Positions 1 through 64,000 of a stretch of DNA of 64,000 nucleotides are shown one piece after another. A program made the position numbers and the translations under genes. The notes beneath the pieces are model-generated. The model had not been told where the DNA came from. It worked only from the letters and a program-made list of their open reading frames with translations, and searched no databases. Numbering within the stretch: position 1 is the stretch's first letter; every line of letters begins with the position of its first letter. The stretch spans positions 148,266 to 212,265 of the forward strand of contig JALGZK010000001.1 of NCBI GenBank assembly GCA_025774935.1, in the 5' to 3' direction. This stretch comes from a bacterium. Lineage in GTDB: Bacteria > Joyebacterota > Joyebacteria > Joyebacterales > Joyebacteraceae.

Positions 1-725
<725 letters not shown>

Positions 726-842
726 GCGTCGAACGACACCGCGGCCCCCGGTCGCGAGACAGCGAAGCGGACCGTCCCTCGGGACGGTCCGCTTCCTCTT
801 GCAGCGACGTTGGCGCCGGCTCCGAGGGGAGTGACGAGCCGG

Positions 843-1895
843 CTACTTCGGTGCCTTGATCAGGAGCCAGACCCCTATTCCGGCGAAGACGATGTTCCCG
901 GCCCACGCTCCCAGGACAGGCGGAAGGAACCCCTGGCTGCCGAGGACGTCCCCGACCTGAATCAGTCCGAAGTAGATGAACGAGACGGCGAGCGCGGCGG
1001 TGAACGAGATGGCGAACCCGGTCCTCCTCGTCGCGGCGGCGAGCGGGGCCCCGATGAGCGTCATGATGAGCGTCACGAAGGGGAAGGAGATCTTGAGCTG
1101 GAGCTGGACGTCGAGGTCCCGCGGATTGTTGCCGCTCGCGCGCAGCTTCTTTATGTAGCCTCGGAGCTCCGCGTACCCCATCTCCTCCGGCTCAAGACGC
1201 CTCGTGCGGAGATCGTCGGGCGACGGCTCGGTGTAGGGGAGGCGGTACTTCTCGAACGACGTCGCTTCCTCGCCGTCGGGCGTGAAGCGGCGGATTCGTC
1301 CGTTCTCGAGCACCCAGTGCCCGTCCTCCCAGCGCCCTCGCTCGGCGTCGATTCTCATGGTCGGGTTCGACTCGTCGTCGAACTCCTCGACCGTGACCTG
1401 GTCGAGCCTCTTCTTGCCGACGTTGAACCTGCGCGCGAGAAGCATGACGCCGTCCGGGCGGATGTAGATGACGTCGGTCCGCACTGCCCGGTCCGCGCGC
1501 CTCGACAGGTGCGTCTCCTTGATCTCGAGGCGGCGCCTGGTCGCGGGTGGCATGGCGACCTCGCCTATGAAGAGGGACGCCAGGCTCAGTCCGACAGCCA
1601 GGAGGAGCACGGGAGCGAGGATCCGGTAGAGCGAGACCCCGCCGCCCTTCATCGCCATGATCTCGTTGCTCCGCGAGAGACGACCGATGGCGAGGAGGCT
1701 CGCGAGGAGCATCGCGACCGGAGCCGTGAGCACGACGATCCACGGCATGTAGTAGAGGTAGTAGAGGAAGACGATTCCGGGGCCGACCTTGTTGTCGATG
1801 AACTTGTTCGCGTGGTCGAACAGGTCGACGAGTATGAAGATCCCGACGAACGCGATGAAGACGAGGGCCAGCGGTCTGGCGATCTTCCGGAACAT
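843..1895 (-). CDS. lptG: LPS export ABC permease LptG (YjgP/YjgQ family)
   Basis: The 461-aa ORF was trimmed to the internal ATG at 1895 (MFRKIARPLALVFIAFVGIFILV…), a typical N-terminal TM helix of the LptF/G family. It sits 17 nt downstream of the upstream paralog. No SD sequence is seen before this ATG. Confidence 0.8.
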   Translation of the reverse strand: MFRKIARPLALVFIAFVGIFILVDLFDHANKFIDNKVGPGIVFLYYLYYMPWIVVLTAPVAMLLASLLAIGRLSRSNEIMAMKGGGVSLYRILAPVLLLAVGLSLASLFIGEVAMPPATRRRLEIKETHLSRRADRAVRTDVIYIRPDGVMLLARRFNVGKKRLDQVTVEEFDDESNPTMRIDAERGRWEDGHWVLENGRIRRFTPDGEEATSFEKYRLPYTEPSPDDLRTRRLEPEEMGYAELRGYIKKLRASGNNPRDLDVQLQLKISFPFVTLIMTLIGAPLAAATRRTGFAISFTAALAVSFIYFGLIQVGDVLGSQGFLPPVLGAWAGNIVFAGIGVWLLIKAPK

Positions 1896-1912
1896 GTAGG
1901 AGTCGAGGGTGG

Positions 1913-3268
1913 TCACGCGGCCTCCTCGGTTTCTGCAGGTCTCGTCGGAACCCGGAGGAGGAAGTCGAGGACGCGCGTGAGAGGCTGGACGCGCCACTCG
2001 CGGCACGTGGCCAGCGTGAGGAACAGACCGAGGCCCCCGAACAGGACGTTCGGCGCCCACATCGCGAGCGGCGGACTCACGAGTCCGCGGTCGCCGAGCT
2101 GCTCTCCCCCGATGAGGAAGAGGTAGTAGACGAGGAAGAAGAGGATCCCGATCCCGGCGCCCATCCCCACACCGCCTCGCCTGCTTCGGATCCCGAGAGG
2201 CGCGCCAAGGAGCACGAACACGATACACGAGAACGGGATCGAGAACTTCTTGTGGTACTCGACGTTCAGCTGCCGCGTCCGCTTGAGGGCTCCGCGGACC
2301 TGTCGGGCCTCGGACACGATCTCCCGGGTGACGCGTTCCCGTTCCGAGCCGACCGTCGCGCCGTCGGGGAGGCTCCCGGTGCCGTCGGCGAGGTCGAGGA
2401 GGGCCCCCACGAACCCCTGAGCGGCCTCTTTCTGTTTCTCCCTCGATGCCCCGATCTCCACCGTGTGCCGGGCGATGTCCTCCTGAAGCTCCTTCATCGA
2501 CATCTCTCGGTCGCCTCGCCTGGCCCCTTCGCCCCTGACGAAGGCCCCCATCCCGGCGTCGAGGTTGATCACGTGCCTGTCGAATAGCAGTCGGTTATAC
2601 CTCGTCGCATCCTCGGGATCGATCTCGTGTATCTCTCCGTCGAAGAGCTCCATTCTGAGGACGTTCTCCGTCTGGCTGCTCGAGATCACGCCACGCCTGG
2701 CAACGATGGTCTGCAGGGGCTCTCCGCCCTCGATCTTGTGGATCCTCACCTGGAAGATCTCCGACGTCCGGGGATCGAGCTGGTCGACGACGATCGTGTA
2801 GCCTCCGGGAAGCTCCGTGAGGATCCCGGGTTCGATCGTCGCGAGCGGCCTGACCCGGTGGATGTCGACCAGGAGCGTCTTGAGCCGGAAGTTGGCGGCC
2901 GGCAGGACGTGGTTGCCGAAGTAGAAGAGCGCGGCGGTGGCGACCGCTGCGGCGACCATGACCGGGAAGACGAGCGACCAGACGTTGACCCCGTTCGCCT
3001 TCGAGGCGGTGATCTCGTTGTCCCCGGAGAGGCGTCCGAAGGCCGTCAGCACCGCGACCATGACCGCCATCGGGACCGCGAGGACGGTCATCCACGCGAG
3101 GCTCAGGAGGAAGGCTTCGAGCACGGCGATGCCCGGAACGCCCTTCGTGAGAAAGAGGTTCAGGTAGTCGACGATGAAGTCCATAGAGAGTACGAAGTAG
3201 AAGAGAGCGAGGCCGGCGAGGGCCGGCGCGATGTGGGCTTTGAGAACGTATCTCGTCAGTATTCGCAT
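1913..3268 (-). CDS. lptF: LPS export ABC permease LptF (YjgP/YjgQ family)
   Basis: 451-aa ORF with an N-terminal TM and a large periplasmic domain between TM3 and TM4, typical of LptF. It is tandem with lptG. Confidence 0.8.
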   Translation of the reverse strand: MRILTRYVLKAHIAPALAGLALFYFVLSMDFIVDYLNLFLTKGVPGIAVLEAFLLSLAWMTVLAVPMAVMVAVLTAFGRLSGDNEITASKANGVNVWSLVFPVMVAAAVATAALFYFGNHVLPAANFRLKTLLVDIHRVRPLATIEPGILTELPGGYTIVVDQLDPRTSEIFQVRIHKIEGGEPLQTIVARRGVISSSQTENVLRMELFDGEIHEIDPEDATRYNRLLFDRHVINLDAGMGAFVRGEGARRGDREMSMKELQEDIARHTVEIGASREKQKEAAQGFVGALLDLADGTGSLPDGATVGSERERVTREIVSEARQVRGALKRTRQLNVEYHKKFSIPFSCIVFVLLGAPLGIRSRRGGVGMGAGIGILFFLVYYLFLIGGEQLGDRGLVSPPLAMWAPNVLFGGLGLFLTLATCREWRVQPLTRVLDFLLRVPTRPAETEEAA

Positions 3269-3272
3269 GGTC

Positions 3273-3330
3273 GGTGGTCAATCGGGCCGGTGGTCAATCG
3301 GGCCGGTGGTCGAACGGTCCAGTGGTTGAG
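3273..3330. repeat. Tandem 16-bp direct repeats (GGTGGTCAATCGGGCC x2 perfect, a third degenerate copy and a partial fourth) abutting the lptF start codon
   Basis: Read directly: 3273-3288 and 3289-3304 are identical. 3305-3320 (GGTGGTCGAACGGTCC) differs at 4 positions. 3321-3330 is a further decayed partial copy. Confidence 0.6.
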
Positions 3331-3495
3331 AAGCCGACCTGGGCTCCAGTATTCACCGCTCGGGGAGAGAGAGGGCGAGCGGACCCGAGCCGAGCCCGAC
3401 GGGTGAAGGCACGGGCAGACGGCGTGGCGTGAGAACAACGTATACAATCAAACCTCCGGGACCCGCAACAGCATTGTGGGTGAGGCCGCCGCATC

Positions 3496-3524
3496 TTGAC
3501 ACCGCGCTCCGGCGCTGGTACATT
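3496..3524 (+). promoter_or_regulatory. sigma70-like promoter (TTGACA-17-TACATT) upstream of the giant OMP gene
   Basis: -35 TTGACA at 3496-3501, a 17-nt spacer, -10 TACATT at 3519-3524. This implies a 5' UTR of about 180 nt. Confidence 0.45.
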
Positions 3525-3712
3525 GCCGACGGCCGCGCCCCTTCCAGGAAGGCCAGCGGAGGGGTCCGGAGGGGTGTACAGCTCGAACCGCCGAGACGCG
3601 TCGTCCGTCGCGGCGGCCGTTCCGGATCGCCGACCGCCCCGACCCGGCCGCCTTCGAGAGACCCCCGGACTCGGGAGACGCATCACCAAACGCGCGCACG
3701 CGGAGCCGTACC

Positions 3713-6700
3713 ATGCGTGTAGATCGCACGCCGCGGACCATACTCGTCGCCGGGGCCGCCACGGTCGCGGCGCTCCTGTCCGTGGTGGCGCTGCCTCTAC
3801 CGCTCCACACGCAGGAGGCCGAGGGACCGCCGGAGGGAGCACCCGCCGACACCGTGGCTGAGCAGCCGCCGACGCCCGCTGCCGAGGTCGTCGTGGAGCC
3901 ACTCGCCGGGCCCGAAGGGGCCGCTCCGGACGGGCCGCCGGCGCTTCCCGACGCGACGGGGGTCGAGAGCGCCCCGCCTGAGGCAGCGGCGGGCGCGGCC
4001 GCCGACTCGCTCCACGAGTTCGCGCTGCCCAACTCGCTGGCGCTTGAGTTTGCGCCCCCCGACACCTTCATCGGCCCGCCGACCGACATGTACGAGGCCG
4101 CGCTCGGGCCCGACCTTCCTCCGGTCGATCCGTACGCGCTCGGCGTGGCGCTTCCCCACACGGTACCCCCCTTCGTGAGACCGTGGGACCTCTCGGCCAT
4201 CCGTGGCCGCAGGGGCCTCGACGTCGTGGCGCCGGAGGTGATCATGTCTCCCGTCGCCGGGACGCCATTCACCCGCGAACTCGTCGTCGACCGCGAGCGC
4301 GACTCGATCGTGCTCGTGACGCGCGCGGGCGACTCGTTCAAGCGCGTGAGCTACGCGGCCCCGCTCTCCGAGTTCATGCGCCACGGCGGGGGGGAGAGGG
4401 TCGAGGACACCTGGATCACGACGTCGCAGTACGAGCTCGGCAAGGGCGTCGAGTCCGGACCGGGGGGACTGCTCGACATCGACATCCCGATGCCCCTCGG
4501 CGCAGGAGCGAACCTGAGGGTGCGCGGGAGCGAGCGGATCACGTTCGGCGGACAGACGAGCTACGTGGTCGAGGCGCTCGACTCGGAGGGCGGCGCTCCG
4601 TCGCGGTTCCCGCAGCTCGACATGGAGCAGCAGCTCACGGTGAACCTCGAGGGGACGATCGGCAACAAGATCCACGTGTACGTCGACCACAGGAGCGGCG
4701 GCGACACGTTCGGGACCGGAAAGGCGAACGAGATCCGTGTTCACTACGAGGGCGAGGAGGACGAGATCGTCCAGAGGATCGAGCTTGGCGAGGTGAACCT
4801 GTCTCTTCCGGGGACCGAGTTCGTGAGCTACAGCGGTCACGCGCAGGGGTTGTTCGGGGCCAAGATGCTCGCGAAGCTCGGGAAGCTCGACGTGACAGCG
4901 ATCGCGAGTAAGGAGGAAGGAAAGACGTCCGGCGCGAGTTTCACGGGGACGTCGCAGGCCGACTCGCTCGTGATCAAGGACATCCAGTACAAGGCCGGCA
5001 CCTTCTTCGCGGTCGACAGCCCGTCGCTCAAGTACGCCGACCGGGCCGTCGAGAACATCTCTGTCTACATCGATGACTTGAACGGCGCGAACGACGTCGA
5101 GACGGGTGCGCAGGTCGGAGTCGTGTACCTCGTTGAGGAGGAGGGCACGATCGATCCCGGCGACACGACCGCGGTGAAGCAGATCGGCCGGTTCGACGAG
5201 CTCGTGGCGCTCGAGGACTACCTCTTCGACAACCAGAGCGGAGTGCTCGAGTTCCTCTTCCCGATCCCGGACGGCCACGTTCTGGCGGTGAGTTACAATC
5301 GCTTCGACCCGTACTCCGTGGGCGGCGCCGACGGTGACACCCTGCGCCTCAAGATGATCAAGAAGGACGGCCGAGTCCTCGGGAGCCCCTGGGAGCCGAC
5401 GAGGCGGTTCCAGCTCAGGCACGTGTACGACTTGGGCGCCGACAACATCCCCGAAGAGGGATTCGCGCTCACCATCCGCAAGAAGAGCGCGTCGGGAGAG
5501 GACCCGGACGTGGAGAACGGCGTCCCGTACGTCGAAATCCTCGGACTCGACACGGAGGGCGCCGGAGGCGATCCGACGCCGGACGGCGCGGTTGACCCCC
5601 AGTGGCTCGATCTGGAGAAGGGCTACCTCTACTACCCGTACTACACACCGTACTGCCCCGGCTGGGACACAACGGGCTTCTACTACGATCCGGGGAACCC
5701 GCCGCCTCCCGAGTTCGTCGCGGAGGAACTCGAGGAGTACAACTGCGCGGTCTACAACAACGAGGTCTTCCAGGCTGGCGACGACCTCTACTACATGGTC
5801 GTCAAGTACAGCAGGCCCCAGACGACGTTCTACCTGGGACAGATCAACATCATCGAGAACAGCGAGATCGTACGGCTGAACGGCGTCCCGCTCACGCGTG
5901 GGACCGACTACACGATCTACTATCCGGCCGGGCAGCTCACGCTCCTGAACGAAGAGGCGAAGGAACCCGAGGCGAAGGTCACCGTCGAGTTCGACTACAA
6001 GCCGTTCGGGATCGCGGGGGAGAAGACGCTTCTCGGAGGCCGCGGCGTCTACCGCTGGAGCGAGAACGTCGAGCTCGGGACGACCTGGATGTACCAGAGC
6101 AAGGGGACGCCGGACGACCGTCCCCGGCTCGGCGAAGAGCCGACCAGGAACGTCGTGGGAGACGTGAACCTCTCGGCGGACTTCGCCCCGTACTGGATGA
6201 CGGCGGCGGCCGACGCGGTTCCCCTCGTCGACACGGACGTGCTCTCGCGCCTCAGGATCGCCGGCGAGGCCGCCGTCAGCATCCCGGAGCCGAACACGAA
6301 GGGCTTCGTCTCGATCGACGACATGGAGGGTGTCGATCAGACGAACATGCTCGGCGTGCAGCGCCGCCTGTGGTCGTTCGCGAGCGCACCGGAAGAGCTC
6401 GGAGTAGAGATCACGGACCGAATGCCCATCGACTGGTACAACCCGGACCGCAAGGTCCGGGAGGGCGACCTCCACCCGAACCTCCCCACGAGCGAGGCCA
6501 ACGAGACGCACACGGTGCTCGAGATCGACTACGACGCCGCGAACTCGGCCTCGTGGGCCGGACTGATGCGGCTCATCTCCAAGCTGGGAAGCGACTACTC
6601 GAGGGACACGTACTTCGAGATGTGGGTCAACGACGACGGGCATCGTCAGGGCAAGATCCACATGGACCTCGGCACGATCAGCGAGGACTATTACCCGCTC

Positions 6701-9700
6701 GACCCCGCGATCGGTCCGAACGGAGAGCTGGACACCGAGGACGTCGACATCCCGCCGAACGGGTACGACGCCGACGAGGACACGGGCCTCGACAACGTGT
6801 GGGGAGCCGACGGCGACAACGTGCCCGGCGACGACGGGGACGACGACTACGCGTTCAGCTTCGGCTCGGACGACTACAGTCAGATCAACGGCACGGAGGG
6901 CAACGAGAGGTTCGACACTGAGGACCTGAACGGGAACACGTACCTCGACGTAGAGAACCGCTACTGGGAGCTCGTCATCGATCTCTCGGACACGACGTAC
7001 CTCATGCAGGACAACAGCGACCCGGATCAGGTCCCCGATCCCGAGAAGCGAACGGACTGGCGCCTGTACCGCATCCCGCTCTCCCACGCGACGTCGGTCG
7101 GGGGCGTGCTGGACTGGACAGTGATCAAGTCCGCCAGGCTCTGGGTGGAGGACCTCACGGTCGGCGCCGAGCCCCTCATGATCGGATCGCTCGACATCAA
7201 GGGCAACACGTGGGAGCGGCAGGCCGTGAGGGACGAGGAAGGGAATCCGGTTCCGGAAGAGGAGCTGGGCGATCTCGAGTTCATCGTGGGAGCGGTGAAC
7301 ACGAAGGAGGATCCCGAGTACGCCAACGACCCGCCGTTCCCCCCGGGGATCGACTCGGAGACGAACCTGCCGGAGCGCGAGCAGTCGCTGTCCCTGAACT
7401 TCCTGAACCTACCGGGCGAGTGGAACGTCTCCGCGAAGAACGCCTTCTTCTCCGAGGAGGACTACACGCGTTACGAGACCCTCGAGTTCTACGTGCACGG
7501 TGACGACGACGTGGCAGACGGGACGCGGTTCTTCCTGCGCCTCGGGGCGGACAGTCTGAACTTCTACGAGTACAGCCTCGAGCTTAGAGAAGGTTGGCGT
7601 CAGGACCTGGGAAGCGCGTCGAACAGACTGGCCGTCGCGTTCAAGTCGTTCACCGACCTCAAGCTCGATCCGTACGCCGACCAGGACACGGTGGCCGTCT
7701 GGGGTGACACGACGCGTGTGAAGGGCGAGCTCTTCAGGCGAGTCGGCTGGCCGTCGCTCTCGAGGATCAGCGCGCTTGCGGTCGGAGTGAGGAACGACAG
7801 CGAGGACTTCGTGGGGAACGAGATTTCCGGCTCGGTCTGGGTCGACGAGCTCCTGCTCACGGACGTGCGGAAGGAGATCGGCTGGGCGGAGCGTGTGACG
7901 ATCAACTCGAAGTTCGCAGACCTCGCGGTGATCGACTTCGACTTCAGGCACGTCGACGAGAACTTCCACACCCTGAAGCAGACGCGGGGATCCGGTTCGG
8001 ACAACGTCGTCTACAACCTCACCGGCACGCTCAACTCGGACAAGTTCGTGGGGGGCATGGGGCTCTCCGCGCCCCTGAACTTCACGTGGAAGAAGACGCA
8101 AAGTCGACCGGAGTTCTCGACTGGGTCGGACATCGTCCTTGATGCGGAAGAGAGCGAGGAGGAGAAGACCGTCTCGCGTGAGCGGACGCTCGCCGCGTCT
8201 CTCGCAAGGAGGAGACAGTCGCAGAACTTCTGGACACACCTGTTCATCGACGGCCTCGCGCTCAGAGCGTCCGTCTCCGACAACGTGCGGCAGTCGCCGA
8301 CCAGGATCGACACGTCGAGCACGATCCGCGGCAGAATCGCCTACAAGTACCAGCCCGAGAGGTCCCCGATCAGGCTCTTCGGCAACACGGACCTCTTCGT
8401 GAAGCCCACGAGTCTGCGGTTCCTCGTGGAGACGCACCTGATCCACAACAAGAGCTACGACGTCGCGGCCGACGGACTGGTCACGCGCAGGGTGAACACG
8501 CACGACAACAAGCTGAACGCGGACGGGAACATCGACTTCCAGTTCCTGGACAACCTCCGGACGACGCACGGCGTGTCCTCGAGGCGCGACCTGACTCGGC
8601 CGATCAAGGAGATCGGCGATGTCACGGTGGGACTCAACATGGGCTCGGAGACCGAGCGCCGATACGCCAACAGCCTCAACTTCAACCCGAAGTTCGGCCA
8701 GTGGTTCGCGCCGCAGTACAGCTTCTCCTCGAACTACACGGACAGCCACGGCCCGGAGATCAGGCGGCCGGGAGATCCCGCGAAGGTGCACAACATCCGG
8801 TCGCAGACGAACCAGGAGCTGCGTGCGAGCTTCGACCTGAAGAAGCTGCTCGGTCCCGGCCCCGCTGCGATGCCGTCGCGACCGCCTCCGCGCGAGCGGC
8901 AGCCCTCGAGGACGGGCACGAGCGGGAGCACGGGACGCGAGAGTCCCGACTCGGGATCGGTCGGAGCGGCGGGCGGCCGCGAAGCGCCGGAAGGGACGCC
9001 CGGCGCCTCCGGGGCTCCGGAGCCCGGGAGAAGCGAGGGGACGGGAGAGGAAGATGCCGGAGAGGGCCGCCAGGGGCAGGAGGGCGCCGAGGGCCAGGAG
9101 GGCGAGGCGGGAGACCAGACGGGAGAGCAGGAGGGGGAGCAGGAAGGGGAGCAGGAGGAGCCGCCGGGTGAGGGGCCCGGACTGGGCGACGTCGTGCGTC
9201 CCATTGTCACGTTCCTGCGTGAGATGGACGCGATCGACGGGAGAATCGGTCTGAGGTGGGACTCGAGGTACGACCGCGTCCCGCACGAGGACGTTCCGGA
9301 CTGGAAGTACAAGCTCGGGCTAGACAGGGGCCGCGACGCGGACGACCGGACCGAGGAGACGACCTTCGACCTCGGAACGGGATTCAAGTTCACGAACCAG
9401 ATCCGTCTGAAGGGGGACTTCAAGCGAACGCACTCGGGCAGATGGTACAAGAGCGTGGTGTCCGACACGATCTTCATCATCAGCCAGACAAAGTCGATGA
9501 ACGAGACCACGAAGGGGACGTTCTCGTGGAACGCGCTCGAGAAGATCGGACCGCTTTCGGGAGTGTTCCAGAGCGTGCGCGCGCGGAGCGGGATCGAGTA
9601 CCGCCGGTCTTACTCCGGACCGGTGGGGACGCCGACCTCCGAGGGGAGCGCGCTCCTGTTCAACCCGATCGTCTCGGTCGACACGAAGTTCAAGAACGGC

Positions 9701-10126
9701 CTGAGCGCGAACCTCGCCTGGGACAGGAAACGCACGCTGTCACACAGCCTGACGGGAGCGGGCTCCGTGACCGAGGACAAGACGTCGTCGTTGAGCCTGA
9801 CGCTCAACTACAGGTTCTCAGCGCCTCAGGGACTCAAGCTCCCGTTCTTTGGCCAGAGCGTGAAGTTCACGAGCAACCTCGACACGGCACTCACGTTCCG
9901 GACGGGCTCGAAGGAGACGCGGACGGCTCAGGACGAGTCGAGTCTGTCGCAGGTCGACCCGACGTCATCGACGAGGGACATCTCCGTCGTCGCGGACGCG
10001 ACTTACAGCTTCTCCCGGAACGTGTCCGGAGGACTTCAGGTCAACTTCTCGCAGAGCCGGGACGTCAAGCGGGAGCAGACCCGGCGGACAATCGGCATGC
10101 ACGTGACAGCGGAGTTCAAGTTCTAA
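3713..10126 (+). CDS. sprA: Giant (2137 aa) secreted outer-membrane beta-barrel protein, SprA/Sov-like T9SS translocon candidate
   Basis: Uninterrupted 6.4-kb ORF with an N-terminal signal peptide (MRVDRTPRTILVAGAATVAALLSVVALPL) and a C-terminal aromatic OMP signature (…VTAEFKF-COOH). Its size class matches SprA. A cargo gene with the T9SS C-terminal sorting-domain signature is present in the window (29662-31668). The ORF itself is near-certain; the SprA assignment is inference without HMM search. Confidence 0.6.
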   Translation: MRVDRTPRTILVAGAATVAALLSVVALPLPLHTQEAEGPPEGAPADTVAEQPPTPAAEVVVEPLAGPEGAAPDGPPALPDATGVESAPPEAAAGAAADSLHEFALPNSLALEFAPPDTFIGPPTDMYEAALGPDLPPVDPYALGVALPHTVPPFVRPWDLSAIRGRRGLDVVAPEVIMSPVAGTPFTRELVVDRERDSIVLVTRAGDSFKRVSYAAPLSEFMRHGGGERVEDTWITTSQYELGKGVESGPGGLLDIDIPMPLGAGANLRVRGSERITFGGQTSYVVEALDSEGGAPSRFPQLDMEQQLTVNLEGTIGNKIHVYVDHRSGGDTFGTGKANEIRVHYEGEEDEIVQRIELGEVNLSLPGTEFVSYSGHAQGLFGAKMLAKLGKLDVTAIASKEEGKTSGASFTGTSQADSLVIKDIQYKAGTFFAVDSPSLKYADRAVENISVYIDDLNGANDVETGAQVGVVYLVEEEGTIDPGDTTAVKQIGRFDELVALEDYLFDNQSGVLEFLFPIPDGHVLAVSYNRFDPYSVGGADGDTLRLKMIKKDGRVLGSPWEPTRRFQLRHVYDLGADNIPEEGFALTIRKKSASGEDPDVENGVPYVEILGLDTEGAGGDPTPDGAVDPQWLDLEKGYLYYPYYTPYCPGWDTTGFYYDPGNPPPPEFVAEELEEYNCAVYNNEVFQAGDDLYYMVVKYSRPQTTFYLGQINIIENSEIVRLNGVPLTRGTDYTIYYPAGQLTLLNEEAKEPEAKVTVEFDYKPFGIAGEKTLLGGRGVYRWSENVELGTTWMYQSKGTPDDRPRLGEEPTRNVVGDVNLSADFAPYWMTAAADAVPLVDTDVLSRLRIAGEAAVSIPEPNTKGFVSIDDMEGVDQTNMLGVQRRLWSFASAPEELGVEITDRMPIDWYNPDRKVREGDLHPNLPTSEANETHTVLEIDYDAANSASWAGLMRLISKLGSDYSRDTYFEMWVNDDGHRQGKIHMDLGTISEDYYPLDPAIGPNGELDTEDVDIPPNGYDADEDTGLDNVWGADGDNVPGDDGDDDYAFSFGSDDYSQINGTEGNERFDTEDLNGNTYLDVENRYWELVIDLSDTTYLMQDNSDPDQVPDPEKRTDWRLYRIPLSHATSVGGVLDWTVIKSARLWVEDLTVGAEPLMIGSLDIKGNTWERQAVRDEEGNPVPEEELGDLEFIVGAVNTKEDPEYANDPPFPPGIDSETNLPEREQSLSLNFLNLPGEWNVSAKNAFFSEEDYTRYETLEFYVHGDDDVADGTRFFLRLGADSLNFYEYSLELREGWRQDLGSASNRLAVAFKSFTDLKLDPYADQDTVAVWGDTTRVKGELFRRVGWPSLSRISALAVGVRNDSEDFVGNEISGSVWVDELLLTDVRKEIGWAERVTINSKFADLAVIDFDFRHVDENFHTLKQTRGSGSDNVVYNLTGTLNSDKFVGGMGLSAPLNFTWKKTQSRPEFSTGSDIVLDAEESEEEKTVSRERTLAASLARRRQSQNFWTHLFIDGLALRASVSDNVRQSPTRIDTSSTIRGRIAYKYQPERSPIRLFGNTDLFVKPTSLRFLVETHLIHNKSYDVAADGLVTRRVNTHDNKLNADGNIDFQFLDNLRTTHGVSSRRDLTRPIKEIGDVTVGLNMGSETERRYANSLNFNPKFGQWFAPQYSFSSNYTDSHGPEIRRPGDPAKVHNIRSQTNQELRASFDLKKLLGPGPAAMPSRPPPRERQPSRTGTSGSTGRESPDSGSVGAAGGREAPEGTPGASGAPEPGRSEGTGEEDAGEGRQGQEGAEGQEGEAGDQTGEQEGEQEGEQEEPPGEGPGLGDVVRPIVTFLREMDAIDGRIGLRWDSRYDRVPHEDVPDWKYKLGLDRGRDADDRTEETTFDLGTGFKFTNQIRLKGDFKRTHSGRWYKSVVSDTIFIISQTKSMNETTKGTFSWNALEKIGPLSGVFQSVRARSGIEYRRSYSGPVGTPTSEGSALLFNPIVSVDTKFKNGLSANLAWDRKRTLSHSLTGAGSVTEDKTSSLSLTLNYRFSAPQGLKLPFFGQSVKFTSNLDTALTFRTGSKETRTAQDESSLSQVDPTSSTRDISVVADATYSFSRNVSGGLQVNFSQSRDVKREQTRRTIGMHVTAEFKF

Positions 10127-11028
10127 TGACGAGACCACGCAGTTCACAAGGGACAGCACTGGCCGCCGTTCTCCTGGCCGCCGTCGCGCTCGCGGGTGCG
10201 GGATGCGGAAGGGCGGAGTTCGACGAGGAGGTTGCGTTCGCGTATCTTATTCGCCAGTGCGAGTTCGGGCCGCGGGCCCCCGGCAGCCCTGGCCACGCGG
10301 CAACGCTGGAATGGCTCACCGGGACGCTCTCGCAGTCGGCTGACCAGGTGGCCGTGCAGCGGTTCAGGAGCGAGTCGCCGGCCGGGGGCGTCGATCTCAC
10401 GAACGTGATCGCATCGTTCCGTCTCGAGGAACGCGAGCGCGTGCTTCTCGCGGCGCACTGGGACACACGGATGGTGGCCGACCGCGACCCGGACCCCGAG
10501 CGGCGGTCCGAGCCGATTCTCGGGGCCAACGATGGCGCCTCCGGCGTCGCGGTTCTCGTGACGCTCGCGGAGCTCATGGCGGAGCGCGCACCGTCCGTCG
10601 GCGTCGACCTTCTGTTCTTCGACGGCGAGGACGGCGGAGGCGGGGGAGGCCTGGGCGACTGGTGCCTCGGGTCGTCGTACTACGCGGCGCACGTCGGAGG
10701 GTACGCCCCGCGGTACGCGGTCGTGATCGACATGGTCGGCGACAGCGACCTGGGCATCCCCAAGGAACCGAACTCGCTCGCGGCGCACCCGGAGGTCGTC
10801 CGCGAAGTCTGGGACGCAGCGGAGCGCGTCGGCTCGACGAGCTTCCTCGACCACGTGGGCCCCGCGATGTACGACGATCACGTCCCCCTCATCCGGTCGG
10901 GCATCCCCGCGGTGCTCGTGATCGATCCCCACTACGAGAGCTGGCACACGACCGAAGACACCCCCGACAAGTGCAGTCCGGCGAGCCTGGGTGAGGTCGG
11001 CCGGGTCCTGGTCGAGCTCATCTACTAG
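10126..11028 (+). CDS. Lipoprotein, M28-family metallopeptidase / glutaminyl-peptide cyclotransferase-like
   Basis: ATG at 10126 overlaps the upstream TAA by 1 nt (TAATG). Signal peptide with a Cys lipobox-like site (…LAGAGCG). M28/QC-type metal-binding motifs are present (HWDTR, FFDGED, DMVGD, SWHTTEDT). Confidence 0.6.
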   Translation: MTRPRSSQGTALAAVLLAAVALAGAGCGRAEFDEEVAFAYLIRQCEFGPRAPGSPGHAATLEWLTGTLSQSADQVAVQRFRSESPAGGVDLTNVIASFRLEERERVLLAAHWDTRMVADRDPDPERRSEPILGANDGASGVAVLVTLAELMAERAPSVGVDLLFFDGEDGGGGGGLGDWCLGSSYYAAHVGGYAPRYAVVIDMVGDSDLGIPKEPNSLAAHPEVVREVWDAAERVGSTSFLDHVGPAMYDDHVPLIRSGIPAVLVIDPHYESWHTTEDTPDKCSPASLGEVGRVLVELIY

Positions 11029-11240
11029 GCGGGCCTGCTGCTCGGGGCCTCGTCCGGGCGCCCGCGGGCGCCCCGGACCGGTCCTCCCCGCACCCGACTC
11101 GAGTTCGGCCTCCCAGGGCCCGCTGCGAGCCCTTCGCCCAAGTTTTCGCTTGCGCCCCCCGGGGGCCCGTGCTACCTTTTGTCGCGGGAAGTGGGCTGGG
11201 TGCCCACTTTCTCCGTATACGGCCCGGAAAGGGTGCGAGC

Positions 11241-11690
11241 GTGGAACGGATCGACGAGCGTCTGTATGACCTCACGGCGGAGCTCGTGGCCGGGATGGGC
11301 TTCACGCTCGTCACGGTCGACGACGTCGTCGAGCACGGGCGGAGGACCTTTCGATTCACCATCGACCACGAGAGAGGCATCACGGTCGAGGACTGCGCGG
11401 GCGTCAGCCGCGAGATCGCGTACCTTCTGGACGACGAGCTTGCCCTCGAGGCGCGCTACGTTCTGGAGGTCAGCTCGCCGGGACTCGACCACGCACTCCG
11501 GAAGGAACGGGAGTACGCGCACTTCACCGGCCGGGAGGCCCGACTGGTCGTGAGGGAGCCGGTTGACGGAGAGAACGTCCTGACGGGGACGATCCTCGGA
11601 GCGGAGAAGGGCTCAGTCCGTCTGGACGTGGACGGCACGGAGATCGTCGTGCCACTTGAGAACGTCTCTCGCGCCCGACTGGTCATGTAG
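11241..11690 (+). CDS. rimP: Ribosome maturation factor RimP
   Basis: RimP-like sequence (…ELVAGMGFTLVTVD…EVSSPGLDHALR…), located immediately upstream of nusA as in most bacteria. The start is uncertain: GTG 11241 is preferred, but an in-frame upstream start at 11169 is possible. Confidence 0.7.
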   Translation: MERIDERLYDLTAELVAGMGFTLVTVDDVVEHGRRTFRFTIDHERGITVEDCAGVSREIAYLLDDELALEARYVLEVSSPGLDHALRKEREYAHFTGREARLVVREPVDGENVLTGTILGAEKGSVRLDVDGTEIVVPLENVSRARLVM

Positions 11691-11751
11691 CGAAGCCCGG
11701 CGGCGGGCGAGCCCGCCCGGCCGGTCAACTCGAGTTGAGGAGACACGCAAG

Positions 11752-13434
11752 ATGAACACCGGAATCCTGGAGGCGCTCCGGAGGATCGCGCGGGAGAAGC
11801 AGCTCGACGGCGCGCTCCTCGTCGAGGCGCTCGAGGCCGGGCTGATGTCAGCGGCCCGGAAGAAGTACGGACCCGCGGCCGACATCGAGGTGCTCGTCGA
11901 CGACGAGACCGACACGCTCGGGGTGTACCTGAACAAGACCGTCGTGGACGATCCCGAGGACCCGATCACGGAGATCGAGTTCGAGGAGGCGAGGGAGCTC
12001 GACGGCACGGCGGAGGACGGCGACGTTGTGAGGGTGGAGGTGCCGCTCGACGAGTTCGGGAGAAACGCGATCCAGGCGGCGAAGCAGATCGTTGTCCAGA
12101 GGGTCCGTGAGGCCGAGCGGGAGCAGATCTACGGTGAGTTCCAGGACCGGATCGGTGAGATCGTCACGGGGGACGTGCAGCAGATCGAGCGCGGCGGAAT
12201 CGTCGTCAACCTCGGGCGCACCGAGGCGCTCCTTCCGACACGGGAGCAGATCAGGCGCGAGCGCTATCGCCAGGGCGACAGGGTGCGCGCGTACCTGCTT
12301 TCGGTGGAGAAGACGACGAAGGGGCCGCAGATCATCCTCTCGAGGACTCATCCGAACTTCCTGAAGAAGTTGTTCCGGATGGAGGTCCCGGAGATCTACG
12401 ACTCGGTCGTGGAGATCATGGCGATCGCGCGGGAGGCCGGCGGACGCTCGAAGGTCGCGGTCGTGTCGCACGACGAGCGGGTCGATCCCGTCGGCGCCTG
12501 CGTCGGCGTCAAGGGATCGAGGATCCAGACGATCGTGCGGGAGCTTTCCGGAGAGAAGATCGACATCGTTCCGTGGAACGTCGACCCGGCCGTCCTCGTC
12601 TCCAGGGCCCTCAACCCCGCGAAGGTATCGAGGACGCTCGTGAACGAGGCCGAACACGCCGTGAAGGTGATCGTGCCGGACGACCAGCTGTCGCTCGCCA
12701 TCGGGAAGGGCGGACAGAATGCGCGACTCGCTGCGAAGCTCACCGGTTGGAAGATCGACATCGTCGGAGAGACGGAGCACACGAGGGAGCTCGAGATCGA
12801 CCTCGCGCAGCGGGTGAACGTCAGCGAGCTGCCTGGAGTCGGCGCCAAGATGGCGGAGAACCTCGCCGACGCCGGGTACCGGCACGTTCAGGACCTGGAC
12901 GGAATCTCAACGGAGGACCTCCTGAACGTACCGGGCGTCGGAGCCAAGACTGCCGAGAAGATCTCTATTGCCGTCGCGGCAGTGCTCGAGGTGCTCGACG
13001 AGGAGAAGCAGGTGCTCCTGAAGGAGATCGAGGAGCAGGCGCGCGCCGAGGCGATGAGGGCGGCGGAGGCACGAGAGCAGGCGGCGCGGGAAGAGGAGGA
13101 GGGGCGGGAGGAAGAGGACGCCGAGGAGGGTGAGGAGGAGGTCGAGGAGGACTCCGAACAGGAGGCGCCTGAGGCCGAGGACACCGATCAGGGCGCCGCC
13201 GAGGATGCTGAGGAGACGGACGAGGAGGAGGTCGTCGAAGAAGTGGTGGACGAAGAAGAAGTCCCGGACGAAGACGCGCCGGAGGGCGACGAGGAAGAGG
13301 AGCCTGAGAGCGAAGAGGAAGACGAGCCTGAGGGCGACGAGGAAGACGAGACCGAGTCCGACGACGAAGCTACAGCCGACGGAGAAGACGAGTCCGACGC
13401 GGAGGAGGAACCCGCCGACGACGAGGATCGATAG
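11752..13434 (+). CDS. nusA: Transcription termination/antitermination factor NusA with a long polyacidic C-terminal tail
   Basis: ATG 11752 is preceded by GAGGAG. It contains the N-terminal domain, S1 and KH1/KH2 (…VGVKGSRIQTIVRELSGEKIDIV…). The C-terminal ~140 aa are almost entirely D/E. Confidence 0.9.
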   Translation: MNTGILEALRRIAREKQLDGALLVEALEAGLMSAARKKYGPAADIEVLVDDETDTLGVYLNKTVVDDPEDPITEIEFEEARELDGTAEDGDVVRVEVPLDEFGRNAIQAAKQIVVQRVREAEREQIYGEFQDRIGEIVTGDVQQIERGGIVVNLGRTEALLPTREQIRRERYRQGDRVRAYLLSVEKTTKGPQIILSRTHPNFLKKLFRMEVPEIYDSVVEIMAIAREAGGRSKVAVVSHDERVDPVGACVGVKGSRIQTIVRELSGEKIDIVPWNVDPAVLVSRALNPAKVSRTLVNEAEHAVKVIVPDDQLSLAIGKGGQNARLAAKLTGWKIDIVGETEHTRELEIDLAQRVNVSELPGVGAKMAENLADAGYRHVQDLDGISTEDLLNVPGVGAKTAEKISIAVAAVLEVLDEEKQVLLKEIEEQARAEAMRAAEAREQAAREEEEGREEEDAEEGEEEVEEDSEQEAPEAEDTDQGAAEDAEETDEEEVVEEVVDEEEVPDEDAPEGDEEEEPESEEEDEPEGDEEDETESDDEATADGEDESDAEEEPADDEDR

Positions 13435-13560
13435 CGAGACTCAGCGTGAGGCTCGCAGCGCGGAGGGTCGGCGACGGCAGGGCGAGCGTCGCGACCGACG
13501 GAAGACCGACACGGTGCCGTCGGGACACGCATGCTGACAGGAGCGACACGGAGGCAACAC

Positions 13561-15969
13561 GTGGGGAAGAAGCGAGTATACCAGGTCGCGAAAGAGTTCA
13601 GGATATCGAGCGAGGCCCTTATCGGCATGCTCAAGAAGCTCGGCGCCGAGGCGACGAGCCACATGAACGCCATCGACGATGACGTGGTTGAGAAGGTGCG
13701 GGCGGAGTTCGAGAAGGAGAAGGACGCGCTCAAGAAGGAGTACGCCAAGAAGGTCAGGAAGGCGGTCCGCGAGCGCACGAAGAAGGCCGAGGAGCAGAAG
13801 GCCAAGGAGAAGAAGGCGGCGGAGAAGAAGGCCCCCGAGAAGAAGCCGAAGAAGACCGCGAAGCCCGCGGCGGCGAAGGCAGGTCGCGCGAAGGCAACGG
13901 CCGAAGCAACGGCGACGAAGCCCGCGGCGCCGACCAAGAAGCCGGCAGCGCCGGGCAGGAAGGCGGCGCCGGCGGCGAAGCCAGCTGCCGCGAAGCCTGT
14001 GGTGTCCGCAGCGAAGCCCGCGGCGCCGACCAGGGCGGAGGCAGGGCGGAAGGGGAAGAAGCGCAGGAAGCCGCGGGTCGATCAGAAGACGGTCGAGGAT
14101 ACCGTCAGGAGGACCCTCGCCGCGACCGGCGAACGACGTCCGAGGCGCAAGAGGCGCAAGGTGCGGAGCGACGGCGCCATCATCGAGGAGGAGATAAAGG
14201 TCCAGATCCCGGAGTTCGCGTCGGTTGGGGAGTTCGCGGAGGCACTAGACGTGCCGCCCAACGACGTGATCAAGAAGTGCCTGGACCTGGGCCTGATGGT
14301 GACGATCAACCAGCGGCTCGATGAGGACACGATTCTGCTCCTCGCCGATGCGTTCGACGAAGAGGTCGAGTTCCTGAAGGAGTACGGCGAGGACATCCTC
14401 GAGGAGCAGCATGACGTCGCCGTAGAGGGTGCCGAGACCGTTCCCAGGTCTCCTGTCGTCGCGGTGATGGGGCACGTCGATCACGGCAAGACCCTTCTCC
14501 TGGACTACATCAGACGGACGAACGTCGTGGCTGGCGAGTCGGGCGGGATCACGCAGCACATCGGTGCGTACGAGGTCGTGCACGACGGGAAGAAGGTCAC
14601 CTTCCTCGACACGCCGGGTCACGAAGCGTTCACGGCGATGCGCGCGCGCGGCGCGCAGATCACCGACATGGTGGTTCTCGTCGTGGCGGCGGACGACGGC
14701 GTGATGCCCCAGACCGTCGAGGCCATCGACCACGCGAGAGCGGCTGGGGTCCCAATCGTTGTTGCGATCAACAAGAGCGACCTCCCGACAGCGAACGCGG
14801 ACAAGGTGAAGACGGAGCTGTCTCAGCAGGGTCTCACGGTGAGCGAGTGGGGCGGAGACATCACGTCTGTAGAGACGTCCGCAAAGACGGGAGACGGTGT
14901 CACGAAGCTCCTGGAGGAGCTGCTCTTCCAGGCGGACCTCCTCGAGCTCGAGGCGGTGGACACCGGACCGGCCCGCGGGGTCGTGGTCGAAGTGGAGAAG
15001 CAGCGTGGCCGCGGCGTCGTCGCGACGGTGCTCGTTCAGAGCGGGACGTTCAACTCCGGCGACCCGTTCGTCGTGGGGCTCGCCGACGGCAAGGCGAGAG
15101 CGCTCTACGACGAGAGGAACCGGGAGGTCATGACGGCGGGCCCGTCGAAGCCTGTTCTGGTGTCGGGACTCGCCGGCGTTCCTCAGGCAGGTGACATCCT
15201 CGCGGTGGTGAGCGACGAGAGGCTGGCGCGTGAGATTAGCGCGAAGAGACGACAGCAGCAGTGGGAGCGTCAGACGCGGTTCCAGAACCGCGTGACCCTC
15301 GAGGATCTCCACAAGCAGATCGAGGCCGGGTCCATCAAGGAGCTCCGGATCGTGATCAACGGCGACGTCGACGGGTCGGTCGGCGCGCTGGCGGACTCGC
15401 TCGAGAAGCTGTCGACGGCCGAGGTCAAGGTCGAGGTCATCCGGAAGGCGGTCGGCGCCGTCACCGAGACGGACGTCCTCCTGGCCGCAGCGTCGAACGC
15501 GATCATCGTCGGGTTTCACATCGGCGTGTCGGTGCACGTCAAGGAGCTCGCGAGGCGGGAGCACGTCGAGATCCGGCTGTACAAGGTCATCTACGAGGCA
15601 GTCGAGGACATCCGCGCGGCGATGGAGGGGCTCCTGGAGCCCGAGCGCCGCGAGGTCGTCGTCGGAACCGCCGAAGTGCGCGAGATATTCCGCGTTCCCC
15701 GGCTTGGCATGATCGCCGGCTGCTATGTCCTGTCGGGCGCGGTCAGGCGCGGGGCCAAGGCGCGGCTGATTCGCGAGGAGATGCTCCTCCACGAGGGGAC
15801 CATCGACTCGCTCAAGCGCTTCAAGGACGACGTACGGGAGGTCCAGACAGGCTTCGAGTGCGGCATCGGGATCGAAGGAATGGACGACGTTCAGGCGGGC
15901 GACCTGATCGAGGTGTACGACATCGAGGAGGTGGCGCGGAAGCTGAGCGACACGGCAGCGGCCGCGTGA
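13561..15969 (+). CDS. infB: Translation initiation factor IF-2
   Basis: GTG 13561 is preceded by GGAGG. The IF2-N motif is present ([28 protein letters not shown]), followed by a K/A-rich linker, the GTPase domain ([14 protein letters not shown]…DTPGHEAF…NKSD) and the C-terminal domain. Confidence 0.9.
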
Positions 15970-15994
15970 GTGACGCGCCGTCGGGAAGTGCGCT

Positions 15995-16276
15995 GTGATA
16001 GTCGGGACCCTCGAGGTAACTCTCAGGATCGGCGGAAGCCAGTCCCTCAAGTCGAGACGCAGAGTCGTCAAGAGCCTGAAGGACCGGATCAGGGCACGGT
16101 ACAACGTATCGGTCGCTGACGTCGGCGACCAGAACGTGTGGCAGAGCGCCGTGCTCGCGGTGGCCGTTGTGTCGAACGACGGCGGCTTCGCACGCGAGGT
16201 CCTGTCGAAGATCCTGCGGCTGGTCCTCTCCGACCCGCGGGTCGACGTGCTCGATCACAACGTTGACATCGTGTAG
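15995..16276 (+). CDS. DUF503 (YlxP-like) protein
   Basis: 93-aa ORF (…GTLEVTLRIGGSQSLKSRRRVVKSLKDR…) in the conserved position between infB and rbfA. It starts with GTG. Confidence 0.7.
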   Translation: MIVGTLEVTLRIGGSQSLKSRRRVVKSLKDRIRARYNVSVADVGDQNVWQSAVLAVAVVSNDGGFAREVLSKILRLVLSDPRVDVLDHNVDIV

Positions 16277-16360
16277 CAGCACCTCCCTCCGACGCCACGC
16301 GTATCCGCACCGCCTCCACGAAGAGAGGCAGCCGCACGAGCGGCCGCCGAAGGAAGCAGA

Positions 16361-16747
16361 TTGACGCACAAGCGCATACTCAGAGTCAGAGAGGCGGTTC
16401 GGCGCGAGCTCGGCCTCATCCTCGACCGGAAGATGAACGATCCGAGGGTCGGCATGGTGACCGTAACGAGGGTCGAGCTCTCGGACGACCTCAAGTACGC
16501 GAAGGTGTTCGTGAGCCTCTTCGGGGAACCAGAGGAGAAGGAGACGGTCCTCAGGATCCTCCGGAAGGCGAGACGTTTTCTCAGGGGAGAGCTGGCGCAC
16601 ACACTAACCATGCGCACTGCCCCCGAGCTGTCGTTCGTCCTCGACGATTCCTCCGAGGACTACCTCCGCATCGACGAGGTACTCAAGAAGATCCATGCCG
16701 AAAACACAGAACGAGACGGAACGGAAGAAGATCCGGAAGGCCCTTGA
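16361..16747 (+). CDS. rbfA: Ribosome-binding factor A
   Basis: TTG start. RbfA-like sequence (RVREAVRRELGLIL…DPRVGMVTVTRVELSDDLKYAKVFVS…), in the conserved infB-rbfA-truB context. Confidence 0.8.
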   Translation: MTHKRILRVREAVRRELGLILDRKMNDPRVGMVTVTRVELSDDLKYAKVFVSLFGEPEEKETVLRILRKARRFLRGELAHTLTMRTAPELSFVLDDSSEDYLRIDEVLKKIHAENTERDGTEEDPEGP

Positions 16748-17669
16748 GGCCGGAGGTTCCTTCGTCCTTGCGGCGCACAGGAGACCGGACGGGGACGCGC
16801 TGGGCTCGATGCTCGCCCTCGCGAGGTGGATCGAGGGGAGGGGAGGCATCGCCGCCGTTGTCTGTCCCGGAGGCGTTCCCGAACCGTATGGATTCCTGCC
16901 GGGAGCGGAGTCGGTGGTTCGCGGGTTTCCGATCGCTCCGGCGCAAGCGGCCCTCATCGTGGTCGACACTCCGATGGTCTCGCGCACAGGCGCGCCCCCG
17001 GAGCTCGTCGCTCAGGCGTCTCCCGTGATCAACATCGACCACCACCCCGATAACGAGGAGTTCGGTGACGCGAACCTCGTCGACACGAGCGCCTCAGCCG
17101 CAGCGCTGCTGGTGTACGAGATCCTGGAGCCCCTCGGCGGGCTTGCCTCCGAGATCGCGTCCCTCTTGTACGTCGGGATCTTCACCGACACTGGCGGATT
17201 CCGGTTCGGCAACACCGACGCCAGGACCCTCGCCACGGCTGCCAGACTCGTGGAGCTTGGCGCCGACCCCGCGCTGACCGCGCGGATGGTCTACGGCGAG
17301 CAGCCGCTTGGCCGACTGAGGCTTCTCGGGCTCGTCCTGGCGTCGGCGGAGACGGTCCTGGACGGCAGGGTCGCTGTGCTCACTTTGACCGACGAGATGC
17401 GGCGCGAGACGGGATCGAGCGGAGACGAGATCGAGGGCCTCGCGGCGTACGGCCGGCACATCGAGGGCGCACAGGTCTCGGCCCTTCTGAGGGAGCTTGA
17501 CGGCGCGGTGCGGGTGAGCCTGCGGTCGGCCGGACCGGTAGACGTGAACGCAGTGGCCGCGAGCCTCGGAGGAGGTGGCCACCGCGCCGCTGCAGGAATC
17601 GTCATGGAGGGATCGCTGGAGGAAGCGCGCGGGCGCCTCATTGAAGCGATCGAGGAGTTCCTCGTCTAG
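16695..17669 (+). CDS. nrnA: DHH-family phosphoesterase (NrnA-like bifunctional oligoribonuclease/pAp phosphatase)
   Basis: DHH motifs (…AAHRRPDGDALGSM…) and a DHHA1 C-terminus (GGGGHRAAAG). The annotated start overlaps the rbfA 3' end by 53 nt, so the true start may be further downstream. Confidence 0.75.
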   Translation: MPKTQNETERKKIRKALEAGGSFVLAAHRRPDGDALGSMLALARWIEGRGGIAAVVCPGGVPEPYGFLPGAESVVRGFPIAPAQAALIVVDTPMVSRTGAPPELVAQASPVINIDHHPDNEEFGDANLVDTSASAAALLVYEILEPLGGLASEIASLLYVGIFTDTGGFRFGNTDARTLATAARLVELGADPALTARMVYGEQPLGRLRLLGLVLASAETVLDGRVAVLTLTDEMRRETGSSGDEIEGLAAYGRHIEGAQVSALLRELDGAVRVSLRSAGPVDVNAVAASLGGGGHRAAAGIVMEGSLEEARGRLIEAIEEFLV

Positions 17670-17726
17670 GAACGCCCGAGGGTGCGGGTGCAGAAGCGGA
17701 CGCGGGAGGGGAGGCAGGAACGTACC

Positions 17727-18629
17727 TTGGATCGAGTGCTCGTGGTCGACAAGCCTCCCGGTATGACTTCTCACGACGTAGTCCAGCGCGTGAGACGCTC
17801 CTCCCGCATCAAGAAGGTCGGCCACACTGGAACGCTCGATCCGGCCGCGACCGGCGTCCTCGTGCTCCTGACCGGAAAGGCCACGAGGCTCGCGCAGTTC
17901 TTCGTGAACGACGACAAGGCGTACCGGGGACACCTGGTCCTCGGCGTCACGACTGGCACGCAGGACGCGGACGGCGAAATCCTGGAGGAGAGGGACCCGG
18001 GCGGCGTGACGCTCCCACAGATCGAGAGCGCGCTCGCGCAGTTCGTGGGCGACATCGAACAGGTACCTCCGATGGTGTCCGCTCTGAAGCACGAGGGAAC
18101 TCCGCTCTACGTCCTCGCTCGCAAGGGCGTCGTCGTGGACCGCGAGCCCAGGCGAGTCGTCGTGCAGAGACTCGAGGTCATTCGTTTCGAGCCGCCGCGG
18201 GTGGAATTCGAGATCGTGTGCTCGAGCGGAACCTACGTACGCACGATCGCCTCCGACGTCGGCGAGCTCCTGGGATGCGGGGCGCACCTCGGAGGTCTCT
18301 CCCGGACGCGAGTGGGCGCGTTCGGGCTCGAGCAGGCTGCGTCCCTCGAAGCGATAGAAAGCGCTCGCCGCGATCTGTCGTCGTTCGGCCTGCCGATGCT
18401 GGAGGCACTGCCTCGTCTGCCACTTCTGACCGTCGACGAGCGGGAAGAGCAGTCGATCTCGACCGGAGGCGCGATCGACGTGGCGCCGGACCGGCTGGCG
18501 GGCTCCCTCGACGGTCTCGTGCGGATCACTGCCGACGGCGCGGAGCTGCTCGCCATCGGGCGGGAGTCGGGCGAGAGGAACGGAACCATCGTGGTCAGAC
18601 CGGTGCGCGTCTTCGCGGATCAGAGGTGA
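17727..18629 (+). CDS. truB: tRNA pseudouridine(55) synthase TruB
   Basis: TruB catalytic region (…LVVDKPPGMTSHDVV…GHTGTLDPAATGVLVLLTG…). TTG 17727 is preceded by a purine-rich SD; the ORF track offers an alternative upstream start at 17682. Confidence 0.85.
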   Translation: MDRVLVVDKPPGMTSHDVVQRVRRSSRIKKVGHTGTLDPAATGVLVLLTGKATRLAQFFVNDDKAYRGHLVLGVTTGTQDADGEILEERDPGGVTLPQIESALAQFVGDIEQVPPMVSALKHEGTPLYVLARKGVVVDREPRRVVVQRLEVIRFEPPRVEFEIVCSSGTYVRTIASDVGELLGCGAHLGGLSRTRVGAFGLEQAASLEAIESARRDLSSFGLPMLEALPRLPLLTVDEREEQSISTGGAIDVAPDRLAGSLDGLVRITADGAELLAIGRESGERNGTIVVRPVRVFADQR

Positions 18630-18633
18630 ACGC

Positions 18634-19563
18634 GTGAAGCTTCTTCGAACTCCAGAGGGGATACCTGCGGACGATCCTGAGCTTCTCTCGGTGACCGTCG
18701 GGAACTTCGACGGCGTCCACCGCGGCCACGCCGCCGTCATCGAGGAGCTCGTGGAGAGCGCACGCTCACGCGGGGCGATGGCCGTGGCAGTCACCTTCGA
18801 ACCGCACCCGATCGCGGTCGTCGCGCCCGAGCACGCCCCCGGACTCCTCACGACGACCGATGAAAAGGCGGAGCTCATGGCTCCGTCCGGCCTCGCCGCT
18901 CTTCTCGTCGTCGAGTTCACGCCGGAGGTCATGAACGAGAACGCCCGCGAGTTCCTGTCGTGGCTCAAGGTCGGCCACGGCTCCCATCTCGTTCTCGGCT
19001 ACGACTTCCACATGGGCAAGGGGCGCTGCTGCGACATCGGCCGGCTCTCCGAGCTCGGCGCCGAGATCGGGTACGGGCTGGACGTCGTGCCTCCCGTCGA
19101 GCACGATGGCCTCCCGATCTCGAGCACGCGGATCCGTGAGAGCGTGGCCGAGGGCGACGTAGAGGACGCGCAGGTCATGCTCGGGAGACCGTACTCGCTC
19201 CGAGGGAAGGTCGTCGGCGGCCAGGGAGCCGGGAAGCTCCTCCGGAGCCCGACAGCGAATCTCGAACTTCCGGAGGAGAAGCTGCTGCCGGGGGACGGTG
19301 TCTACGTCGCCTCGGCGACGAGCCTCGATGGGAGGCCGGCGGCGCTCTACGTGGGCACGCGCCCCACGTTCGGGAGGGGCGAGAGGCGGGCCGAGGTTCA
19401 CATCCTCGACCTCGAGGCCGACCTCTATGGCGCGACTCTGGCCGTCGATCTCGTTGAACGGATCCGCGGAGACGAGACGTTCGGGAGCGCCGAGGAACTG
19501 GCTGCCCGGATCGGGGAGGACCTCGAGCGGGTCAGGGAACGGGCACAGGCGCGCGGTATGTGA
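18634..19563 (+). CDS. ribF: Bifunctional riboflavin kinase / FMN adenylyltransferase
   Basis: GTG start 5 nt after the truB stop. The FAD synthetase N-terminal domain (GNFDGVHRGHAAVI) and the riboflavin kinase C-terminal domain are both present. Confidence 0.85.
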   Translation: MKLLRTPEGIPADDPELLSVTVGNFDGVHRGHAAVIEELVESARSRGAMAVAVTFEPHPIAVVAPEHAPGLLTTTDEKAELMAPSGLAALLVVEFTPEVMNENAREFLSWLKVGHGSHLVLGYDFHMGKGRCCDIGRLSELGAEIGYGLDVVPPVEHDGLPISSTRIRESVAEGDVEDAQVMLGRPYSLRGKVVGGQGAGKLLRSPTANLELPEEKLLPGDGVYVASATSLDGRPAALYVGTRPTFGRGERRAEVHILDLEADLYGATLAVDLVERIRGDETFGSAEELAARIGEDLERVRERAQARGM

Positions 19564-19617
19564 GGAGCGGTTCACCGGGGGCGTCCACCAGACGGGCCTG
19601 AGAAGGGCAGTTTCTTT

Positions 19618-19646
19618 TTGACAGGGTACCGGTCTTGTGCTAGGTT
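19618..19646 (+). promoter_or_regulatory. sigma70-like promoter (TTGACA-17-TAGGTT) upstream of rpsO, preceded by a T-tract
   Basis: -35 at 19618-19623, 17-nt spacer, -10 at 19641-19646. A T-rich tract (tttcttttt) lies immediately upstream. Confidence 0.4.
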
Positions 19647-19697
19647 GACCAAGATTCGTAAGGGCATCGCGCAGTTGCGGGACGGAGGGATTCGAGA

Positions 19698-19967
19698 GTG
19701 TCGCTAACGAAGGAAAAGAAGAGAGAGATCGTCAAGCGGTTCGAGACGCACGCTGGCGACACCGGGTCGGCGGAGGTGCAGATCGCGCTTCTGACCGAGA
19801 GGATCCAGACTCTCTCCACGCACTTCGACATGCACAAGAAGGACAATCATTCGAGGCTCGGCCTTCTCAAGATGGTCGGCAAGCGTCGTCGCCTGCTGAA
19901 CTACCTCAAGGAGCACAAGCCGGGCAGTTACAAGCAGGTCATCAAGGAACTCGGGCTTCGCAGGTAG
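19698..19967 (+). CDS. rpsO: 30S ribosomal protein S15
   Basis: 89-aa ORF ([36 protein letters not shown]…) with a GTG start preceded by GGAGGGA. Confidence 0.95.
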
Positions 19968-20015
19968 TCGGACGCGATACGCGAGACAATCCGGCTGCAC
20001 GTGCGCCCGGGAGCT

Positions 20016-20052
20016 GGCCCTCCCGCGAGCGATCGGGAGGGCTTTGTTCTTG
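20016..20052 (+). terminator. rpsO terminator / pnp leader hairpin (8-bp GC stem CCCTCCCG/CGGGAGGG followed by a U-rich tract)
   Basis: Stem 20018-20025 pairs with 20034-20041, then cTTTGTTCTT. This is the classic position of the rpsO terminator/pnp attenuator between rpsO and pnp. Confidence 0.6.
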
Positions 20053-20078
20053 GCGCACGAGCTGCCGCGGAGGATGAG

Positions 20079-22289
20079 ATGCAGAACGCAGTGCTGGAGT
20101 GGGCGGGACGGGAACTGACGATCGAGACGGGCAGGCTTGCGAAGCAGGCGCCCGGCTCGGCGCTGGTCCGGTACGGGGACACGATGGTCCTCGCGACCGC
20201 CACGTATTCGAAGAGGGAGATCGACAGGGACTTCCTGCCGCTTTTCGTGGAGTACCGGGAGAAGTTCTACGCCGCCGGGAAGATCCCCGGCGGGTTCTTC
20301 AAGCGCGAGGGACGTCCGCAGACCAAAGAGGTTCTGAGCTCGCGGCTCATCGACCGGCCGGTGCGGCCGCTCCTGCCGGAACACATGCGGAACGAGGTCC
20401 AGGTCGTGGTGAACGTTCTCTCCGCGGACGGGGAGAACGATTCGGACACCCTGGGGATCATCGGCGCGAGCACCGCGCTCATGCTGTCAGGCGTGCCGTT
20501 CGACGGGCCGATCGGTGCGGTCAGGATCGGATTGGTCGAGGGCGAGCTCCTCGTCAACCCGACGTTCGACCAGCTCGAAGCGAGCACGCTCAACCTCGTC
20601 GTGGCAGGAACCGACGAGGCGGTCGTCATGACCGAAGGCGGAGCGCTCGAGCTCTCGGAGGACGACATGCAGCGCGCGCTCGATCTGGCGCACTCCGAGA
20701 TCCGGAAGGTGGTCGCCGCGCAGAAGGAGCTCATCTCGCGATGTGAGGTCACGCGGTTCGACGTCCCGCCGAAGACGTACCCGGAGGGTCTCGAGGAGCG
20801 CGTGCACTCGATGGTCATCGACAGGATCAAGGAAGCGATTCTGCCGGGATCGAAGGACGATCGCTACGCGACGATGGACGCCCTCAAGGAAGAGACGAGA
20901 GAGGCGCTCGCCGAGGAGTTCCCCGAGTGCGAGGGAGCGATCGGCGACGTGATCAAGGCGATCGAGAAGCACGAGATGCGGAGCCGCATCCTCGACGAGG
21001 GCGTCAGGTCTGACGGGCGCGGTCTCGACGACGTGCGGCCCATCACGTGCGAGACGTCGGTCCTGCCGCGCACGCACGGCTCGGCCGTGTTCACGCGCGG
21101 CCAGACGCAGGCTCTCGCGGTCACGACTCTGGGCTCGAGCAGCGACGAGCAGAAGATCGACGCCCTGGAGGGGGAGACGTGGAAGAGCTACATGCTCCAC
21201 TACAACTTCCCGCCCTTCTCGGTCGGAGAGGTGAGGCCGATCAGAGGTCCCGGGCGGCGCGAGATCGGGCACGGCGCCCTCGCGGAGCGTTCGATCCAGC
21301 CCGTCATCCCGACGGAGGACGTCTTCCCGTACACGATCAGAATCGTGTCTGACATCCTCGAGTCGAACGGCTCGTCGAGCATGGCGACCGTGTGCGCAGG
21401 CTCTCTGGCGCTCATGGACGCCGGCGCGCCCATCAAGTCCGCGGTGGCGGGAGTGGCGATGGGGCTCGTGAAGGAGGGCGACCGCTATGCCGTCCTGACC
21501 GACATCCTCGGGGTCGAGGACCATCTCGGCGACATGGACTTCAAGCTGGCCGGGACGAAGAACGGCATCACGGCGTTCCAGCTCGACTCGAAGATCGGCG
21601 CCATCCCGACCCAGCTCCTCTCCGAGGCGCTCGCCAAGGCGAAGGCCGCCCGGCTGCACATCCTCGGTGAGATGGACAGGGCGCTCTCGACGCACCGGGA
21701 GCAGCTCTCGGTCTATGCGCCGAAGATCGTCATGATCCGGATCCCGACGGAGAAGATCGGCGAGATCATCGGCCCAGGCGGGCGCGTGATCCGGAAGCTC
21801 CAGGAGGAGACCGACACGAAGCTCGACGTCGACGACGAGGGCATCGTCAAGATCTCCGGCCAGTCGCAGGAGGGAGTCGACAGGGCACGCGAGACGATCG
21901 AACTCATGACGAAGGAGCCGGAGATTGGCGAGGTCTTCGAGGGCGCGGTGAAGAGCATCACGGACTTCGGCGCGTTCATCGAGTTCCTCCCGAACCGGGA
22001 CGGCCTAGTGCACATCTCCGAGCTCGAGTACCACCGTGTTCAGAAGGTCGAGGACGTTCTGAAGATGGGGGAGATCGTCAAGGTCAAGGTCATCGGCATC
22101 GACGACAACGGCAAGGTCCGCCTCTCCAGGCGCGCGCTCATGCCGAAGCCCGAGGGCTGGGTGGAGGAGCGCAGGCCCGACCGCGGTTCGCGCGGACCAC
22201 GTCGTGACGGAAGACCCCGCGGGCGCCCCGGCGGACGTTCGGGCGGACGCTCGGACAGCAAGTCGACCGACCGCGCAAGACGGAAGTAG
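20079..22289 (+). CDS. pnp: Polyribonucleotide nucleotidyltransferase (PNPase) with an Arg/Gly-rich C-terminal tail
   Basis: ATG 20079 is preceded by GGAGGA. Two RNase PH domains, a KH domain and an S1 domain are present. There is an additional ~40-aa RG-rich tail (RRPDRGSRGPRRDGRPRGRPGGRSGGRSDSKSTDRARRK). Confidence 0.95.
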   Translation: MQNAVLEWAGRELTIETGRLAKQAPGSALVRYGDTMVLATATYSKREIDRDFLPLFVEYREKFYAAGKIPGGFFKREGRPQTKEVLSSRLIDRPVRPLLPEHMRNEVQVVVNVLSADGENDSDTLGIIGASTALMLSGVPFDGPIGAVRIGLVEGELLVNPTFDQLEASTLNLVVAGTDEAVVMTEGGALELSEDDMQRALDLAHSEIRKVVAAQKELISRCEVTRFDVPPKTYPEGLEERVHSMVIDRIKEAILPGSKDDRYATMDALKEETREALAEEFPECEGAIGDVIKAIEKHEMRSRILDEGVRSDGRGLDDVRPITCETSVLPRTHGSAVFTRGQTQALAVTTLGSSSDEQKIDALEGETWKSYMLHYNFPPFSVGEVRPIRGPGRREIGHGALAERSIQPVIPTEDVFPYTIRIVSDILESNGSSSMATVCAGSLALMDAGAPIKSAVAGVAMGLVKEGDRYAVLTDILGVEDHLGDMDFKLAGTKNGITAFQLDSKIGAIPTQLLSEALAKAKAARLHILGEMDRALSTHREQLSVYAPKIVMIRIPTEKIGEIIGPGGRVIRKLQEETDTKLDVDDEGIVKISGQSQEGVDRARETIELMTKEPEIGEVFEGAVKSITDFGAFIEFLPNRDGLVHISELEYHRVQKVEDVLKMGEIVKVKVIGIDDNGKVRLSRRALMPKPEGWVEERRPDRGSRGPRRDGRPRGRPGGRSGGRSDSKSTDRARRK

Positions 22290-22363
22290 GACCGGAAGGC
22301 GCGTAGCGACCGCCCTCCTTCGACGCGACGGACCGTCCTCAGAGACCCTCCGGGGAGCGCGGG

Positions 22364-22858
22364 ATGGATCGAGTCGAGATCGAGATCAGCAGACTGCCGG
22401 GAGCGGAGGACATCCCGCTCCCGCGTTACATGAGCGACGGGGCGTCAGGCATGGACCTGTGCGCCGCAGTCGAGTCGCCGACCGTCGTCGAGCCGGGCCG
22501 GATCGGGCTCGTGCCGACGGGGCTCACGATCGCCGTACCCGAGGGCTTCGAAGCCCAGGTCCGCTCCAGGAGCGGACTTGCCCTCCGGTGCGGCGTCTTC
22601 GTGCTCAACAGCCCCGGTACCATCGACTCCGACTACCGCGGCGAGGTGCGTGTCATCCTCGCGAACCTGGGGAGCGAGCCCTTCCGCATCGAGCGCGGCG
22701 ACCGGATCGCGCAGCTCGTAGTAGCCCGGGTGTCGCGGGTCGAATGGGCGGAGGCTGAGGTCCTTGCGACGACCGACCGCCAGGCCGGCGGATTCGGCCA
22801 CACCGGCGGCCACAGCGGTGGCGGGGGCGGTAGCGGCGGCGACGGCGCCGGGCACTGA
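22364..22858 (+). CDS. dut: dUTP diphosphatase
   Basis: dUTPase motifs (…GASGMDL…, …GTIDSDYRGEV…, RQAGGFGHTG), followed by a Gly-rich tail. Confidence 0.9.
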   Translation: MDRVEIEISRLPGAEDIPLPRYMSDGASGMDLCAAVESPTVVEPGRIGLVPTGLTIAVPEGFEAQVRSRSGLALRCGVFVLNSPGTIDSDYRGEVRVILANLGSEPFRIERGDRIAQLVVARVSRVEWAEAEVLATTDRQAGGFGHTGGHSGGGGGSGGDGAGH

Positions 22859-22871
22859 CCGGGGAGCGGCC

Positions 22872-23828
22872 ATGACGAACCCAGGGGCCCCGCAGTCGAG
22901 GCTTCGGCCCTTCGACTTCGTGTTCGTGCTGCGCCCAGCCACGATCGTCCCGCTCTGGATCTTCTTCGTCGCGGGAACGCGCCTGGCGGCCGCGAGATCG
23001 GGAGTAGAGCTCCCGCTGCTTTACCCACCCCGTGACGTGGTCCTCGGACTCCTCTCGATGACGGCCCTCCTCGCAGGGGGCTACCTCCTCAATCAGATCC
23101 GCGACATCGAGACCGACCGGAGGAACAAGAAGCTCTTCTTCCTCCCGCGGGGCCTCATCTCATTGCGAGCCGCGTGGACCGAGCTCGCGGTTCTCTGGCT
23201 CCTGGCAGTGCTTCTCGCGGTCCCGCTCGCGCCCGAGTTCGGGTGGGCGCTCGGGGCCGCGTTCCTTCTCGCGCTGACCTACTCCGCGCCGCCGGTCTCG
23301 GCCAAGGCGCGCACTCCGCTCGACCTCATCTGGAACGGGCTCGGGTTCGGAGCGGTCGCCGTCGTGGCGGGCTGGGCGACGGTGGCGCCCCTCTCGGGCG
23401 AGGTGGCTCTCCCGGCGCTCTCGTACACCCTGGCGGTCGCCGGGATCACCGCCTCGACCACGATCCCGGACATCCCGGGAGACGCGGCGCTCGGGCTCAG
23501 GACCACGGGAGCGGTCCTCGGAGTGGGGAGGACGAGCCTCCTGGGGGTGGTCCTGCTCGCCGCGGCCGCGCTCGCGGGGGCGATCGCCAAGGACCTCCTT
23601 GGCCTCTTCGGTCCGGTTGTGTCGCTCCCGCTCCTCCTGCGGGCGCACCGGACAGGCAGCCGCGCGCACAGGGTGGCCGCCAACCAGATCGCGGTCGCCG
23701 TCTTCGGACTCATCGTAGGGGCTCGCGCACCGTACCTCCTCGTGCTCGTCGCGGCCGTCGTGCTCCTCTCAAGGGCGTATTACCTAGCACGGTTCGGTAT
23801 TACCTACCCGGGCCCCGGAACTCCCTGA
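22872..23828 (+). CDS. UbiA-family polyprenyltransferase (integral membrane)
   Basis: ATG 22872 is preceded by GGGGAG. The ORF is multi-TM and carries the UbiA Asp-rich motif (NQIRDIETDRRNKK). Confidence 0.7.
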   Translation: MTNPGAPQSRLRPFDFVFVLRPATIVPLWIFFVAGTRLAAARSGVELPLLYPPRDVVLGLLSMTALLAGGYLLNQIRDIETDRRNKKLFFLPRGLISLRAAWTELAVLWLLAVLLAVPLAPEFGWALGAAFLLALTYSAPPVSAKARTPLDLIWNGLGFGAVAVVAGWATVAPLSGEVALPALSYTLAVAGITASTTIPDIPGDAALGLRTTGAVLGVGRTSLLGVVLLAAAALAGAIAKDLLGLFGPVVSLPLLLRAHRTGSRAHRVAANQIAVAVFGLIVGARAPYLLVLVAAVVLLSRAYYLARFGITYPGPGTP

Positions 23829-23887
23829 AACGGCCTCAGAACGCCGAAACACCCCAGGCACACCGCTTGCTGATTCCGGCTTTTCCG

Positions 23888-23917
23888 TTGACAGGCGTCG
23901 AGAGGCGTCCTTATCCT
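23888..23917 (+). promoter_or_regulatory. Possible sigma70-like promoter (TTGACA-17/18-TTATCCT) upstream of trkH
   Basis: -35 at 23888-23893. The -10 candidate is weak (TTATCC/TATCCT). Confidence 0.3.
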
Positions 23918-24012
23918 CGCGGCAACGTCGACCGCCCGGGTAGGGGACGCGGGCCGACCCGCCCTCCTGAGAGTCCCCGAGCGGTCGACCCGCTTGATGG
24001 CGGAGGAGTTGG

Positions 24013-25764
24013 ATGGACAGAGAGAGGATCCTCGCCTGGTTGTCGAGAGCTATGTTCGGGGTCGCCGCGGTCGCCGTGGCCTCGCTCGTGCTCGAGTACG
24101 GCTTCTACCTCACGCCGGCCCAGGAGAGGCTCGTTCACCTGATCGACCTGGTCGTCGTGGTCGTCTTCGTCCTCGACGGGCTCATCCGCTTCGGGCTCTC
24201 CCGGAAGCGGCTCGCCTACGTGCGCGCCAGGTGGCCCGGGCTCGTGATCCTGGGGCTCATCCTGGTGCAGCTCTTCCTCGTGGCTCACCTCTCGGGCCGC
24301 GGCTGGCTCCCGGCGTTCCTCGAGTCCCGGAGCGTCCTGTCGCTCACGAAGGGCTACATCATCGTCCTCCAGGTCTACCTGGTCGTCCTCATCCTTGGGC
24401 AGGCGGTCAAGGCGAACCGGCGCGTGGCGTCCTTCCGGATCCACCCCGCCCGGACGGTCATGTTCTCGTTCCTGCTCATCATCTTCGCCGGCTTCCTGCT
24501 CCTCCTGACGCCCAAGGCGACGGCGGGCGGGGACATCGACGTGGTCGACGCGCTCTTCTCGGCGACCTCTGCGGTCTGCGTCACGGGCCTCGTCGTGGTC
24601 GACACAGGGAGGTACTTCACGGCCTTCGGACAGGGGATCATCCTCACGCTGATCCAGATCGGTGGCCTCGGGCTCATCACGCTCACGGCCTTCTTCGCGC
24701 TCATGATCAGGCGCGGCCTCGGAGTGAGGGAGAGCCTGGTGCTGCGCGGGGTCATGACGTTCGAGACAGTGGGCCGCCTTGGGCGGACGCTCGGGTACAT
24801 GATCGGCTTCACGTTCGCGATGGAAGCGCTGGGGGCACTCCTGCTCTTCACGCAGACGCGCCTCGACTTCGCACGGGCCGGAGAGGCCGTGTGGAAGTCC
24901 GTCTTCCACGCGATCTCCGCCTACTGCAACGCTGGGTTCTCGCTCTACTCGACGAGCTTCGAGCGATACTCGTCACACGTCCCGGTGAACCTCATCATGA
25001 CGTCGCTGATAGTGATAGGCGGCCTCGGCTTCCCGGTCATCATGAACGTCCTCGGGAGACGCGTGCTCGTAGCGCGACCGGGGGCCGCAGTGTCCCGCTG
25101 GTCGCTTCACTCGAAGCTGGTGCTGACGACGACCGTCGCGCTCCTCGTGGTCGGGACGATAGCGTTCCTGGGCCTGGAGTGGGACGGCATCCTCGCGGGG
25201 AAGCCGTTGGGCGACAAGGTCATGACGTCCTACTTCGCCTCAGTCACGGCGAGGACGGCCGGGTTCAACACTGTCCGGACTTCGGCGCTCGCGCTGCCGA
25301 CGCTCTTCCTGCTCGCCGCCATGATGTTCATCGGGGGTTCTCCCGGCGGGACGGCCGGGGGTGTGAAGACGTCGACCTTCGCGCTGGTGCTGATGTCGAT
25401 CCGCTCGATGATAGGCAGGGTGGGCCGCGTCGAGCTCTTCGGTCGGCGCGTGCCCCGGTGGATAGTGGCCGAAGCGCTCCTCGTCGTCTCGATGGGAATC
25501 CTCGTCGTGAGCGCGGGTATCTTCGTGCTCCTCATCGTCGAGGATTTGTCTATGAGCGACGTTCTGTTTGAGGTAACCTCGGCGTTCGGGACGGTCGGGC
25601 TCTCTACCGGCATCACGGCGACGCTGTCGCCGGTGGGGAAGATCGTCCTCATGATTATCATGCTCACGGGACGAATCGGTCCGCTGACACTTGCGCTCGC
25701 GCTCGGCCAGCGACCCGAGCCGCCCGACTACGATTACCCGGAGGAGAGGGTGGTCATCGGGTAG
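24013..25764 (+). CDS. trkH: TrkH/KtrB-family K+ transporter membrane subunit with an N-terminal extension of ~150 aa
   Basis: Repeated M1PM2 selectivity-filter motifs (…TGLVVVDTG…, …NAGFSL…, …TAGFNT…, …GTVGLSTG…). ATG 24013 is preceded by GGAGGAG. Confidence 0.8.
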   Translation: MDRERILAWLSRAMFGVAAVAVASLVLEYGFYLTPAQERLVHLIDLVVVVVFVLDGLIRFGLSRKRLAYVRARWPGLVILGLILVQLFLVAHLSGRGWLPAFLESRSVLSLTKGYIIVLQVYLVVLILGQAVKANRRVASFRIHPARTVMFSFLLIIFAGFLLLLTPKATAGGDIDVVDALFSATSAVCVTGLVVVDTGRYFTAFGQGIILTLIQIGGLGLITLTAFFALMIRRGLGVRESLVLRGVMTFETVGRLGRTLGYMIGFTFAMEALGALLLFTQTRLDFARAGEAVWKSVFHAISAYCNAGFSLYSTSFERYSSHVPVNLIMTSLIVIGGLGFPVIMNVLGRRVLVARPGAAVSRWSLHSKLVLTTTVALLVVGTIAFLGLEWDGILAGKPLGDKVMTSYFASVTARTAGFNTVRTSALALPTLFLLAAMMFIGGSPGGTAGGVKTSTFALVLMSIRSMIGRVGRVELFGRRVPRWIVAEALLVVSMGILVVSAGIFVLLIVEDLSMSDVLFEVTSAFGTVGLSTGITATLSPVGKIVLMIIMLTGRIGPLTLALALGQRPEPPDYDYPEERVVIG

Positions 25765-25826
25765 CGGTCCCAGGGAAGGCGAACGTGGCCGGTGCGGGTC
25801 ACGCCGACGCCTGACGGAGGTCTTCC

Positions 25827-26501
25827 ATGAAGCGGTTCGCAGTGGTCGGTCTGGGACGCCTGGGCCGCACGGTGGCCCGCGAGCTGGCGGGCAGGGGCTT
25901 CGAGGTGATCGCCATCGACGTCGACCAGGGGCTGGTTCAGTCGATCGCGGAGGAGGTCGCGCTGGCGATAAGGCTCGACTCCACGAACCGCGAAGCTCTC
26001 CTGAAGCAGGGCGTGGACAAGGTGGACGCCGCGCTCGTGGCGATCGGGGAGAACTTCCAGGCGGCAGTGCTGACGACCTCCATCCTCAAGGAGTTCGGGA
26101 TCCCGCGAGTGATCTCGCGAGCGGTCACCGAGGAGGAGGCGAGAGTCCTCAAGCTCGTCCACGCGGACGAGGTGATCCTCGTCGAGGAGATGGTCGCCAA
26201 ACGGCTGGCCCAGCAGATGATGACCCCGAGCCTCGTCGACATCGTCGAGCTCTCGCCAGGGATGAGTCTCGCCCGGATTGAGACATCCGAAGAGATGTGG
26301 GGGAAGACCCTGGCGTCGATCAAGTTCCGCCAGCGGTACGGGCTGAACGTCGTGGCGGTGATCAAGCCCGAGTGTGAGACGCGGTCGTGTCCGGCGACGC
26401 TTCTGCCCGACCCCGAGGCAGTCCTCGAGGAGGGCGACGTCCTGCTCGTCGACGGACCGGACGAGGCGATCGAGCGACTGGCCGCCTCAGAGGAGGCGTG
26501 A
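25827..26501 (+). CDS. trkA: TrkA/KtrA K+ uptake regulatory subunit (RCK_N + RCK_C)
   Basis: Rossmann GxGxxG motif ([15 protein letters not shown]) and a C-terminal RCK_C/TrkA_C domain. It lies adjacent to trkH. Confidence 0.8.
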
Positions 26502-26520
26502 GGGACCCGGAGCGCCCTTC

Positions 26521-27834
26521 GTGGCGTCGGAGGCGGAATTGAGGGAACGCTACTACATCGAGGAGATCGGCCGGCACGTCGATCGTGAGGTCACCCTCGA
26601 GGGATGGCTCGCCGGGAAGCGCTCGAGCGGGAAGATCCTCTTCCTGCAGCTGCGCGACGGCACAGGGTTCATCCAGTGCGTCGCGAGCCGTGCCGACGTC
26701 GGCGACGAGACCTTCGCCGCGGCGGACGAGCTCTCGATCGAGTCCTCGCTCCGCGTGACGGGGACGGTGCACGCCGACGCCCGAGCCCCGAGCGGGTACG
26801 AGCTGTCCGTCGCGGGCATCGAGATCGTCCACGCCGCGGACGAGTACCCGATCTCTCGGAAGGAGCACGGGACGGCGTTCCTCATGGACAACCGGCACCT
26901 GTGGATCCGTTCCTCGCGCCAGTTCGCCATCCTCCGCATTCGCGCCGCGGTCATCGTGGCCGCCCGACGCTACTTCGACTCGCGCGGATACACGCTCGTC
27001 GACACGCCGATACTGACGCCGAATGCCGTCGAGGGGACGACCACGCTCTTCGAGACGAAGTACTTCGACGAGAGCGCGTATCTCACGCAGAGCGGTCAGC
27101 TCTACAACGAGGCGACGGCGATGGCGCTCGGGAAGGTCTACTGCTTCGGTCCCGCACTCCGCGCCGAGAAGAGCAAGACCCGGCGTCATCTGATCGAGTT
27201 CTGGCAGATCGAGCCCGAGATCGCGTACGCCGATCTGGAAGACATCATGGACATTCAGGAGGAGCTCGTCGCCGAGCTCATTCGCCACGTGCTTGAGACG
27301 CGTGCTCCCGAGCTCGCGATCCTCGAGCGCGACACCGAGGCGCTCGCGAAGGCCGCGCCGCCGTTCCCGCGGCTCTCGTACACGGAAGCCGTCAAGCGCC
27401 TGAACGAGGCCGGTCACGCGTTCGAGTGGGGCGAGGACTTCGGGGCCGAGGACGAGACGGTCCTGTCGAAGCTGTTCGAGACACCGATCCTCGTGCACCG
27501 CTACCCCAGGATGGTGAAGCCGTTCTACATGGAAGACGACCCGGACGACGAGTCCGTCACGCTGTCGGTCGACATGCTAGCGCCCGAGGGCTACGGCGAG
27601 ATCGTCGGCGGCGGACAGCGAGCGATGGACGCGGAGCGGCTCGAGAGAAGGATGCGGGAAGAGGGAATGCCGGTCGACGAGTACCAGTGGTACCTCGACC
27701 TCAGACGGTTCGGCTCCGTGCCGCACGGCGGGTTCGGCATGGGCATCGAGAGGTTCGTCACGTGGGTGTGCGGCCTTCCGCACATCCGGGAGACGATCGC
27801 CTTTCCGAGGATGCTGTCGAGGCTCCGGCCCTGA
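26521..27834 (+). CDS. asnS: Asparaginyl-tRNA synthetase (class IIb)
   Basis: GTG 26521 follows the trkA stop. Anticodon-binding OB fold plus class II motifs (…[21 protein letters not shown]…, …[11 protein letters not shown]…). At 437 aa it has the AsnRS size rather than the AspRS size. Confidence 0.8.
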
Positions 27835-27884
27835 CAACCGGTCCCGCCGGTCGAGGCGGTTCTAGGGACGACAGGCACAGAGAC

Positions 27885-27919
27885 AGCGCCCCGACTCCGG
27901 CCGGGGCGCTTCGTGTTGT
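27885..27919. terminator. GC-rich hairpin plus T-tract between convergent asnS and glnA (probable intrinsic terminator)
   Basis: Stem 27885-27893 (AGCGCCCCG) pairs with 27902-27910 (CGGGGCGCT), followed by TCGTGTTGT. Confidence 0.55.
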
Positions 27920-27943
27920 ACCGGGGTCGCTCGCGCCGCGGGA

Positions 27944-29404
27944 TCAGCAGTCGAAGTAGAGCGCGTACTCCGTCGGGTGCGGCCGGCCGGCGACGATCTC
28001 GGCCTCGCGGGTCTTCAGCCGGACCCAGGTCTCGACGAACTCCGCCGGGAAGATACCGGAGTCGGAGAGGAAAGCCCCGCCCTTCCGGAGCTCGTGAAGC
28101 GCCTCGTCGAGCGAAGCCGGGAGGGGGATGAGCTTCCTGCCCGGGTCGCGTTCGTCGAGGTTGCCCTCGAAGGGTCCGAAGCCTTCGTCCCTCGGGTCGA
28201 TGCCGCGCTCCATGCCGTCGAGCCCGGCCGCGATGAGCGCCGACATCACGAGGTAGGGATTGCAGGTGGCGTCGGCAGGCCTGAACTCGGCGGACTTCAT
28301 CTCGGGCTCCGTCGCGTACTTGGGGATACGAATCGCGGCGCTCCTGTCCCCGGCGGAGAACGAGAGCGCGACCGGCGCCTCGTACCCGGGCCTGAGGCGC
28401 CGGTACGAGTTCGTGCTGGGCGAGGTGACGGCGGCGAGCGCCCGTCCGTGGGACAGGATGCCGCCCAGGAACGAGAGAGCCTTACAGGAGAGCCCCGCGC
28501 AGCCGTCGTCTCCGTGGAGGAGCGGCTGGCCGTCCTTGACGAGCCGGATGTGTAGGTGGAGGCCACTTCCGGCCTGGTCAGCGATAGGCTTGGGCATGAA
28601 GGTGGCGGCGACGCCCCACTCGGCGGCCGTGTTCCTCACGATGTACTTCCCGAGCATCAGGTGGTCCGCCGCGAGCAGGAGCGGCTCGGGGTGGACCTCG
28701 ATCTCCTGCTGTCCCGGTCGTCCGTTCTCGTGGTGGTGGTACTTCACGGGGATCCCCGCTTCGAGCATGCGCGTCGAGATCTCGTTCCTCAGATCGAAGT
28801 AGCGGTCCGACGGCGGGACTGCCTGATAGCCCCCCTCGGGGCGGATCCTGTAGGCGAGCTCCTCGTCCCGCTCCTCGGTCGCCGGCCAGCCCGCCTCGTG
28901 CGACGCGACGTCGTAGAACGACCCGCTCGGCGTGTCGTCGTAGTCGACGGCGGCGAAGATGTAGAACTCCAGCTCCGGGCTCCAGAGACTGACGTCTGCG
29001 TGCCCCGAAGAGCTGAGGACCGCCTCCGCGTTCCGGGCGATCGTCCTGGGATCGAGGCGGAAGAGCTCCTTGGTGTCGGCCTCGCCCGCGGAGGCGATCA
29101 GCGAGACGACGGTGTGATCTCCGTAGTCGTCTACGAGCGCGGTAGTCGGGTCGGGGAGAAGCACCATGTCGCCCCTCTCGACCGACTTGAAACCTGAGAC
29201 GCTGGAGCCGTCGAAGCCGACCCCGCTCTCGAAGAGCCTCGCGTGGAACGCGGTCGCCGGGATCGTAACGTGGTGCCACCTGCCGAGCAGGTCGGCGAAC
29301 CTGAGGTTGATGAAGTCGACTTCGGCGTCGAGCGCGATCGCGACGAACTCGTCACCGGTTGCCGTCTCGCGGAGCCTCGTCGAGAGTTCGAGGTGCTGAT
29401 GCAT
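27944..29404 (-). CDS. glnA: Glutamine synthetase, type I
   Basis: The ORF was trimmed to the ATG at 29404 (MHQHLELSTRL…VDFINLRFADLLGRWHHVTIP), which is preceded by GGAGGA. The GS catalytic domain is present (…KPIADQAGSGLHLHI…, …NPYLVMSALIAAGLDG…). Confidence 0.85.
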   Translation of the reverse strand: MHQHLELSTRLRETATGDEFVAIALDAEVDFINLRFADLLGRWHHVTIPATAFHARLFESGVGFDGSSVSGFKSVERGDMVLLPDPTTALVDDYGDHTVVSLIASAGEADTKELFRLDPRTIARNAEAVLSSSGHADVSLWSPELEFYIFAAVDYDDTPSGSFYDVASHEAGWPATEERDEELAYRIRPEGGYQAVPPSDRYFDLRNEISTRMLEAGIPVKYHHHENGRPGQQEIEVHPEPLLLAADHLMLGKYIVRNTAAEWGVAATFMPKPIADQAGSGLHLHIRLVKDGQPLLHGDDGCAGLSCKALSFLGGILSHGRALAAVTSPSTNSYRRLRPGYEAPVALSFSAGDRSAAIRIPKYATEPEMKSAEFRPADATCNPYLVMSALIAAGLDGMERGIDPRDEGFGPFEGNLDERDPGRKLIPLPASLDEALHELRKGGAFLSDSGIFPAEFVETWVRLKTREAEIVAGRPHPTEYALYFDC

Positions 29405-29661
29405 CCGTTGGTCCTCCGTGGGATCGTGTGAGTCTCGGGAGAAAAAGGGCGTGACCCGTCCGGTCCCGCCCTCGATGCGTCGGCCGACATGGGCTCCCGT
29501 GCCCTCGTCCGCGATTCCGTCACGTCGATTGTAGCGTCCGGACGGTCCCCGGTCAATCGGTCGGTCCGCACAAGGCCGGTCCGGCACCACGTGCGAGGGG
29601 GCCCGGGACGTCTGTCCCGGGCCCCCTTCTCAGGCGGAAGCGCCTGGCTCTTCGTACTACG

Positions 29662-31668
29662 CTACTTCAGGAGCGTCATCTTCGTGAACGCGCTCTCGCT
29701 GCCGGCACTCACCTTGGCGAAGTAGACACCGCTCGCGAGACGGTGCCCGTCGTCGTCCTTCCCGTCCCAGACGGCGAGCGCGGGCCCCGGAGGGAGCGTC
29801 TCGTCGACGAGCGAGCGCACCACGCGTCCGCTAAGGTCGAGGATCGTGAGCTCGACGCGCTCGGCGCCGGACGGCACGGTGTACGCGATCTTCGTCACGG
29901 GATTGAACGGGTTCGGGAAGTTCTGTGAGATCGCGAGCCTGTGCATCTCGCCTTCCTCGACACCCACCGCCGGTGCGAACCAGTCCAGGATCCTCCCGAG
30001 GAGCGTCGTCCGGTTGCTCGGAGTCGGATCGTCCATGCTCACGGACTCGAACGCGAACGTCGTGAAGACGATCTTGTGTCCGTTCTCGGCTACCTTGAGT
30101 CCCTGGATCCCGGAGGTGCTCGTGAAGATGGTCTCGGACGGCGAGTCGATCACGATGGCCTCGGCGTTGTTCCCGAGAGGGTACCAGAGCTCGTCCAACA
30201 CCATCCCGTCCGAGATCACATCGCCGTCGACGCCCACGACCGTGTACTGCCCGACTGCGTTTATCCACGACGTGATGTGCATGTAGTCCGTGGTCATCGT
30301 CGTCGAGCCGGGGAGACTCGAGAGGTAGTTCATGCTCGAGAGATAGAGGTTCCCGCCGCCGTCCAGGTACGACATCAGGACGTCCTCGTCATCGCCGAGG
30401 TCCGTCGCGAAGCCGGAGCCGGTCGTCCACAGAACCGTGGAGTACGACGAGAGCAGATCCAGCTCGGGTCGTCCGCGGTCGTCGGCGATCCAGACCGTCG
30501 CGCCGAGCCCCAGGTTCGAGAGAGGCTCCTCCCACCACGCGTGCCAGCCCCATCCGTCGTCGTCCGCGACGAGGAGGAGGGAGGGCACCTCGACGAACGT
30601 CGAGAAGGAGACCTGGTCGCTGGCGGCCCTACTGCCACCGCTCACGGCCGACAGGGTCGTCACGGCCATGCCCTCAGCCGTCCCGATGTTGTCGACGACG
30701 CGTACCTCGAGGTCGAGATCCTCGCCGACACCGAGGGCGAACTCCGTCGGCTCGGTGTACCAGGTGCCTCCGACCTCCCGGAAGCTCGCCTCCCAGTCCG
30801 CCGGCCCGACTCCGTCGGGCAGCACGTCCTGGTTGACGCTCACGGTGACGACGTTCGCCGCGAGCCCGATGTTCGAGAGCGTCGCCGTGTACGTGGCGGT
30901 TCCGAGGTAGCCGATCTCCTTCGCGTAGTCGGTCGTCGCCATCTGGACGGAGTAGAGATCGGGTACGACCTGCGCGTTGTACACCACGTGTGGCGACATG
31001 TCCTCGATGAAGACCACCACATCGAGCGCGCCGACGAGCGGCCAAGGGGTGTCGGTGATCGTGAACTCCCTGTGGACCACGACGGAGTCGCCGGGAGCCG
31101 TCAGGACCACATCCTCGTGGGGCAGATGGTCCCGCATGGTCCAGTTGTAGTGTTCGCCGGTCTTCTCGATCACGACGAACTGGGCCCTGAGAACCCCTGC
31201 GCTCACCGGGTCGACGACCTTGAACGTCGCGTCGACCCAGCCGCCCGTCTCGTCGAAGACTCCGTTCGTGCGAATCGTGATCGGGGTGGGAACGGGGAGC
31301 CGCTGGTTTATCCGGTCTCTGTACGCCGAGTAGACGCCGCTCCCGCCGCCGGTATACGTGAGAACCGCGTCGAACTTGCACGTGGGGTGCGCACTGATGT
31401 CCGGGTAGAGGAGCTGCCGGTTGCGGGCCTCGCTCGTGTAGTAGTTGCCGCCAATCCTGCTGTGCCAGTAGATGATGACGAGCTCTTCTTCACTGAAGGT
31501 CCCGTCTCCTCTGAGATTCTCGAGCGCCAACTGCGCATCGGGGCAGAAACTTCAGTTGGTGCCCCCGAAGAGCTCTGCGAGCACCGCTCGCTGCGCGGCA
31601 AATGCCGGCGTGGCCGCGCCACAGAGGATCAGGGCAGAGAGCCCCAGGATCGCCAATCTTCTCGACAT
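29662..31668 (-). CDS. Secreted T9SS-type cargo protein (Por_Secre_tail C-terminal domain) whose signal-peptide exon is separated from the mature part by one in-frame TGA (31552-31554): selenoprotein candidate or nonsense pseudogene
   Basis: ATG 31668 with AAGGAG 6 nt upstream encodes a canonical signal peptide (MSRRLAILGLSALILCGAATPAFA|AQ…). In the same frame a TGA occurs after …ELFGGTN, and the frame continues …SFCPDAQLALENLRGDG… for 622 aa. It ends with a T9SS CTD (…VRSLVDETLPPGPALAVWDGKDDDGHRLASGVYFAKVSAGSESAFTKMTLLK). Confidence 0.6.
31521..31540 (-). other. SECIS-like bulged hairpin 11 nt downstream of the in-frame UGA (mRNA: CGA-U-GCGC-AGUUG-GCGC-UCG)
   Basis: Hand-folded from the minus-strand mRNA: a 7-bp stem with a single bulged U and a 5-nt loop containing GU. 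Spacing to the UGA matches the E. coli fdhF SECIS arrangement to within 1 nt. Confidence 0.3.
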
Positions 31669-31911
31669 CCATCACTCCTTTCGCGGCAGCGCCGCTCCGC
31701 TCTCCGGGAATCCCACCCGCGGGGTCTCGCGAAAGGCAGGATTCCCTCGTGTCCAACAGCCTCCAGCCATGTGCGTGGGACGCGCTTCACCGTTCGGGGC
31801 GCCGCGTGCAACGCCCCCATGCCACACTACACATTCTACCGCATCCGGGCGAGAGATTCAATGGCTCGCTTGGGCAGACAGGCCTCCCGAGGGGTCCAGG
31901 GGCCAAAAGGC

Positions 31912-31940
31912 TTGACACCCCGAACTCGCGCCGGTTAGAT
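31912..31940 (+). promoter_or_regulatory. sigma70-like promoter (TTGACACCCC-17-TTAGAT) upstream of the cyclophilin gene
   Basis: -35 at 31912-31917, 17-nt spacer, -10 TTAGAT at 31935-31940 (alternative TATTCT at 31941-31946). Confidence 0.4.
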
Positions 31941-31993
31941 TATTCTGACAGGATGCAGTGAAGTTCACGAACCCGCAGGTCAAGGAGGACACC

Positions 31994-32767
31994 ATGCGCG
32001 GGAAGGTGACGATCGTGGTGGCAGTCGTTGCGGTGCTTCTGATGGCCCTCGTCGCGTCTGTCCACGCCCAGGAGGGCGGCATGTCGAGCAAGCGGCCGGA
32101 GGCGACGGAGGCCGACAAGAGCGCCGCGGAGACCGCGGCGGACGAGGCCGTGGCAGAGACGGCAGAGGCCACAGAGGAGGCGGCGACGGTGATGGCGACC
32201 CTCACGTACTTCGAAGGCGGCAAGGGCGAGAAGGGCGCGAAGAAGTCGATGGAGGTGCAGTATCTTCCCGAGGGCAGGAAGGTTGCGACCCTCGAGACTT
32301 CGAAGGGCGTCGTTAAGATCGAGCTCTGGGAGGACCTCGCTCCGAACACCGTTGTGAACTTCGTCTACCTGGCCAACAGCGGGCGTTACGATGGCGTCGA
32401 GTTCCACAGGGTCATCGGCGGCTTCATGGCCCAGACGGGCGACGTGGAGAAGAAGGGCGGCTACGGAGGTCCCGGCTACACGATCCCAGCCGAGTTCAGC
32501 GCCGATCTCCATCACACCGAGGGCGTCGTCTCCATGGCGCGGTCGTCCGACCCCGACTCCGCGGGAAGCCAGTTCTTCATCATGCTCGCGAGCGCGACGC
32601 ACCTGGACGGGAGCTACGCGGCGTTCGGCGAGGTCGTCGAGGGAATGGACGTCATTCACAACATCAAGAAGGGTCCCAAGGAGAAGAACGGAGCCGTCGA
32701 GGACCCGGACACCATCGTGAAGGTGAGAGTCGAGACCGTCCCGGCGGAGGTCGCACCGGAGGAGTAG
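31994..32767 (+). CDS. ppiB: Secreted peptidyl-prolyl cis-trans isomerase, cyclophilin type
   Basis: ATG 31994 is preceded by AAGGAGG. Signal peptide, a D/E/A-rich linker and the cyclophilin core (…FHRVIGGFMAQTGD…GSQFFI…). Confidence 0.85.
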   Translation: MRGKVTIVVAVVAVLLMALVASVHAQEGGMSSKRPEATEADKSAAETAADEAVAETAEATEEAATVMATLTYFEGGKGEKGAKKSMEVQYLPEGRKVATLETSKGVVKIELWEDLAPNTVVNFVYLANSGRYDGVEFHRVIGGFMAQTGDVEKKGGYGGPGYTIPAEFSADLHHTEGVVSMARSSDPDSAGSQFFIMLASATHLDGSYAAFGEVVEGMDVIHNIKKGPKEKNGAVEDPDTIVKVRVETVPAEVAPEE

Positions 32768-32811
32768 TCGTGCTTCCGGCGTCCGCCTGAACGTCAAGCG
32801 GAGGTAGCGGA

Positions 32812-33447
32812 TTGAATCACCTGAAGAACCAGGCGATCGGAGTGGCGTGCGTCGCGGCGCTGATCGCGGGGCTGGCGTTCCCGGCCGTGTCCCAGGAGGA
32901 AGGCGAGACCGCTGAGGAGACGGTGGCCCAGATCGAGGAGCTGCGGTCTAGGCTCGAAGAGACACCGGACTCCGCGGATCTCTGGCTGGAGCTGGGAAAC
33001 GTCTACTACGAGAGCAACCTCCTGGACGACGCCCTGAACGCATACCTCGCGGCCGTGGAGCTCGCTCCCGACCACGCGGGGGCGCGCCTGAACCTGGGCT
33101 CGCTGTATGCCGACCGCGCTGACTTCGTGTCTGCCGTCTCGGAGCTCGAGAAGGCGATGGAGCTGGCTCCGCAGAACGCGATGGTCTACACGAACCTGGG
33201 CAGCACCTACTACGCGCAGATGAAGTACGCCGACGCCGTGGAGATGTACAGGACGGCGCTCGAGATGGACCCGAACAACATCGAGGCGCACTTCAACATG
33301 GCGGTCGCGTTCGCCGACGCGCAGCTCTTCGACGAAGCGATAAGGGAGTGGCAGAAGGTCATCGAGATCGCTCCCGAGGCTCCGGCGGCCCAGGTGTGTC
33401 GAGAGAACATCCAGATGATCGAGGAGTTCAGGGCGCAGTTCAAGTAG
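32812..33447 (+). CDS. Secreted TPR-repeat protein
   Basis: TTG start preceded by GGAGGT. Signal peptide and at least four TPR units (…LGNVYYESNLLDDALNAYLAAVELAPDHA…). Confidence 0.7.
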   Translation: MNHLKNQAIGVACVAALIAGLAFPAVSQEEGETAEETVAQIEELRSRLEETPDSADLWLELGNVYYESNLLDDALNAYLAAVELAPDHAGARLNLGSLYADRADFVSAVSELEKAMELAPQNAMVYTNLGSTYYAQMKYADAVEMYRTALEMDPNNIEAHFNMAVAFADAQLFDEAIREWQKVIEIAPEAPAAQVCRENIQMIEEFRAQFK

Positions 33448-33534
33448 CCGGCGAGCCGGCGAGGACACGGGAAGACCAACATGGAGGGGGTGACCGACGA
33501 CCCTCTCCGCGAGCAGGGAGAAGAGAGGGGCAGC

Positions 33535-34749
33535 ATGTTGAGATCCAGATCGGGACTGGCGTGGACGCTGGCGGCCGTTGTCGCGTTCGCCGCATTGCTG
33601 GGCGGCTGCACGGGAACGATGCCCGAGGAGGAAGAACCGACAATCACCATCGTCGGGCACGAGGACGCGGGGGAACAGAGGGATATCTCCCCGGCCGAGA
33701 GGGCCGCGAACAGCGCGGCCGAGTTCCTTCGGGTGCGTGAGATCGGGAAGGCGATCGAGAACTACGAGCGTGCGATCACCCTCGACCCGACTTACGTCGA
33801 GCCCTACTACGGGCTCGGGCGCATCTACCTCGTGGAGACGCAGGAGTTCGAGAAGTCGCTCGAGATGTACCAAAGGGCGGTCGAGCTCGCGCCTGACGAT
33901 CCCTACTCGCACACCTCGCTGGCGTACGCGCACTTCCTCACGGGGGACTACCAGTCCTCGGTGGAGGCGTACGTCGACGCGGTTCAGCTCGACCCGGAGA
34001 ACGCGGACGCGTACCTGAACCTCGGCTACGCCTACGAGAAGATGGAGATGGACCTCGCCGCGCTCGGCGCGTACCGCAGGGCCCAGGAGCTGGCCCCGAC
34101 CGACTCTCGCGCCACGCAGTCGCTCGCGGGGCTGTACTACCGGGCGCAGATGTACGATCAGGCGATCGCTTCGTACGAGCGGGTAAGGAACTTCGGGAAC
34201 GCGAGCACCTACTCCCTCTCGACGCTCGGGTTCCTCTACATGAAAGTCGGCGGGCTCGGCGAGGCCGAGACGCTCTTCCGCACTGTACTGCAGCAGAGCC
34301 CCGAAGACATCAGCGCGCGGGCCAACCTCGCAACGGTCTACAGGAAGCAGGGTCGGTACGAAGAGGCCGTCGCTCAGCTTGAGGCTCTCGTCGCCAGCCA
34401 GCCTAACAACGCGGACTACGTCGGGGCGCTCGCGGACGCGTACAACGACATGGGACGCTACGACTCGGCGATCAACTCGGCCCGCCAACTTCTGCAGATC
34501 TCCCCCGGAGACGGCGGGGCGTACTTGACCTGGGCCAAGTCGCTCGAGCGCCATGGCAACGCGCTGGAGAGGCAGAGCCAGTTCGACGCCGCGATGGACA
34601 AGTACCGGGAGGCGATCTCGAAGCTCCAGCTGGCGACGAACGACCCGAAGTGGCGGTCGCACGCGAACAGGGAGATCGAGAGGCAGGAACAGCTCATCGA
34701 GATCGCGGAGCAGCGGAAGCTGCGCGGGATCTGGGACGAAGGCGAGTAG
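33535..34749 (+). CDS. TPR-repeat lipoprotein
   Basis: ATG 33535 with a lipobox (LLGGC|TG). Multiple TPR units (…YYGLGRIYLVETQEFEKSLEMYQRAVELAPDD…). Confidence 0.7.
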   Translation: MLRSRSGLAWTLAAVVAFAALLGGCTGTMPEEEEPTITIVGHEDAGEQRDISPAERAANSAAEFLRVREIGKAIENYERAITLDPTYVEPYYGLGRIYLVETQEFEKSLEMYQRAVELAPDDPYSHTSLAYAHFLTGDYQSSVEAYVDAVQLDPENADAYLNLGYAYEKMEMDLAALGAYRRAQELAPTDSRATQSLAGLYYRAQMYDQAIASYERVRNFGNASTYSLSTLGFLYMKVGGLGEAETLFRTVLQQSPEDISARANLATVYRKQGRYEEAVAQLEALVASQPNNADYVGALADAYNDMGRYDSAINSARQLLQISPGDGGAYLTWAKSLERHGNALERQSQFDAAMDKYREAISKLQLATNDPKWRSHANREIERQEQLIEIAEQRKLRGIWDEGE

Positions 34750-34873
34750 CGCCGCCCGCCCGCGATCGGCGGCCCTGTCAGACGGACCGCCGACGGGGGC
34801 GCGGGCGTGATGATCATCCGACGGGCGGCCGGCTATCCTCAAACGAGGGCCGGCCGCGCGCTCAAGGGGTACC

Positions 34874-36067
34874 GTGACCATGGCGACGCCTGAGGACCGC
34901 ACGACCTACATGGACCACAACGCCACGACGCCGACCGACCCCCGCGTCGTCGAGGCAATGCTCCCGTTCTTCAGCGAAGCGTACGGCAACCCATCGAGTC
35001 CGTACGCGCTGGCACAGGAGACGAGACAGGCCGTCGAGTGGGCGCGCGGCACCGTGGCGGACGCGCTGAGTTGCGACCCTGCCGAGGTCGTCTTCACGAG
35101 CGGCGGCTCGGAGTCCGACAACATCGCGATCAAGGGCGTCGCGCTGTCGAAGCTCGAGGGGCGCGGCCACATCGTCACCAGCTCGGTCGAGCACCACGCC
35201 GTGCTCCACACGTGCGAGTACCTGCGCGACAAACTCGGCTTCGACGTCACGTTCCTCCCCGTGAGCCCCGGGGGCCTCGTCGATCCGGTCGACGTATCGC
35301 GCGCTCTCAGGGACGACACGATACTCATCTCGATCATGTACGCGAACAACGAGACCGGCACGGTCCAGCCGCTCGAAGAGATCGGCCGTATCGCCCGCGA
35401 GAGGGACGTCCCTTTCCACACGGACGCCGTGCAGGCGATCGGCAAGATCCCGGTCGACGTGCAAACGCTCGGCGCGACGTTCCTGGCGGCATCCGCCCAC
35501 AAGTTCTACGGACCGAAGGGAGTCGGGGTGCTCTACGTCAGGAAGGGAGCGCGGTTCCACCCGCTCTCGCACGGAGGGAACCACGAGCGGGGGGTGCGGC
35601 CGGGGACGGAGAACGTGGCCGGGATCGTGGGCCTCGCGAAGGCCCTGGAACTGGCCGTGGACGACATGCCGCGGGAATCGGAGCGCCTGTCGAAGCTCAC
35701 CCAGCGGCTGGTGTCCGGCGTTGTCGACGGCATCCCTGACGTGTCGCTGAACGGAGACCCGGCGAGCGGCATACCGGGGACGGCCAACATCGCCTTCCAC
35801 TACGTCGAAGGCGAGAGTGTTGTGCTGGCGCTCGACATGGAGGGATTCGCTGTCTCGACCGGCTCGGCGTGCACGACCGACTCGGCGGACCCGTCGCACG
35901 TGCTCTCCGCGATGGGGGTCGCGCCGAACGTCGCGCAGGGCTCTGTCAGGTTCGGCCTCGGAAGATCGAACACCGAGGAAGACGTGGAGAGGTTGCTCTC
36001 GGTGCTCCCGGGGATCGTCGAGAGGCTGAGGGCGATGTCGCCGCTGACTCCACGGAAGGACTCGTAG
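34874..36067 (+). CDS. iscS: Cysteine desulfurase (class V aminotransferase, IscS/NifS family)
   Basis: PLP-lysine region (…SASAHKFYGPKGVGVLYV…) and the active-site Cys loop (…STGSACTTDS…). Confidence 0.85.
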   Translation: MTMATPEDRTTYMDHNATTPTDPRVVEAMLPFFSEAYGNPSSPYALAQETRQAVEWARGTVADALSCDPAEVVFTSGGSESDNIAIKGVALSKLEGRGHIVTSSVEHHAVLHTCEYLRDKLGFDVTFLPVSPGGLVDPVDVSRALRDDTILISIMYANNETGTVQPLEEIGRIARERDVPFHTDAVQAIGKIPVDVQTLGATFLAASAHKFYGPKGVGVLYVRKGARFHPLSHGGNHERGVRPGTENVAGIVGLAKALELAVDDMPRESERLSKLTQRLVSGVVDGIPDVSLNGDPASGIPGTANIAFHYVEGESVVLALDMEGFAVSTGSACTTDSADPSHVLSAMGVAPNVAQGSVRFGLGRSNTEEDVERLLSVLPGIVERLRAMSPLTPRKDS

Positions 36068-36082
36068 GAGGACTCGACGGTC

Positions 36083-37069
36083 ATGAGGCTCTCTCGGGAC
36101 CGGAGGGTGATGGTGAGGGGGGCGGCGACCGCCCTCCTTCTTCTTTGCCTCGCGGCGTCGCTCCCGACCGCGCTTGAGACCGCGGCCGCCGGGACCGCGG
36201 GCTGGCACGAGACCTCGCGGGACGGGATCACCGTCACGTTCCGGGAAGAGGACGGCCGCGCGGCGGAACTCATCCTCGAGATGGCGGTTGAGCGCGGCCC
36301 CGCGCTCGCGGAGGCCGTCTCCCTGGGGACGGTCGTGCCCGTCCGGATAGTGGTGGCACCCACTCACGAGGACTTCGAGCAGAGGACGATGGGCGGCGCG
36401 CCGGACTGGTGGGTCGGGTGCGCGTTCCCGTCGCGCGGCCTCGTCGTCATGAAGAGCCCGAGGATCGTGACGTACCCGCTCCACATGGAGGAGGTGCTCG
36501 TCCACGAGCTGGCGCACGTGGCCGCCGGGCGAGTGCTGGGGGAGGTGTGGGCGCCCCGGTGGTTCCACGAGGGCGTGGCGATGTCGATCGCGGGGGAATG
36601 GCGCCTGTCGCAGGTCCCGTCACTCACCGCGGCCGCGCGGAGCGGAACGCTGATCCCGCTCAGGGACCTGGAGACGAGGTTCCCGGACTCGTCAGCCGGC
36701 GCAGCGCTCGCGTACGCAGAGAGCTTTCGGGCCGTCGCATTCCTGATGGAGAGAGCCGGGCTCTCGCGCGCCGAAGAGCTTGTGCTCGCCGTGCGGGAGG
36801 CGGGCGGTTTCGATGCCGCCCTCGAGGTCCTTTACGGGGGCGACCGCGACGACTTCGGACGTGACGCCATCGCGCACTTCGGAGAGCGCTACTCGTGGGG
36901 TCTGCTCTTCACCAGGTGGGACTTCTTCCTGGTCGCGGCGACAGTCCTCTTCCTCGTGGCCCTCGTGGTGCGCGTCGGCCGAGCGAGGAGGCGGATGCGC
37001 GAGTGGGACGAGGAGGAGAGACAGGAGTCGGCACGAAGAAACCGGCCGTCAGGCTCGTCGTGGCAGTAG
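36083..37069 (+). CDS. Membrane-anchored HExxH zinc-metallopeptidase-like protein
   Basis: Signal/TM N-terminus, an HELAHV motif with a downstream Glu (…HEGVAMSIAGEW…), and a C-terminal TM helix followed by a basic tail. The family is not resolved. Confidence 0.5.
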   Translation: MRLSRDRRVMVRGAATALLLLCLAASLPTALETAAAGTAGWHETSRDGITVTFREEDGRAAELILEMAVERGPALAEAVSLGTVVPVRIVVAPTHEDFEQRTMGGAPDWWVGCAFPSRGLVVMKSPRIVTYPLHMEEVLVHELAHVAAGRVLGEVWAPRWFHEGVAMSIAGEWRLSQVPSLTAAARSGTLIPLRDLETRFPDSSAGAALAYAESFRAVAFLMERAGLSRAEELVLAVREAGGFDAALEVLYGGDRDDFGRDAIAHFGERYSWGLLFTRWDFFLVAATVLFLVALVVRVGRARRRMREWDEEERQESARRNRPSGSSWQ

Positions 37070-37084
37070 CGGAGGGCTTTCGGT

Positions 37085-37113
37085 TTGACACCCCCTGGAG
37101 CGGTTGCTATACT
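37085..37113 (+). promoter_or_regulatory. sigma70-like promoter (TTGACACCCCC-17-TATACT) driving the tRNA cluster
   Basis: -35 at 37085-37090, 17-nt spacer, -10 TATACT at 37108-37113. The first tRNA begins at 37128. Confidence 0.45.
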
Positions 37114-37127
37114 GCCCCCGGAGGCGT

Positions 37128-37214
37128 GGAGGGCTAGACCTAACTGGTAAGGCAGCGGTCTTGAAAACCGCCGGGCGCAAGCCCTTGGGGGTTCGAGTCC
37201 CTCGCCCTCCGCCA
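37128..37214 (+). tRNA. tRNA-Ser (anticodon TGA)
   Basis: Cloverleaf folded by hand: acceptor GGAGGGC/GCCCTCC, anticodon loop CTTGAAA, long variable arm, T-loop GGTTCGAGTCC, 3' CCA encoded. Confidence 0.9.
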
Positions 37215-37292
37215 GTATCGGAGCATGCCAGAGGGGACACGCAGGGCCGGCGCGCGGAGCGGACTCCGCGCGCGTCAGGCATCGAGGACACC

Positions 37293-37382
<90 letters not shown>

Positions 37383-37392
37383 GAAGACGACC

Positions 37393-37469
<77 letters not shown>

Positions 37470-37556
37470 CATCCGCGACCCGCTGAAACAGCCGTTCTGC
37501 GAGGTCTTGGTCGACGGACTCGGTATCAATGTCGGTTTGGCCACGGAGGGGAAGCG

Positions 37557-38102
37557 ATGCTGAAGGAGATCAACAGAGGACTGAGGATCGTCACCGGGCT
37601 CGTGGCGGTGGCGGCGCTCGCGTTGCTCGCCGGGTGTGCCGGGTCCGATCTCAAGATCGAGACGACCTTCGACGACGCGATCGACTTCTCGTCGCTGCGC
37701 ACGTTCGGCTATCAGACCGGAGCCTTCACCACGCCCGACGGCGTCGCCGTCGACCCCGCCGTCGTCGACCGGATCGAAGACGCCGTCGTCGGCACGCTCG
37801 AGTCGAAAGGGCTGGAGTTCGTTCAGTCGGGGGACCAGGACTTCGTGACCGTTGTCCGAGGCGGCAGGTTCCGTACAATCGTCTCGAAGTACCAGGATAA
37901 CTGGTACGTCCCGGCGGAGGACTGGGTCGCCGACACCAAGTACTACGACGAGGGTGCGCTGGTCATCGGCATGAGGGTGGGCGGGGACCCAGAAGAAGTC
38001 TGGCTCGGGGTCGGGACGGTACGGCTCGGAACCGAACCGGCCACCCAGGAGTTCCTCAACGAACTGGCGGCGAAGATCCTCGAGGACTTCCCGCCGAAGT
38101 AG
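37557..38102 (+). CDS. Small lipoprotein of unknown function
   Basis: ATG 37557 is preceded by GGAGGGG. Lipobox (ALLAGC|AG). No recognisable catalytic motifs. Confidence 0.6.
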   Translation: MLKEINRGLRIVTGLVAVAALALLAGCAGSDLKIETTFDDAIDFSSLRTFGYQTGAFTTPDGVAVDPAVVDRIEDAVVGTLESKGLEFVQSGDQDFVTVVRGGRFRTIVSKYQDNWYVPAEDWVADTKYYDEGALVIGMRVGGDPEEVWLGVGTVRLGTEPATQEFLNELAAKILEDFPPK

Positions 38103-38162
38103 CCGACGTCCAGTGAGTCGAAGGACGCTCCGCCGCATCGGCGGGGTGTCTTCCATTTTGGG

Positions 38163-38191
38163 TTGACACGTCAAGAATCCGGGCATACTGT
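38163..38191 (+). promoter_or_regulatory. sigma70-like promoter (TTGACA-17-TACTGT)
   Basis: -35 at 38163-38168, 17-nt spacer, -10 at 38186-38191. It lies 83 nt upstream of the ATG at 38274. Confidence 0.45.
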
Positions 38192-38273
38192 TGGCGCGTT
38201 GGGTGGTTCCGGCTCAAGAAACCGATCCCGGGCGGGGAGAACGCCCGGCCAGGAAGCGGAGGAGGAGGACGGA

Positions 38274-39527
38274 ATGAAGAGGACTCGTTTGCTGCTGCTC
38301 AGCCTCGTGGCCGTCGGCACGGTGCTGTTCTTCGTCGGTTGTGACCTTCTCGAAGAGGATGAGATCCCCGTCAGCGCTGATCTTCTGTTCGCGAGCGGCA
38401 TGAACGATCTTCAGGGAGAGCTGACCGAGCTGAACCTCGAGAACCCGATCTGGGACTGGGATGTGAACGTCTCCGGTCCCCTCAGCGACTTCGAGGACGC
38501 GCTCGATGCCGACCCCGAGCACTGCGGGGCCCTCCTGATGGCGGGCCTGACGAGGCTCATCGAGGTAGTGACGGATCCCGACCTCGCGGACATCCTCGAG
38601 GACATCTTCGGCGGCGATGTCCGGGCATCGCACAAGTTCCCGCTCATGTGGTACGTGGACGTTCCCGGCGCCGTCGATGCGAAGCGGGTGCTCCAGTCGC
38701 TCGACCACAGGCGCCAGGACCCGTTCGAGATCTCACTCCTTCAGGAGTACATCGAGGACGAGGTCATTCCGGCGCTCGAGTACACCGAAGGCAACCTGAT
38801 GGACTTCCAGGACCTCGACTGCGAGGTCAACCTGGAGATCCCGATCGAGGACGCCTCGCGCGACACCATGTGGATGCTCGTGGATCTCGACGCGACCGAC
38901 GTGGCCTTTGCGATGGCCCCGCTGCACGCGATCATGGGCGCCCTGGAGATGATCGTCGCGTACAACATGGACGTGACTCAGGGCCAGACGCTCGAGGAGC
39001 TCCTCACGACGGATCCGGACTTCCTGAGTCTCAGGGCCGGAAGCCACATGCCGACCGCCTTCGGCTACTTCAGCGACATTCACGACGACCTGAGCGACGC
39101 GTGCACGATGCTCCAGAACGAGACGGGCGATCAGACGTTCGACCTCATCACGGAGCTCTACTGGGACGGGGGGATGTACATCGTCCTCGAGGACATGTTC
39201 GGACCGGCGCCGTGTGACACGATCCGGGCGTACGCGGACCTGATCTACGACGCGCTGAACGAGCCGATCGTCATCAACCCGTCCGACGAGGAGCCGGGAG
39301 CTCCGGACATCGACATCACGATCGACGTCTCGCAGTTCTTCAACGATCCCCTCGATCCGCTGACCGACTACTTCCCGGAGTTCGTACCGGTCTGGCCGGA
39401 CCCGAACGACCTGGACGGTGCGTTCGTCGAGCCGGTGAACTTCCCGGACCCGACGTTCGAGGGAATCCTCCCGGGCATGTCGAACGCCGAATGGCAGGAG
39501 ATCATCGACTGGCTGGACGAGACGTAG
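38274..39527 (+). CDS. Highly acidic lipoprotein of unknown function (417 aa)
   Basis: ATG 38274 is preceded by GGAGGAGGAGGA. Lipobox (LFFVGC|DL). The whole mature protein is extremely D/E-rich with several Cys residues. It has its own promoter and a downstream hairpin. Confidence 0.65.
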   Translation: MKRTRLLLLSLVAVGTVLFFVGCDLLEEDEIPVSADLLFASGMNDLQGELTELNLENPIWDWDVNVSGPLSDFEDALDADPEHCGALLMAGLTRLIEVVTDPDLADILEDIFGGDVRASHKFPLMWYVDVPGAVDAKRVLQSLDHRRQDPFEISLLQEYIEDEVIPALEYTEGNLMDFQDLDCEVNLEIPIEDASRDTMWMLVDLDATDVAFAMAPLHAIMGALEMIVAYNMDVTQGQTLEELLTTDPDFLSLRAGSHMPTAFGYFSDIHDDLSDACTMLQNETGDQTFDLITELYWDGGMYIVLEDMFGPAPCDTIRAYADLIYDALNEPIVINPSDEEPGAPDIDITIDVSQFFNDPLDPLTDYFPEFVPVWPDPNDLDGAFVEPVNFPDPTFEGILPGMSNAEWQEIIDWLDET

Positions 39528-39598
39528 CCCAGCCGCCGCGCTCTGTCCGATCGAGCGAGAGGCCGGACCGCCGGGGGAAACTTACGGCAGCAGTTGCA

Positions 39599-39628
39599 GA
39601 CGCGGGCATCGACGACGGTGCCCGCGTC
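39599..39628 (+). terminator. Perfect 10-bp GC-rich hairpin (GACGCGGGCA … TGCCCGCGTC) downstream of the acidic lipoprotein gene
   Basis: Stem 39599-39608 pairs with 39619-39628, with a 10-nt loop. There is no U-tract, so it is a terminator or RNA-stability element rather than a canonical intrinsic terminator. Confidence 0.4.
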
Positions 39629-39675
39629 GTCCGTTCCGGGAGTGCAATGTTACGGTCCTCGGGCACGAGGTGTGC

Positions 39676-39704
39676 TTGACTTGGAGGACGCGCGCACATA
39701 GGAT
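39676..39704 (+). promoter_or_regulatory. sigma70-like promoter (TTGACT-17-TAGGAT) for the SbcD-like/SbcC-like/CHAT operon
   Basis: -35 at 39676-39681, 17-nt spacer, -10 at 39699-39704. GGAGG at 39731-39735 precedes the TTG start at 39741. Confidence 0.45.
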
Positions 39705-39740
39705 TTCAGACGAAAGCGCACTGCCCTCCCGGAGGCACCG

Positions 39741-40883
39741 TTGCCCGTTCTCGTCCACACCTCAGACGTCCACGTCGGCGCGCCGCTCGGCTGGCTCGGC
39801 GACCGCGCGGCCGAGCAGCGAGAGCAGATCCGGCGCACGTTCGCATCGATCGTCGACCTTGCGCTCGAGGAGAAGGCCGACTGCCTTCTGATCGCCGGTG
39901 ACCTCTTCGATTCCGGCGTCCCGCCGTCATCGGACGTCCGGCTCGTCCTGCAGGAGATCGGGAGGTTCACGAGTCAGTCGGAGGGTGCGGCGGTCATCCT
40001 CCCGGGCTCGCACGACTCGCTCGGGACCTCGTCCGTCTACACGAGCTACGGCGATGAGTTCGCGCGCGTCCCCCGGCTCTTCATCCTGGGCGACGACGAT
40101 CGGACGACCGTCGATCTCGCGGCCCCCGGAGTCTCAGTGCGAGGGACCGCCCTCCGCTCGAACCGCTCCACGTCCCATCAGCTAGCGGGCCTCGCGCCGA
40201 GCGCCGACCTTCCGTTCAGCGTCGCCGTCGCGCACGGCTCCGTGAACGTGGTCCCTGTGGATCCGGACGATCATCCCATCGAGCTCGACGAACTTGCCGC
40301 GCGGGGGTGGGCGTACTTCGCCCTGGGGCACTGGCACTCCTGGCGGGAGATCGAAGGCGCGTCGGCGCCGGCGGTGTACGCGGGGGCGCCGGAGATCATG
40401 GCAGTCGATCAGACGGGGGCCGGGTACGTCGCGGTCGTCCACCTCGGCACGGACGGAGCGACGGTCCGGAAGCACCGCGTCGGTGTGAGGTCGGTCGCAG
40501 GACTCGCCGTCGACGTGGGCGAGACGGCGGACGCCTCGGCGTTCGCCGCACGCGTGCGCGAGACCGTCTCCCCGGACCCCGACACCATACTGAGGCTGGC
40601 TCTCTCGGGTCTTCTGGCCGTCGACTCCGGGTTCGACGAGTCGACCTTCACGGAGGCCATCCGGGGCGACTACTTCCACGTCGTGCCGGGCGACCGGACG
40701 TACCACCTCCGGCTCGACGGCGACGACCTGGCGCGTCTGCCGGAGCGGCTCGTGATCGGCCAGTTCGCGCGCCTGATGAAGAGGCAGCTGGACGAGACGA
40801 CGGGCGAGGAGCAGAGGCGCGAGATCGAGGACGCACTCCAACTCGGCGTCGCGCTCCTGCAGGGGAAGGACGTTCTCCGGTGA
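39741..40883 (+). CDS. Mre11/SbcD-like calcineurin-fold metallophosphoesterase (nuclease)
   Basis: Metallophosphatase motifs I-V (VHTSDVHVG; IAGDLFD; ILPGSHD; VAHGSV; ALGHWHSW). TTG start. Confidence 0.8.
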   Translation: MPVLVHTSDVHVGAPLGWLGDRAAEQREQIRRTFASIVDLALEEKADCLLIAGDLFDSGVPPSSDVRLVLQEIGRFTSQSEGAAVILPGSHDSLGTSSVYTSYGDEFARVPRLFILGDDDRTTVDLAAPGVSVRGTALRSNRSTSHQLAGLAPSADLPFSVAVAHGSVNVVPVDPDDHPIELDELAARGWAYFALGHWHSWREIEGASAPAVYAGAPEIMAVDQTGAGYVAVVHLGTDGATVRKHRVGVRSVAGLAVDVGETADASAFAARVRETVSPDPDTILRLALSGLLAVDSGFDESTFTEAIRGDYFHVVPGDRTYHLRLDGDDLARLPERLVIGQFARLMKRQLDETTGEEQRREIEDALQLGVALLQGKDVLR

Positions 40884-43057
40884 GGATCCGTCGCGTCAGA
40901 CTTGTGAACTTCCGGCGGTTCCGCGACCGCGAGGTCAGCTTCGGCCCGGGACTGAACCTGATCGTGGGTCCGAACGAGGCCGGCAAGAGCACGATCCTAG
41001 ACGGAATCGCGACGGCTCTCTTCTGCGACGTCGCGTCGACGGCGAAGGCGGTGAAGGATCTCGAGCGCTGGGGCTCGAAGGGCGCCATGCGCCTCGAGCT
41101 CGACTTCGAGCACGACGGCGAGATCTACCGCCTGCGGAAGGACTTCGGGGCTCGTCGGGCCGTGCTCGAGAAGGGGGACGGGTCCGAGACTCTCGGCGAC
41201 AGGGGAGAGGTTGAGGCCCGTCTTCGCGAGATGGTGGGATTTCGGGAGCAGCAGGCGTTCGAGTCGGTGGCGGCGGTCCGACAGGGAGAGCTCGCGGCTC
41301 TCGAGGGAAAGGGGGGGAAGTCGAGACGCTCGGATCTCCTTCCCATGATCGAGAAGAAGATGACGAGCTCGAGCGGGGCGACCGACGCGGCGGGGGTCAT
41401 CGGACGACTTGAGAAGTCGATCGCGGCAATGGGTGTGGGGGTCAAGCGCCTCGCCGACCGGCCGGGACCGATTCGATCGCTGATGGACCAGGAAGAGGAG
41501 CTCGCCGAGAGGATATCGAGGTCGGGTAAGGCGTGGGCCGACGCCGTGAGGACGCGGAAGGAACTGACGTCGGAGCGAGCAGATCTCGCGAAGGCGGAGC
41601 AGCGCCTCGAATCCATCGAGGGAATGCTCGAGTCGGAGGGTGCGAGGAGCAGGTACGTCGCGGAGCTCGAGGACGTGCGGCAGAAGCTCTCCCGGAACGC
41701 CTCCGAGGTCGGCAAGCTCCGGAAGCTCAAGACCGACATCGCCGAAGCCTACGAGGGCATCGACGGGACCCTCCCGGAGCTCGGCAAGACCGTGGAGGAA
41801 GCGAAGCGCGACTTCGATGCCGCGGGAGAGAGGATCGCGAAGCTCGAGGAGCGATCGCCGGCCGGCGATTGGAGGACCGCCTCGAAGCGACCGGGTGCCG
41901 CGGCCATCGTGCTCGGTGCCGCCGCGCTCGCGCTCTTCTTCGCGCCCGTCTACGCGCCGATCCCGCCGGGTGTGCGCCTGTGGCTCATCCTGGGCGGGGC
42001 CGCGCTCGGTGCGCTCACGGTCTACTTCTTCCGCAGGGGCGCCCGGCTATGGGGGTTCGCGCACGACATGCAGCGCGAGCTCGGGGAGAAGGAGAGGGCC
42101 GAGAGGTCGTACCGGGAGGCGCTCGGCGCTGCGGGCGTCTCCACGTACGAGGAGTACGGCCGCCTCGCCGCCAGGCAGCAGGAGCTCCACGCCAGCATCC
42201 AGAAGTGGAACGCGCTTCTGCAGGAACAGACGGGGGAGGGAGACGCCGACAAGTTCGAGGAGAGCTTGCTGACTGACGGCGCCGCCCTCGAGCGCCGCGC
42301 CGGTGAACTCGAGGAGAAGCTCGAGGAGAGCGGTGGCGCGGAGAACGTCCTGTCCCCTGTCGAGGCGGCGCGGCTGAGGAACGAGAGGAACGGACTGCTC
42401 GAGACGATCGACCGTCTGCGGAAGAGCACGATAGCGAAGGAGGTCCGGCTCGAGGAGGCGGCCGTGGACACGGCCCTGCCGGACCTGGAGGCGCGTCGTG
42501 AGAACGTCGCGCGCGAGCTCGCGCTCGTGCTCCGGAGGGAGCGCGTGCTGCGGCTCGCTCACGAGGGACTCCTCACCGCGCTCGACAGAACGAAGAGAGA
42601 GGCCTCGACGGCCCTTGCGCCGGTGGTGTCCCGCGTGCTGGGCGGAGTGACGCTCGGACGATACTCGGACGTCAGCGTTGCGACCGATCTCGAGTTCAGC
42701 GTGAAGAACCCGGACCCGGTCGAAGGTGCGCCTCCCACTCTCGGCGGGGACGAGCTCAGCGCCGGGACGATCGACCAGTTCTACCTGGCCGTCCGCTACG
42801 CGCTGCTCGAGTTCCTGTCCGGACCGTGTGGAGCGCCGTTCCTGCTCGACGACGTGCTGGTGCACTTCGATCCGGAGAGGCGGGATGCCGCGATCGGCGT
42901 CCTGCGGGAGATCGCGCGCCAGCGGCAGGTCATCATGCTCTCCTGTGAGAACCACGCTGCCGAATCGGCGGACGAGGTCGTCCGGCTGGACGGAGTGAAC
43001 GCGGGGAGCGCGTCGCCCGGAGGCGAGGCGCCTCAGGAGGTGCCGCGTGAGAGGTGA
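40880..43057 (+). CDS. SbcC/Rad50-like SMC-type ATPase (AAA_23) with a two-helix transmembrane hairpin in the middle of the coiled coil
   Basis: GTG 40880 overlaps the upstream stop (GTGA). Walker A (GPNEAGKST), a long coiled coil, signature/D-loop region (LSAGTIDQFYLAVRYALLEF … FLLDDVLVHFD). Two hydrophobic segments (AAIVLGAAALALFFAPVYAPI / LWLILGGAALGALTVYFF) sit where SbcC normally carries its CxxC zinc hook. Confidence 0.75.
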   Translation: MRIRRVRLVNFRRFRDREVSFGPGLNLIVGPNEAGKSTILDGIATALFCDVASTAKAVKDLERWGSKGAMRLELDFEHDGEIYRLRKDFGARRAVLEKGDGSETLGDRGEVEARLREMVGFREQQAFESVAAVRQGELAALEGKGGKSRRSDLLPMIEKKMTSSSGATDAAGVIGRLEKSIAAMGVGVKRLADRPGPIRSLMDQEEELAERISRSGKAWADAVRTRKELTSERADLAKAEQRLESIEGMLESEGARSRYVAELEDVRQKLSRNASEVGKLRKLKTDIAEAYEGIDGTLPELGKTVEEAKRDFDAAGERIAKLEERSPAGDWRTASKRPGAAAIVLGAAALALFFAPVYAPIPPGVRLWLILGGAALGALTVYFFRRGARLWGFAHDMQRELGEKERAERSYREALGAAGVSTYEEYGRLAARQQELHASIQKWNALLQEQTGEGDADKFEESLLTDGAALERRAGELEEKLEESGGAENVLSPVEAARLRNERNGLLETIDRLRKSTIAKEVRLEEAAVDTALPDLEARRENVARELALVLRRERVLRLAHEGLLTALDRTKREASTALAPVVSRVLGGVTLGRYSDVSVATDLEFSVKNPDPVEGAPPTLGGDELSAGTIDQFYLAVRYALLEFLSGPCGAPFLLDDVLVHFDPERRDAAIGVLREIARQRQVIMLSCENHAAESADEVVRLDGVNAGSASPGGEAPQEVPRER

Positions 43058-44549
43058 TCGCTGCCCGCGCTGCGGGGCGCGTCTCGAGCTCGTCGGTGAG
43101 CGGTGGGACTCTGGAGACGGTCGAATAGGCCGCACGCTGCGCTGCGGCAGTTGCGGCGGCGTGTTCGACGCACGAGGAGGCGGTCCCGGGGGCCAACGAG
43201 GCCGGCCTGCCCCGGCCGCGTGCGCCGCAGCGGCGCTCCTCTGGGCCGTGGTCCTCCTCGCCGTTCTGTGGGTGGTTCTGAGACTGCTCCCGTACGGTGG
43301 GCGAGCGCAGGTCTACCGTGCGGCGTCTGCGTTCGTGGAGGGCTTCCTCCACCCGCTGTGGTTGGCGGCGCTCGTCCTCGCCGGCGTCGCGCTCTTCCTG
43401 TGGAAGCGGCGGGCGTCTCGCGTGGAGCTGGCGCCGGCCGCGGCGGTGGCGCCCGACGTCCATCTTCGTGCCGAGCCGCCCGGGAAGATCACCGCAGTGA
43501 TCTCCGACTCGCGTGGGGCGGCGGTGCGGGACTTCGTCGTCGAGCGGAGCCCTGAGGCCGAGGAGCGCATACTCGCGGGCCTCCGCGAGCTGGCCGCCAG
43601 GAGCGCCGCCTTCGACCACGCGCGGGAGGGCGGAGCGACGGACCGTACCGCGTCCCCCGAGGAGGTGGCGGAGACGCAGCGCCGGATCTACTCCCTCGGG
43701 CTCGAGATCGGCGTGTCGCTTCTGGGAGGCGACTCGGGAGCGGGGCCCAGGATCGCCGATCTGCCGGGCGATCATCTGCTGCTCAGGATCCAACCCGAGC
43801 TCTCGCGCATTCCCTGGGAGCTCCTCGTGCCGCGCCCCGGGGGGCAGTTCCTGTGGCAGCTCTTCCACACGTCCCGACAGATCCGCACGGAGACCGCCGG
43901 ACGGACGGCGGGAGCGAGACGGTGCGCTCCCCTCAGGGTGCTGCTCATGGCGAACCTCGAGGCCGGACGCTCCGGCCGCGATCTTCCGCACGCCGAGCGC
44001 GAGGCGGCCGAACTGCTCGAGCTCGCTGCGTCGCGCCCCGACCTCCTCAAGGTCGAGAGGAAGTCGCCGAGGACGCACGCGGAGTTCGCGACACTCCTCT
44101 CGGAGGGATTCGACGTCGTCCACTTCGCGGGTCACTCGCTCGGTAGCCACGCGGGGGCGGGGTGGGATCTCGGTGAGGGGGAGGGTATCACCCTCGACGC
44201 ACTCGGACCCTGTCCGGAACGGACCCCTTCGCTCGTCTTCGCGAACACGTGCGGCACGGACGGCGGCGATGTGGGAGCGGAGAGCCGCTCCTGGGACGCG
44301 GCCCGTCACTTCCTCGAGTGGGGCGTCCAGGCATACCTCGGGACGCTCTGGGACCTTCACGACGGCGGGAGCGCGAGGTTCGCCGGCGTCTTCTACCGGC
44401 GGCTCGCCGCGGGCGCCACGCTCGCGGCGGCGGTCTCGGCGGCGCGCTCGGCACTCCTCGGCGTCGAGCCCGTCACCTGGGCGAACTACGTCCTGTACGG
44501 GGACCCCGCGCTCGTCGTAGCGGCCGCCTCCGGGCCGATTCGGTCGTAA
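43047..44549 (+). CDS. Zinc-ribbon + 2TM + CHAT-domain (caspase-like) protein
   Basis: GTG 43047 is preceded by AGGAGG and overlaps the upstream gene by 11 nt. N-terminal CPRC…CGSC zinc ribbon, two TM helices, a CHAT domain with a His (VVHFAGHS) and Cys (LVFANTCGTDGG) dyad. Confidence 0.75.
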   Translation: MRGDRCPRCGARLELVGERWDSGDGRIGRTLRCGSCGGVFDARGGGPGGQRGRPAPAACAAAALLWAVVLLAVLWVVLRLLPYGGRAQVYRAASAFVEGFLHPLWLAALVLAGVALFLWKRRASRVELAPAAAVAPDVHLRAEPPGKITAVISDSRGAAVRDFVVERSPEAEERILAGLRELAARSAAFDHAREGGATDRTASPEEVAETQRRIYSLGLEIGVSLLGGDSGAGPRIADLPGDHLLLRIQPELSRIPWELLVPRPGGQFLWQLFHTSRQIRTETAGRTAGARRCAPLRVLLMANLEAGRSGRDLPHAEREAAELLELAASRPDLLKVERKSPRTHAEFATLLSEGFDVVHFAGHSLGSHAGAGWDLGEGEGITLDALGPCPERTPSLVFANTCGTDGGDVGAESRSWDAARHFLEWGVQAYLGTLWDLHDGGSARFAGVFYRRLAAGATLAAAVSAARSALLGVEPVTWANYVLYGDPALVVAAASGPIRS

Positions 44550-44641
44550 AGCCCGTCCGGGGCCGACGACTGCCCCGCCGTGACGCTCGTACTCCCGCGA
44601 AGAAGACCGGGCTCCCGAACGACTGTTGTATGAGGAGAGGA

Positions 44642-45274
44642 ATGTCCGCCTTGGCGAGCCGTGGAAAGATCGGTGCCGACGATGCGCGCATGATCGACCG
44701 CCTGAGGGCCGGCGAGTCCGAGGCCTGGGAGGCGTTCGTGGAGCGCTATCGGAAGCTCATCTACAGCGCAATCGTGCGATCGAACGCTCGCTTTCGTGCG
44801 GAGTGGGACGAGACGGCGATGGAGGAGATCTTCCAGGAAGCGGTCTTCAAGCTCCTGCGGAGGAACGGCAGAGCGCTCGCGTCCTGGAAGGGCGACTGCC
44901 GCCTCGAGACCTGGATCTACCGGATCGTGCGGAACGTCTGCATCGACGTACTGAGGAAGCGGTCGCGGCGCCGGGAGTCCGACGAGCTCCCAGAAGACGG
45001 TGAAGGTCGCGCGGTCGCGGGAACGCCACGCGGACCGGGGACGCCGGAGAACAGGGATCTCAGGATATCCCTCGAGCAGGCGATCGACCGCTCGCTGTCA
45101 TCGAAGGAGGCGCTCGTGGTCCGACTGATCTACTTCGAGGGGTTCACGTACCGGGAGGTCGCGGAACGCATGGGCGTGAGCGTGGGCGCGATGAGCGGTC
45201 TGGTCTTCCGCGCGCTCGCGAAGCTCCGCACGGACGGCGGAGTGAACAGGGAGTGGGAAGGGGAACGAGGATGA
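44642..45274 (+). CDS. ECF (sigma-70 family group 4) RNA polymerase sigma factor
   Basis: ATG 44642 is preceded by GAGGAGAGG. Sigma region 2 (…FQEAVFKLLRR…) and a region 4 HTH (…FTYREVAERMGVSVGAMSGLVFRALAKLR). Confidence 0.8.
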   Translation: MSALASRGKIGADDARMIDRLRAGESEAWEAFVERYRKLIYSAIVRSNARFRAEWDETAMEEIFQEAVFKLLRRNGRALASWKGDCRLETWIYRIVRNVCIDVLRKRSRRRESDELPEDGEGRAVAGTPRGPGTPENRDLRISLEQAIDRSLSSKEALVVRLIYFEGFTYREVAERMGVSVGAMSGLVFRALAKLRTDGGVNREWEGERG

Positions 45275-46149
45275 CGAAGGACGGATGTCCTGCGGGAGAA
45301 AAGCTCCTGGGACTCGTGCGGGACGCTCTCGACGACGGGGCGTCGAGTCGCGTCCGGGCGCACGTGAGTTCGTGCGAGGCGTGCCGGGAGCGAGCCGCCG
45401 GACTCGAGGAGCTCGTCGGACTGCTGGAACGCGCGGCGACGGAGCCGCTTCCTGACGATCTCGAGCCCTCCCGGGCGGCCTGTCCCGATCCCGAGCTCGT
45501 CGCGGCTTACGCGGACGGCTCATCGGACGAACACGCGTCCGCCCTCGTCGAGCGACACCTCGCAGGATGCGCTTCCTGTCTCGCCGAGGTCGCCGACCTT
45601 TGGCGCCTCTCTTCCGCCGGGAGCCCAGTCGACGCGCCAGACCGAGCGGTCAGCGCGGCAATCGCGCGTCTCGAGTCGGAGGCGCGGACCGCGATCGTAC
45701 GGTGGGCAGGCGCGACCGTCTCCGTGGTGAAGGACTTCGCGCGGTCCCAGGCGGAGGCCCTCGAAGGAGCTGGCCGAGGCGCGCACGAGCTCGCGCCCGC
45801 GTTCGCGCGGGGGAGCGACGAAGCCGTGCTGCTCTCCTGGCGCGGCGACGACGATCTCCTGCTCGAAGGCAGGATCGACATCCGAGGAGGAGGGCGTCCC
45901 GCCCTCACGGGGAGACTGACGCGTCTCGGGAGCCCCGATCTCAGCCTCTCCGCTGCCATGAGCGGGGACGGGGAGCGGCACGGCCCCGAGTCGCTGGACT
46001 CCGACGGGCGGTTCGGGCCCTGGGCCCTCGCCCGAGGCCAGAACACCCTTCGCGTCACTGGCAGGACCGTCGGCGAGCGGGGGCTCTCGCTGACGATCGA
46101 GATCACCGAGGACAACGCCGAGGATCCGACCGAGATCCCGGCCGAGTAG
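45271..46149 (+). CDS. Anti-sigma factor with two ZAS-type HxxxCxxC motifs
   Basis: ATG overlaps the sigma gene stop (ATGA). Motifs HVSSCEAC and HLAGCASC are present. There is no obvious TM segment, so it is a cytoplasmic ZAS-like anti-sigma. Confidence 0.6.
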   Translation: MTKDGCPAGEKLLGLVRDALDDGASSRVRAHVSSCEACRERAAGLEELVGLLERAATEPLPDDLEPSRAACPDPELVAAYADGSSDEHASALVERHLAGCASCLAEVADLWRLSSAGSPVDAPDRAVSAAIARLESEARTAIVRWAGATVSVVKDFARSQAEALEGAGRGAHELAPAFARGSDEAVLLSWRGDDDLLLEGRIDIRGGGRPALTGRLTRLGSPDLSLSAAMSGDGERHGPESLDSDGRFGPWALARGQNTLRVTGRTVGERGLSLTIEITEDNAEDPTEIPAE

Positions 46150-46443
46150 GGCCGCATCGAGGATTCCTCCTGAATCACTCCGCGGCCTCTTGAGCCCGTC
46201 CGGGCCGCTTTGAGCACACGCGCAGGTTCCTTCCTCTATATCACATGACATCCACTCTCACGTGCCGGACGGCCGGCTGAGCCCGCCATCGTGGCACACG
46301 ACTTGCATTTAGGGTGCGCACACGAGGTCTCTCGGGCGCGTGACCCGGAGGGGGTCGCGCGATTGAGAGGAACCGCCTTTCCCACGGGTGGTCCGGAGAC
46401 GCCTCGGCGCGCGCGGGTCGAGAGGGTCTCGGGGGGTTGCACG

Positions 46444-48642
46444 ATGCACGACATCCCACGCCATCTAACGCCGGACATGGAAGAGGCGCCGGACCCGATG
46501 CGAGGTTCCGCGAGCGCCCCGGCAAAGGCCGCGACCGGACGAGCGTGGTGGCGACCGGTGGTCGCCGCGGCGTTCGTCCTCGGTCTCGCCGTCCTGCAGA
46601 TGGACTGGACCCACTGGGCGGCCGTCGGTCTCATGGGAGCGCTCGGACTCGCAACGGGCCTCTTTGCATTCCCGGTCGGGAAGAACACCTACGTCAGCTT
46701 CGGAGCGGCCGTCTTCATCGCCTCGACGGCGCTCTTCGGCCCGAGTGTCGGGGTTTGGGTCGCCGCGATGTCAACGGCCGCCGTCCAGCTCGTGTGCTTC
46801 CGGCACGACACGACGGTCGCGATGCGGGAGATGGGAGTACAGGTAGTGGCCGTGTTCGCCGCGGGGTGCGCGTACTCCTTCACGGGAGGGAAGCTCCTGA
46901 CCGGCGGGATCACGTTCGCGGACTCAGCGCGATTCGCCTTGATGTTCGGAATCTACGGCGCGGCAAGTGTCCTCGTCCGGCGCGCCGCCGGGGGAGAGAT
47001 GCGGAGGACCGTCGCGAGCTACCTCCGCTGGATGACCGGGCGCGGGGTAGTCGTCGAGCTCGCCATGCTTCCCCTCGCGCTCCTCCTCGCTGCGGCTTAC
47101 ATACCCGGAGAGCCGGCGACCTTCCCGCTGCTCGCGGTCGTGCTCATCGTGTCGAGCGCAGCCGGGAAGATGATGTGGGACACCAAGCAGTCGCTCGAGA
47201 AGAGCGTCACCGAGCTCAGGACACTGAACACGGTCGGGAAGGTGCTCTCCTCGACACTCAAGCTGAACGACCTGCTCGAGGAACTCGAGGAGAGCACGAG
47301 CTCCCTCTTCGCGGACTCCATGTGCTCGGTCTGCCTCTACCACGAGTCCACCGGCGAGGTCGAGTACAGGGTGAACATGAGCAGCTCGCGTCGACTGCCG
47401 CCGCGCCGGAGGAAGCCCGGCGACACGCTCATCGGCTGGGTCATCCGCGAGCGCGCGATGCTCCTCGTCGACGACCTGAGGAGTCACGACGGACAGACGC
47501 TCGACCCCTGGCTCGCGGAGCAGAACGAGCGGGCCGGCGTGGAGGCGGTCACGTGGCTCGGCGTGCCCCTCGTCTCGCGCGAACGGCTGGTCGGCGTGCT
47601 CACGATCCTGAGCTCGCGTCCGAAGGCGTTCGGGAAGGACGAGGTCGATCTTATCGTCACTCTCGGAAGTCAGGTCGCGAAGGCCATCGAGAACGCGAGC
47701 CTCTACGCGGGGCTCGAGCAGTCGCGCACGAACGTCGAGGAGTGGAACAAGGAGCTCGAGGAGAAGGTCGAGGAGCGCACGGCGGAACTCGAGGAGATGA
47801 AGGCGGAGCTGGAGGTCCTGAACCGCGAGCTCGAGGAGCGCGTCGAGGTCAGGACGAACGAGCTCCAGGAGATGGAGGCGCGCGTCGTCCAGTCGGGGAG
47901 GCTTGCTGCGGTCGGCGAGATGGCCGCGGGCGTAGCGCACGAGCTCAACAATCCGCTGGGAGGCATCCTCGGCTACGTCCAGTACGATCTCGAGAAGATA
48001 CTCGGGAAGGACGGCTCGCCGCTGACGCCGGATGAGGTGGACAAGCTCGCAAAGCACCTGGTCTCGATCGAGAAGGCGTCGCAGCGATGTCGGGGCATCG
48101 TCCAGAGCCTCCTGACGTTCTCGCAGGCCTCGCAGTCAGCGTACTCCGAGATCAACCTCAACGACGTCCTGAGCGAGGCCCTTCGCGTCACCGGCAGGCA
48201 GCTGACCGCACGCGGCATTCGGCTCACGTCCGGGCTGGACACCTCGGAGCTCACCGTGCTGGGCGACCCGTACCAGCTGCGTCAGGTCTTCGCGAACCTC
48301 ATCTTGAACGCGAGGGACGCGATGACGTCGGGCGATGCGCTGACCGTTCGCTCGATTCGGACGGAGGACGCCGACGGCACGACGAGCGCCGAGGCAATCT
48401 TCGAGGACACAGGGTGCGGGATCGCCGAGGAGAACCTCGTGCGCGTCTTCGAGCCGTTCTTCACGACGCGGCCGACCGGTGAGGGCACCGGACTGGGGCT
48501 CTCCGTGAGCTACGGCATCATCAAGGACCACGGGGGACAGATCGAGGTGGCGAGCCAGGTAGATAAGGGGACGATCTTCACCGTCCGCCTGCCGCTCGTT
48601 GAGTCGCGCGTTCAGCTGGAACCGGTCGGAGGAGCCAAGTGA
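46444..48642 (+). CDS. Membrane sensor histidine kinase (multi-TM N-terminus, GAF, triplicated signalling helix, HisKA, HATPase_c)
   Basis: Several N-terminal TM helices, then a GAF domain. Three consecutive EERTAELEEM / EERVEVRTNELQEM type coiled-coil units. H-box (AAGVAHELNNPLGGI) plus N, G1, G2 boxes (…NLILNARDAM…DTGCGI…GTGLGLSVS…). The start is uncertain: the ORF track offers 46291, the ATG at 46444 is preferred. Confidence 0.8.
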   Translation: MHDIPRHLTPDMEEAPDPMRGSASAPAKAATGRAWWRPVVAAAFVLGLAVLQMDWTHWAAVGLMGALGLATGLFAFPVGKNTYVSFGAAVFIASTALFGPSVGVWVAAMSTAAVQLVCFRHDTTVAMREMGVQVVAVFAAGCAYSFTGGKLLTGGITFADSARFALMFGIYGAASVLVRRAAGGEMRRTVASYLRWMTGRGVVVELAMLPLALLLAAAYIPGEPATFPLLAVVLIVSSAAGKMMWDTKQSLEKSVTELRTLNTVGKVLSSTLKLNDLLEELEESTSSLFADSMCSVCLYHESTGEVEYRVNMSSSRRLPPRRRKPGDTLIGWVIRERAMLLVDDLRSHDGQTLDPWLAEQNERAGVEAVTWLGVPLVSRERLVGVLTILSSRPKAFGKDEVDLIVTLGSQVAKAIENASLYAGLEQSRTNVEEWNKELEEKVEERTAELEEMKAELEVLNRELEERVEVRTNELQEMEARVVQSGRLAAVGEMAAGVAHELNNPLGGILGYVQYDLEKILGKDGSPLTPDEVDKLAKHLVSIEKASQRCRGIVQSLLTFSQASQSAYSEINLNDVLSEALRVTGRQLTARGIRLTSGLDTSELTVLGDPYQLRQVFANLILNARDAMTSGDALTVRSIRTEDADGTTSAEAIFEDTGCGIAEENLVRVFEPFFTTRPTGEGTGLGLSVSYGIIKDHGGQIEVASQVDKGTIFTVRLPLVESRVQLEPVGGAK

Positions 48643-49610
48643 TTACCCCCGAACACCTGCATCACGAAGGCGAAGAGACCGAGGAGTGTCAGACTCCCAG
48701 ACTCCTCATCGTCGACGATGAGGAGATCATGCGCGAGTTCCTGAAGGAAGTGCTCGGGGACGAGGGCTACGTCATCGATCTCGCGTGCTCCGGCACCGAG
48801 GCTGTGACGAAGATGACCGAGGGCAAGTACGATGTCGTGATCACTGACATCGTGATGCCCGAGCTCGACGGGCTCGGCGTGGTCGCGGCGGCCAAGCAGC
48901 TGCCGTACGAGGTCGCCGTGATCGTGATGACAGGATACGCTTCCATGGAGACCGCGGTCGAGTCGATGAAGCTCGGCGCCTCCGACTACATCACGAAGCC
49001 CTTCAACATCGATCAGATCCGAATCATCGTGTCCAACACGCTCGAGGCGCGCGCGCTCCGGAAGAGGGCGGCCGAGGGCGAGTTCTACAAGGAGCTGTCC
49101 CGGAAGGACGGCCTCACCGAGCTCTACAACCACAGGTTCTTCCACCAGCTCCTGGACACCGAGGTGTCGCGAGCCCAGCGCTACGGCAGGGTCGTGAGCC
49201 TTCTCATGATCGACATCGACGACTTCAAGCGGTACAACGACTCCCACGGGCACCCTGCGGGAGACCTCATCCTGAGGCGGCTGGCGCGGCTCGTGAAGCG
49301 CTCGTCGCGTAACTGCGACTTCGTCGCCAGGTACGGTGGCGAGGAGTTCGCCGTCATCGTCCCGGAGGTCAAGGCGGACGCGGCGCGGCGCATGGCGGAG
49401 CGGGTCAGGGCCCTCATCGACGAATCGGAATTCGAGGGGGAGGAGACCATGCCAGGCGGGCGGCTGACGATCTCGATCGGCGTCGCCACGTTCCCGGTTC
49501 AGGCGGGCAGCAAGAGCGAGCTCCTCGGGAACGCCGACAAGGCACTCTACGAGGCCAAGGCGAAGGGTAAGAACCGCGTCGTCGTCTTCGGCGAGGAGGC
49601 CGTGAACTAG
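48639..49610 (+). CDS. Response regulator with REC and GGDEF (diguanylate cyclase) domains
   Basis: GTG overlaps the kinase stop (GTGA). REC domain (LLIVDDEEIM…ITDIVMPELDG…) and a GGDEF domain with an intact active site (RYGGEEF) and an RxxD I-site-like motif. Confidence 0.85.
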   Translation: MITPEHLHHEGEETEECQTPRLLIVDDEEIMREFLKEVLGDEGYVIDLACSGTEAVTKMTEGKYDVVITDIVMPELDGLGVVAAAKQLPYEVAVIVMTGYASMETAVESMKLGASDYITKPFNIDQIRIIVSNTLEARALRKRAAEGEFYKELSRKDGLTELYNHRFFHQLLDTEVSRAQRYGRVVSLLMIDIDDFKRYNDSHGHPAGDLILRRLARLVKRSSRNCDFVARYGGEEFAVIVPEVKADAARRMAERVRALIDESEFEGEETMPGGRLTISIGVATFPVQAGSKSELLGNADKALYEAKAKGKNRVVVFGEEAVN

Positions 49611-49734
49611 GCACCGTCGATCCCGATCTCACGTACCCCCGGCCCGAGACGCTCGGTTCGCCGGGGGTCGTCTGTTGGGGGACGCGGTGGAGTCTCGATT
49701 CCCGGTCGGGTGGACGGCGACAGGTTCTGACGGC

Positions 49735-49763
49735 TTGACACCCCTCCGGGCCGTTGCTACGTT
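49735..49763 (+). promoter_or_regulatory. sigma70-like promoter (TTGACACCCCT-17-TACGTT) upstream of tadA and the second tRNA cluster
   Basis: -35 at 49735-49740, 17-nt spacer, -10 at 49758-49763. Confidence 0.4.
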
Positions 49764-49835
49764 CACAACTGCTCTGTCAGGGACCCTTTCGGGAGGGAGA
49801 AGACGGAGAGCCTCCGAGCAGAAGACGAGAAGTGG

Positions 49836-50279
49836 ATGGAGGTCGCCCTCGAGGAGGCGGCCCGGGCCCTCGACGAGGGTGAGGTCCCGGTCGGCGCGGT
49901 CGTCGTGATGGACGGGCGCGTCGTCGGGCGCGGACACAACCAGACGATCTCCCTCTGCGACCCGACCGCACACGCCGAGATCATCGCGATCGGTGCCGCG
50001 TGCCGCTCTCTGGGGGTGCCGCGCTTGACGGAGGGGGGCATCTACGTTACGATGGAGCCCTGTCCGATGTGCGCGGGCGCGATCGTCCAGGCGAGGCTCA
50101 AACGTCTCGTCTACGGCTGCGCCGACCCCAAGGCTGGCTACGCCGGTTCGCTCGGGAACATCGTCGACGACCCGGCGCTCAACCACAAGGCCGCGGTGAC
50201 ATCGGGCGTCTGCGCGGAGAAGTGCGCGGCTCTCGTCTCCGGGTTCTTCGAGGGCGCGCGCGCGCGGAGGACGCGCTAG
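49836..50279 (+). CDS. tadA: tRNA-specific adenosine(34) deaminase
   Basis: CDA-fold zinc motifs (HAEIIAI … PCPMCAGA). Confidence 0.9.
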   Translation: MEVALEEAARALDEGEVPVGAVVVMDGRVVGRGHNQTISLCDPTAHAEIIAIGAACRSLGVPRLTEGGIYVTMEPCPMCAGAIVQARLKRLVYGCADPKAGYAGSLGNIVDDPALNHKAAVTSGVCAEKCAALVSGFFEGARARRTR

Positions 50280-50305
50280 CAGGCGGCACCGGACGACACG
50301 ACCGC

Positions 50306-50396
50306 GGTGGGGTGACGGAGCTGGTCGATCGTGGCGGTCTCGAAAACCGTTGTACCCCTTGGGGTACCGTGGGTTCGAATCCCACCCCCACCGCCA
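50306..50396 (+). tRNA. tRNA-Ser (anticodon CGA)
   Basis: Acceptor GGTGGGG/CCCCACC, anticodon loop CTCGAAA, long variable arm, GGTTCGAATCC T-loop, CCA encoded. Confidence 0.9.
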
Positions 50397-50406
50397 GAAC
50401 ACCCGC

Positions 50407-50497
<91 letters not shown>

Positions 50498-50529
50498 GCA
50501 CAAGGAACGCATTCGTCACACCTCAGGAT

Positions 50530-50605
50530 GGGGATGTAGCTCAGTTGGGAGAGCGCTGCCTTCGCAAGGCAGAGGTCGGCGGTTCGAGCCCGCTCATCTC
50601 CACCA
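50530..50605 (+). tRNA. tRNA-Ala (anticodon CGC)
   Basis: GGGGATGTAGCTCAGTTGGGAGAGCGCTGCCTTCGCAAGGCAG… with the G3:U70 Ala identity pair and CCA encoded. Confidence 0.9.
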
Positions 50606-50670
50606 GATTCCCTCGGGGCCCGCTCGCGTCCTGTGAGTCGGGCCCCGGGTGACAGAATCCCCGGAGGGTC

Positions 50671-50955
50671 TTTCGCTCTGGTGCGCTAGACGGGGAACTA
50701 GCGGTGCCCTGTGACCCGCAATCCGCTACAGCGGGGTCGAACATCCACACGAGGCCTTTCACCGTCGACAGCGAGCGCGGACAAGTAGCGTCGAAGGCCA
50801 GGTCCCGCGCAACCGAGTCCGGTGAAGCCGGTCAGGGCCGGGAGGCAGCAGCCGTAAGCCGGTTCCTCGGTGTGCCGCGGGGAAGCTTGGCTGGAGCCAA
50901 CTGGCCGCGTGACCTTCGGTGGTGGGGGTCGACGTGGACGCGTGCCAGAGCGAAG
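50671..50955 (+). ncRNA. ffs: Signal recognition particle RNA, long (Bacillus-type, ~285 nt) form
   Basis: Domain IV is conserved against E. coli 4.5S RNA (GTCAGGGCCGGGAGGCAGCAGCC…GTGTGCCGCGGGGAAGCTTGGCTGG vs GUCAGGUCCGGAAGGAAGCAGCC…GUGUGCCGGGAUGUAGCUGGCAGG). A 13- to 16-bp terminal helix pairs 50671-50686 with 50940-50955. The canonical position upstream of dnaX supports the call. The ends are approximate. Confidence 0.7.
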
Positions 50956-50988
50956 TAACCTCCCGCCCCGAACCGACCGGGAGTTGCC

Positions 50989-52776
50989 GTGTCCTATCTC
51001 GTTCTCGCCAGGAAGTGGCGGCCTGAGTCCTTCGCGGACGTGGTCGGTCAGAAGCACGTCGTCCTCACACTCTCGGCGGCAGTTCGCGCCGAGCGCATCG
51101 CGCACGCCTACCTCTTCGCGGGCCCGCGCGGCGTGGGGAAGACGACGGTCGCCCGTATCCTCGCGAAGGCCCTCAACTGCGACAAGGGTCCGACCGACAA
51201 GCCTTGCGGCAAGTGCTCGTCGTGCGCGGAGATCGCGACGGGCAAGAGCCTTGACGTCATCGAGATCGACGGAGCGTCGAACAGGAAGATCGAGGACGCG
51301 CGCGGAATCAGGGAGACCGTTCAGTACGCCCCGCTCTCGGGGCGGATGAAAGTCTACATCATCGACGAAGCACACATGCTCACGCGAGAGGCGTTCAACG
51401 CACTCCTGAAGACGCTGGAGGAGCCGCCGCCGCACGTCGTCTTCGTCCTCGCCACGACGGAGCCCGGGAAGATCCCCGACACGATCGTCTCTCGATGTCA
51501 GCGGTTCGACTTCCACAGGATCGCCGCGTCCGAGATCGAGACCCGTCTGACGGAGATCTCGAAGGCGGAGGGCTTCAACATCGACGAGGATGCGATCAGG
51601 CTCGTGTCCGCCAGGGCCGACGGGAGCATGCGCGACGCGGAGAGTCTCCTCGACCAGCTGGTCTCGGTGGGGAAGGATGCAATCACGGTCGACGACGTGG
51701 CGAGCGTTCTTGGCATCCCCGACATCGATGTCTTCTTCGCGATCTCGGACGCCATCGCGCGCCACGACTCCGCGGCGACGCTCGGCGCGCTCGAGGTCGC
51801 GCTCGACTCCGGCTTCGACCCGCGGGATCTCATCGACGGAGTCGTCGACCACCTGAGGAACCTGCTCCTCGTTTCGACGGCTCCCTCACCCGAGCGTCTG
51901 GTAGGGAGGATAGCGGACTACCGAGCGCACGAGGGGGAGTCGAAGGCACTGACCGAGGACGAGCTTGTCAGGCTAACGAGAATCGGCGTGGACGCCCAGG
52001 CGGCGGCGAAGTGGACGACGCAGCCCGGACTCATCGTCGAACTTGCGCTCATCCGAATGGCGAAGCTCGCGCGGGCGATCGACCTCGAGGACGTGGTACG
52101 CGCGATCGAGACCGGTCCGCAGGCGGCTCCCGGCGCCGGAGGAGGCGCGGGTGCCAGCGGGAAGGGCGCCGGCGGCGGCCGCGGCGCGGCCAGGAAGTCC
52201 TCGTCAGCCCAGACGGGAGGATCCGCCGAGGGGCCGCGCGGCGGGAGAGAAGCGTCGTCCGGCGTGAAGCAGGGAAGGAGCGCCCCGTCCACGGGCGGAG
52301 CGGAGGCTCGGTCCGGAGCCGGGACGAGCGCGACGGCAACGGCGGCCGGGGCTCCGGCGCCGGTCGCGGACGTCGACGTCGAACTGTGGCCCGACGTCCT
52401 GGAGAGGATTCGGACAGTGAAACCCGCCCTCGCGGCGTTCCTGACCGAAGCCGTGGCGTCGACGCCCTGTGTCGGCGAGGTCTCTCTCCTCGTCCCGAAC
52501 GGCTCCCGGTTTCACAGAGAGCAGCTCCAGGACCGCGGCAACATGAGACTCATGGAGCGCGCCGCGTGCGAGGTGTTCGGAGGGAGCGTCCGGCTCGGAC
52601 TGATCTTCGGAGCTTCTCCCGTTCGCGAGAGCCAGGGCGCCGCAGCTCCGGCGTCACCTTCGATGTCCTCGCAGATTGTGGGGAGCGCACCGGCTCCCGC
52701 AGGCGACGATCCAGTGGTGCGGAAGGTGCTCGAGATCTTCGACGGCGAGATTACCTCGCGCGACAGCAAGGAGTAG
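50989..52776 (+). CDS. dnaX: DNA polymerase III subunits gamma/tau
   Basis: GTG 50989 is preceded by GGGAG. AAA+ clamp-loader motifs (GPRGVGKTT; zinc module CDKGPTDKPCGKCSSC; DEAHML; SRC). A low-complexity Gly/Ala-rich linker and a C-terminal domain follow. Confidence 0.9.
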   Translation: MSYLVLARKWRPESFADVVGQKHVVLTLSAAVRAERIAHAYLFAGPRGVGKTTVARILAKALNCDKGPTDKPCGKCSSCAEIATGKSLDVIEIDGASNRKIEDARGIRETVQYAPLSGRMKVYIIDEAHMLTREAFNALLKTLEEPPPHVVFVLATTEPGKIPDTIVSRCQRFDFHRIAASEIETRLTEISKAEGFNIDEDAIRLVSARADGSMRDAESLLDQLVSVGKDAITVDDVASVLGIPDIDVFFAISDAIARHDSAATLGALEVALDSGFDPRDLIDGVVDHLRNLLLVSTAPSPERLVGRIADYRAHEGESKALTEDELVRLTRIGVDAQAAAKWTTQPGLIVELALIRMAKLARAIDLEDVVRAIETGPQAAPGAGGGAGASGKGAGGGRGAARKSSSAQTGGSAEGPRGGREASSGVKQGRSAPSTGGAEARSGAGTSATATAAGAPAPVADVDVELWPDVLERIRTVKPALAAFLTEAVASTPCVGEVSLLVPNGSRFHREQLQDRGNMRLMERAACEVFGGSVRLGLIFGASPVRESQGAAAPASPSMSSQIVGSAPAPAGDDPVVRKVLEIFDGEITSRDSKE

Positions 52777-52783
52777 CTGCCCG

Positions 52784-53098
52784 ATGGCCAAGGGACTCTC
52801 GAAGATGATGAAGGAGGCGCAGAAGCTCGAGAAGCGCCTCACGGAGGTGAGGGAGAGCCTCCTCAGCATGGAGGTGGAGGGGAGCGCGGGCGGCGGAGCC
52901 GTGAAGATCCGGATGAACGGACAGAGGGACGTCGTGGCGGTGTCGATCTCGCAGGACGCGCTCGAGGGCGCGGACAACGAGATGCTTGAGGATCTGCTTC
53001 TCTCCGCGCTGCGCGACGCCAAGCAGAAGTCGGACGAGCTCGCCGCGAGCGAGATGGCCAAGGTCACAGGAATGGTCGCCCCTCCGGGGACGTTCTAG
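52784..53098 (+). CDS. ybaB: Nucleoid-associated protein YbaB/EbfC
   Basis: 104-aa ORF (MAKGLSKMMKEAQKLEKRL…) in the conserved dnaX-ybaB-recR arrangement. Confidence 0.85.
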   Translation: MAKGLSKMMKEAQKLEKRLTEVRESLLSMEVEGSAGGGAVKIRMNGQRDVVAVSISQDALEGADNEMLEDLLLSALRDAKQKSDELAASEMAKVTGMVAPPGTF

Positions 53099-53117
53099 TC
53101 GCGGAAGGCAGTCCCCG

Positions 53118-53717
53118 ATGGCTTCCCTGCCCCCTTCACTCGAACGGCTCATAGGTCTTCTGTCGAGGCTCCCGGGCATCGGACGGAAGTCAGCCACGAG
53201 GATCGCGCTCAGACTGCTCGACTCCTCCGAGGCCGAGAGCCGCGAGCTCGCGCGCTCGATCGTCGAGGCCTGCGAGAAGACCATCCGCTGTTCCACGTGC
53301 GGCGGCCTCACCGAAGAAGATCCGTGCGGCATCTGCACAGACGTTCGACGCGACCGGGGCCTCATCTGCGTCGTGGAGCGTTCGAGCGACATCCTGGCCC
53401 TCGAACGCACCGGGAGATACCGCGGGCGCTACCACGTTCTGGGCGGCCTCCTCTCTCCGCTCGACGGCGTCGGCCCGGAGAACCTCAGGATCGACACGCT
53501 CGTCGAGCGCGCGCGTGCCGGCGAACTGTCGGAGATCATCCTCGCGCTCAACCCCACGGCGGAAGGTGAGGCGACGTCGCTCTACATCGCGAAGCTGGTG
53601 ACCCCCGCGGGAGTGCGAGTGACGCGGCTCGCGAGCGGACTCCCGGTCGGCGGCGATCTCGATCTCGCGGACGAGCTGACCCTCGGAACCGCGCTCGAGG
53701 AACGCCGCGACCTGTGA
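53118..53717 (+). CDS. recR: Recombination protein RecR
   Basis: ATG 53118 is preceded by GGAAGG. HhH region (LPGIGRKSATRIALRL), a C4 zinc finger (CSTCGGLTEEDPCGIC) and a Toprim domain. Confidence 0.9.
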   Translation: MASLPPSLERLIGLLSRLPGIGRKSATRIALRLLDSSEAESRELARSIVEACEKTIRCSTCGGLTEEDPCGICTDVRRDRGLICVVERSSDILALERTGRYRGRYHVLGGLLSPLDGVGPENLRIDTLVERARAGELSEIILALNPTAEGEATSLYIAKLVTPAGVRVTRLASGLPVGGDLDLADELTLGTALEERRDL

Positions 53718-53846
53718 ACGGGATCGGCTCCCGCGCTGACGCCGAACACACCTCAGTACGACACCCCCGACGATGCGCGACGGCTGATCGCGCGCGGTCG
53801 ACGCCGGGTCGGCGCGCGGTCGGCGCCAAGCACCGGTCCTTTCCAC

Positions 53847-53875
53847 TTGACCCCCCTCATGCAGGATGCTAACTT
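53847..53875 (+). promoter_or_regulatory. sigma70-like promoter (TTGACCCCCCT-17-TAACTT) upstream of the por operon
   Basis: -35 at 53847-53852, 17-nt spacer, -10 at 53870-53875. Confidence 0.4.
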
Positions 53876-53932
53876 TTCTTTCTGGTTTGATTCGACGGTA
53901 GAGGTACTCCGGGCACTCGAGAAGGGGTCGTA

Positions 53933-54505
53933 ATGTCAGAGCTGATGGAGATCAGGTGGCACGCCCGCGGAGGGCAGGGGGCGAAGACCGCCTCGCTCCT
54001 CCTAGCGGAGGCCGCCGCGATGGACGGGAAGTACAGCCAGGGTTTCCCGGACTACGGTCCGGAGCGGATGGGGGCGCCGATGCGTGGCTTCACGCGCATC
54101 AGCGAGGAGCCGATCCACCTGCACTGCGCGATCTACGCGCCGGAGATCGTCATCGTTCTTGACGACACGCTCCTGTCGGCGGTCGACGTGGCGGCTGGAA
54201 CTCCCGAAGACGGCGTCATCATCGTGAACACCGTGAGGTCGGCGGCCGACGTGCGAAGCGAGATGGGCCTCAAGGGACGGAGCGTCCACACCGTCGACGC
54301 GACGGGCATCGCGATCGACGAGATCGGGCGGCCGATCCCGAACGCCCCCATGCTGGGGGCCCTCATCAGGGTCGCCGAGCTCCTGTCGCTCGACACGGTG
54401 ATTGCGCAGATCGAGAAGAAGTTCTCCCACGGCTTCAGGCCGGAGGTGGTGGAGGGGAACGTGCGCGCGATTCACAGGGCACACGAGGAGGTGAGGGGGG
54501 AATGA
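53933..54505 (+). CDS. porG: 2-oxoacid (pyruvate/2-ketoisovalerate):ferredoxin oxidoreductase, gamma subunit
   Basis: POR_N/gamma family sequence (…IRWHARGGQGAKTASLLLAEAAAMDGKY…), first gene of a four-gene gamma-delta-alpha-beta cluster. Confidence 0.8.
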   Translation: MSELMEIRWHARGGQGAKTASLLLAEAAAMDGKYSQGFPDYGPERMGAPMRGFTRISEEPIHLHCAIYAPEIVIVLDDTLLSAVDVAAGTPEDGVIIVNTVRSAADVRSEMGLKGRSVHTVDATGIAIDEIGRPIPNAPMLGALIRVAELLSLDTVIAQIEKKFSHGFRPEVVEGNVRAIHRAHEEVRGE

Positions 54506-54801
54506 GCGAGAAGACATGGACCGAGATTCCGATCGGCGGGGCCATTGAGGAAGCAGGAAACGCCGAGACGTACGAGACCGGATCGTGGAGGACCTACCGG
54601 CCGCTCTGGAACGAGGAGACCTGCATCCACTGCCTTCGCTGCTGGGTGGCGTGTCCGGACTCCTCGATCCTGCTCTCGGAAGGCAAGATGACAGGCATCG
54701 ACCTCGAGCACTGCAAGGGGTGCGGCATCTGCGCATTCGAGTGTCCGGTCGATCCGAAAGCGATCGAGATGAAGCTCGAGACGGACGTGGAGAACGGCTG
54801 A
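54502..54801 (+). CDS. porD: 2-oxoacid:ferredoxin oxidoreductase delta subunit (2x[4Fe-4S] ferredoxin)
   Basis: Two CxxCxxCxxxCP-type clusters (CIHCLRCWVACP; CKGCGICAFECP). The start overlaps the gamma subunit stop. Confidence 0.8.
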   Translation: MSEKTWTEIPIGGAIEEAGNAETYETGSWRTYRPLWNEETCIHCLRCWVACPDSSILLSEGKMTGIDLEHCKGCGICAFECPVDPKAIEMKLETDVENG

Positions 54802-54864
54802 CCCAGCGAGAGACAGCCGGGATGGGGATTGCTCCCGCGTCCCGAGTCGGAAGGGAGACCGTTA

Positions 54865-56046
54865 GTGAGCAGACGACTGATACTGACGGGGAATGACGCG
54901 GCCGCCGAGGCGATGAGGCAGATCGACCCGGACGTCGTGGCCGCGTTCCCGATTACCCCGCAGACTGAGCTCATGCACAAGTTCGCGGAGCACGTCGCGG
55001 ACGGAGAGGTGAAGGCCGAACTGGTGCTCGTCGAATCCGAGCACAGCGCCATGAGCGCGACGGTGGGGGCGGCGGCGGCCGGGGCGAGGTCGATGACGGC
55101 GACGTCGGCGAACGGCCTTGCGCTCATGTGGGAGATCGTGTACATCGCGGCGTCGTATCGGCTGCCGATCGTGATGCCGGTCGTGAACCGCGCGCTCTCT
55201 GGACCGATCAATATCCACTGCGACCACAGCGACACGATGGGATGCCGCGACACCGGGTGGATCCAGCTCTACTCCGAGAACGCGCAGGAGGTCTACGACA
55301 ACGTCATCCAGGCGATCCGGATCGCGGAGTCGCCAGAGGTGCTCCTCCCGGTGATGGTGACGTTCGACGGCTTCATCATCAGCCACACGGCGGAGGTTCT
55401 GGAGGCGCTCGAGGACGACCCTGTGAGGAACTGGATTGGCGAGTACAAGCCGAAGTATACGCTGCTCGACACCGACAACCCGATGACCTTCGGTCCTCTC
55501 GACCTCCAGGATTACTACTTCGAACACAAGCGCCAGCAGATGGAGGCGATGCGCGCGGCGCCTGCGACCGTGAAGAAGATCGGGAAGCTCTACGGCGAGA
55601 TGTCCGGGCGGCCGTACGACCTCATCGAGGGGTACCAGCTGGAAGACGCGGAGCTCGCGGTGGTCGCGCTCGGCTCGACGTGCGGGACGGCAAAGGTCGT
55701 CATCGACGAGCTTCGCGCAAAGGGGACGAAGGCGGGGCTCCTCAAGATCAGGTGCTTCCGGCCGTTCCCCGAGGCAGAGATCGCCGCGGCGCTCAAGGGC
55801 GCGAAGGCGATCGCCGTACTCGACCGCTCTGTGTCGTTCGGCGCCCCCGGTGGACCCGTTCACAAGGAGATCAAGGCGGCGCTCTTCGGTTCCGGTTCCT
55901 CCGCGGGCCTGGTGAACTACATCTACGGGCTCGGCGGTCGCGACATCTCGATGGAGCACATCCACGAGGCGTTCGCGGACCTCGAGACGGTCGCCGGTGA
56001 GGGAACTCCTGCCGACGCCATTCGGTTCCTTGGACTGAGGGAGTAA
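54865..56046 (+). CDS. porA: 2-oxoacid:ferredoxin oxidoreductase alpha subunit
   Basis: GTG 54865 is preceded by AAGGGAG. Domains I/II of the POR alpha subunit (…LTGNDAAAEAM…PITPQTELM…). Confidence 0.8.
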   Translation: MSRRLILTGNDAAAEAMRQIDPDVVAAFPITPQTELMHKFAEHVADGEVKAELVLVESEHSAMSATVGAAAAGARSMTATSANGLALMWEIVYIAASYRLPIVMPVVNRALSGPINIHCDHSDTMGCRDTGWIQLYSENAQEVYDNVIQAIRIAESPEVLLPVMVTFDGFIISHTAEVLEALEDDPVRNWIGEYKPKYTLLDTDNPMTFGPLDLQDYYFEHKRQQMEAMRAAPATVKKIGKLYGEMSGRPYDLIEGYQLEDAELAVVALGSTCGTAKVVIDELRAKGTKAGLLKIRCFRPFPEAEIAAALKGAKAIAVLDRSVSFGAPGGPVHKEIKAALFGSGSSAGLVNYIYGLGGRDISMEHIHEAFADLETVAGEGTPADAIRFLGLRE

Positions 56047-56061
56047 GAAAGGAAGAACCCG

Positions 56062-56991
56062 ATGCCTGGCCTGAAACAGCTGGCACAGCGGCCCGAGCTC
56101 ATGGCCGGAGGCCATCGCGCGTGCGCGGGATGTCTGCCTATGACGGCGATGCGTCAGACGCTCCTCACTGCGGGGAAGGACACGGTCTGCGGATGTGCGA
56201 CAGGGTGCGTGGAGGTGGTGACGACGATCTACCCGTACACCGCGTGGAGGACGCCCTTCATTCACAGCGCGTTCGAGAACTCCGCCGCGACGATCTCGGG
56301 AGCCGAGGCGGCCTATCGCTCGCTCCGGAAGCAAGGGAGGGTGGACAAGGAGATCAACTTCATCGCGTTCGGCGGTGACGGCGGAACGTACGACATCGGG
56401 CTCCAGGCGCTCTCGGGAGCGATGGAGCGCGGTCACAACATGCTGTACATCTGCTACGACAACCAGGCCTACATGAACACGGGCATTCAGCGGTCGGGCG
56501 GCACGCCCAAGGGAACGGCGACCTCGACGACACCGGCGGGGAAGGTCGTCCCCGGGAAGAAGCAGTTCCCGAAGCCGCTGACGGAGATCATGATCGCGCA
56601 CAACATCCCGTACGTGGCGCAGTGCACGCCGGGGTTCCCCAAGGACCTCTCCGACAAGGTCGAGAAGGCCCTCACGATCGAGGGCCCGGCGTTCATCAAC
56701 ATGCTCGCGCCCTGCACCCGTGGATGGCGGTATCCGATGGAAGAGTCGATGGAGGTCGCGCGGCTCGCGGTCGACACGTGCCTCTGGCCGATCTTCGAGG
56801 TCGAGCACGGCAAGATCCGCGTGACGCGGAAGCCGAAGGAGAAGGTGCCGATCGCCAAGTGGCTCGAGAACCAGGGACGGTTCCGCCACCTGTTCAAGGA
56901 AGAGAACAGGCACATCATCGACGAGATCCAGGAGGAAATCGACCGCTACTGGGAGCTGCTCCTGAAACGCGAGGAGCTCTCGCAGACGTAG
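56062..56991 (+). CDS. porB: 2-oxoacid:ferredoxin oxidoreductase beta subunit (TPP-binding)
   Basis: Cys ligands (CAGC…CGCATGC) and the TPP-binding GDG-x-N motif region (FGGDGGTYDIG…YDNQAYMNTG). Confidence 0.85.
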   Translation: MPGLKQLAQRPELMAGGHRACAGCLPMTAMRQTLLTAGKDTVCGCATGCVEVVTTIYPYTAWRTPFIHSAFENSAATISGAEAAYRSLRKQGRVDKEINFIAFGGDGGTYDIGLQALSGAMERGHNMLYICYDNQAYMNTGIQRSGGTPKGTATSTTPAGKVVPGKKQFPKPLTEIMIAHNIPYVAQCTPGFPKDLSDKVEKALTIEGPAFINMLAPCTRGWRYPMEESMEVARLAVDTCLWPIFEVEHGKIRVTRKPKEKVPIAKWLENQGRFRHLFKEENRHIIDEIQEEIDRYWELLLKREELSQT

Positions 56992-57042
56992 GCGCCGAGG
57001 GGGACGCGCCGGGGCTCCGAGCTCCGCGCGGCGTGAGAAACG

Positions 57043-57648
57043 ATGAACTGGCCGAACGGACTGACCGTCGCGCGCCTGGTCCTCGGACCGGTCATCCTCA
57101 TGTGCATCATCTTCGGCGCCGAACGGCTCGCGTTCTACCTCTTCGTCGTCGCGATGATCACTGACCTCTATGACGGCTACCTCGCGCGCCGGTCGGGCAA
57201 CGTCACCGAGTTCGGCAAACTGATGGATCCCCTGGCCGACAAGGTCCTGGTCTCCCTGGTCCTTGTCGGTTTTCTCGTTCTCGGTCTCCCTTACGTCCCG
57301 TTCTGGATGGTCGCGGCCATCGTCGGACGCGAGCTCCTCATTCTCGGGTTCCGGACGGGCGCGCTCAAGAGCCCCGAGGGCTTCGTGACGAGCAGGATCG
57401 CGAAGTGGAAGACGGCAGCGCAGATGGCCTGGCTCGCGTCGGTCCTGCTCTACGTGACGGTCCTCTCGCGGACAGGGGCGTCGCTCAAGGTCCCGGCGTC
57501 GCGGCCGGTGGAGGTCGTTCTGTGGGTCCTCGGCATCGTCGCGGTCGTGCTCACGATCGTGTCGGGCGCCGAGTACCTGCTGGAGATGCGAGGCGTGGCG
57601 CGTCAGCGGGCTGCTGCCGCGCAGGCGAACCCTGAGAAAAGGGGCTAG
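57043..57648 (+). CDS. pgsA: CDP-diacylglycerol--glycerol-3-phosphate 3-phosphatidyltransferase
   Basis: CDP-alcohol phosphatidyltransferase motif (DLYDGYLARR…G…DPLADK). Confidence 0.85.
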   Translation: MNWPNGLTVARLVLGPVILMCIIFGAERLAFYLFVVAMITDLYDGYLARRSGNVTEFGKLMDPLADKVLVSLVLVGFLVLGLPYVPFWMVAAIVGRELLILGFRTGALKSPEGFVTSRIAKWKTAAQMAWLASVLLYVTVLSRTGASLKVPASRPVEVVLWVLGIVAVVLTIVSGAEYLLEMRGVARQRAAAAQANPEKRG

Positions 57649-57653
57649 CGACG

Positions 57654-58151
57654 ATGGGCAACGGCGCACCACAGCGTCTCTCTCCGATCGTACGCTTCAT
57701 CGCGACCGGCGCGTTCCTGGGTTACGCTCCCGTTGCGCCGGGGACGGTCGGCGCGGCGGGATGCGCCGTCGTCCTCTGGTTCCTGGCTCCCGCGATCGGA
57801 CCGGGCACCGCCCCGCTCGTGGTCTTCGTGCACGTCCTCTCGGTCCTGGCCCTCGTCGCCGTCTCCGTGTGGGCGTCCGGCGAGGCGGAACGGACGTTTG
57901 GGAAGGACGCCTCGCGAATCGTCATCGACGAGTGGGCGGGGTTCGTCATCGCCATCTTCTTCCTCCCCAAGACCCTGCTGGTCTACGCGGTAGCTTTTGT
58001 CGTCTTCCGGGCGATCGACATCCTGAAGCCGTACCCCGCACGGCGTGCCGAGTCGCTCCCGGGAGGATGGGGCATCGTGATGGACGACGTCATCGCCGGC
58101 ATCTACACCAACCTCCTCGTGAGACTCATGCTCCTGGTGCAGGGCGGATAG
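57654..58151 (+). CDS. pgpA: Phosphatidylglycerophosphatase A
   Basis: PgpA-family membrane protein (…FIATGAFLGYAPVAPGTVG…IVIDEWAG…). Its position after pgsA supports the call. Confidence 0.8.
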   Translation: MGNGAPQRLSPIVRFIATGAFLGYAPVAPGTVGAAGCAVVLWFLAPAIGPGTAPLVVFVHVLSVLALVAVSVWASGEAERTFGKDASRIVIDEWAGFVIAIFFLPKTLLVYAVAFVVFRAIDILKPYPARRAESLPGGWGIVMDDVIAGIYTNLLVRLMLLVQGG

Positions 58152-58183
58152 CACACCGACCGACGCCCCGCGGAGAAACCCCC

Positions 58184-59431
58184 GTGAACGCAGAGATCAT
58201 CACGATCGGCCGCGAGCTCCTCGACGGGAGTCTGGTCGACACGAACACCGCGTACGTCGGGTCGCGGCTGCGTGTCCTCGGCGCGACCGTGACGCGATCG
58301 ACGAGCGTCCCGGACGACCCCCGGGCGATCGAGGAAGTGCTCGCGCGGGCCATGAACTCCGCGGACATCGTCATCACGACGGGCGGGCTCGGTCCGACGA
58401 GCGACGACCGCACCAAGCACGTCGTGGCCAGGCTCCTCGACCGACAGCTCGTGCTGGATGAGGAAGTTCTCGCGAGCGTGAGATCTCACTTCGAGTCGCA
58501 GGGGCTCGCGATGCCCGAGATCAACCTCTCGCAGGCGATGATCCCCGAGGGAGCGCGCGCAATCGACAACGCACTCGGGACCGCCCCCGGGCTTCTGCTC
58601 GAGCGCGGCGGCGTCATCCTCTTCGTCCTTCCGGGCGTCCCCGTAGAGATGAAGAGGATGGTCGAAACGTACGTGATCCCCTTCCTCGAGGGGCGCGGCC
58701 TCAAGCGCCTCGCCGAGGAGAGGCTCGTCCGGACAACCGGCGTGCCCGAGTCCGAGGTGGCCGAGCTCGTCGACCCGGTCGCGAAGCGGCTGGCGCGGAC
58801 CGACGTGGCCTATCTGGCGTCGGCGACCGGCGTCGACGTCCTCCTCATCTGCCGCGGGGAGTCGGCCGCGCAGGCGCGCCGCACGGCCGACCGCGCGGCG
58901 GAGCGCGTCGCAGAGCTTCTGGGCGATGCGGTCTACGCGACGGGGGAGGATTCGCTCGAACAGGTGGTGGGGTATCTCCTCTCGATGGCGGGGAAGAGCC
59001 TCGCGGTCGCGGAGTCGTGCACCGGCGGGAGGCTCGGGTGGCGCCTCACGAGGGTATCGGGGAGCTCCGAGTACTTCGTCGGCGGCGTGATCTCGTACTC
59101 GAACGAGCTCAAGAAGAAGCTCCTGGGTGTCAAGACCGGCACCCTCAGGAAGCACGGCGCCGTCTCCGCGGAGGTCGCGGAGGAGATGGCGGACGGCGTC
59201 AGGGCCCGAACCAAGGCGGACTACGGCGTCGCGATCACCGGGACCGCCGGGCCGGGAGGGGGAACCCCCGAGAAGCCGGTCGGTCTCGTCCACATCGCCG
59301 TGTCTTGGGAACGGGGGAGCAGGGGCGAGCGCTATCAGTTCCGCGGCGGTCGCGACACCGTCCGCGAGCGCGCCGCGCAGGCCGCCCTCGACCTCCTCAG
59401 ACGAGCCCTCATGAACCCCCGGGGGACCTGA
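58184..59431 (+). CDS. cinA: CinA-family protein (N-terminal MoCF-binding domain + C-terminal nicotinamide-nucleotide amidase)
   Basis: GTG 58184 is preceded by GGAGAAA. The N-terminal domain (…IITIGRELLDG…ADIVITTGGLGPTSDD…) and the C-terminal CinA domain (…AVAESCTGG…) are both present. Confidence 0.85.
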   Translation: MNAEIITIGRELLDGSLVDTNTAYVGSRLRVLGATVTRSTSVPDDPRAIEEVLARAMNSADIVITTGGLGPTSDDRTKHVVARLLDRQLVLDEEVLASVRSHFESQGLAMPEINLSQAMIPEGARAIDNALGTAPGLLLERGGVILFVLPGVPVEMKRMVETYVIPFLEGRGLKRLAEERLVRTTGVPESEVAELVDPVAKRLARTDVAYLASATGVDVLLICRGESAAQARRTADRAAERVAELLGDAVYATGEDSLEQVVGYLLSMAGKSLAVAESCTGGRLGWRLTRVSGSSEYFVGGVISYSNELKKKLLGVKTGTLRKHGAVSAEVAEEMADGVRARTKADYGVAITGTAGPGGGTPEKPVGLVHIAVSWERGSRGERYQFRGGRDTVRERAAQAALDLLRRALMNPRGT

Positions 59432-60030
59432 TGGCGGTGCGGACGTTCGTCGCTTTGGAGTTGTCCCGCCCCCTCAAAGAAGGCATACTCGACCTCGCCC
59501 AGCGCATGGAGGCGCGCGGAGTGCGCGCCAGCTGGGCGCGTGCGTCGACCCTGCATCTGACACTCAAGTTCCTCGGGGACGTCGAGGAGGAGAACCTGCC
59601 CGACGTATTCGAGGCGGTGGCGCGTGCGGCCGCCCGGGTGGCCCCGTTCTCGTTCGAGTCGAGGTCGCTCGGGGCGTTCCCGTCGCCGCGGCGAGCGGGG
59701 GTGCTCTGGGTGGGCGTCGAGGCACCGCAGGAACTGTGGGACCTCGCGAGGGGCGTCGAAGACGAACTGGCGGGCCTCGGGTTCCCGAGGGAGAAGCGGA
59801 GGTTCCGTCCGCACATCACGCTCGGCCGCGTCAGGAACCCCCGGGACGACGCTCCCGTGGAGGAGCTCCTGAGGACCCTCGAGGCGCCGGCTGAGACGGT
59901 GGAGGCCCGCGAGGTCTTCACGATGAGGAGCGAGCTCAGGCCGGGAGGGGCGGTCCACGAGGTCATCGCGATGGCCCGACTCGCCGGCGGACGCGCTCCC
60001 GGTGTGCACGCGGGAGACCAGACCCCTTGA
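59431..60030 (+). CDS. thpR: RNA 2',3'-cyclic phosphodiesterase (2H family, ThpR/LigT)
   Basis: Two H-x-T/S-x motifs (HLTLKFLG and HITLGRV). The ATG overlaps the cinA stop by 1 nt. Confidence 0.75.
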   Translation: MAVRTFVALELSRPLKEGILDLAQRMEARGVRASWARASTLHLTLKFLGDVEEENLPDVFEAVARAAARVAPFSFESRSLGAFPSPRRAGVLWVGVEAPQELWDLARGVEDELAGLGFPREKRRFRPHITLGRVRNPRDDAPVEELLRTLEAPAETVEAREVFTMRSELRPGGAVHEVIAMARLAGGRAPGVHAGDQTP

Positions 60031-60085
60031 AGACACCGACCCTTGACGGACGACATTCGCACGACCCCTGACTTCGGAGGAGACG

Positions 60086-61195
<1,110 letters not shown>

Positions 61196-61237
61196 TGTCA
61201 GGGCGCTCCCGCGCGGCGGCCCCGGGTCCCAAGCGAG

Positions 61238-61906
61238 GTGCCGGTGGGCGGACGGATCACGGCCATCGAGAGGGCCAGTGAGGGCTCGGCTCGCGTGGCC
61301 GTCTTCGTAGACGGCAGTCGTGCCTTCACGGTGTCCCAGGACGTTGCCGAGCGACTCGGTCTCGCCGTCGGGGTCGACCTCGGCGAGACCGAGATCGCCA
61401 CGATCGAGTCGGACGACCGTGTGGGAAAGGCGCGCGACAAGGCGCTCCGCCTCCTCGCGGTGCGGGCGCGCTCGAGACGCGAGCTCACGGACCGCCTGAC
61501 GCGCATCGGCCACGAGGCCGACGCCGTCGAGGCGGTCATCGCCGACCTCGAGGCGTCCGGACTCGTCGACGACGTGGCGTTCGCGAGGGCCTGGGCCGAC
61601 GAGCGGGTGAGGCTCAAGCCATCCGGGAGAAGAAGGCTCGAGAGCGAGCTCATCGGCAAGGGCGTCCCGCGGGACGTGATCGCGAACGTCCTCGAGGAGA
61701 TCTTCGAGGAGCACAGCGAGCTCGAGCTGGCCGTGAAGGCCGCGGCGAAGAGGACGCGCAGGTTCGTGGGAGGAGCCGTGCCCCCGAAGGAGCGCGCGAG
61801 GCTGCGCGCCTTCCTCCTGCGGCGCGGGTTCAGCCACGAGGTCGCGACAGCGGTCCTCAGGGGACTGCCGGACGATGACGACGGAGGGATGGATGACGTC
61901 GGCTGA
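61238..61906 (+). CDS. recX: RecA regulator RecX
   Basis: Three-helix-repeat RecX protein immediately downstream of recA. The start is uncertain (GTG at 61238). Confidence 0.8.
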   Translation: MPVGGRITAIERASEGSARVAVFVDGSRAFTVSQDVAERLGLAVGVDLGETEIATIESDDRVGKARDKALRLLAVRARSRRELTDRLTRIGHEADAVEAVIADLEASGLVDDVAFARAWADERVRLKPSGRRRLESELIGKGVPRDVIANVLEEIFEEHSELELAVKAAAKRTRRFVGGAVPPKERARLRAFLLRRGFSHEVATAVLRGLPDDDDGGMDDVG

Positions 61907-64000
61907 GATCAGGAAGGCGTTCTACGACTACTTCGTCGAGCGCGGGCACGAGCTCGTGCCGAGCGCTCCGCTCGTCCCCAAGGACGACCCGACGCTCCTG
62001 TTCACGTCGGCAGGCATGGTCCCGTTCAAGTCGCACTACGTCGCCGAGAACCCGCCGTACCGCCGCGCGGTCTCCATCCAGCGGTGTTTGAGGCTCTCCG
62101 ATCTCGAGGAGGTCGGCCGGAGCCCGTACCACATGACGTTCTTCGAGATGATGGGCAACTTCTCGTTCGGCGACTACTTCAAGAGAGAGACGCTCGAGTG
62201 GGGCTGGGACTTCCTGACGAACGTCGTCGGCCTTCCGGGGGACCGCCTTTGGGCGACCGTCCACACGGACGACGACGAGGCGGAGGACATCTGGCTCTCC
62301 TCGATCGGCCTCCCCGCCGAACGGGTCGTGAGGCTTGGCGACGAGGACAACTTCTGGGGACCCGCGGGGGACGCGGGCCCCTGCGGCCCGTGCTCCGAGG
62401 TCCACATGGACATGGGCGTCGAGAAGGGGTGCGGCCGCGAGGACTGCGTTCCCGGATGTGACTGCGACCGCTTCTTTGAGGTGTGTAACCACGTCTTCCC
62501 GCAGTTCCTTCAGAAGGTGGACACGACGCGGGTGCCCCTGGCCCGTCCCGGGATCGACATGGGGATGGGTCTGGAACGCCTCTGCTGCGTCGTCCAGAAG
62601 GTCGACAGCATCTACCAGACCGACCTCCTGAAACCGATCGTCGAGGCCGCGGCGGGCGAGGTCGAGGCGGCGACGGGCCAGCGTCCTCCGACCGATGAGC
62701 TCGGCGTCGGCCTCTCGGTCATCGTCGACCACGCCCGCGCCGCGACGTTCACGATCGCCGAGAACATCAACCCGTCGAACGAGTCGCAGGGCTACGTCGT
62801 CCGTCGGCTCATCCGACGGGCGGTTCGGCGTGGTCACGAGTTCGGCATCACCGAGCCGTTTCTCTACCGGCTCGCCGGTGTCGTCATCGAGAACCTCGGT
62901 GACGCGCACCCGCACATCGTGCAAAAGCGCGAGCACATCGCGCTCGTGATCAAGTCGGAGGAGGAGCGTTTCCACGAGACGCTCTCCGCCGGGTCCCAGC
63001 TCTTCGAGGGGATCCTGGAGCGCGCACGGGGCGCCGGATCGAAGGTGATCCCGGGCGACGAGGCCTTCCGGCTCTACGACACCTACGGGTTCCCGGTCGA
63101 CCTCACGCGCGAGATGGCAGCGGAACACGGTCTCGATGTCGACATGCGCGGCTTCGAGTCCGCGATGGAGGAGCAGAAGGAGCGGGGGCGCCGCGCCTCG
63201 TCGTTCGGGAAGGGCGCCGGGACGCGCGAGTGGTCGGGCGAGGCGGGAGTGCGAGACGGTGGCGCCATCGTGGAGTCGCAGTTCGCGGGATACGATCTCG
63301 TGGCCGAGGACGCTGCTGGAACGGAACTCGCCGACGGCGGGTCCTACTCCGAGCCCATGAAGGCGACGGTCGTGCGCGTGAGGCCTGCGGCGAAGGACGG
63401 CCGCGTAGAGTTCACGCTCGACCGGACGCCGTTCTACGCCGAGGCGGGCGGGCAGGTCGCCGACACGGGGACCGTCGACGGCGACGGTGTCACGGTGGCC
63501 ATCGTGAACGTCTACGTCGAGGACGGGCACTCCGTGCACGTCGGACGACCCGAGGGCGGCGAGATCCGGCCCAGCATGACCGTCGAGGCCCGCGTCGACC
63601 TTGCGCTCCGGAGGCGGACCGAGAAGAACCACACCGCGACGCACCTCCTGCAAGCGGCCCTGAGGCAGTTCGTGGGCGACCACGTCCACCAGTCGGGATC
63701 CTGGGTCGGTCCGGAGCGGCTGCGCTTCGACTTCACCCACTTTTCAGAGCTCAACAACGACGCCCTCCACGCGATCGAGGACCGCGTGAACGCGTGGATT
63801 CGTGCCGACGTTCCCATCTGTCCGGAGTGGACGGCGCTCGACGACGCGCTCTCACGCGGGGCCATGGCCCTCTTCGACGAAAAGTACGACGAGGAGGTCC
63901 GGGCCGTCTCGATCCCGGGTGTGAGCCTGGAGCTCTGCGGCGGGACGCACGTCCGAAGGACCGGGGAGATCGGCCTGTTCACCATCGTCTCCGAGGGGAG
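61893..64000 (+). CDS. alaS: Alanyl-tRNA synthetase, N-terminal ~700 aa (3' end beyond window)
   Basis: ATG 61893 (GGAGGG upstream) overlaps the recX 3' end. AlaRS class II catalytic core (MTSAEIRKAFYDYFVERGHELVPSAPLVP…FTSAGMVPFK…RCLRLSDLEEVG…) followed by the editing domain (HTATHLL…CGGTHV). It is absent from the ORF track only because no stop codon falls inside the window. Confidence 0.9.
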   Translation, partial: MTSAEIRKAFYDYFVERGHELVPSAPLVPKDDPTLLFTSAGMVPFKSHYVAENPPYRRAVSIQRCLRLSDLEEVGRSPYHMTFFEMMGNFSFGDYFKRETLEWGWDFLTNVVGLPGDRLWATVHTDDDEAEDIWLSSIGLPAERVVRLGDEDNFWGPAGDAGPCGPCSEVHMDMGVEKGCGREDCVPGCDCDRFFEVCNHVFPQFLQKVDTTRVPLARPGIDMGMGLERLCCVVQKVDSIYQTDLLKPIVEAAAGEVEAATGQRPPTDELGVGLSVIVDHARAATFTIAENINPSNESQGYVVRRLIRRAVRRGHEFGITEPFLYRLAGVVIENLGDAHPHIVQKREHIALVIKSEEERFHETLSAGSQLFEGILERARGAGSKVIPGDEAFRLYDTYGFPVDLTREMAAEHGLDVDMRGFESAMEEQKERGRRASSFGKGAGTREWSGEAGVRDGGAIVESQFAGYDLVAEDAAGTELADGGSYSEPMKATVVRVRPAAKDGRVEFTLDRTPFYAEAGGQVADTGTVDGDGVTVAIVNVYVEDGHSVHVGRPEGGEIRPSMTVEARVDLALRRRTEKNHTATHLLQAALRQFVGDHVHQSGSWVGPERLRFDFTHFSELNNDALHAIEDRVNAWIRADVPICPEWTALDDALSRGAMALFDEKYDEEVRAVSIPGVSLELCGGTHVRRTGEIGLFTIVSEG

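Follow-up and report, generated by a model that had tools for sequence, protein, structure and literature searches.

The outer-membrane translocon of the T9SS (SprA in F. johnsoniae, solved as 6H3I/6H3J, and Sov in P. gingivalis) and the 'Q-rule', the conversion of N-terminal Gln to pyroglutamate, are both treated as hallmarks of Bacteroidota. The Q-rule has been regarded as specific to Bacteroidetes, other groups forming a scattered 'continuum' with, for instance, 77% in Ignavibacterium (Bochtler et al., 2018, PMC5837995; mBio, 2023, PMC10653852), and in P. gingivalis the T9SS proteins show one of the highest Q-values, 86% (PMC10653852). Both papers note the phylogenetic co-occurrence of the rule with the T9SS and argue against a mechanistic link. 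The only discussion of such a link that we found discounted it on P. gingivalis data, where mutation of the N-terminal Gln of the gingipains left T9SS export unblocked and the authors argued against a role in targeting (Bochtler et al., 2018, PMC5837995). The responsible enzymes are glutaminyl cyclases (QCs), of which PgQC (PG_2157/PGN_0202), TfQC, PiQC, BtQC (BT_2548) and PdQC are the bacteroidal representatives; PgQC is anchored in the membrane by N-terminal lipidation (PMC7948796). Its gene is the first of an operon with PG_2158 and hemG, the QC genes of other sampled Bacteroidota lie between dacB/DUF4097 and prmA-ppx, and sampled sprA loci of the Bacteroidota type have porX-like, tsaE and tsaB genes downstream. 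The known accessory subunits of SprA (PorV, Plug and PPI, and the PorW/PGN_1783 linkers) are encoded or purified with the translocon, whereas QC is not known from any SprA/Sov complex.

In the locus described here, by contrast, sprA overlaps a QC gene. It lies in a window of 64,000 nucleotides, the whole stretch of DNA that was analysed, from a metagenome-assembled genome (MAG) of Candidatus Eisenbacteria (Eiseniibacteriota). The sprA/sov gene (3713..10126, plus strand) codes for 2137 aa and is followed on the same strand by the gene of a 300-aa lipoprotein (10126..11028; ATG at 10126, stop at 11028), identified as a type II (animal/bacteroidal-type) QC. As originally proposed, the two genes have the sequence TAATG (10124..10128, plus strand) in common, the last A of the sprA stop codon TAA being the first base of the QC start codon. 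The ATG at 10126 is taken as the correct start because it results in a full signal peptide with a lipobox, MTRPRSSQGTALAAVLLAAVALAGAG-C27. In the SprA coding frame the GC3 is 0.89; as the sequence has a GC content of 67%, the long antisense ORFs are regarded as shadows. Approximately 190 nt 5' of sprA, a match to an extended sigma-70-like promoter (TTGACA-17-TACATT with TG; 3496..3524, plus strand) is the sole promoter-like site across 3200-11800, with 0.2 expected by shuffling and a consensus that may not be the one used in this phylum. The LPS export permease genes lptG and lptF (843..3268, minus strand; PF03739 with 277 bits for 1913-3268) diverge from sprA. Most likely, sprA and QC form a bicistronic unit.

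The earlier assignment of the large protein, a beta-barrel candidate, to SprA/Sov was confirmed by a score of 529.3 bits against TIGR04189 (cutoff 200) over five matched stretches, by PF14349 (SprA_N, 89.8 bits, cutoff 27) and by a match to the solved F. johnsoniae SprA in three stretches (PDB 6h3i_A/6h3j_A, E = 9e-30). With the described translocons it shares membership in the TIGR04189 equivalog family, the giant size, a signal peptide, a C-terminal aromatic residue pattern (...AEFKF) resembling the beta-signal of outer-membrane proteins, and a T9SS CTD cargo gene within the same window. It differs in coming from a candidate phylum outside Bacteroidota, in its length (2137 aa, against 2403 aa for the solved chain, with a pairwise score of only ~106 bits) and in an additional acidic, Gly-rich insert of 103 aa, an E/G/Q/P-rich low-complexity segment at aa 1721-1823 (8873..9181, plus strand). 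The signal peptide spans aa 1-33 (3713..3811, plus strand), and the candidate cleavage site ...PLHT/QEAEG would expose Gln34 (codon 3812-3814). The Thr at position -1 is unusual and non-canonical, and cleavage at HT/Q is accordingly put forward as a prediction; among SprA orthologues from other loci, a small-x-small/Q site is clear in 17 of about 30.

For the small protein, which matches PF04389 with 109 bits, the expectation of a QC instead of an ordinary M28 aminopeptidase was substantiated by database searches, hallmark residues and predicted fold. In phmmer searches of the PDB the top matches were BtQC (4fuu/7d1d, 2.5e-48), PgQC (6qql, 1.3e-46) and TfQC (6qro, 1.5e-45); the best 40 were all QCs, and aminopeptidases appeared only at 6e-7 or weaker. 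An AF2 model, built from an alignment of database homologues only, reached a pLDDT of 88.7, and the best 50 PDB matches found with it by Foldseek were likewise all QCs, with TM-scores of 0.81-0.86 to the bacterial enzymes 3tc8, 7d1e, 4fuu, 6qql and 6qro. The QC hallmark residues that could be aligned are all present and invariant in alignments of 14 and 28 sequences: Asp136-Gly137 (10531..10536), Glu168-Asp169 (10627..10632), Trp179, Asp202 of the DMVG motif (10729..10731) and Trp273-His274 (10942..10947), all on the plus strand. Mapped to PgQC numbering via 7cje, the zinc ligands D136, D169 and H274 and the catalytic E168 align with PgAsp149, PgAsp183, PgHis299 and PgGlu182, Gly137 with PgGly150, and the aromatic residues W273 and W179 with PgTrp298 and PgTrp193; from the alignment to QCs, Asp202 is the probable counterpart of Asp248 in the catalytic network of human QC. 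The Gly following the first zinc-ligand Asp is found in QCs, where the peptide is trans, while aminopeptidases have Asn or Asp, and the Trp preceding the zinc ligand His is a class criterion for QCs (PMC7948796).

Compared with the bacteroidal QCs, the protein has ~36-37% identity and the same fold. The zinc ligand set Asp-Asp-His, with Asp in place of the animal Glu, the Asp-Gly and Trp-His pairs, the Trp of WCLGS and the N-terminal lipoprotein signal are common to both. Here the signal peptide and lipobox ...LAGAG-C27 occupy 10126..10206 on the plus strand (Cys27 codon 10204-10206), and with the Cys kept in orthologues the protein is predicted to be lipid-anchored at Cys27. Its loops are shorter and lack the insertion of 3-8 residues ahead of the Trp-His motif; the position of PgPhe294 falls in such a shortened loop and has no aligned equivalent, with Tyr270 nearby but one position off. 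By homology and model, the product of 10126-11028 should thus be an active, bacteroidal-type type II QC.

A literature search returned no publication on an sprA-QC operon or on a T9SS in Eisenbacteria, in line with the earlier impression that a genetic link between translocon and QC was undescribed; term searches of PMC5837995 and PMC10653852 gave no mention of sprA-QC linkage. The conservation of the pair was examined from both search directions. sprA lies directly upstream on the same strand in 40 of 80 QC loci of GTDB species representatives, and QC is directly downstream in 52 of 71 informative metagenomic sprA loci, although both surveys lean towards relatives of the query and some of their metagenomic contigs are near-duplicates, so that the resulting 50% and 73% should not be read as population frequencies. 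The probe on the sprA side was an alignment of the SprA mid-region from a subset of six sequences; a C-terminal alignment was too divergent (~20% identity), and a mid-region alignment of 19 sequences had no searchable conserved stretch. With taxon labels taken from the record titles of the MAGs, linked pairs occur in Eisenbacteria, Gemmatimonadota, Marinimicrobia, Zixibacteria, KSB1, Calditrichota and some Ignavibacteria. For another four phylum-level groups, the ORFs upstream of QC score 474-939 bits with TIGR04189. The pairing is found in at least seven named phylum-level groups, a far wider distribution than originally guessed.

The junction is tight in most cases, with overlaps or gaps of at most 10 nt in 28 of the 41 evaluated, the overlaps usually being 1 or 4 nt. 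Three Eisenbacteria-type loci (L001, L003 and L005) have the same synteny as the window and a 1-nt overlap equivalent to TAATG, here TGATG, which also occurs in L048; in two further loci of the phylum (L046 and L055) sprA and QC are adjacent with short spacers, and Gemmatimonadota have 4-nt ATGA overlaps. The surroundings differ by phylum. In Eisenbacteria the pair is flanked by rimP-nusA-infB, and by the gene calls of L001/L003 the entire region ahcY-lptGF-sprA-QC-rimP-nusA-infB is syntenic; in Gemmatimonadota comEA-like, pilB, pilT and pilC genes are found, and the Marinimicrobia-type order is sprA-QC-lipoprotein-CTD protein-PorV_fam-PorQ-like, with PorV_fam scores of 92.9 and 96.7 bits (cutoff 90), which places genes of the PorV/PorQ families in one operon with sprA and QC. 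Genes for lptFG are present in 25 loci, 22 of which carry sprA-QC. As the flanks differ by phylum, the adjacency of sprA and QC has been kept through rearrangements. In L080 and L077 QC has stayed in place although sprA is missing from the locus, and unlinked QC genes are found in loci with the labels Poribacteria, Armatimonadota and Sumerlaeota as well as in Bacteroidota, Rhodothermales and phyla apparently without an adjacent sprA. The QC tree roughly follows the phyla, consistent with vertical inheritance.

On this comparative basis, we think it probable, with some reserve, that sprA and QC represent an ancient operon which co-expresses the translocon with a general enzyme for the N-terminal capping of envelope proteins. 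The second gene of the unit would provide a Sec-exported, lipid-anchored, single-zinc type II QC which, by homology, would form pyroglutamate from the Gln left at the N-terminus after cleavage by signal peptidase I. Its substrates would be periplasmic and secreted proteins and those of the outer membrane, among them SprA as well as the components and cargo of the T9SS. At the 1-nt overlap, ribosomes ending sprA could re-initiate on QC, and one mRNA would give SprA and QC in a fixed relation. The operon would have been selectively maintained in the wider FCB-related radiation, split in Bacteroidota and Rhodothermales, with sporadic losses elsewhere; QC expression would be hard-wired to the translocon, while the enzyme probably has no obligatory part in the translocation step. 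Such a history would suggest for pyroglutamate capping a far greater age and breadth than the label 'Bacteroidetes-specific' implies, and the clarification of QC-dependent envelope functions is of relevance to the QC inhibitors in development against periodontitis.

A general role is suggested because QC persists without sprA at L080 and L077 and is unlinked in the Poribacteria and Armatimonadota loci, and because proteins other than cargo expose Gln, namely a PPIase (VHA/QEGG) and a TPR protein (AVS/QEEG) of the window. The orthologues of SprA with a clear Gln site and the many CTD and PorV-family proteins of linked loci that have Gln as the first residue behind the signal peptide, as judged from manually read N-termini, point in the same direction. 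Of five signal peptidase I substrates of the window read by eye, two have a clear and one a probable Gln start, one starts with AQ and one is non-Q. In the presence of the same type of QC and in the exposure of Gln on several predicted substrates, among them the PPIase, the TPR protein and probably SprA, the locus resembles the Q-rule of Bacteroidetes. Two home-made predictors of signal peptides and cleavage sites, applied to 1.4 Mb of loci for Q-values, selected shadow ORFs as well as cytoplasmic proteins, and the heuristic Q-value of a Bacteroidota-type control was 21%, compared to ~70% in the literature; the estimates were discarded. Since these predictors were unreliable, the case for a Q-rule in Eisenbacteria depends on a few N-termini read by eye.

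A dedicated T9SS role for QC is possible. In its specific form, with QC as a translocon accessory beside or bound to SprA that cyclizes the N-termini of cargo at hand-over to the pore, we regard it as rather unlikely. Translational coupling is typical for partners in a complex, and here the stop/start coupling is exceptionally persistent over phyla whatever the flanking genes; the Marinimicrobia-type QC sits within a run of T9SS genes, and a Gln start is frequent among the CTD proteins of linked loci, as is the case for the T9SS proteins of P. gingivalis with their high Q-value. Against this, the solved SprA complexes hold PorV, Plug and PPI but not QC, QC goes unmentioned in the main text of the published study on the Sov/T9SS interactome, PgQC has been described as inner-membrane associated, and the cargo protein of the window has a predicted AQ start. 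The original prediction that N-terminal processing of cargo is part of the secretion machinery does not follow from the linkage, given the loci with QC but without sprA, the unlinked loci, including those labelled Sumerlaeota, and the Gln of non-cargo proteins; moreover, the export of the gingipain mutants argues against pyroglutamate as a gate for export by the T9SS. The linkage therefore speaks for co-expression and selection for co-inheritance, not for a mechanistic role in translocation. A broader version, also unlikely in our view, is that QC is a co-assembled accessory of the T9SS translocon throughout the FCB-related radiation outside Bacteroidota, capping having begun T9SS-linked and having later been generalised to all signal peptidase I substrates and unlinked in Bacteroidota; if true, this would overturn the view that Q-rule and T9SS merely co-occur.

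That the adjacency is inherited synteny without functional meaning, two envelope housekeeping genes side by side since a common ancestor, appears improbable. It would fit the QC tree, the retention of lptFG beside sprA, which suggests a generally stable neighbourhood of envelope genes, and the synteny of the whole Eisenbacteria region. However, the downstream flanks of the Eisenbacteria, Gemmatimonadota and Marinimicrobia types are wholly different and yet the sprA-QC junction overlaps or stays within 10 nt, and the maintenance of a start/stop overlap at phylum-level divergence is unusual for neutral pairs. A coupled sprA-QC operon that has outlasted the divergence of phyla and a full turnover of its flanks is strong comparative evidence of selection tying both genes. 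The link is now directly testable in culturable Gemmatimonadota or Ignavibacteria, and in the genomes of candidate phyla the pair can serve to mark T9SS loci.

It is highly improbable that the product of the small gene is a di-zinc M28 aminopeptidase of the ordinary kind, co-expressed with SprA, for instance for trimming secreted proteins: Pfam places the protein only in Peptidase_M28, relatives are publicly annotated as 'M28 family peptidase' or 'Zn-dependent amino/carboxypeptidase' and the ligands of the second zinc (His111 and Asp202 equivalents) are kept, as they reportedly are in true QCs too, but the best sequence and fold matches are QCs and aminopeptidases follow only at E-values of 1e-7 or weaker, the QC-specific Asp-Gly, Glu-Asp, Trp-His and Trp179 are all in place, and the closest solved relatives 3tc8 and 4fuu, formerly annotated as aminopeptidases, have been re-assigned as QCs, the structure of BtQC having been solved with QC inhibitors.

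No PorK/L/M/N/V/U was found among the ~22 window ORFs scanned (of ~45 candidate genes). A secreted cyclophilin (31958-32767) was considered as a counterpart of the SprA-bound PPI and rejected; the best 60 of its 154 PDB matches are generic cyclophilins, with no 6H3I chain among them. The T9SS type A CTD cargo gene (29662..31668, minus strand) holds up in part. Its sorting domain is at threshold (TIGR04183, 23.7 bits, cutoff 23; PF18962, 22.8 bits, cutoff 27), while its uninterrupted reading does not stand, as an in-frame TGA (31552-31554) was read through; the 64-kb window contains no tRNA-Sec that would support recoding, and the fold downstream of the TGA is not significant as a SECIS (z = -1.5). 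The predicted cleavage of the cargo signal peptide, AFA/AQ, agrees with the earlier reading of a mature protein starting with AQ and not Q. This start of the only CTD cargo in the window counts against QC as a general capping enzyme, as does the tight and lasting coupling of its gene to sprA and not to lepB or Sec genes, which would not obviously be expected.

By its model and structure matches, the 2137-aa protein encoded at 3713-10126 on the + strand is a true SprA/Sov. TIGR04189 ('T9SS outer membrane translocon Sov/SprA', NCBIfam) matches with 529.3 bits (cutoff 200), which upholds the original prediction of a SprA candidate, and Pfam SprA_N scores 89.8 bits, while the sole PDB relatives are the F. 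johnsoniae SprA structures 6H3I/6H3J (E=9e-30). The C-terminus (...AEFKF) resembles an outer-membrane beta-signal, and a possible signal-peptide cleavage site is found at LHT|QEAEG; clear small-x-small|Q sites are present in 17 of about 30 SprA orthologues from other loci. The C-terminal third of the protein contains a low-complexity, E/G/Q/P-rich insert of 103 residues (aa 1721-1823, window 8873-9181, +; …GEQEGEQEGEQEE…).

For the 300-aa product of the following + strand gene (ATG at 10126, end at 11028), Pfam returns Peptidase_M28 only. All evidence finer than Pfam indicates a type II glutaminyl cyclase (QC), bacteroidal subtype. The top sequence matches in the PDB are QCs, some by later re-assignment, among them those from P. 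distasonis (3tc8, 1.6e-48), B. thetaiotaomicron (BtQC, 4fuu/7d1d, 2.5e-48), P. gingivalis (PgQC, 6qql, 1.3e-46) and T. forsythia (TfQC, 6qro, 1.5e-45), followed by animal QCs at ~1e-13 and genuine aminopeptidases at 6e-7 or weaker. Residues were mapped through 7cje and assessed by the criteria of the PgQC/TfQC structure paper (PMC7948796). The zinc ligands are D136, D169 and H274 (PgAsp149, Asp183 and His299), the catalytic Glu maps to E168, and W179 and W273 correspond to PgTrp193 and PgTrp298. The position after the first zinc-ligand Asp, Asn or Asp in aminopeptidases and Gly in QCs (PMC7948796), is G137. All seven residues are invariant in two alignments of QC homologues (A1 and A2, 14 and 28 sequences). 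Unlike PgQC, the window enzyme has a shorter loop at the Phe294 region and no clearly aligned equivalent of this residue. The best 50 PDB fold matches of the AlphaFold2 model (pLDDT 88.7, pTM 0.86) are QCs only, led by bacterial QCs with TM scores of 0.81-0.86. Sequence, hallmark-residue and fold comparisons with the PDB thus all favour the originally proposed QC-like reading over an aminopeptidase.

Reading the bases bears out the predicted stop/start overlap: 10124-10128 is TAATG, so that the TAA stop of sprA and the ATG of QC have one base in common. Because translation from 10126 gives a full signal peptide and a lipobox cysteine (MTRPRSSQGTALAAVLLAAVALAGAG-C27), this ATG is the real QC start. 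The window has a GC content of 67%, coding-frame statistics (GC3 0.89) favour the + frame, and the long antisense ORFs are shadows of the high GC content. A promoter-like site lies at 3496-3524, matching a consensus that may not be that of the host, and the sequence scan found no terminator-like site through 11800. sprA and QC would be carried on one transcript, which in Eisenbacteria could run on into rimP-nusA, and ribosomes ending at the TAA would re-initiate on the overlapping ATG.

Close QC homologues, with 59-73% identity, are labelled Candidatus Eisenbacteria, the candidate phylum Eiseniibacteriota. The 1-nt overlap recurs here as TGATG in two MAGs obtained by exact-protein look-up (L001, L003) and in one locus of the genome scan (L005), all three with a common synteny: ahcY, the divergent lptG and lptF, sprA and QC, then rimP, nusA, infB, DUF503, rbfA, DHH, truB, ribF, rpsO and pnp. 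Two more divergent Eisenbacteria loci (L046, L055) still have the two genes side by side, separated by short spacers.

The gene pair is conserved well beyond these relatives when surveyed from either side. A scan with a QC alignment, using a single genome for each GTDB species, collected 80 loci spanning many phyla, and SprA ORFs upstream of QC were identified by tblastn and all-against-all clustering. Half of the loci (40/80) have a SprA ORF directly upstream on the same strand; they are labelled Eisenbacteria, Gemmatimonadota (14), Marinimicrobia/Neomarinimicrobiota, Zixibacteria, KSB1, Calditrichota, some Ignavibacteria, Zhuqueibacter and other MAGs. Four upstream ORFs, each from a different group, reach 474-939 bits with TIGR04189. 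At the junction, the usual arrangements are a 1-nt overlap (TGATG or TAATG), a 4-nt overlap (ATGA, characteristic of Gemmatimonadota) and a gap of 1-6 nt. From the other side, a metagenome scan with a SprA mid-region alignment yielded 80 sprA loci, 71 of them informative (with an intact 3' end and no less than 0.8 kb of sequence beyond it). QC directly follows sprA in 52 of the 71, with an overlap or a gap of at most 10 nt at 28 of the 41 junctions evaluated, figures that do not represent population frequencies, since the contigs include several near-duplicates and the sample is skewed to relatives of the query. One sprA-linked metagenomic QC (L088, 9057-9959) has no lipobox cysteine and instead a type I signal peptide (...LAYG|QSGL), so that this enzyme would carry an exposed Gln at its own N-terminus.

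Genes 3' of the pair differ between lineages: rimP-nusA-infB in Eisenbacteria, a ComEA-like HHH protein with pilB, pilT and pilC in Gemmatimonadota, and in Marinimicrobia-type loci a lipoprotein, a protein with a T9SS C-terminal domain (CTD), a PorV-family protein (92.9 and 96.7 bits against a cutoff of 90), a PorQ-like protein and a polysaccharide deacetylase. In the Marinimicrobia-type locus L015 (2293-14732), and likewise in L027, L044, L048, L052, L059, L072 and L083, a co-directional run comprises Ham1, sprA, QC, a small lipoprotein with a choice-of-anchor X motif, a FlgD_ig/CTD protein, PorV-family and PorQ-like genes, followed by the divergent polysaccharide deacetylase; this run places QC among T9SS genes. 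Upstream, lptG and lptF, which encode LPS-export permeases (843-3268, - strand, in the window), form another conserved neighbour of sprA, from which they diverge in 22 linked loci of several phyla (including L001, L003, L005-L008, L021, L028, L030, L035, L058-L060, L068-L071, L079 and L081).

The link is missing elsewhere. QC stands between dacB/DUF4097 and prmA-ppx in Bacteroidota-type loci, in the order dnaX-recR-QC in Poribacteria, and is also unlinked in Armatimonadota, Sumerlaeota, Cloacimonadota and one Aminicenantaceae MAG; Rhodothermales loci and the one informative Fibrobacteres locus have no sprA-QC link. The QC gene of P. gingivalis, PG_2157, is described in PMC10653852 as the first of an operon with PG_2158 and hemG. 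Four low-GC, Bacteroidota-like unlinked metagenomic sprA loci (L157, L158, L161, L162; ~9600-13100) are followed by a PorX-like regulator (Response_reg and PglZ), tsaE, tsaB and a DUF1573 protein, without QC. A neighbour-joining QC tree tracks phyla, with linked QCs scattered over most FCB-related clades. As the pair persists through the turnover of its flanks and the QC tree follows phyla, the distribution fits an ancestral sprA-QC linkage with later losses.

Full-text literature searches yielded no description of a coupled sprA-QC operon, in line with the original statement that the link was not known to have been described. The key papers on the Q-rule, by which signal peptidase I substrates mostly start with Gln, treat its link to the T9SS only as phylogenetic co-occurrence and discount a mechanistic one (PMC5837995, PMC10653852). 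sprA and QC each belong to known families. What appears new is the coupled operon and its breadth: T9SS translocon loci with an embedded, putatively translationally coupled QC.

Two Gemmatimonadota loci have QC near lptGF without sprA: in L080 (7249-10828) lptGF directly abut QC, and in L077 (4418-10876) an unrelated stretch of ~2.4 kb intervenes. This order suggests that QC kept its ancestral place when sprA disappeared or relocated. Given these two loci and the unlinked QCs in the sampled Poribacteria, Armatimonadota and Sumerlaeota loci, QC does not strictly require sprA. A physical association of QC with the translocon is something we consider improbable. Gln-first N-termini are frequent in CTD-bearing and PorV-family proteins of linked loci. 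In the window, they are also predicted for two proteins that are not T9SS cargo, a secreted cyclophilin-type PPIase (31958-32767, +; VHA|QEGG) and a TPR protein (32812-33447, +; AVS|QEEG), both exposing Gln-Glu and encoded divergently beside the cargo gene. The PPIase was rejected as a counterpart of the PPI bound to SprA in the solved structure, as the best 60 of 154 PDB matches are generic cyclophilins, that PPI chain not among them. For P. gingivalis, PMC5837995 and PMC10653852 report that pyroglutamate stabilises envelope proteins and that mutating the cargo Gln does not block T9SS export. The predicted N-termini and the sprA-free QC loci fit a general capping enzyme of the Q-rule type, as established for P. 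gingivalis. QC would leave the cytoplasm through Sec, receive its lipid at Cys27 and cyclize Gln at the N-termini of freshly exported proteins, among them SprA, T9SS components and cargo, and selection would have preserved the coupling of sprA and QC in the majority of lineages that have a T9SS, Bacteroidota and Rhodothermales excepted. Q-values, the share of substrates starting with Gln, reach 77% in Ignavibacterium according to Bochtler et al. (PMC5837995); our own automated estimates failed their positive control and were set aside.

For the T9SS cargo gene at 29662-31668 (-), the predicted cleavage AFA|AQ agrees with the earlier reading that the mature protein begins with AQ, not Q; a cut one residue further downstream would give Q. 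An in-frame TGA at 31552-31554 (-), in the context GGTN-TGA-SFCPD, separates the signal-peptide-bearing N-terminus (MSRRLAILGLSALILCGAATPAFA|AQRAVLAELFGGTN) from the remainder of the CTD protein (SFCPDAQ...). The resulting U/stop-x-x-C motif resembles a UxxC redox motif. No tRNA-Sec was found within the window, and no significant RNA fold or hairpin downstream of the TGA. When Cys is put in place of the TGA, the N-terminal part gives weak matches to NF045500 ('Omp28-related selenoprotein', NCBIfam; 22.8 bits against a cutoff of 200) and to Omp28 lipoprotein models. The cargo may be a selenocysteine-containing T9SS protein, a pseudogene or the product of a sequencing/assembly error.

Follow-up and report, generated by a model that had tools for sequence, protein, structure and literature searches.

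A predicted selenocysteine codon in the thioredoxin-like active site of a putative type IX secretion cargo protein

Results

An open frame interrupted by a single UGA. On the minus strand of the analyzed window, a 64-kb stretch of bacterial DNA, a long reading frame that begins with a signal peptide and closes with a sorting domain of the kind used for type IX secretion (T9SS) is broken once, by an in-frame UGA. The question raised by this locus is whether that codon ends a short peptide, marks an error or a mutation, or is translated, and in the latter case as which amino acid. The features of the gene were as follows.

29662 to 31668, minus strand: complete gene of the predicted selenoprotein, 668 codons long, U being codon 39 (one open frame except for the TGA)
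31675 to 31680, minus strand: Shine-Dalgarno sequence AAGGAG, 6 nt 5' of the ATG (direct sequence reading)
31668 to 31666, minus strand: start codon ATG (direct sequence reading)
31597 to 31668, minus strand: Sec-type signal peptide, residues 1 to 24 (n, h, and c regions, by inspection), with predicted cleavage between AFA and AQ
31552 to 31554, minus strand: in-frame UGA, predicted selenocysteine (Sec) codon U39, position 1 of UxxC (alignment of Cys and TGA with homologs)
31543 to 31545, minus strand: TGC, predicted resolving Cys (C42) of U-S-F-C (an invariant Cys followed by an invariant Pro in the family alignment)
29662 to 29664, minus strand: stop codon TAG, up to which the frame is open

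A previous sequence-only reading had proposed an ATG at 31668 with AAGGAG at 6-nt spacing, a signal peptide ending in AFA before AQ, a TGA 14 residues past the predicted cleavage site, and a U-S-F-C motif at that codon, and each of these was found as described, with S-F-C following the TGA at 31554 to 31552 and its Cys encoded by the TGC at 31545 to 31543. The signal peptide, assigned by inspection, is MSRRLAILGLSALILCGAATPAFA, followed by AQ. The same reading had the frame continue for 622 amino acids; the frame is indeed open to the TAG at 29664 to 29662, but 629 codons follow the TGA, the smaller figure having been counted from the TTG at 31530 chosen by gene callers. It is at this TTG that the public gene call (P0001, 622 amino acids) begins.

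The UGA is conserved among homologs and aligns with a catalytic cysteine. The codon was inspected in the N-terminally truncated homologs for which DNA was fetched (n = 10; L110, two paralogs in L113, L114, L115, L116, L118, L119, L120, and L121). The identical codon was TGA in all 10, giving 11 such genes with the one in the window. These homologs come from different metagenomes and independent assemblies, with pairwise identities of 46 to 82% (median, 51%), and in all 10 a conserved signal peptide and the motif AELFGxTx stand ahead of the TGA. In every homolog this motif follows a signal peptide with an AxA-type site, and the N-U-S-F-C context is shared with one TGA homolog at 55% identity. 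Ten further, full-length homologs carry Cys at the TGA column, in the context WCGYCP. The Cys orthologs L123 and L124 occur in the operon that also houses Sec forms. Sec and Cys forms are interleaved on the tree, Sec forms L116 and L118 nesting among Cys forms.

Protein conservation is unbroken across the TGA (AELFGxTx-U-xxCPxAxxAL), and the Cys at +3 (TGC or TGT) and the Pro at +4 (CCN) differ synonymously among homologs. Published criteria for selenoproteins ask that an in-frame TGA align with Cys in two or more homologs and that the TGA be shared by two or more different sequences, the latter to exclude sequencing error (PMC1088965); here, Cys occupies the column in 10 homologs and TGA is present in 11 different genes. 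These results support the conclusion that the TGA represents a conserved, site-specific recoding event and neither an error nor a nonsense mutation of recent origin.

Additional searches yielded little. A single-protein scan of genome contigs returned one close relative (L001), which ends before the N terminus, and unrelated matches to the C-terminal domain; a family-alignment scan of metagenome contigs was dominated by the generic PNPFNP sorting domain, the only useful match being L030, a Cys form. Within the window, a search for other TGA-interrupted frames gave only antisense artifacts, using a crude filter that also missed the known site. Among the thioredoxin- and AhpC-like neighbors in related loci, no hidden Sec codons were detected, all of these being ordinary Cys proteins.

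A candidate SECIS hairpin follows the UGA. The hairpin proposed previously, CGA-U-GCGC/AGUUG/GCGC-UCG, is present downstream of the UGA (folding and homolog comparison).

31521 to 31540, minus strand: SECIS-like hairpin CGA(U)GCGC-AGUUG-GCGCUCG

With the U of UGA numbered 1, it reads C15-G-A-(U18)-G-C-G-C/A23-G24-U25-U26-G27/G-C-G-C-U-C-G34, the stem beginning 11 nt past the UGA. This hairpin is the minimum-energy fold of nt 13 to 39 (-9.5 kcal/mol), and it recurs when the UGA plus 60 nt are folded. Nevertheless, the 61-nt fold was no better than chance when set against shuffles (z = -0.18), and 13% of synonymous recodings of the window gene folded as well or better (P = 0.13). Cys forms had about equal folding stability, with different shapes. 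The significance of the hairpin comes only from comparison of homologs and not from folding energy. An alternative helix, CCAACUG/CAGUUGG, favored by the 61-nt fold, was rejected since the nearest homolog is unable to form it. A search of Rfam, both at gathering thresholds and at E values of ≤10, returned no SECIS or other relevant family for the hairpin.

Comparison of codons was more informative in that eight Sec genes sharing the same register have 87 columns in which the amino acid is the same and at least 4-fold degenerate, and the codon too is identical in only six of these. Three of the six are codons +6, +7, and +9 after the UGA (GCC CGT. GCG), the hairpin core. The rare CGT was used by all eight genes with Arg at that position; it makes up 8 to 24% of their Arg codons, and in these relatives it sets G23/U24 within a loop of 5 nt that C18-G30 through C21-G27 close. 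Paired cells amounted to 81%, versus 27 to 53% with a slid partner; covariation counting gave no significant result, as the core pairs are invariant. In the window gene, U25 and U26 of the loop come from TTG, a rare codon for Leu (2 of 56), and only 2% of its synonymous recodings keep such a motif. By a test defined post hoc, the motif was found in 9 of 11 Sec forms versus 1 of 4 Cys forms, where synonymous recoding would lead one to expect 2 to 19% per gene. Exceptions occur on both sides, as L124, a Cys form, retains the hairpin and L120, a Sec form, deviates with a stem of only 3 bp. The nearest homolog, L113_10001, has identical arms (GCGC/GCGC) but a loop, AGGCU, that lacks GU. According to PMC1088965, a selenoprotein gene should have a stem-loop right after the UGA, its small apical loop including a G; in all 11 Sec forms a 4- to 5-nt loop at nt 21 to 27 starts with NG, the support for this element being derived from synonymous-site constraint and not from folding energy.

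The published upper stem-loop of the Escherichia coli fdhF SECIS spans nt 15 to 31, lies 11 nt after the UGA, and has a bulged U17 and a loop with G23/U24 (PMC8659212). The sequence-only reading had placed the hairpin within 1 nt of this geometry, and the comparison bore this out. Both hairpins lie inside the coding region right after the UGA, with the stem-loop starting 11 nt away and G-U in the loop; the candidate in the window also starts at nt 15 (C15 through G34) and thus spans nt 15 to 34, with bulged U18, G24, and U25. Its register is shifted 1 nt from that of most relatives, which have the pairs G15-C33 and A16-U32 and a core at 18 to 30. Eight relatives match fdhF exactly, with invariant G23/U24, whereas L113_10001 has G24 and G25 and no GU. 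The loop in the present family is 5 nt (AGUUG or CGUGC). Most relatives lack a bulged U such as the U17 of fdhF and show either a mismatch (A17.C31) or a pair (G17-C31) instead, and a lower helix that includes the UGA is seen in only 4 of the 11 Sec forms. A hairpin of fdhF-like geometry with frozen synonymous sites is the kind of element that SelB-dependent decoding needs.

A thioredoxin-like module in a multidomain protein. Domain boundaries of the thioredoxin domain are approximate and were transferred from the AlphaFold model of a Cys ortholog, P0009.

31303 to 31593, minus strand: thioredoxin-fold domain, about residues 26 to 122 (profile versus PDB, and P0009 model)
30964 to 31302, minus strand: beta-sandwich, about residues 123 to 235, forming an HBP35/Omp28-like module together with the thioredoxin domain
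29974 to 30585, minus strand: GATase1/ThuA-like alpha/beta domain, about residues 362 to 565

A family profile run against PDB matched thioredoxin 1fo5 (E = 7e-4) with the CxxC and the cis-Pro aligned, and the P0009 model has the order beta-alpha-beta-alpha-beta-beta-alpha, with CxxC opening helix 1 and a cis-Pro loop. The suggestion that the UGA forms part of a UxxC redox motif was thereby strengthened, both lines placing it at a thioredoxin active site. All 18 family members matched NF045500 and NF033782 below cutoff; no Omp28 proteins were reached when the N-terminal domain was used for a profile search.

NF045500, the "Omp28-related selenoprotein," corresponds to "hypothetical protein GOS_C" of Zhang and Gladyshev, 2008 (PMC2398784; PMC13188914, Table 1). 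Each of the 18 N-terminal domains in the present family matched it (best E, 3.3e-12), and the window protein scored 22.8 to 24.3 bits, far under the curated cutoff of 200, which indicates distant homology and not membership. Both are predicted bacterial selenoproteins with a thioredoxin-like fold and UxxC; in both, Cys homologs are numerous and the UGA is followed by a SECIS-like hairpin. The present proteins, in contrast, are about 670 amino acids long with two further beta-sandwiches and the GATase1-like domain, and they come from Eisenbacteria-type metagenome-assembled genomes rather than from marine GOS samples. A T9SS-type C-terminal domain was noted in the present family. HBP35, the 35-kDa hemin-binding protein of Porphyromonas gingivalis (PDB 5y1a), has Cys and not Sec, is half the size, lacks the GATase1-like domain, and shares only 19% identity.

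Predicted export. The C-terminal domain and one component of the secretion machinery were identified in the window.

29677 to 29919, minus strand: C-terminal sorting domain of the FlgD_ig/T9SS type A kind, residues 584 to 664 (Pfam and TIGR04183)
3713 to 10126, plus strand: gene for the T9SS outer-membrane translocon Sov/SprA (TIGR04189, 529.3 bits, cutoff 200; Pfam SprA_N, 89.8 bits)

The scores for the proposed T9SS sorting domain were mixed; the C-terminal domain exceeded the cutoffs of Pfam FlgD_ig (45.8 bits; cutoff, 27) and TIGR04183 Por_Secre_tail (23.5 bits; cutoff, 23) but fell under that of Pfam Por_Secre_tail PF18962 (22.5 bits; cutoff, 27). Neither PorU/V nor GldKLMN was seen in the window. 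The predicted export rests on domain scores at or near threshold and on one machinery gene. Given the signal peptide, the C-terminal sorting domain, and the SprA/Sov gene, T9SS export of the window protein is plausible.

Discussion

Decoding of the UGA. The explanation that we favor, at a probability of roughly 0.87, is that the gene encodes one 668-residue preprotein in which the UGA at 31552 to 31554 is decoded as selenocysteine. Translation would begin at the ATG at 31668. At codon 39, a SelB-type factor with Sec-tRNA(Sec), recruited by the hairpin at 31540 to 31521 with its loop GU, would insert Sec instead of allowing termination. The preprotein would then cross the inner membrane by means of the Sec-type signal peptide, and its C-terminal FlgD_ig/Por_Secre_tail domain would direct passage through the T9SS; the gene for the SprA translocon of this system lies 21 kb away. 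In the mature protein, an HBP35/Omp28-like thioredoxin-fold module would have U-S-F-C in place of C-x-x-C, with Sec as the nucleophilic first position. We infer Sec insertion and the presence of selABCD in the genome; T9SS export and the substrate are likewise presumptive.

Each of the other explanations has some support. The TGA is just one base from TGC and TGT, so that a sequencing or assembly error hiding a true TGC, TGT, or TGG, or a recent nonsense mutation making the gene a pseudogene, could be imagined, as the sequence-only reading had allowed. However, the same TGA occurs in the 10 homologs assembled independently from other samples, and both flanks of the frame are intact and show coding-type conservation, which leaves error or recent mutation a negligible likelihood. 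All public annotations, on the other hand, treat the locus as two cistrons, with 38-amino-acid ORFs beside ORFs of 545 to 634 amino acids, and a TTG (31530) does lie 7 codons past the UGA. A 38-codon leader ending at the UGA might thus be followed by reinitiation at that TTG, the UGA and hairpin acting as a regulatory or coupling device. Yet the downstream product would have no signal peptide and would lack the first strand and the active site of the thioredoxin fold, the segment xxCPxAxxAL between the UGA and the called starts is conserved as protein, and Cys orthologs are single uninterrupted ORFs. Moreover, gene finders place the downstream start at different positions and codons from one homolog to the next, which leaves no conserved codon for reinitiation. 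We regard this two-cistron arrangement as very improbable.

Readthrough that inserts something other than Sec, by near-cognate Trp or Cys, by Cys-tRNA(Sec), or through a lineage-specific reassignment of UGA, is also improbable. In its favor, and against the Sec reading, the Sec machinery that the published criteria expect of the genome (PMC1088965) was not found in the 64-kb window, part of a 478,590-bp contig, where searches for tRNA-Sec (selC) and for selA, selB, and selD were negative (a tRNA scan of 16 related loci also returned nothing), and in most homologs a Trp directly precedes the UGA, making the local context unusual. Against it, TGA terminates at least 11 well-conserved window genes that match their families from end to end (lptF, infB, truB, ribF, trkA, asnS, glnA, sbcD, a histidine kinase gene, porC, and recX), which rules out a reassignment throughout the genome. 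In the alignment, the codon falls on a catalytic Cys and not on Trp or Gly, the fdhF-like hairpin and the frozen synonymous sites fit SelB-dependent decoding, and repeated TGA/TGY switches on the tree are the usual pattern of selenoprotein families (criteria of PMC1088965).

Relation to known selenoproteins. With Sec at codon 39, the window protein, from an uncultured Eisenbacteria-type bacterium, is almost certainly a new, hitherto misannotated redox selenoprotein of a known class, for which type IX export would be unusual. Since it would combine an HBP35/Omp28-like module with a nucleophilic Sec, its most likely role is that of a thiol-disulfide/selenosulfide oxidoreductase at the surface or outside the cell. 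The previous remark that a secreted selenoprotein would be unusual was overstated, as extracytoplasmic thioredoxin-fold selenoproteins (DsbA-like, DsbG-like, and thiol:disulfide interchange protein; PMC13188914, Table 1) and the Omp28-related/GOS_C protein (PMC13188914; PMC2398784) have already been predicted. The former share with the present protein UxxC, a thioredoxin fold, predicted export, and Cys orthologs; they are small and periplasmic, whereas the present protein is multidomain with a signal for outer-membrane (T9SS) export.

Literature searches for selenocysteine use in Eisenbacteria/Eiseniibacteriota, for type IX secretion in Eisenbacteria, and for selenoproteins as T9SS cargo or Omp28 together with selenoprotein returned nothing relevant. 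We would give even odds to the broader proposal that this is the first recognized family of T9SS-cargo selenoproteins, located at the surface or released, in the candidate phylum Eisenbacteria (Eiseniibacteriota), with repeated Sec/Cys flips, a minimal 4- to 8-bp fdhF-type SECIS within the codons of helix 1, and all public copies misannotated as truncated hypotheticals.

Implications. No general principle is altered, the decoding mode and the type of protein being as expected of bacterial selenoproteins. The thioredoxin-fold UxxC selenoproteins would gain a multidomain member with predicted outer-membrane export, and the Sec reading implies a selenocysteine trait in Eisenbacteria-type bacteria. 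About 30 public entries of the family are truncated at the UGA, such that the signal peptide and the active site are lost. The candidate SECIS is very small, and the rare codons that fix G23/U24 would represent an RNA signal overprinted on the catalytic helix. Finally, the natural pairs of Sec and Cys orthologs, set in one conserved operon, may provide a system in which to ask what benefit selenium brings to an extracellular oxidoreductase.

A predicted selenocysteine codon in the cargo gene and its homologs

The in-frame TGA, Shine-Dalgarno sequence, and single open frame that the sequence-only reading had described for the cargo gene were all read in the minus strand of the window.

31680-31675, minus strand: Shine-Dalgarno AAGGAG, 6 bases before ATG 31668

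The ORF starting at ATG 31668 encodes MSRRLAILGLSALILCGAATPAFA followed directly by AQRAVLAELFGGTN and then TGA (31554-31552), past which the frame runs unbroken (SFCPDAQLALENL...) for 629 further codons to a TAG stop (29664-29662, minus strand). The continuation of the frame had thus been read correctly, and the 622 aa assigned to it is the count from TTG 31530; the ORF listing splits the gene at this point into a 38-codon ORF (31552-31668) and a 622-codon ORF starting at that TTG. The gene is flanked by glnA on one side and by a cyclophilin gene with divergent transcription on the other, and it lies outside the operon conserved in relatives.

A search with the full cargo protein, with U written as C, retrieved 44 family members. 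About 10 were full-length (~670 aa) and read ...AQRTVLAE[LM]FGA[TS]WCGYCPNA..., so the window TGA aligns with the first Cys of CxxC. About 30 were shorter (545 to 634 aa), with assorted Met, Val, or Leu starts right after the CxxC motif. DNA was fetched for ten truncated genes from independent assemblies (loci L110, L113 [two tandem paralogs], L114, L115, L116, L118, L119, L120, and L121), and all ten had an upstream in-frame signal peptide, ...AE[LMI][FY]G[GA]xx, TGA, and xxCP. The proposed check on the orthologs' codon returned TGA in 10/10 fetched truncated homologs and Cys in the full-length ones. One L113 gene (L113_10001; 55% identical) shares the N-U-S-F-C context with the window gene. 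Identity among the genes with TGA (Sec forms) was 46 to 82% (median, 51%), such that synonymous sites are well randomized between them; around the TGA the protein was conserved while codons varied (second Cys, TGC or TGT; Pro, CCC, CCG, CCA, or CCT), and no downstream start codon was conserved.

These comparisons bear on several ways of reading the UGA as something other than selenocysteine. A base-call error was ruled out by the TGA in 10 independently assembled homologs and by protein-level conservation around it, and a recent nonsense mutation was ruled out by a TGA shared among homologs 46 to 82% identical with conserved coding flanks. A leader peptide with reinitiation downstream was likewise ruled out, since the downstream start codon was unconserved and residues on either side of the TGA were kept as protein. 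Reassignment of UGA throughout the genome was excluded because TGA terminates at least 11 window genes (lptF, infB, truB, ribF, trkA, asnS, glnA, sbcD, a histidine kinase gene, porC, and recX), as judged by NCBIfam matches reaching the profile ends. TGA being a normal stop elsewhere in the window, decoding at codon 39 must be site-specific.

In a neighbor-joining tree, nine Sec forms made up one clade and L116_3001 and L118_3001 fell among the Cys forms, a placement indicating that Sec/Cys exchange happened repeatedly, as is usual for selenoprotein families. The gene neighborhood of Cys forms L123 and L124 was the same as that of the Sec forms in L113, L116, L118, and L121, so these two are true orthologs. 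The operon conserved in relatives was found as follows.

L113, 6580-17955
L116, 1-7878
L118
L121, 6477-15760
L123, 2417-10405
L124, 2697-10440

Its order is a secreted TlpA/AhpC-like redoxin (WCKPC), DUF6029 (porin-like), a 340- to 360-aa protein, the Sec/Cys thioredoxin cargo in one or two copies, and an M14 peptidase bearing the same C-terminal domain as the cargo. L113 carries two tandem Sec paralogs (9848-11905 and 11996-14017), and L116 carries a Sec gene (2857-4878) with a Cys paralog (P0006; 5128-7143) directly after it; these tandem copies offer natural Sec/Cys pairs inside one genome. About 30 database entries (P0001-P0035 and P0055-P0058), all named hypothetical protein, have arbitrary starts (Met, Val, or Leu) just past the UGA, with 38-aa orphan ORFs called upstream. 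Public annotation of the family is systematically wrong.

A SECIS-like hairpin downstream of the UGA

With the U of UGA numbered 1, the hairpin drawn in the sequence-only reading was recovered both as the minimum-energy fold of nt 13 to 39 (-9.5 kcal/mol) and within the fold of UGA plus 60 nt.

31540-31521, minus strand: 20-nt hairpin, CGAUGCGC AGUUG GCGCUCG, minimum-energy fold of nt 13-39

In E. coli fdhF, the upper stem-loop spans nt 15 to 31, 11 nt from the UGA; U17 is bulged, the loop contains G23 and U24, and SelB makes contact with U17 and G23 (PMC8659212). Eight relatives have lower pairs G15-C33 and A16-U32, a variable 17/31 pair, core pairs C18-G30, G19-C29, C20-G28, and C21-G27, and the loop C22 G23 U24 G25 C/A/U26, sharing G23/U24 with fdhF. 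The window and its nearest relative are one base off in register (arms G19CGC22/G28CGC31; loop A23 G24 U25 U26 G27), so that the claim of geometry within 1 nt of fdhF was correct; the window also has a bulged U18.

In L110, L118, L119, and L120, the UGA and the next 2 to 4 bases (UGAGGC or UGAAG) pair with (G)CUUCA at nt 39 to 44, which sits in L-Q codons (nt 1 to 6 pairing with 39 to 44). This UGA-including lower helix is fdhF-like and is missing in the window and six others. A rival 7-bp helix in the window (31527-31559, minus strand; CCAACUG/CAGUUGG), whose CCAACUG arm contains the UG of UGA, wins in the 61-nt minimum-energy fold; it was rejected, the closest homolog being unable to form it.

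By itself, the hairpin is unremarkable for a 67% G+C genome. The 61-nt fold of the window had a z score of -0.18 versus shuffles and preferred a different helix, and 13% of synonymous recodings of the window peptide folded at least as well; recoding P values across genes ranged from 0.0025 to 0.83. Pairing support by covariation among the aligned Sec genes was not above shuffles because the core pairs never vary. Hairpin cells were paired in 81% of cases, versus 27 to 53% with the partner slid, and there was one double change (G17-C31 to A17-U31, via a rare TTG Leu codon in L116).

The telling evidence came from synonymous sites, with energetics and covariation adding little. Across the eight same-register genes, 87 columns held one amino acid (at least 4-fold degenerate) in all eight, and only 6 of these also held an identical codon. 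Three of the six were codons +6, +7, and +9 after the UGA (GCC, CGT, and GCG), which form the hairpin core; the background elsewhere was 3/84, and the chance of three out of three is ~5e-5. Arg +7 was CGT in 8/8, and CGT makes up only 8 to 24% of Arg codons in these genes. In the window, U25 and U26 come from TTG at Leu +8, TTG being used for 2 of 56 Leu codons. A loop motif defined post hoc, after data inspection (stem of at least 4 bp; loop of 4 to 7 nt starting at nt 21 to 24; GU within the first four loop bases), was present in 9/11 Sec genes versus 1/4 Cys genes and was kept by only 2 to 19% of synonymous recodings per gene (window, 2%). The exceptions were L113_10001 (stem, 6 to 7 bp; loop, AGGCU), L120 (3-bp stem), and Cys ortholog L124 (P0041; 6001-8019; TGT), which keeps the whole hairpin, CGT Arg codon included, and may reflect a recent TGA-to-TGT (Sec-to-Cys) conversion. 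The hairpin was lost in the other three Cys forms examined. No Rfam family matched it. An RNA-level constraint is thus present precisely at the place expected of a bacterial SECIS, with the right UGA distance and loop bases, and we infer that SelB would bind the hairpin.

Protein architecture and predicted type IX export

An AlphaFold model (mean pLDDT, 82) was made for Cys ortholog P0009 (48% identical; collinear), with the following domains.

Residues ~29-120, thioredoxin fold, CGYC opening helix 1
Residues ~125-235, beta-sandwich 1
Residues ~240-360, beta-sandwich 2
Residues ~364-567, alpha/beta domain
C-terminal domain, beta-sandwich

The N-terminal-domain profile matched thioredoxin 1fo5 (E = 7e-4), with its CxxC and cis-Pro loop aligned, and also HBP35 of P. 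gingivalis (E = 0.004). HBP35 has thioredoxin activity and has been studied experimentally as a T9SS cargo (PMC2907840, PMC3120885). All 18 N-terminal domains matched NF045500, "Omp28-related selenoprotein" (best E = 3e-12), and NF033782, "Omp28 family lipoprotein," in both cases far under the cutoff. In the GOS selenoproteome, NF045500 appears as "hypothetical protein GOS_C"; it has a thioredoxin-like fold and a UxxC motif, and its sequences number 74 with Sec and 312 with Cys (PMC2398784; PMC13188914 Table 1). These matches make the cargo family a distant, larger relative of both a predicted selenoprotein family and a Cys-type T9SS cargo. In P0044 (953 aa), an M6 metalloprotease domain replaces the thioredoxin module and is fused to the beta-sandwich/GATase1-like/C-terminal-domain part, the common part being 64% of the query; this hints that the C-terminal two-thirds of the family may be a reusable surface-display scaffold.

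The C-terminal 80 residues of the cargo matched FlgD_ig (45.8 bits), with TIGR04183 barely at threshold and Pfam Por_Secre_tail slightly below. In other MAGs, neighbors of the orthologs (M14 peptidase and PAD_porph enzyme) share this type of C-terminal domain. The window also encodes the translocon, so this Eisenbacteria-type genome has type IX secretion, and the predicted T9SS export of the cargo is well motivated.

3713-10126, plus strand: T9SS outer-membrane translocon Sov/SprA, 2,137-codon ORF (TIGR04189, 529 bits [cutoff, 200]; Pfam SprA_N)

Host and selenocysteine machinery

The window RecA and the cargo protein share one 478,590-bp contig; the nearest named RecA proteins (79 to 86% identity) and several family members are labeled "Candidatus Eisenbacteria," placed by NCBI in phylum "Candidatus Eiseniibacteriota." Among all sizeable ORFs of the 64-kb window, selA, selB, and selD were not found by NCBIfam, and tRNA-Sec was absent from its six tRNAs, four of which are tRNA-Ser. 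The tRNAs form two clusters adjoining the SRP RNA (37128-37469 and 50306-50945, plus strand), with four different tRNA-Ser genes, tRNA-Arg, and tRNA-Ala; tRNA-Ser(UGA) at 37128 scored just 34.6 bits in Rfam. NCBIfam showed a housekeeping region with ahcY, lptF, sprA, rimP-nusA-infB, truB, ribF, pnp, trkHA, asnS, glnA, sbcCD, tadA, dnaX, porCAB, pgsA, cinA, recA, recX, and alaS, together with genes for a cyclophilin, TPR proteins, a NifS-type desulfurase, an ECF sigma/anti-sigma pair, a sensor kinase, and a GGDEF regulator. At 43047-46149 (plus strand), a CHAT-domain gene (43047-44549) directly precedes the gene for an ECF sigma factor, whose N-terminal extension is long, and the gene for an anti-sigma factor.

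Together, the UxxC in a thioredoxin fold, the Cys orthologs, and the fdhF-like SECIS within the coding region support the original proposal that the UGA encodes selenocysteine, in a selenoprotein gene of ordinary bacterial type. We place the probability of this reading at roughly 0.87, the residual doubt being due to selABCD genes unseen in the 64-kb window. Our literature search found no paper linking "Candidatus Eiseniibacteriota" with selenocysteine or type IX secretion and none, other than incidentally, tying selenoproteins to T9SS cargo. What is new is the family itself, which existing models missed and which is uniformly misannotated, its multidomain architecture as a predicted T9SS cargo, and its host phylum.

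What the first reader, a model, noticed from the sequence alone, without database searches (positions are those of the whole stretch)
39676..44549. Promoter-led, translationally coupled operon: Mre11/SbcD-like nuclease, membrane-inserted SbcC/Rad50-like ATPase, zinc-ribbon/TM/CHAT caspase-like protein
A sigma70-like promoter (TTGACT-17-TAGGAT) precedes three genes whose starts overlap the preceding stops (GTGA at 40880; an 11-nt overlap at 43047 with AGGAGG). This implies strict co-expression. Gene 1 has all five calcineurin-like nuclease motifs. Gene 2 is an SbcC/Rad50-type ATPase; where the zinc-hook CxxC normally sits at the coiled-coil apex it has two hydrophobic helices, so it is predicted to be a membrane hairpin. 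Gene 3 combines a C4 zinc ribbon, two TM helices and a CHAT protease domain with an intact His/Cys dyad. CHAT caspase homologs appear in known anti-phage and conflict systems (type III CRISPR Craspase, CBASS, NTPase-based conflict systems). SMC/Rad50-like ATPases pair with effectors in Lamassu and Wadjet. I am not aware of a described system that pairs a membrane-anchored SbcCD-like nuclease complex with a membrane CHAT protease. The module is candidate membrane-associated DNA-sensing with proteolytic signalling, possibly abortive infection. Alternatively it is a divergent YhaO/YhaN (SbcEF)-type repair pair that recruited a protease.
Basis: partly seen in the sequence, partly recalled or inferred. 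Interest (0 to 1): 0.8.

Follow-up and report, generated by a model that had tools for sequence, protein, structure and literature searches.

The report
SbcEF-like pair beside CHAT–sigma module
The three genes are real, but they look like two ordinary chromosomal modules sitting side by side: a known type of membrane-anchored DNA-repair nuclease/ATPase pair, and a caspase-like protease that probably controls the neighbouring sigma/anti-sigma switch, rather than a new anti-phage system.

Summary
Three same-strand genes follow a sigma70-like promoter: a Metallophos nuclease, a Rad50-like ATPase with a central two-helix hydrophobic hairpin, and a zinc-ribbon/2-TM/CHAT protease with an invariant His/Cys dyad.

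1. The nuclease/ATPase pair belongs to the widespread YhaO/YhaN (SbcF/SbcE) family. The hydrophobic hairpin in place of a zinc hook is a family trait. Outside this phylum the pair occurs in seven independent chromosomal contexts without any CHAT gene.
2. The triad is conserved only within Candidatus Eisenbacteria. There the whole ~20 kb housekeeping neighbourhood (nifS to dnaX) is syntenic, so this is no defence island. There are no full-length PADLOC hits and no CHAT relatives on viral contigs.
3. The closest CHAT relatives in other phyla sit in ECF sigma / soluble ZAS anti-sigma / CHAT cassettes: 41 of 59 loci, and never with SbcEF. In Eisenbacteria the CHAT gene is likewise followed directly by an ECF sigma and a homologous soluble anti-sigma.
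4. The ATPase–CHAT overlap is seen in only 2 of 19 scorable relatives.

Best reading: an SbcEF-type repair pair lies next to a CHAT/ECF-sigma/anti-sigma signalling module. A functional link between the two is not excluded but is unproven.

The parts
39661..39676 (+). Conserved GGCACG-N4-xTGC element. It reads as a sigma54-like -24/-12 element or as a palindromic operator, and directly abuts the -35 hexamer.
   Evidence: Present at the same place upstream of g1 in nearly all Eisenbacteria loci, although the flanking sequence has diverged. Inside the window alone, a 2-mismatch match to TGGCACGNNNNTTGCW is not above chance.
39676..39704 (+). Sigma70-like promoter TTGACT-17-TAGGAT upstream of g1.
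   Evidence: Only such site in 39300-46400, with 0.1 expected. TTGACT-17-TA(G/C)GAT or TGGGAT is conserved in L008, L024, L026 and L027.
39741..40883 (+). g1: Mre11/SbcD-like (YhaO/SbcF-type) calcineurin-like phosphoesterase, 380 aa.
   Evidence: Pfam Metallophos 3.9e-9. NCBIfam SbcD/Mre11 models hit below their cut-offs. PDB sequence hits are SbcD and Mre11. Motifs DxH, GDLFD, GSHD, HG and GHWH.
40880..43057 (+). g2: YhaN/SbcE-type Rad50-like ABC ATPase, 725 aa. Its start overlaps the g1 stop by 4 nt.
   Evidence: Pfam AAA_23, AAA_27 and SMC_N. Both Rad50 head halves match in the PDB. Walker A, signature motif, Walker B (DD) and Q683 are invariant across the family. JGI names the identical protein 'uncharacterized protein YhaN'.
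41888..42028 (+). Central two-helix hydrophobic hairpin of g2 (residues 337-383) at the coiled-coil midpoint, where Rad50/SbcC carry the zinc hook.
   Evidence: Kyte-Doolittle peaks of 2.21 and 1.66. A hydrophobic segment sits at the midpoint in all 47 close homologues and in most distant ones of 700-1070 aa. B. subtilis SbcE has a hydrophobic, insoluble 'unique central domain' and no CxxC (PMC2811018).
43047..44549 (+). g3: membrane-tethered CHAT (separase/caspase-fold) protease, 500 aa. Its start overlaps the g2 stop by 11 nt.
   Evidence: Pfam CHAT 9.8e-25. AlphaFold pLDDT 82.6. Foldseek top hits are separase SPD, Craspase Csx29, DdvA and SAVED-CHAT.
43062..43154 (+). g3 N-terminal C4 zinc ribbon (C6, C9, C33, C36).
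   Evidence: The CPRCGG...CxSCG motif is conserved in most full-length homologues. The AlphaFold model shows a three-stranded ribbon.
43203..43403 (+). g3 two-TM hairpin (residues ~53-119) with a short conserved loop. This topology puts both the zinc ribbon and the CHAT domain in the cytoplasm.
   Evidence: Hydropathy. Modelled helices 57-80, 83-100 and 103-124. KRRASR follows TM2. The topology itself is inferred.
43761..44504 (+). g3 CHAT catalytic domain. H363 lies at 44133-44135 and C402 at 44250-44252.
   Evidence: Pfam CHAT covers residues 239-486. H359, H363 and C402 are invariant in 26 homologues.
44597..44623 (+). ECF-type promoter-like motif GCGAAGAA-N15-CGAC directly upstream of the sigma gene.
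   Evidence: An exact match in the window. The same motif, or GCGAAGAA-N13-CGCGTC, lies at the same position in the Eisenbacteria loci aligned, sometimes inside the 3' end of g3.
44630..45274 (+). ECF sigma factor. The start codon is provisional: ATG at 44630 or 44642.
   Evidence: Pfam Sigma70_r2, Sigma70_r4, Sigma70_r4_2 and Sigma70_ECF. Conserved directly after g3 wherever the sequence extends past it, which is 23 of the 24 Eisenbacteria loci.
45253..46149 (+). Soluble anti-sigma factor with two tandem ZAS (HxxxCxxC) domains and no TM segment. It overlaps the sigma stop by 22 nt.
   Evidence: Pfam zf-HC2, two stretches. An HMM built from the anti-sigmas of CHAT cassettes in other phyla scores 72.7 bits here, against 21 bits for an unrelated ZAS anti-sigma. 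The absence of a TM segment was read directly from the translation. No hydropathy scan was run on this protein.

Best explanation
The region is part of a vertically inherited, housekeeping stretch of a Candidatus Eisenbacteria chromosome. It contains two juxtaposed modules.

Module A is g1 plus g2, a YhaO/YhaN (SbcF/SbcE)-type Mre11/Rad50-like nuclease-ATPase pair. In this family the coiled-coil apex is a membrane-inserting helical hairpin instead of a zinc hook. By analogy with B. subtilis SbcEF, it most likely processes DNA ends or double-strand breaks at the membrane.

Module B is g3 plus the downstream ECF sigma and its soluble tandem-ZAS anti-sigma. g3 is a membrane-tethered protease whose CHAT domain faces the cytoplasm. 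It most likely controls the sigma factor by cleaving the anti-sigma on an unknown signal, as in the protease/anti-sigma/sigma triads of Craspase-Csx30-CASP-sigma and CalpL-CalpT-CalpS, and as proposed for DdvA-DdvS.

In this genome g3 has become overlapped with g2. It is therefore co-expressed with the repair pair from the promoter at 39676, while sigma/anti-sigma keep their own ECF-type promoter.

Shown here: domain identities, the conservation of the hairpin, the synteny patterns and the cross-phylum CHAT-sigma linkage. Inferred: membrane topology, the protease substrate and the repair function.
For: Module A.
- Pfam AAA_27/AAA_23/SMC_N and Metallophos hits.
- The central hydrophobic hairpin is conserved in homologues down to about 22-28% identity.
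- The SbcE paper describes the same hydrophobic central domain, no CxxC, and an adjacent SbcD-like YhaO.
- The g1/g2 4-nt overlap holds in every locus where both ends could be placed.
- The same two-gene unit occurs without CHAT in L003-5, L006/7+L090, L088, L089, L091, L092 and L093. Some of these lie next to Ku, AddAB-like or EndoIII genes.

Module B.
- Of the 59 closest non-Eisenbacteria CHAT loci, none has a g1/g2 homologue.
- 32 have a sigma hit 1-3.5 kb upstream on the same strand, against only 2 sigma hits in 715 kb of remaining flank.
- By blastp clustering, sigma and anti-sigma are each present in 41 of the 59 loci, and only 43 of the 59 have at least 2.6 kb of upstream sequence.
- In those cassettes the middle gene is a TM-less ZAS anti-sigma, and the CHAT domain lies N-terminal to a single TM.
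- The Eisenbacteria anti-sigma is specifically homologous to those anti-sigmas.
- The association survives a change in gene order: CHAT-sigma-antisigma here, sigma-antisigma-CHAT elsewhere.
- The g3 profile and model hit DdvA, the CHAT-bearing anti-sigma.

Context.
- Whole-region synteny from nifS to dnaX in loci where g2 is only 39-48% identical.
- tRNA and SRP RNA genes nearby.
- No full-length PADLOC hits.
- No CHAT relative on viral contigs.
Against: Across the whole phylum g3 always lies between the two tightly coupled pairs, on the same strand. In the window there is no sigma70-like promoter or terminator between g2 and g3, so g1-g3 co-expression here is real.

g3 lacks the extracytoplasmic sensor domain that its relatives carry. 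Its input is therefore unknown and could come from module A.

No cleavage of the anti-sigma has been shown. The similarity between the sigma factors is only generic (22-30% identity).

I could not place the sigma in an ECF group. I also could not run the reciprocal search starting from the anti-sigma, because one search found close homologues only.
Confidence: 0.6

Rival explanations
1. One five-gene pathway. The membrane-anchored SbcEF-like complex senses DNA ends, DNA damage or incoming DNA at the membrane. It activates the CHAT protease through contacts between the two membrane hairpins. The protease then cleaves the soluble anti-sigma and releases the ECF sigma to switch on a response.
For: The order g1-g2-g3-sigma-antisigma is invariant on one strand in all Eisenbacteria loci with enough sequence, even where CHAT identity falls to 37-38%. 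g2/g3 overlap in the window and in L011. The window has no internal sigma70-like promoter or convincing terminator between 39704 and 46149. g3 has replaced the C-terminal TM plus periplasmic sensor of its relatives with a lineage-specific zinc-ribbon/2-TM anchor, found in only 9 clusters among 1.84 billion representatives. It therefore needs a different input. Both g2 and g3 carry conserved two-helix membrane hairpins.
Against: There is only one evolutionary instance, because the whole 20 kb region is syntenic, so adjacency carries no independent weight. Most relatives have 36-190 nt g2-g3 spacers. In one clade (L010, L012, L013, L017) these form strong GC hairpins with z of -4 to -6. SbcEF pairs elsewhere never have a CHAT or sigma partner, and CHAT cassettes elsewhere never have SbcEF. 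Sigma/anti-sigma have their own conserved promoter motif, which is absent upstream of g1.
Confidence: 0.17
2. One reading: a new anti-phage or abortive-infection system. A membrane SbcCD-like complex detects foreign DNA and a CHAT protease executes proteolytic signalling or cell death.
For: CHAT proteases and SMC/Rad50-like ATPases both occur in known defence systems. The g2 N-terminal P-loop matches PADLOC models such as mad3, PtuA, LmuB and GajA. DdvA-DdvS and Craspase link CHAT and ECF sigmas to defence.
Against: The PADLOC matches cover only the first ~50-240 residues of g2, and g1 and g3 have no significant PADLOC hit. The locus is core and syntenic across the phylum, flanked by nifS, tRNAs, glnA, SRP RNA and dnaX. 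That is the opposite of the patchy, island-associated pattern of defence genes. There are no CHAT relatives in 2.9 million viral contigs, and g2 gives only generic head-domain matches there. TRF detected no CRISPR-like array in the window, and no Cas family appears among the Pfam-annotated genes of the syntenic loci L001/L002.
Confidence: 0.05
3. g3 is a dedicated regulator or quality-control protease of the SbcEF-like complex, for example trimming the nuclease to keep its level low. It is unrelated to the sigma/anti-sigma pair, which is merely adjacent.
For: g2/g3 are co-expressed in this genome. The B. subtilis study noted that SbcF and SbcD fusion proteins are largely degraded in vivo. Both proteins are membrane-anchored.
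Against: No SbcEF pair outside the phylum has such a protease. The closest CHAT relatives are consistently tied to sigma/anti-sigma instead.
Confidence: 0.06

Closest known systems
B. subtilis SbcE (YhaN) / SbcF (YhaO), COG4717 / Pfam AAA_27 (PMC2811018)
   Same: An SbcD/Mre11-like phosphoesterase gene immediately upstream of an SMC/Rad50-like ATPase. ABC head motifs are present. There is no zinc-hook CxxC. A hydrophobic central domain sits at the coiled-coil midpoint. The gene is chromosomal and single-copy.
   Different: The ATPase is shorter: 725 aa against 963 aa for B. subtilis YhaN (length from my own knowledge). Nuclease motif III is GSHD. There is no yhaM-like exoribonuclease downstream. 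Function in this phylum is untested.
Canonical SbcCD / Mre11-Rad50
   Same: The catalytic head architecture is shared. PDB sequence matches go to both Rad50 head lobes and to the SbcD/Mre11 nuclease domain.
   Different: There is no zinc hook. NCBIfam SbcC, SbcD, Rad50 and Mre11 equivalog scores fall far below their cut-offs. The apex is replaced by a predicted membrane hairpin.
DdvA-DdvS of Myxococcus xanthus (PMC11506125)
   Same: An ECF sigma is controlled by a ZAS-type anti-sigma associated with a separase/Craspase-like CHAT protease domain with a His/Cys dyad. DdvA is among the PDB hits of g3 by both sequence profile and fold.
   Different: In DdvA the TPR-CHAT domain is fused to the anti-sigma and is periplasmic. 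Here the CHAT is a separate protein, predicted to be cytoplasmic and with no TPR hit, and the anti-sigma is soluble. DdvS drives a CBASS/CRISPR island, and no defence genes are linked here.
Craspase (Cas7-11/Csx29)-Csx30-CASP-sigma and CalpL-CalpT-CalpS
   Same: Cytoplasmic protease, soluble anti-sigma-like inhibitor and ECF-like sigma, with signal-activated cleavage relieving inhibition (PMC10028731; bioRxiv 10.1101/2024.05.08.593097). Csx29 is among the top structural matches of g3.
   Different: There is no CRISPR or cOA context and no SAVED or TPR domains. g3 is membrane-tethered, and its activating signal is unknown.
ECF sigma / ZAS anti-sigma / TM-CHAT (/ FadL-like OMP) cassettes of Desulfobacterota, Nitrospirota, Omnitrophota and Myxococcota (found here, L029-L087)
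   Same: The closest CHAT domains (28-36% identity). The anti-sigma is homologous and TM-less. All are paired with an ECF sigma.
   Different: Gene order is sigma-antisigma-CHAT. The CHAT protein has a C-terminal TM plus periplasmic TPR or CsgG/LpoB-like domains, often an N-terminal cyclase domain, and often a FadL/TodX-like outer-membrane gene downstream. I found no experimental work on these. A review notes CHAT proteins in the genetic context of group ECF54 (PMC8999054).

Membership tests
YhaN/SbcE-YhaO/SbcF pair (COG4717, Pfam AAA_27) | N-terminal P-loop head matching AAA_27/AAA_23 above the Pfam gathering score | tested here: met
   AAA_27 scores 47.6 bits against a cut-off of 22. AAA_23 scores 62.9 bits against a cut-off of 27. 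JGI labels the identical protein YhaN.
YhaN/SbcE-YhaO/SbcF pair (COG4717, Pfam AAA_27) | C-terminal head half with signature motif, Walker B and D-loop | tested here: met
   S627, T630, D657, D664, R667 and Q683 are invariant across 20 divergent homologues. Rad50 C-terminal lobes align to residues 573-709.
YhaN/SbcE-YhaO/SbcF pair (COG4717, Pfam AAA_27) | Hydrophobic central domain instead of a CxxC zinc hook | tested here: met
   Hairpin at residues 337-383 and no CxxC. The feature is conserved family-wide. It is described for SbcE in PMC2811018.
YhaN/SbcE-YhaO/SbcF pair (COG4717, Pfam AAA_27) | Adjacent upstream SbcD/Mre11-like phosphoesterase gene | tested here: met
   g1 is a Metallophos protein with a 4-nt overlap onto g2. 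The same arrangement is seen.
YhaN/SbcE-YhaO/SbcF pair (COG4717, Pfam AAA_27) | Role in double-strand-break repair or transformation | not testable with these tools
   Needs genetics in the organism or a heterologous assay.
Canonical SbcCD / Mre11-Rad50 | Zinc-hook CxxC at the coiled-coil apex | tested here: not met
   No CxxC anywhere in g2.
Canonical SbcCD / Mre11-Rad50 | Score above the NCBIfam equivalog or subfamily cut-offs | tested here: not met
   Best Rad50 score is 110 bits against a cut-off of 700. SbcC scores 36 against 478. SbcD scores 61 against 77.65.
Known anti-phage defence systems (PADLOC: Lamassu, Wadjet, Gabija, Septu, MADS and others) | Full-length match of the components to defence-system HMMs | tested here: not met
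   g2 matches only through its N-terminal P-loop region. g3 has no hit, and g1 has only one weak partial hit at E = 0.018.
Known anti-phage defence systems (PADLOC: Lamassu, Wadjet, Gabija, Septu, MADS and others) | Patchy distribution in variable defence islands or mobile elements | tested here: not met
   A conserved 20 kb housekeeping synteny block across the phylum. No CHAT relatives on viral contigs.
CHAT / separase-type caspase-fold proteases | CHAT domain above the Pfam threshold, with a separase/Craspase-like fold | tested here: met
   CHAT scores 88 bits against a cut-off of 24. Foldseek gives separase SPD at 1.3e-11 and Csx29 at 5e-11 to 9e-10.
CHAT / separase-type caspase-fold proteases | Catalytic His/Cys dyad | tested here: met
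   H363 (and H359) and C402 are invariant in 26 homologues.
Protease-controlled ECF sigma/anti-sigma modules (DdvA-DdvS, Craspase-Csx30-CASP-sigma, CalpL-T-S) | Conserved genomic linkage of the protease with an ECF sigma and an anti-sigma | tested here: met
   In Eisenbacteria, sigma follows g3 in 23 of 24 loci and anti-sigma is also found in 20. Both shortfalls are contig ends. In other phyla, 41 of 59 loci carry sigma and anti-sigma.
Protease-controlled ECF sigma/anti-sigma modules (DdvA-DdvS, Craspase-Csx30-CASP-sigma, CalpL-T-S) | DdvA type: CHAT fused to the anti-sigma and periplasmic | tested here: not met
   CHAT and anti-sigma are separate genes. The CHAT is predicted to be cytoplasmic. 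No TM segment was seen in the anti-sigma on reading its sequence.
Protease-controlled ECF sigma/anti-sigma modules (DdvA-DdvS, Craspase-Csx30-CASP-sigma, CalpL-T-S) | CRISPR/cOA association (Craspase and CalpL types) | tested here: not met
   No Cas families appear in the Pfam-annotated syntenic contexts. TRF found no CRISPR-like array in the window.
Protease-controlled ECF sigma/anti-sigma modules (DdvA-DdvS, Craspase-Csx30-CASP-sigma, CalpL-T-S) | The protease cleaves the anti-sigma and releases the sigma | not testable with these tools
   Needs biochemistry or a reporter assay.

The most novel reading that the evidence does not exclude
In Eisenbacteria, a membrane-inserted Mre11/Rad50-like (SbcEF-type) complex has been wired as the sensor of a caspase-like protease / anti-sigma / ECF-sigma switch. 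DNA ends or damage detected at the inner membrane would be converted, through hairpin-hairpin contacts and CHAT-mediated cleavage of a soluble anti-sigma, into a transcriptional response. This would be a DNA-damage or DNA-uptake signalling route with no described counterpart.
Probability: 0.15. Interest if true: 0.8.

Novelty: new variant of a known kind. Interest (0 to 1): 0.42.

Why it matters
The finding removes a tempting false lead. A Rad50-like ATPase next to a CHAT protease looks like a defence system, but here it is a core, vertically inherited locus.

Two things are worth keeping.
1. The membrane hairpin at the apex of YhaN/SbcE-type Rad50 relatives is conserved across distant homologues from several independent genomic contexts. 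It has hardly been discussed since 2009. It implies a membrane-anchored DNA-end-processing machine whose biology is essentially unexplored.
2. The CHAT lead uncovered a widespread three- or four-gene cassette: ECF sigma, TM-less ZAS anti-sigma, transmembrane protein with a cytoplasmic CHAT domain, and often a FadL-like outer-membrane protein. It suggests a general way of activating ECF sigmas by caspase-like cleavage of a soluble anti-sigma. I found no experimental study of it.

The Eisenbacteria version is a compact variant that could be reconstituted in E. coli.

Tried and rejected
- **Reciprocal search from the window anti-sigma.** It returned only 8 close Eisenbacteria homologues because of the word-index limit. 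I could not ask whether distant anti-sigma homologues are CHAT-linked from that side. I substituted an HMM built from the cassette anti-sigmas, with a control.
- **Cluster-member names for distant ATPases.** No names were held, so there was no direct link to named Firmicutes YhaN.
- **Shared promoter motif upstream of sigma genes in the non-Eisenbacteria cassettes.** None was evident, so I could not tie the sigmas to one ECF group.
- **Supplement of the ECF re-classification paper.** Not held, so ECF group assignment was not possible.
- **Significance of the sigma54-like motif inside the window.** Not above chance. Only its cross-locus conservation supports it.
- **Terminator-like site at 46289-46301.** It overlaps a perfect sigma54 consensus, and the number of such sites is no higher than in shuffles, so I do not treat it as an operon end.
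- **Viral-contig scans.** No g3 relatives, and only generic Rad50-head matches for g2.
- **Defence-system reading.** Rejected on context and PADLOC results.
- **Canonical SbcCD reading.** Rejected because there is no zinc hook and NCBIfam scores are below cut-off.

Full report
**Observation**

The window is 67% G+C. Three same-strand ORFs occupy the stated interval:
- g1, 39741-40883, TTG start, 380 aa
- g2, 40880-43057, GTG start, 725 aa
- g3, 43047-44549, GTG start, 500 aa

The g1 stop and g2 start share GTGA. The g3 start lies 11 nt before the g2 stop and 6 nt after an AGGAGG. TTGACT-17-TAGGAT at 39676-39704 is the only sigma70-like site between 39300 and 46400, against 0.1 expected from shuffles.

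Domain calls:
- g1: Metallophos, 3.9e-9.
- g2: AAA_23, AAA_27 and SMC_N.
- g3: CHAT, 9.8e-25, plus a weak zinc-ribbon hit.

Hydropathy gives two adjacent hydrophobic helices in g2 (337-362 and 365-383) and two in g3 (53-86 and 96-119). In 26 g3 homologues, H359, H363 and C402 are invariant. An AlphaFold model (pLDDT 82.6, pTM 0.76) matches separase SPD, Craspase Csx29, DdvA and SAVED-CHAT.

The description is therefore accurate. The one correction is that nuclease motif III reads GSHD rather than GNHD.

**Where it comes from and what surrounds it**

Both g2 and g3 have identical entries on a 478,590-nt contig. Their close homologues (g2 39-68% identity, g3 41-59%) are mostly unnamed metagenomic proteins. 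The few that carry names, and most of the matching genome records, are Candidatus Eisenbacteria MAGs.

In two long contigs where g2 is only about 41-43% identical, the whole neighbourhood is collinear with the window. The order is: glnA, PPIase, cysteine desulfurase, Peptidase_MA_2, a hypothetical gene, g1, g2, g3, ECF sigma, zf-HC2 anti-sigma, GAF histidine kinase, GGDEF response regulator, dnaX, ybaB.

A scan of 185,579 species-representative genomes with a g3 alignment gave 21 full-length loci. Every one with enough flank shows the same order, even where CHAT identity falls to 37-38%.

The window also carries tRNA genes at 37128-37469 and 50306-50605, and SRP RNA at 50681-50945. TRF found no CRISPR-like array.

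This is a core, vertically inherited chromosomal segment, not a variable island. PADLOC models match g2 only through its first ~50-240 residues, and g1 and g3 have no significant PADLOC hit. No g3 relative exists in the viral-contig collection, and g2 gives only generic head-domain matches there.

**The nuclease/ATPase pair**

The central hydrophobic hairpin is not peculiar to this locus. All 47 close homologues have a hydrophobic segment at the midpoint of the protein. So do most distant ones (22-28% identity, 700-1070 aa; metagenomic, one named Candidatus Limnocylindrales). The Walker A, signature, Walker B (DD) and Q683 positions are invariant across them.

JGI names the identical protein 'YhaN', and Pfam AAA_27 scores above its threshold. 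The 2009 study of B. subtilis SbcE (YhaN) describes exactly this (PMC2811018):
- an SbcC-like SMC protein lacking CxxC;
- a 'unique central domain' whose first half is hydrophobic and insoluble;
- an adjacent SbcD-like nuclease gene, YhaO/SbcF;
- involvement in double-strand-break repair and competence, with localisation at the cell poles.

Outside Eisenbacteria I examined seven independent genomic contexts of hairpin-bearing homologues: L003-5, L006/7 with L090, L088, L089, L091, L092 and L093. In most of them the ATPase starts 1-4 nt inside the end of an upstream gene. That gene is a Metallophos protein, except in L006/L007/L090 and L092, where it has no Pfam hit. In L093 the Metallophos gene ends 37 nt upstream. 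No CHAT gene lies within 6-10 kb in any of these contexts. Some lie beside Ku, AddAB-like or EndoIII genes.

g1 and g2 are therefore a new member of the known SbcEF (YhaO/YhaN) family. They fail the tests for canonical SbcCD/Mre11-Rad50: there is no zinc hook, and NCBIfam scores are far below cut-off.

**The CHAT protein**

The zinc-ribbon/2-TM/CHAT architecture occurs only in the Eisenbacteria clade. A full HMMER pass of its first 240 residues over 1.84 billion representative proteins found just nine clusters, all proteins of 323-490 aa. Those I had already examined have this architecture, and the new ones were not inspected.

The next-closest CHAT domains (28-36% identity over residues ~235-490) come from 59 loci in Desulfobacterota, Nitrospirota, Omnitrophota, Myxococcota and others.
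- None has a g1 or g2 homologue.
- 32 have an ECF sigma hit 1.0-3.5 kb upstream on the same strand. Only two other sigma hits occur in the remaining 715 kb of flank.
- By blastp clustering of the flanks, a sigma family and an anti-sigma family are each present in 41 of the 59 loci. Only 43 of the 59 have at least 2.6 kb of upstream sequence.

ORF maps and Pfam define the cassette:
- an ECF sigma of about 205 aa;
- a TM-less protein of 215-257 aa, usually with HxxxCxxC (zf-HC2);
- a CHAT protein in which the CHAT domain, often preceded by a nucleotide-cyclase domain, lies N-terminal to a single TM. This is followed by TPR or CsgG/LpoB-like domains.

In 29 loci a further conserved family lies nearby, usually just downstream. 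Four of five members tested are FadL/TodX-like outer-membrane proteins.

An HMM of the cassette anti-sigmas scores 72.7 bits on the window's anti-sigma, with two tandem ZAS domains and an alignment of about 107 residues. An unrelated ZAS anti-sigma scores 21 bits.

The CHAT-sigma-antisigma association is thus conserved across phyla and survives a change of gene order. That is the classical signature of functional coupling. The CHAT-SbcEF association has a single evolutionary origin inside a fully syntenic block.

**Junctions and signals**

- g1/g2 overlap by 4 nt, and sigma/anti-sigma overlap, in nearly every locus that could be scored.
- g2/g3 overlap only in the window (-11) and L011 (-4). 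The other 17 scorable relatives have spacers of 36-190 nt. In one clade (L010, L012, L013, L017) these fold into strong GC hairpins with z of -4 to -6.
- g3 to sigma gaps run from about 11 to 90 nt.
- A motif, GCGAAGAA-N15-CGAC (or N13-CGCGTC), lies just upstream of sigma in the loci aligned. In the window it is at 44597-44623. It looks like the autoregulated ECF promoter and is absent upstream of g1.
- Upstream of g1, the sigma70-like hexamers are conserved in five loci.
- A GGCACG-N4-xTGC element (39661-39676 in the window) is conserved in nearly all loci. It may be a sigma54 -24/-12 element or an operator.

**Mechanism**

The best-supported reading has a confidence of about 0.6. An SbcEF-type, membrane-anchored DNA-end-processing pair sits next to a CHAT/ECF-sigma/anti-sigma switch.

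In g3 the zinc ribbon and the CHAT domain are both predicted to be cytoplasmic (N-in, two TM, KRRASR after TM2). The anti-sigma has no hydrophobic segment on inspection, so direct cleavage of the anti-sigma is topologically plausible.

Known precedents:
- Csx29 cleaves Csx30 to relieve CASP-sigma (PMC10028731).
- CalpL-CalpT-CalpS.
- The proposed CHAT-mediated autoproteolysis of DdvA (PMC11506125).
- A review notes CHAT proteins in the genetic context of ECF54 (PMC8999054).

The substrate, the signal and the repair function are all inferred.

**What remains open**

g3 has lost the extracytoplasmic sensor of its relatives and gained a lineage-specific anchor. It is always immediately downstream of the hairpin ATPase. 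In this genome it is co-expressed with that ATPase.

A five-gene pathway in which SbcEF supplies the input cannot be excluded. I put it at about 0.15-0.17. I rate the defence reading at about 0.05.

**Verdict**

The locus is a new member of the SbcEF family plus a new variant of protease-controlled ECF sigma modules. Interest is moderate.

Noticed in passing
L029-L087 (for example L031 7601-13946, L060 7650-11812, L078 8352-10969): A widespread cassette in Desulfobacterota, Nitrospirota, Omnitrophota and Myxococcota. Its genes are an ECF sigma, a TM-less ZAS anti-sigma, a transmembrane protein with a cytoplasmic CHAT domain (often cyclase-CHAT-TM-TPR/CsgG/LpoB-like), and a further conserved family nearby in 29 loci. 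Four of five members of that family tested are FadL/TodX-like outer-membrane proteins. It looks like an envelope-to-cytoplasm signalling device that uses a caspase-like protease. I found no experimental description.
   Followed up: partly
window 39661-39676 and 46292-46307: Sigma54-like -24/-12 elements. A GGCACG-N4-xTGC motif is conserved upstream of g1 across Eisenbacteria loci, and could equally be a palindromic operator. A perfect TGGCAC-N5-TTGCA lies upstream of the GAF histidine kinase / GGDEF regulator genes. The second one overlaps the only 'terminator-like' hit of the scan.
   Followed up: partly
window 44597-44623: GCGAAGAA-N15-CGAC motif conserved directly upstream of the ECF sigma gene in the Eisenbacteria loci aligned, in some lying inside the 3' end of the CHAT gene. 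It is probably the autoregulated ECF promoter and would make a ready reporter.
   Followed up: partly
window 45253-46149: The anti-sigma factor has two tandem HxxxCxxC (ZAS) domains and no transmembrane segment. The two domains look like an internal duplication. One Thermodesulfobacteriota cassette anti-sigma (L076) also has two motifs.
   Followed up: partly
L002, L010, L011 (g1 homologues); L006 8880-10004: In one Eisenbacteria subclade, nuclease motif V has lost its second histidine (GHQS, GHLR or GHLP instead of GHWH), and motif II reads GDLFH. In the L006 lineage, motifs III-V are degenerate and Pfam no longer detects Metallophos. The partner of the hairpin ATPase may be catalytically dead in some lineages.
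   Followed up: no
L010 7578-7651, L012 9928-10001, L013 3290-3387, L017 5018-5091; L026 9865-10001: Strong GC-rich hairpins without a U-tract lie in the g2-g3 spacer of several relatives (z of -4 to -6 in the L010 clade). They could be terminators, attenuators or processing sites separating the repair pair from the CHAT gene. The window has none, because the genes overlap.
   Followed up: partly
window 38163-39527: A 454-aa acidic protein with an N-terminal hydrophobic segment lies directly upstream of the promoter. It is conserved at this position in most Eisenbacteria loci (30-48% identity) but missing in L026/L027. The syntenic homologue in L001 has no Pfam family on record. The window copy itself was not scanned.
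   Followed up: no
window 37128-37469 and 50306-50945: Two tRNA clusters (Ser-Ser-Arg and Ser-Ser-Ala) and the large SRP RNA flank the locus. This fits a core chromosomal region.
   Followed up: yes
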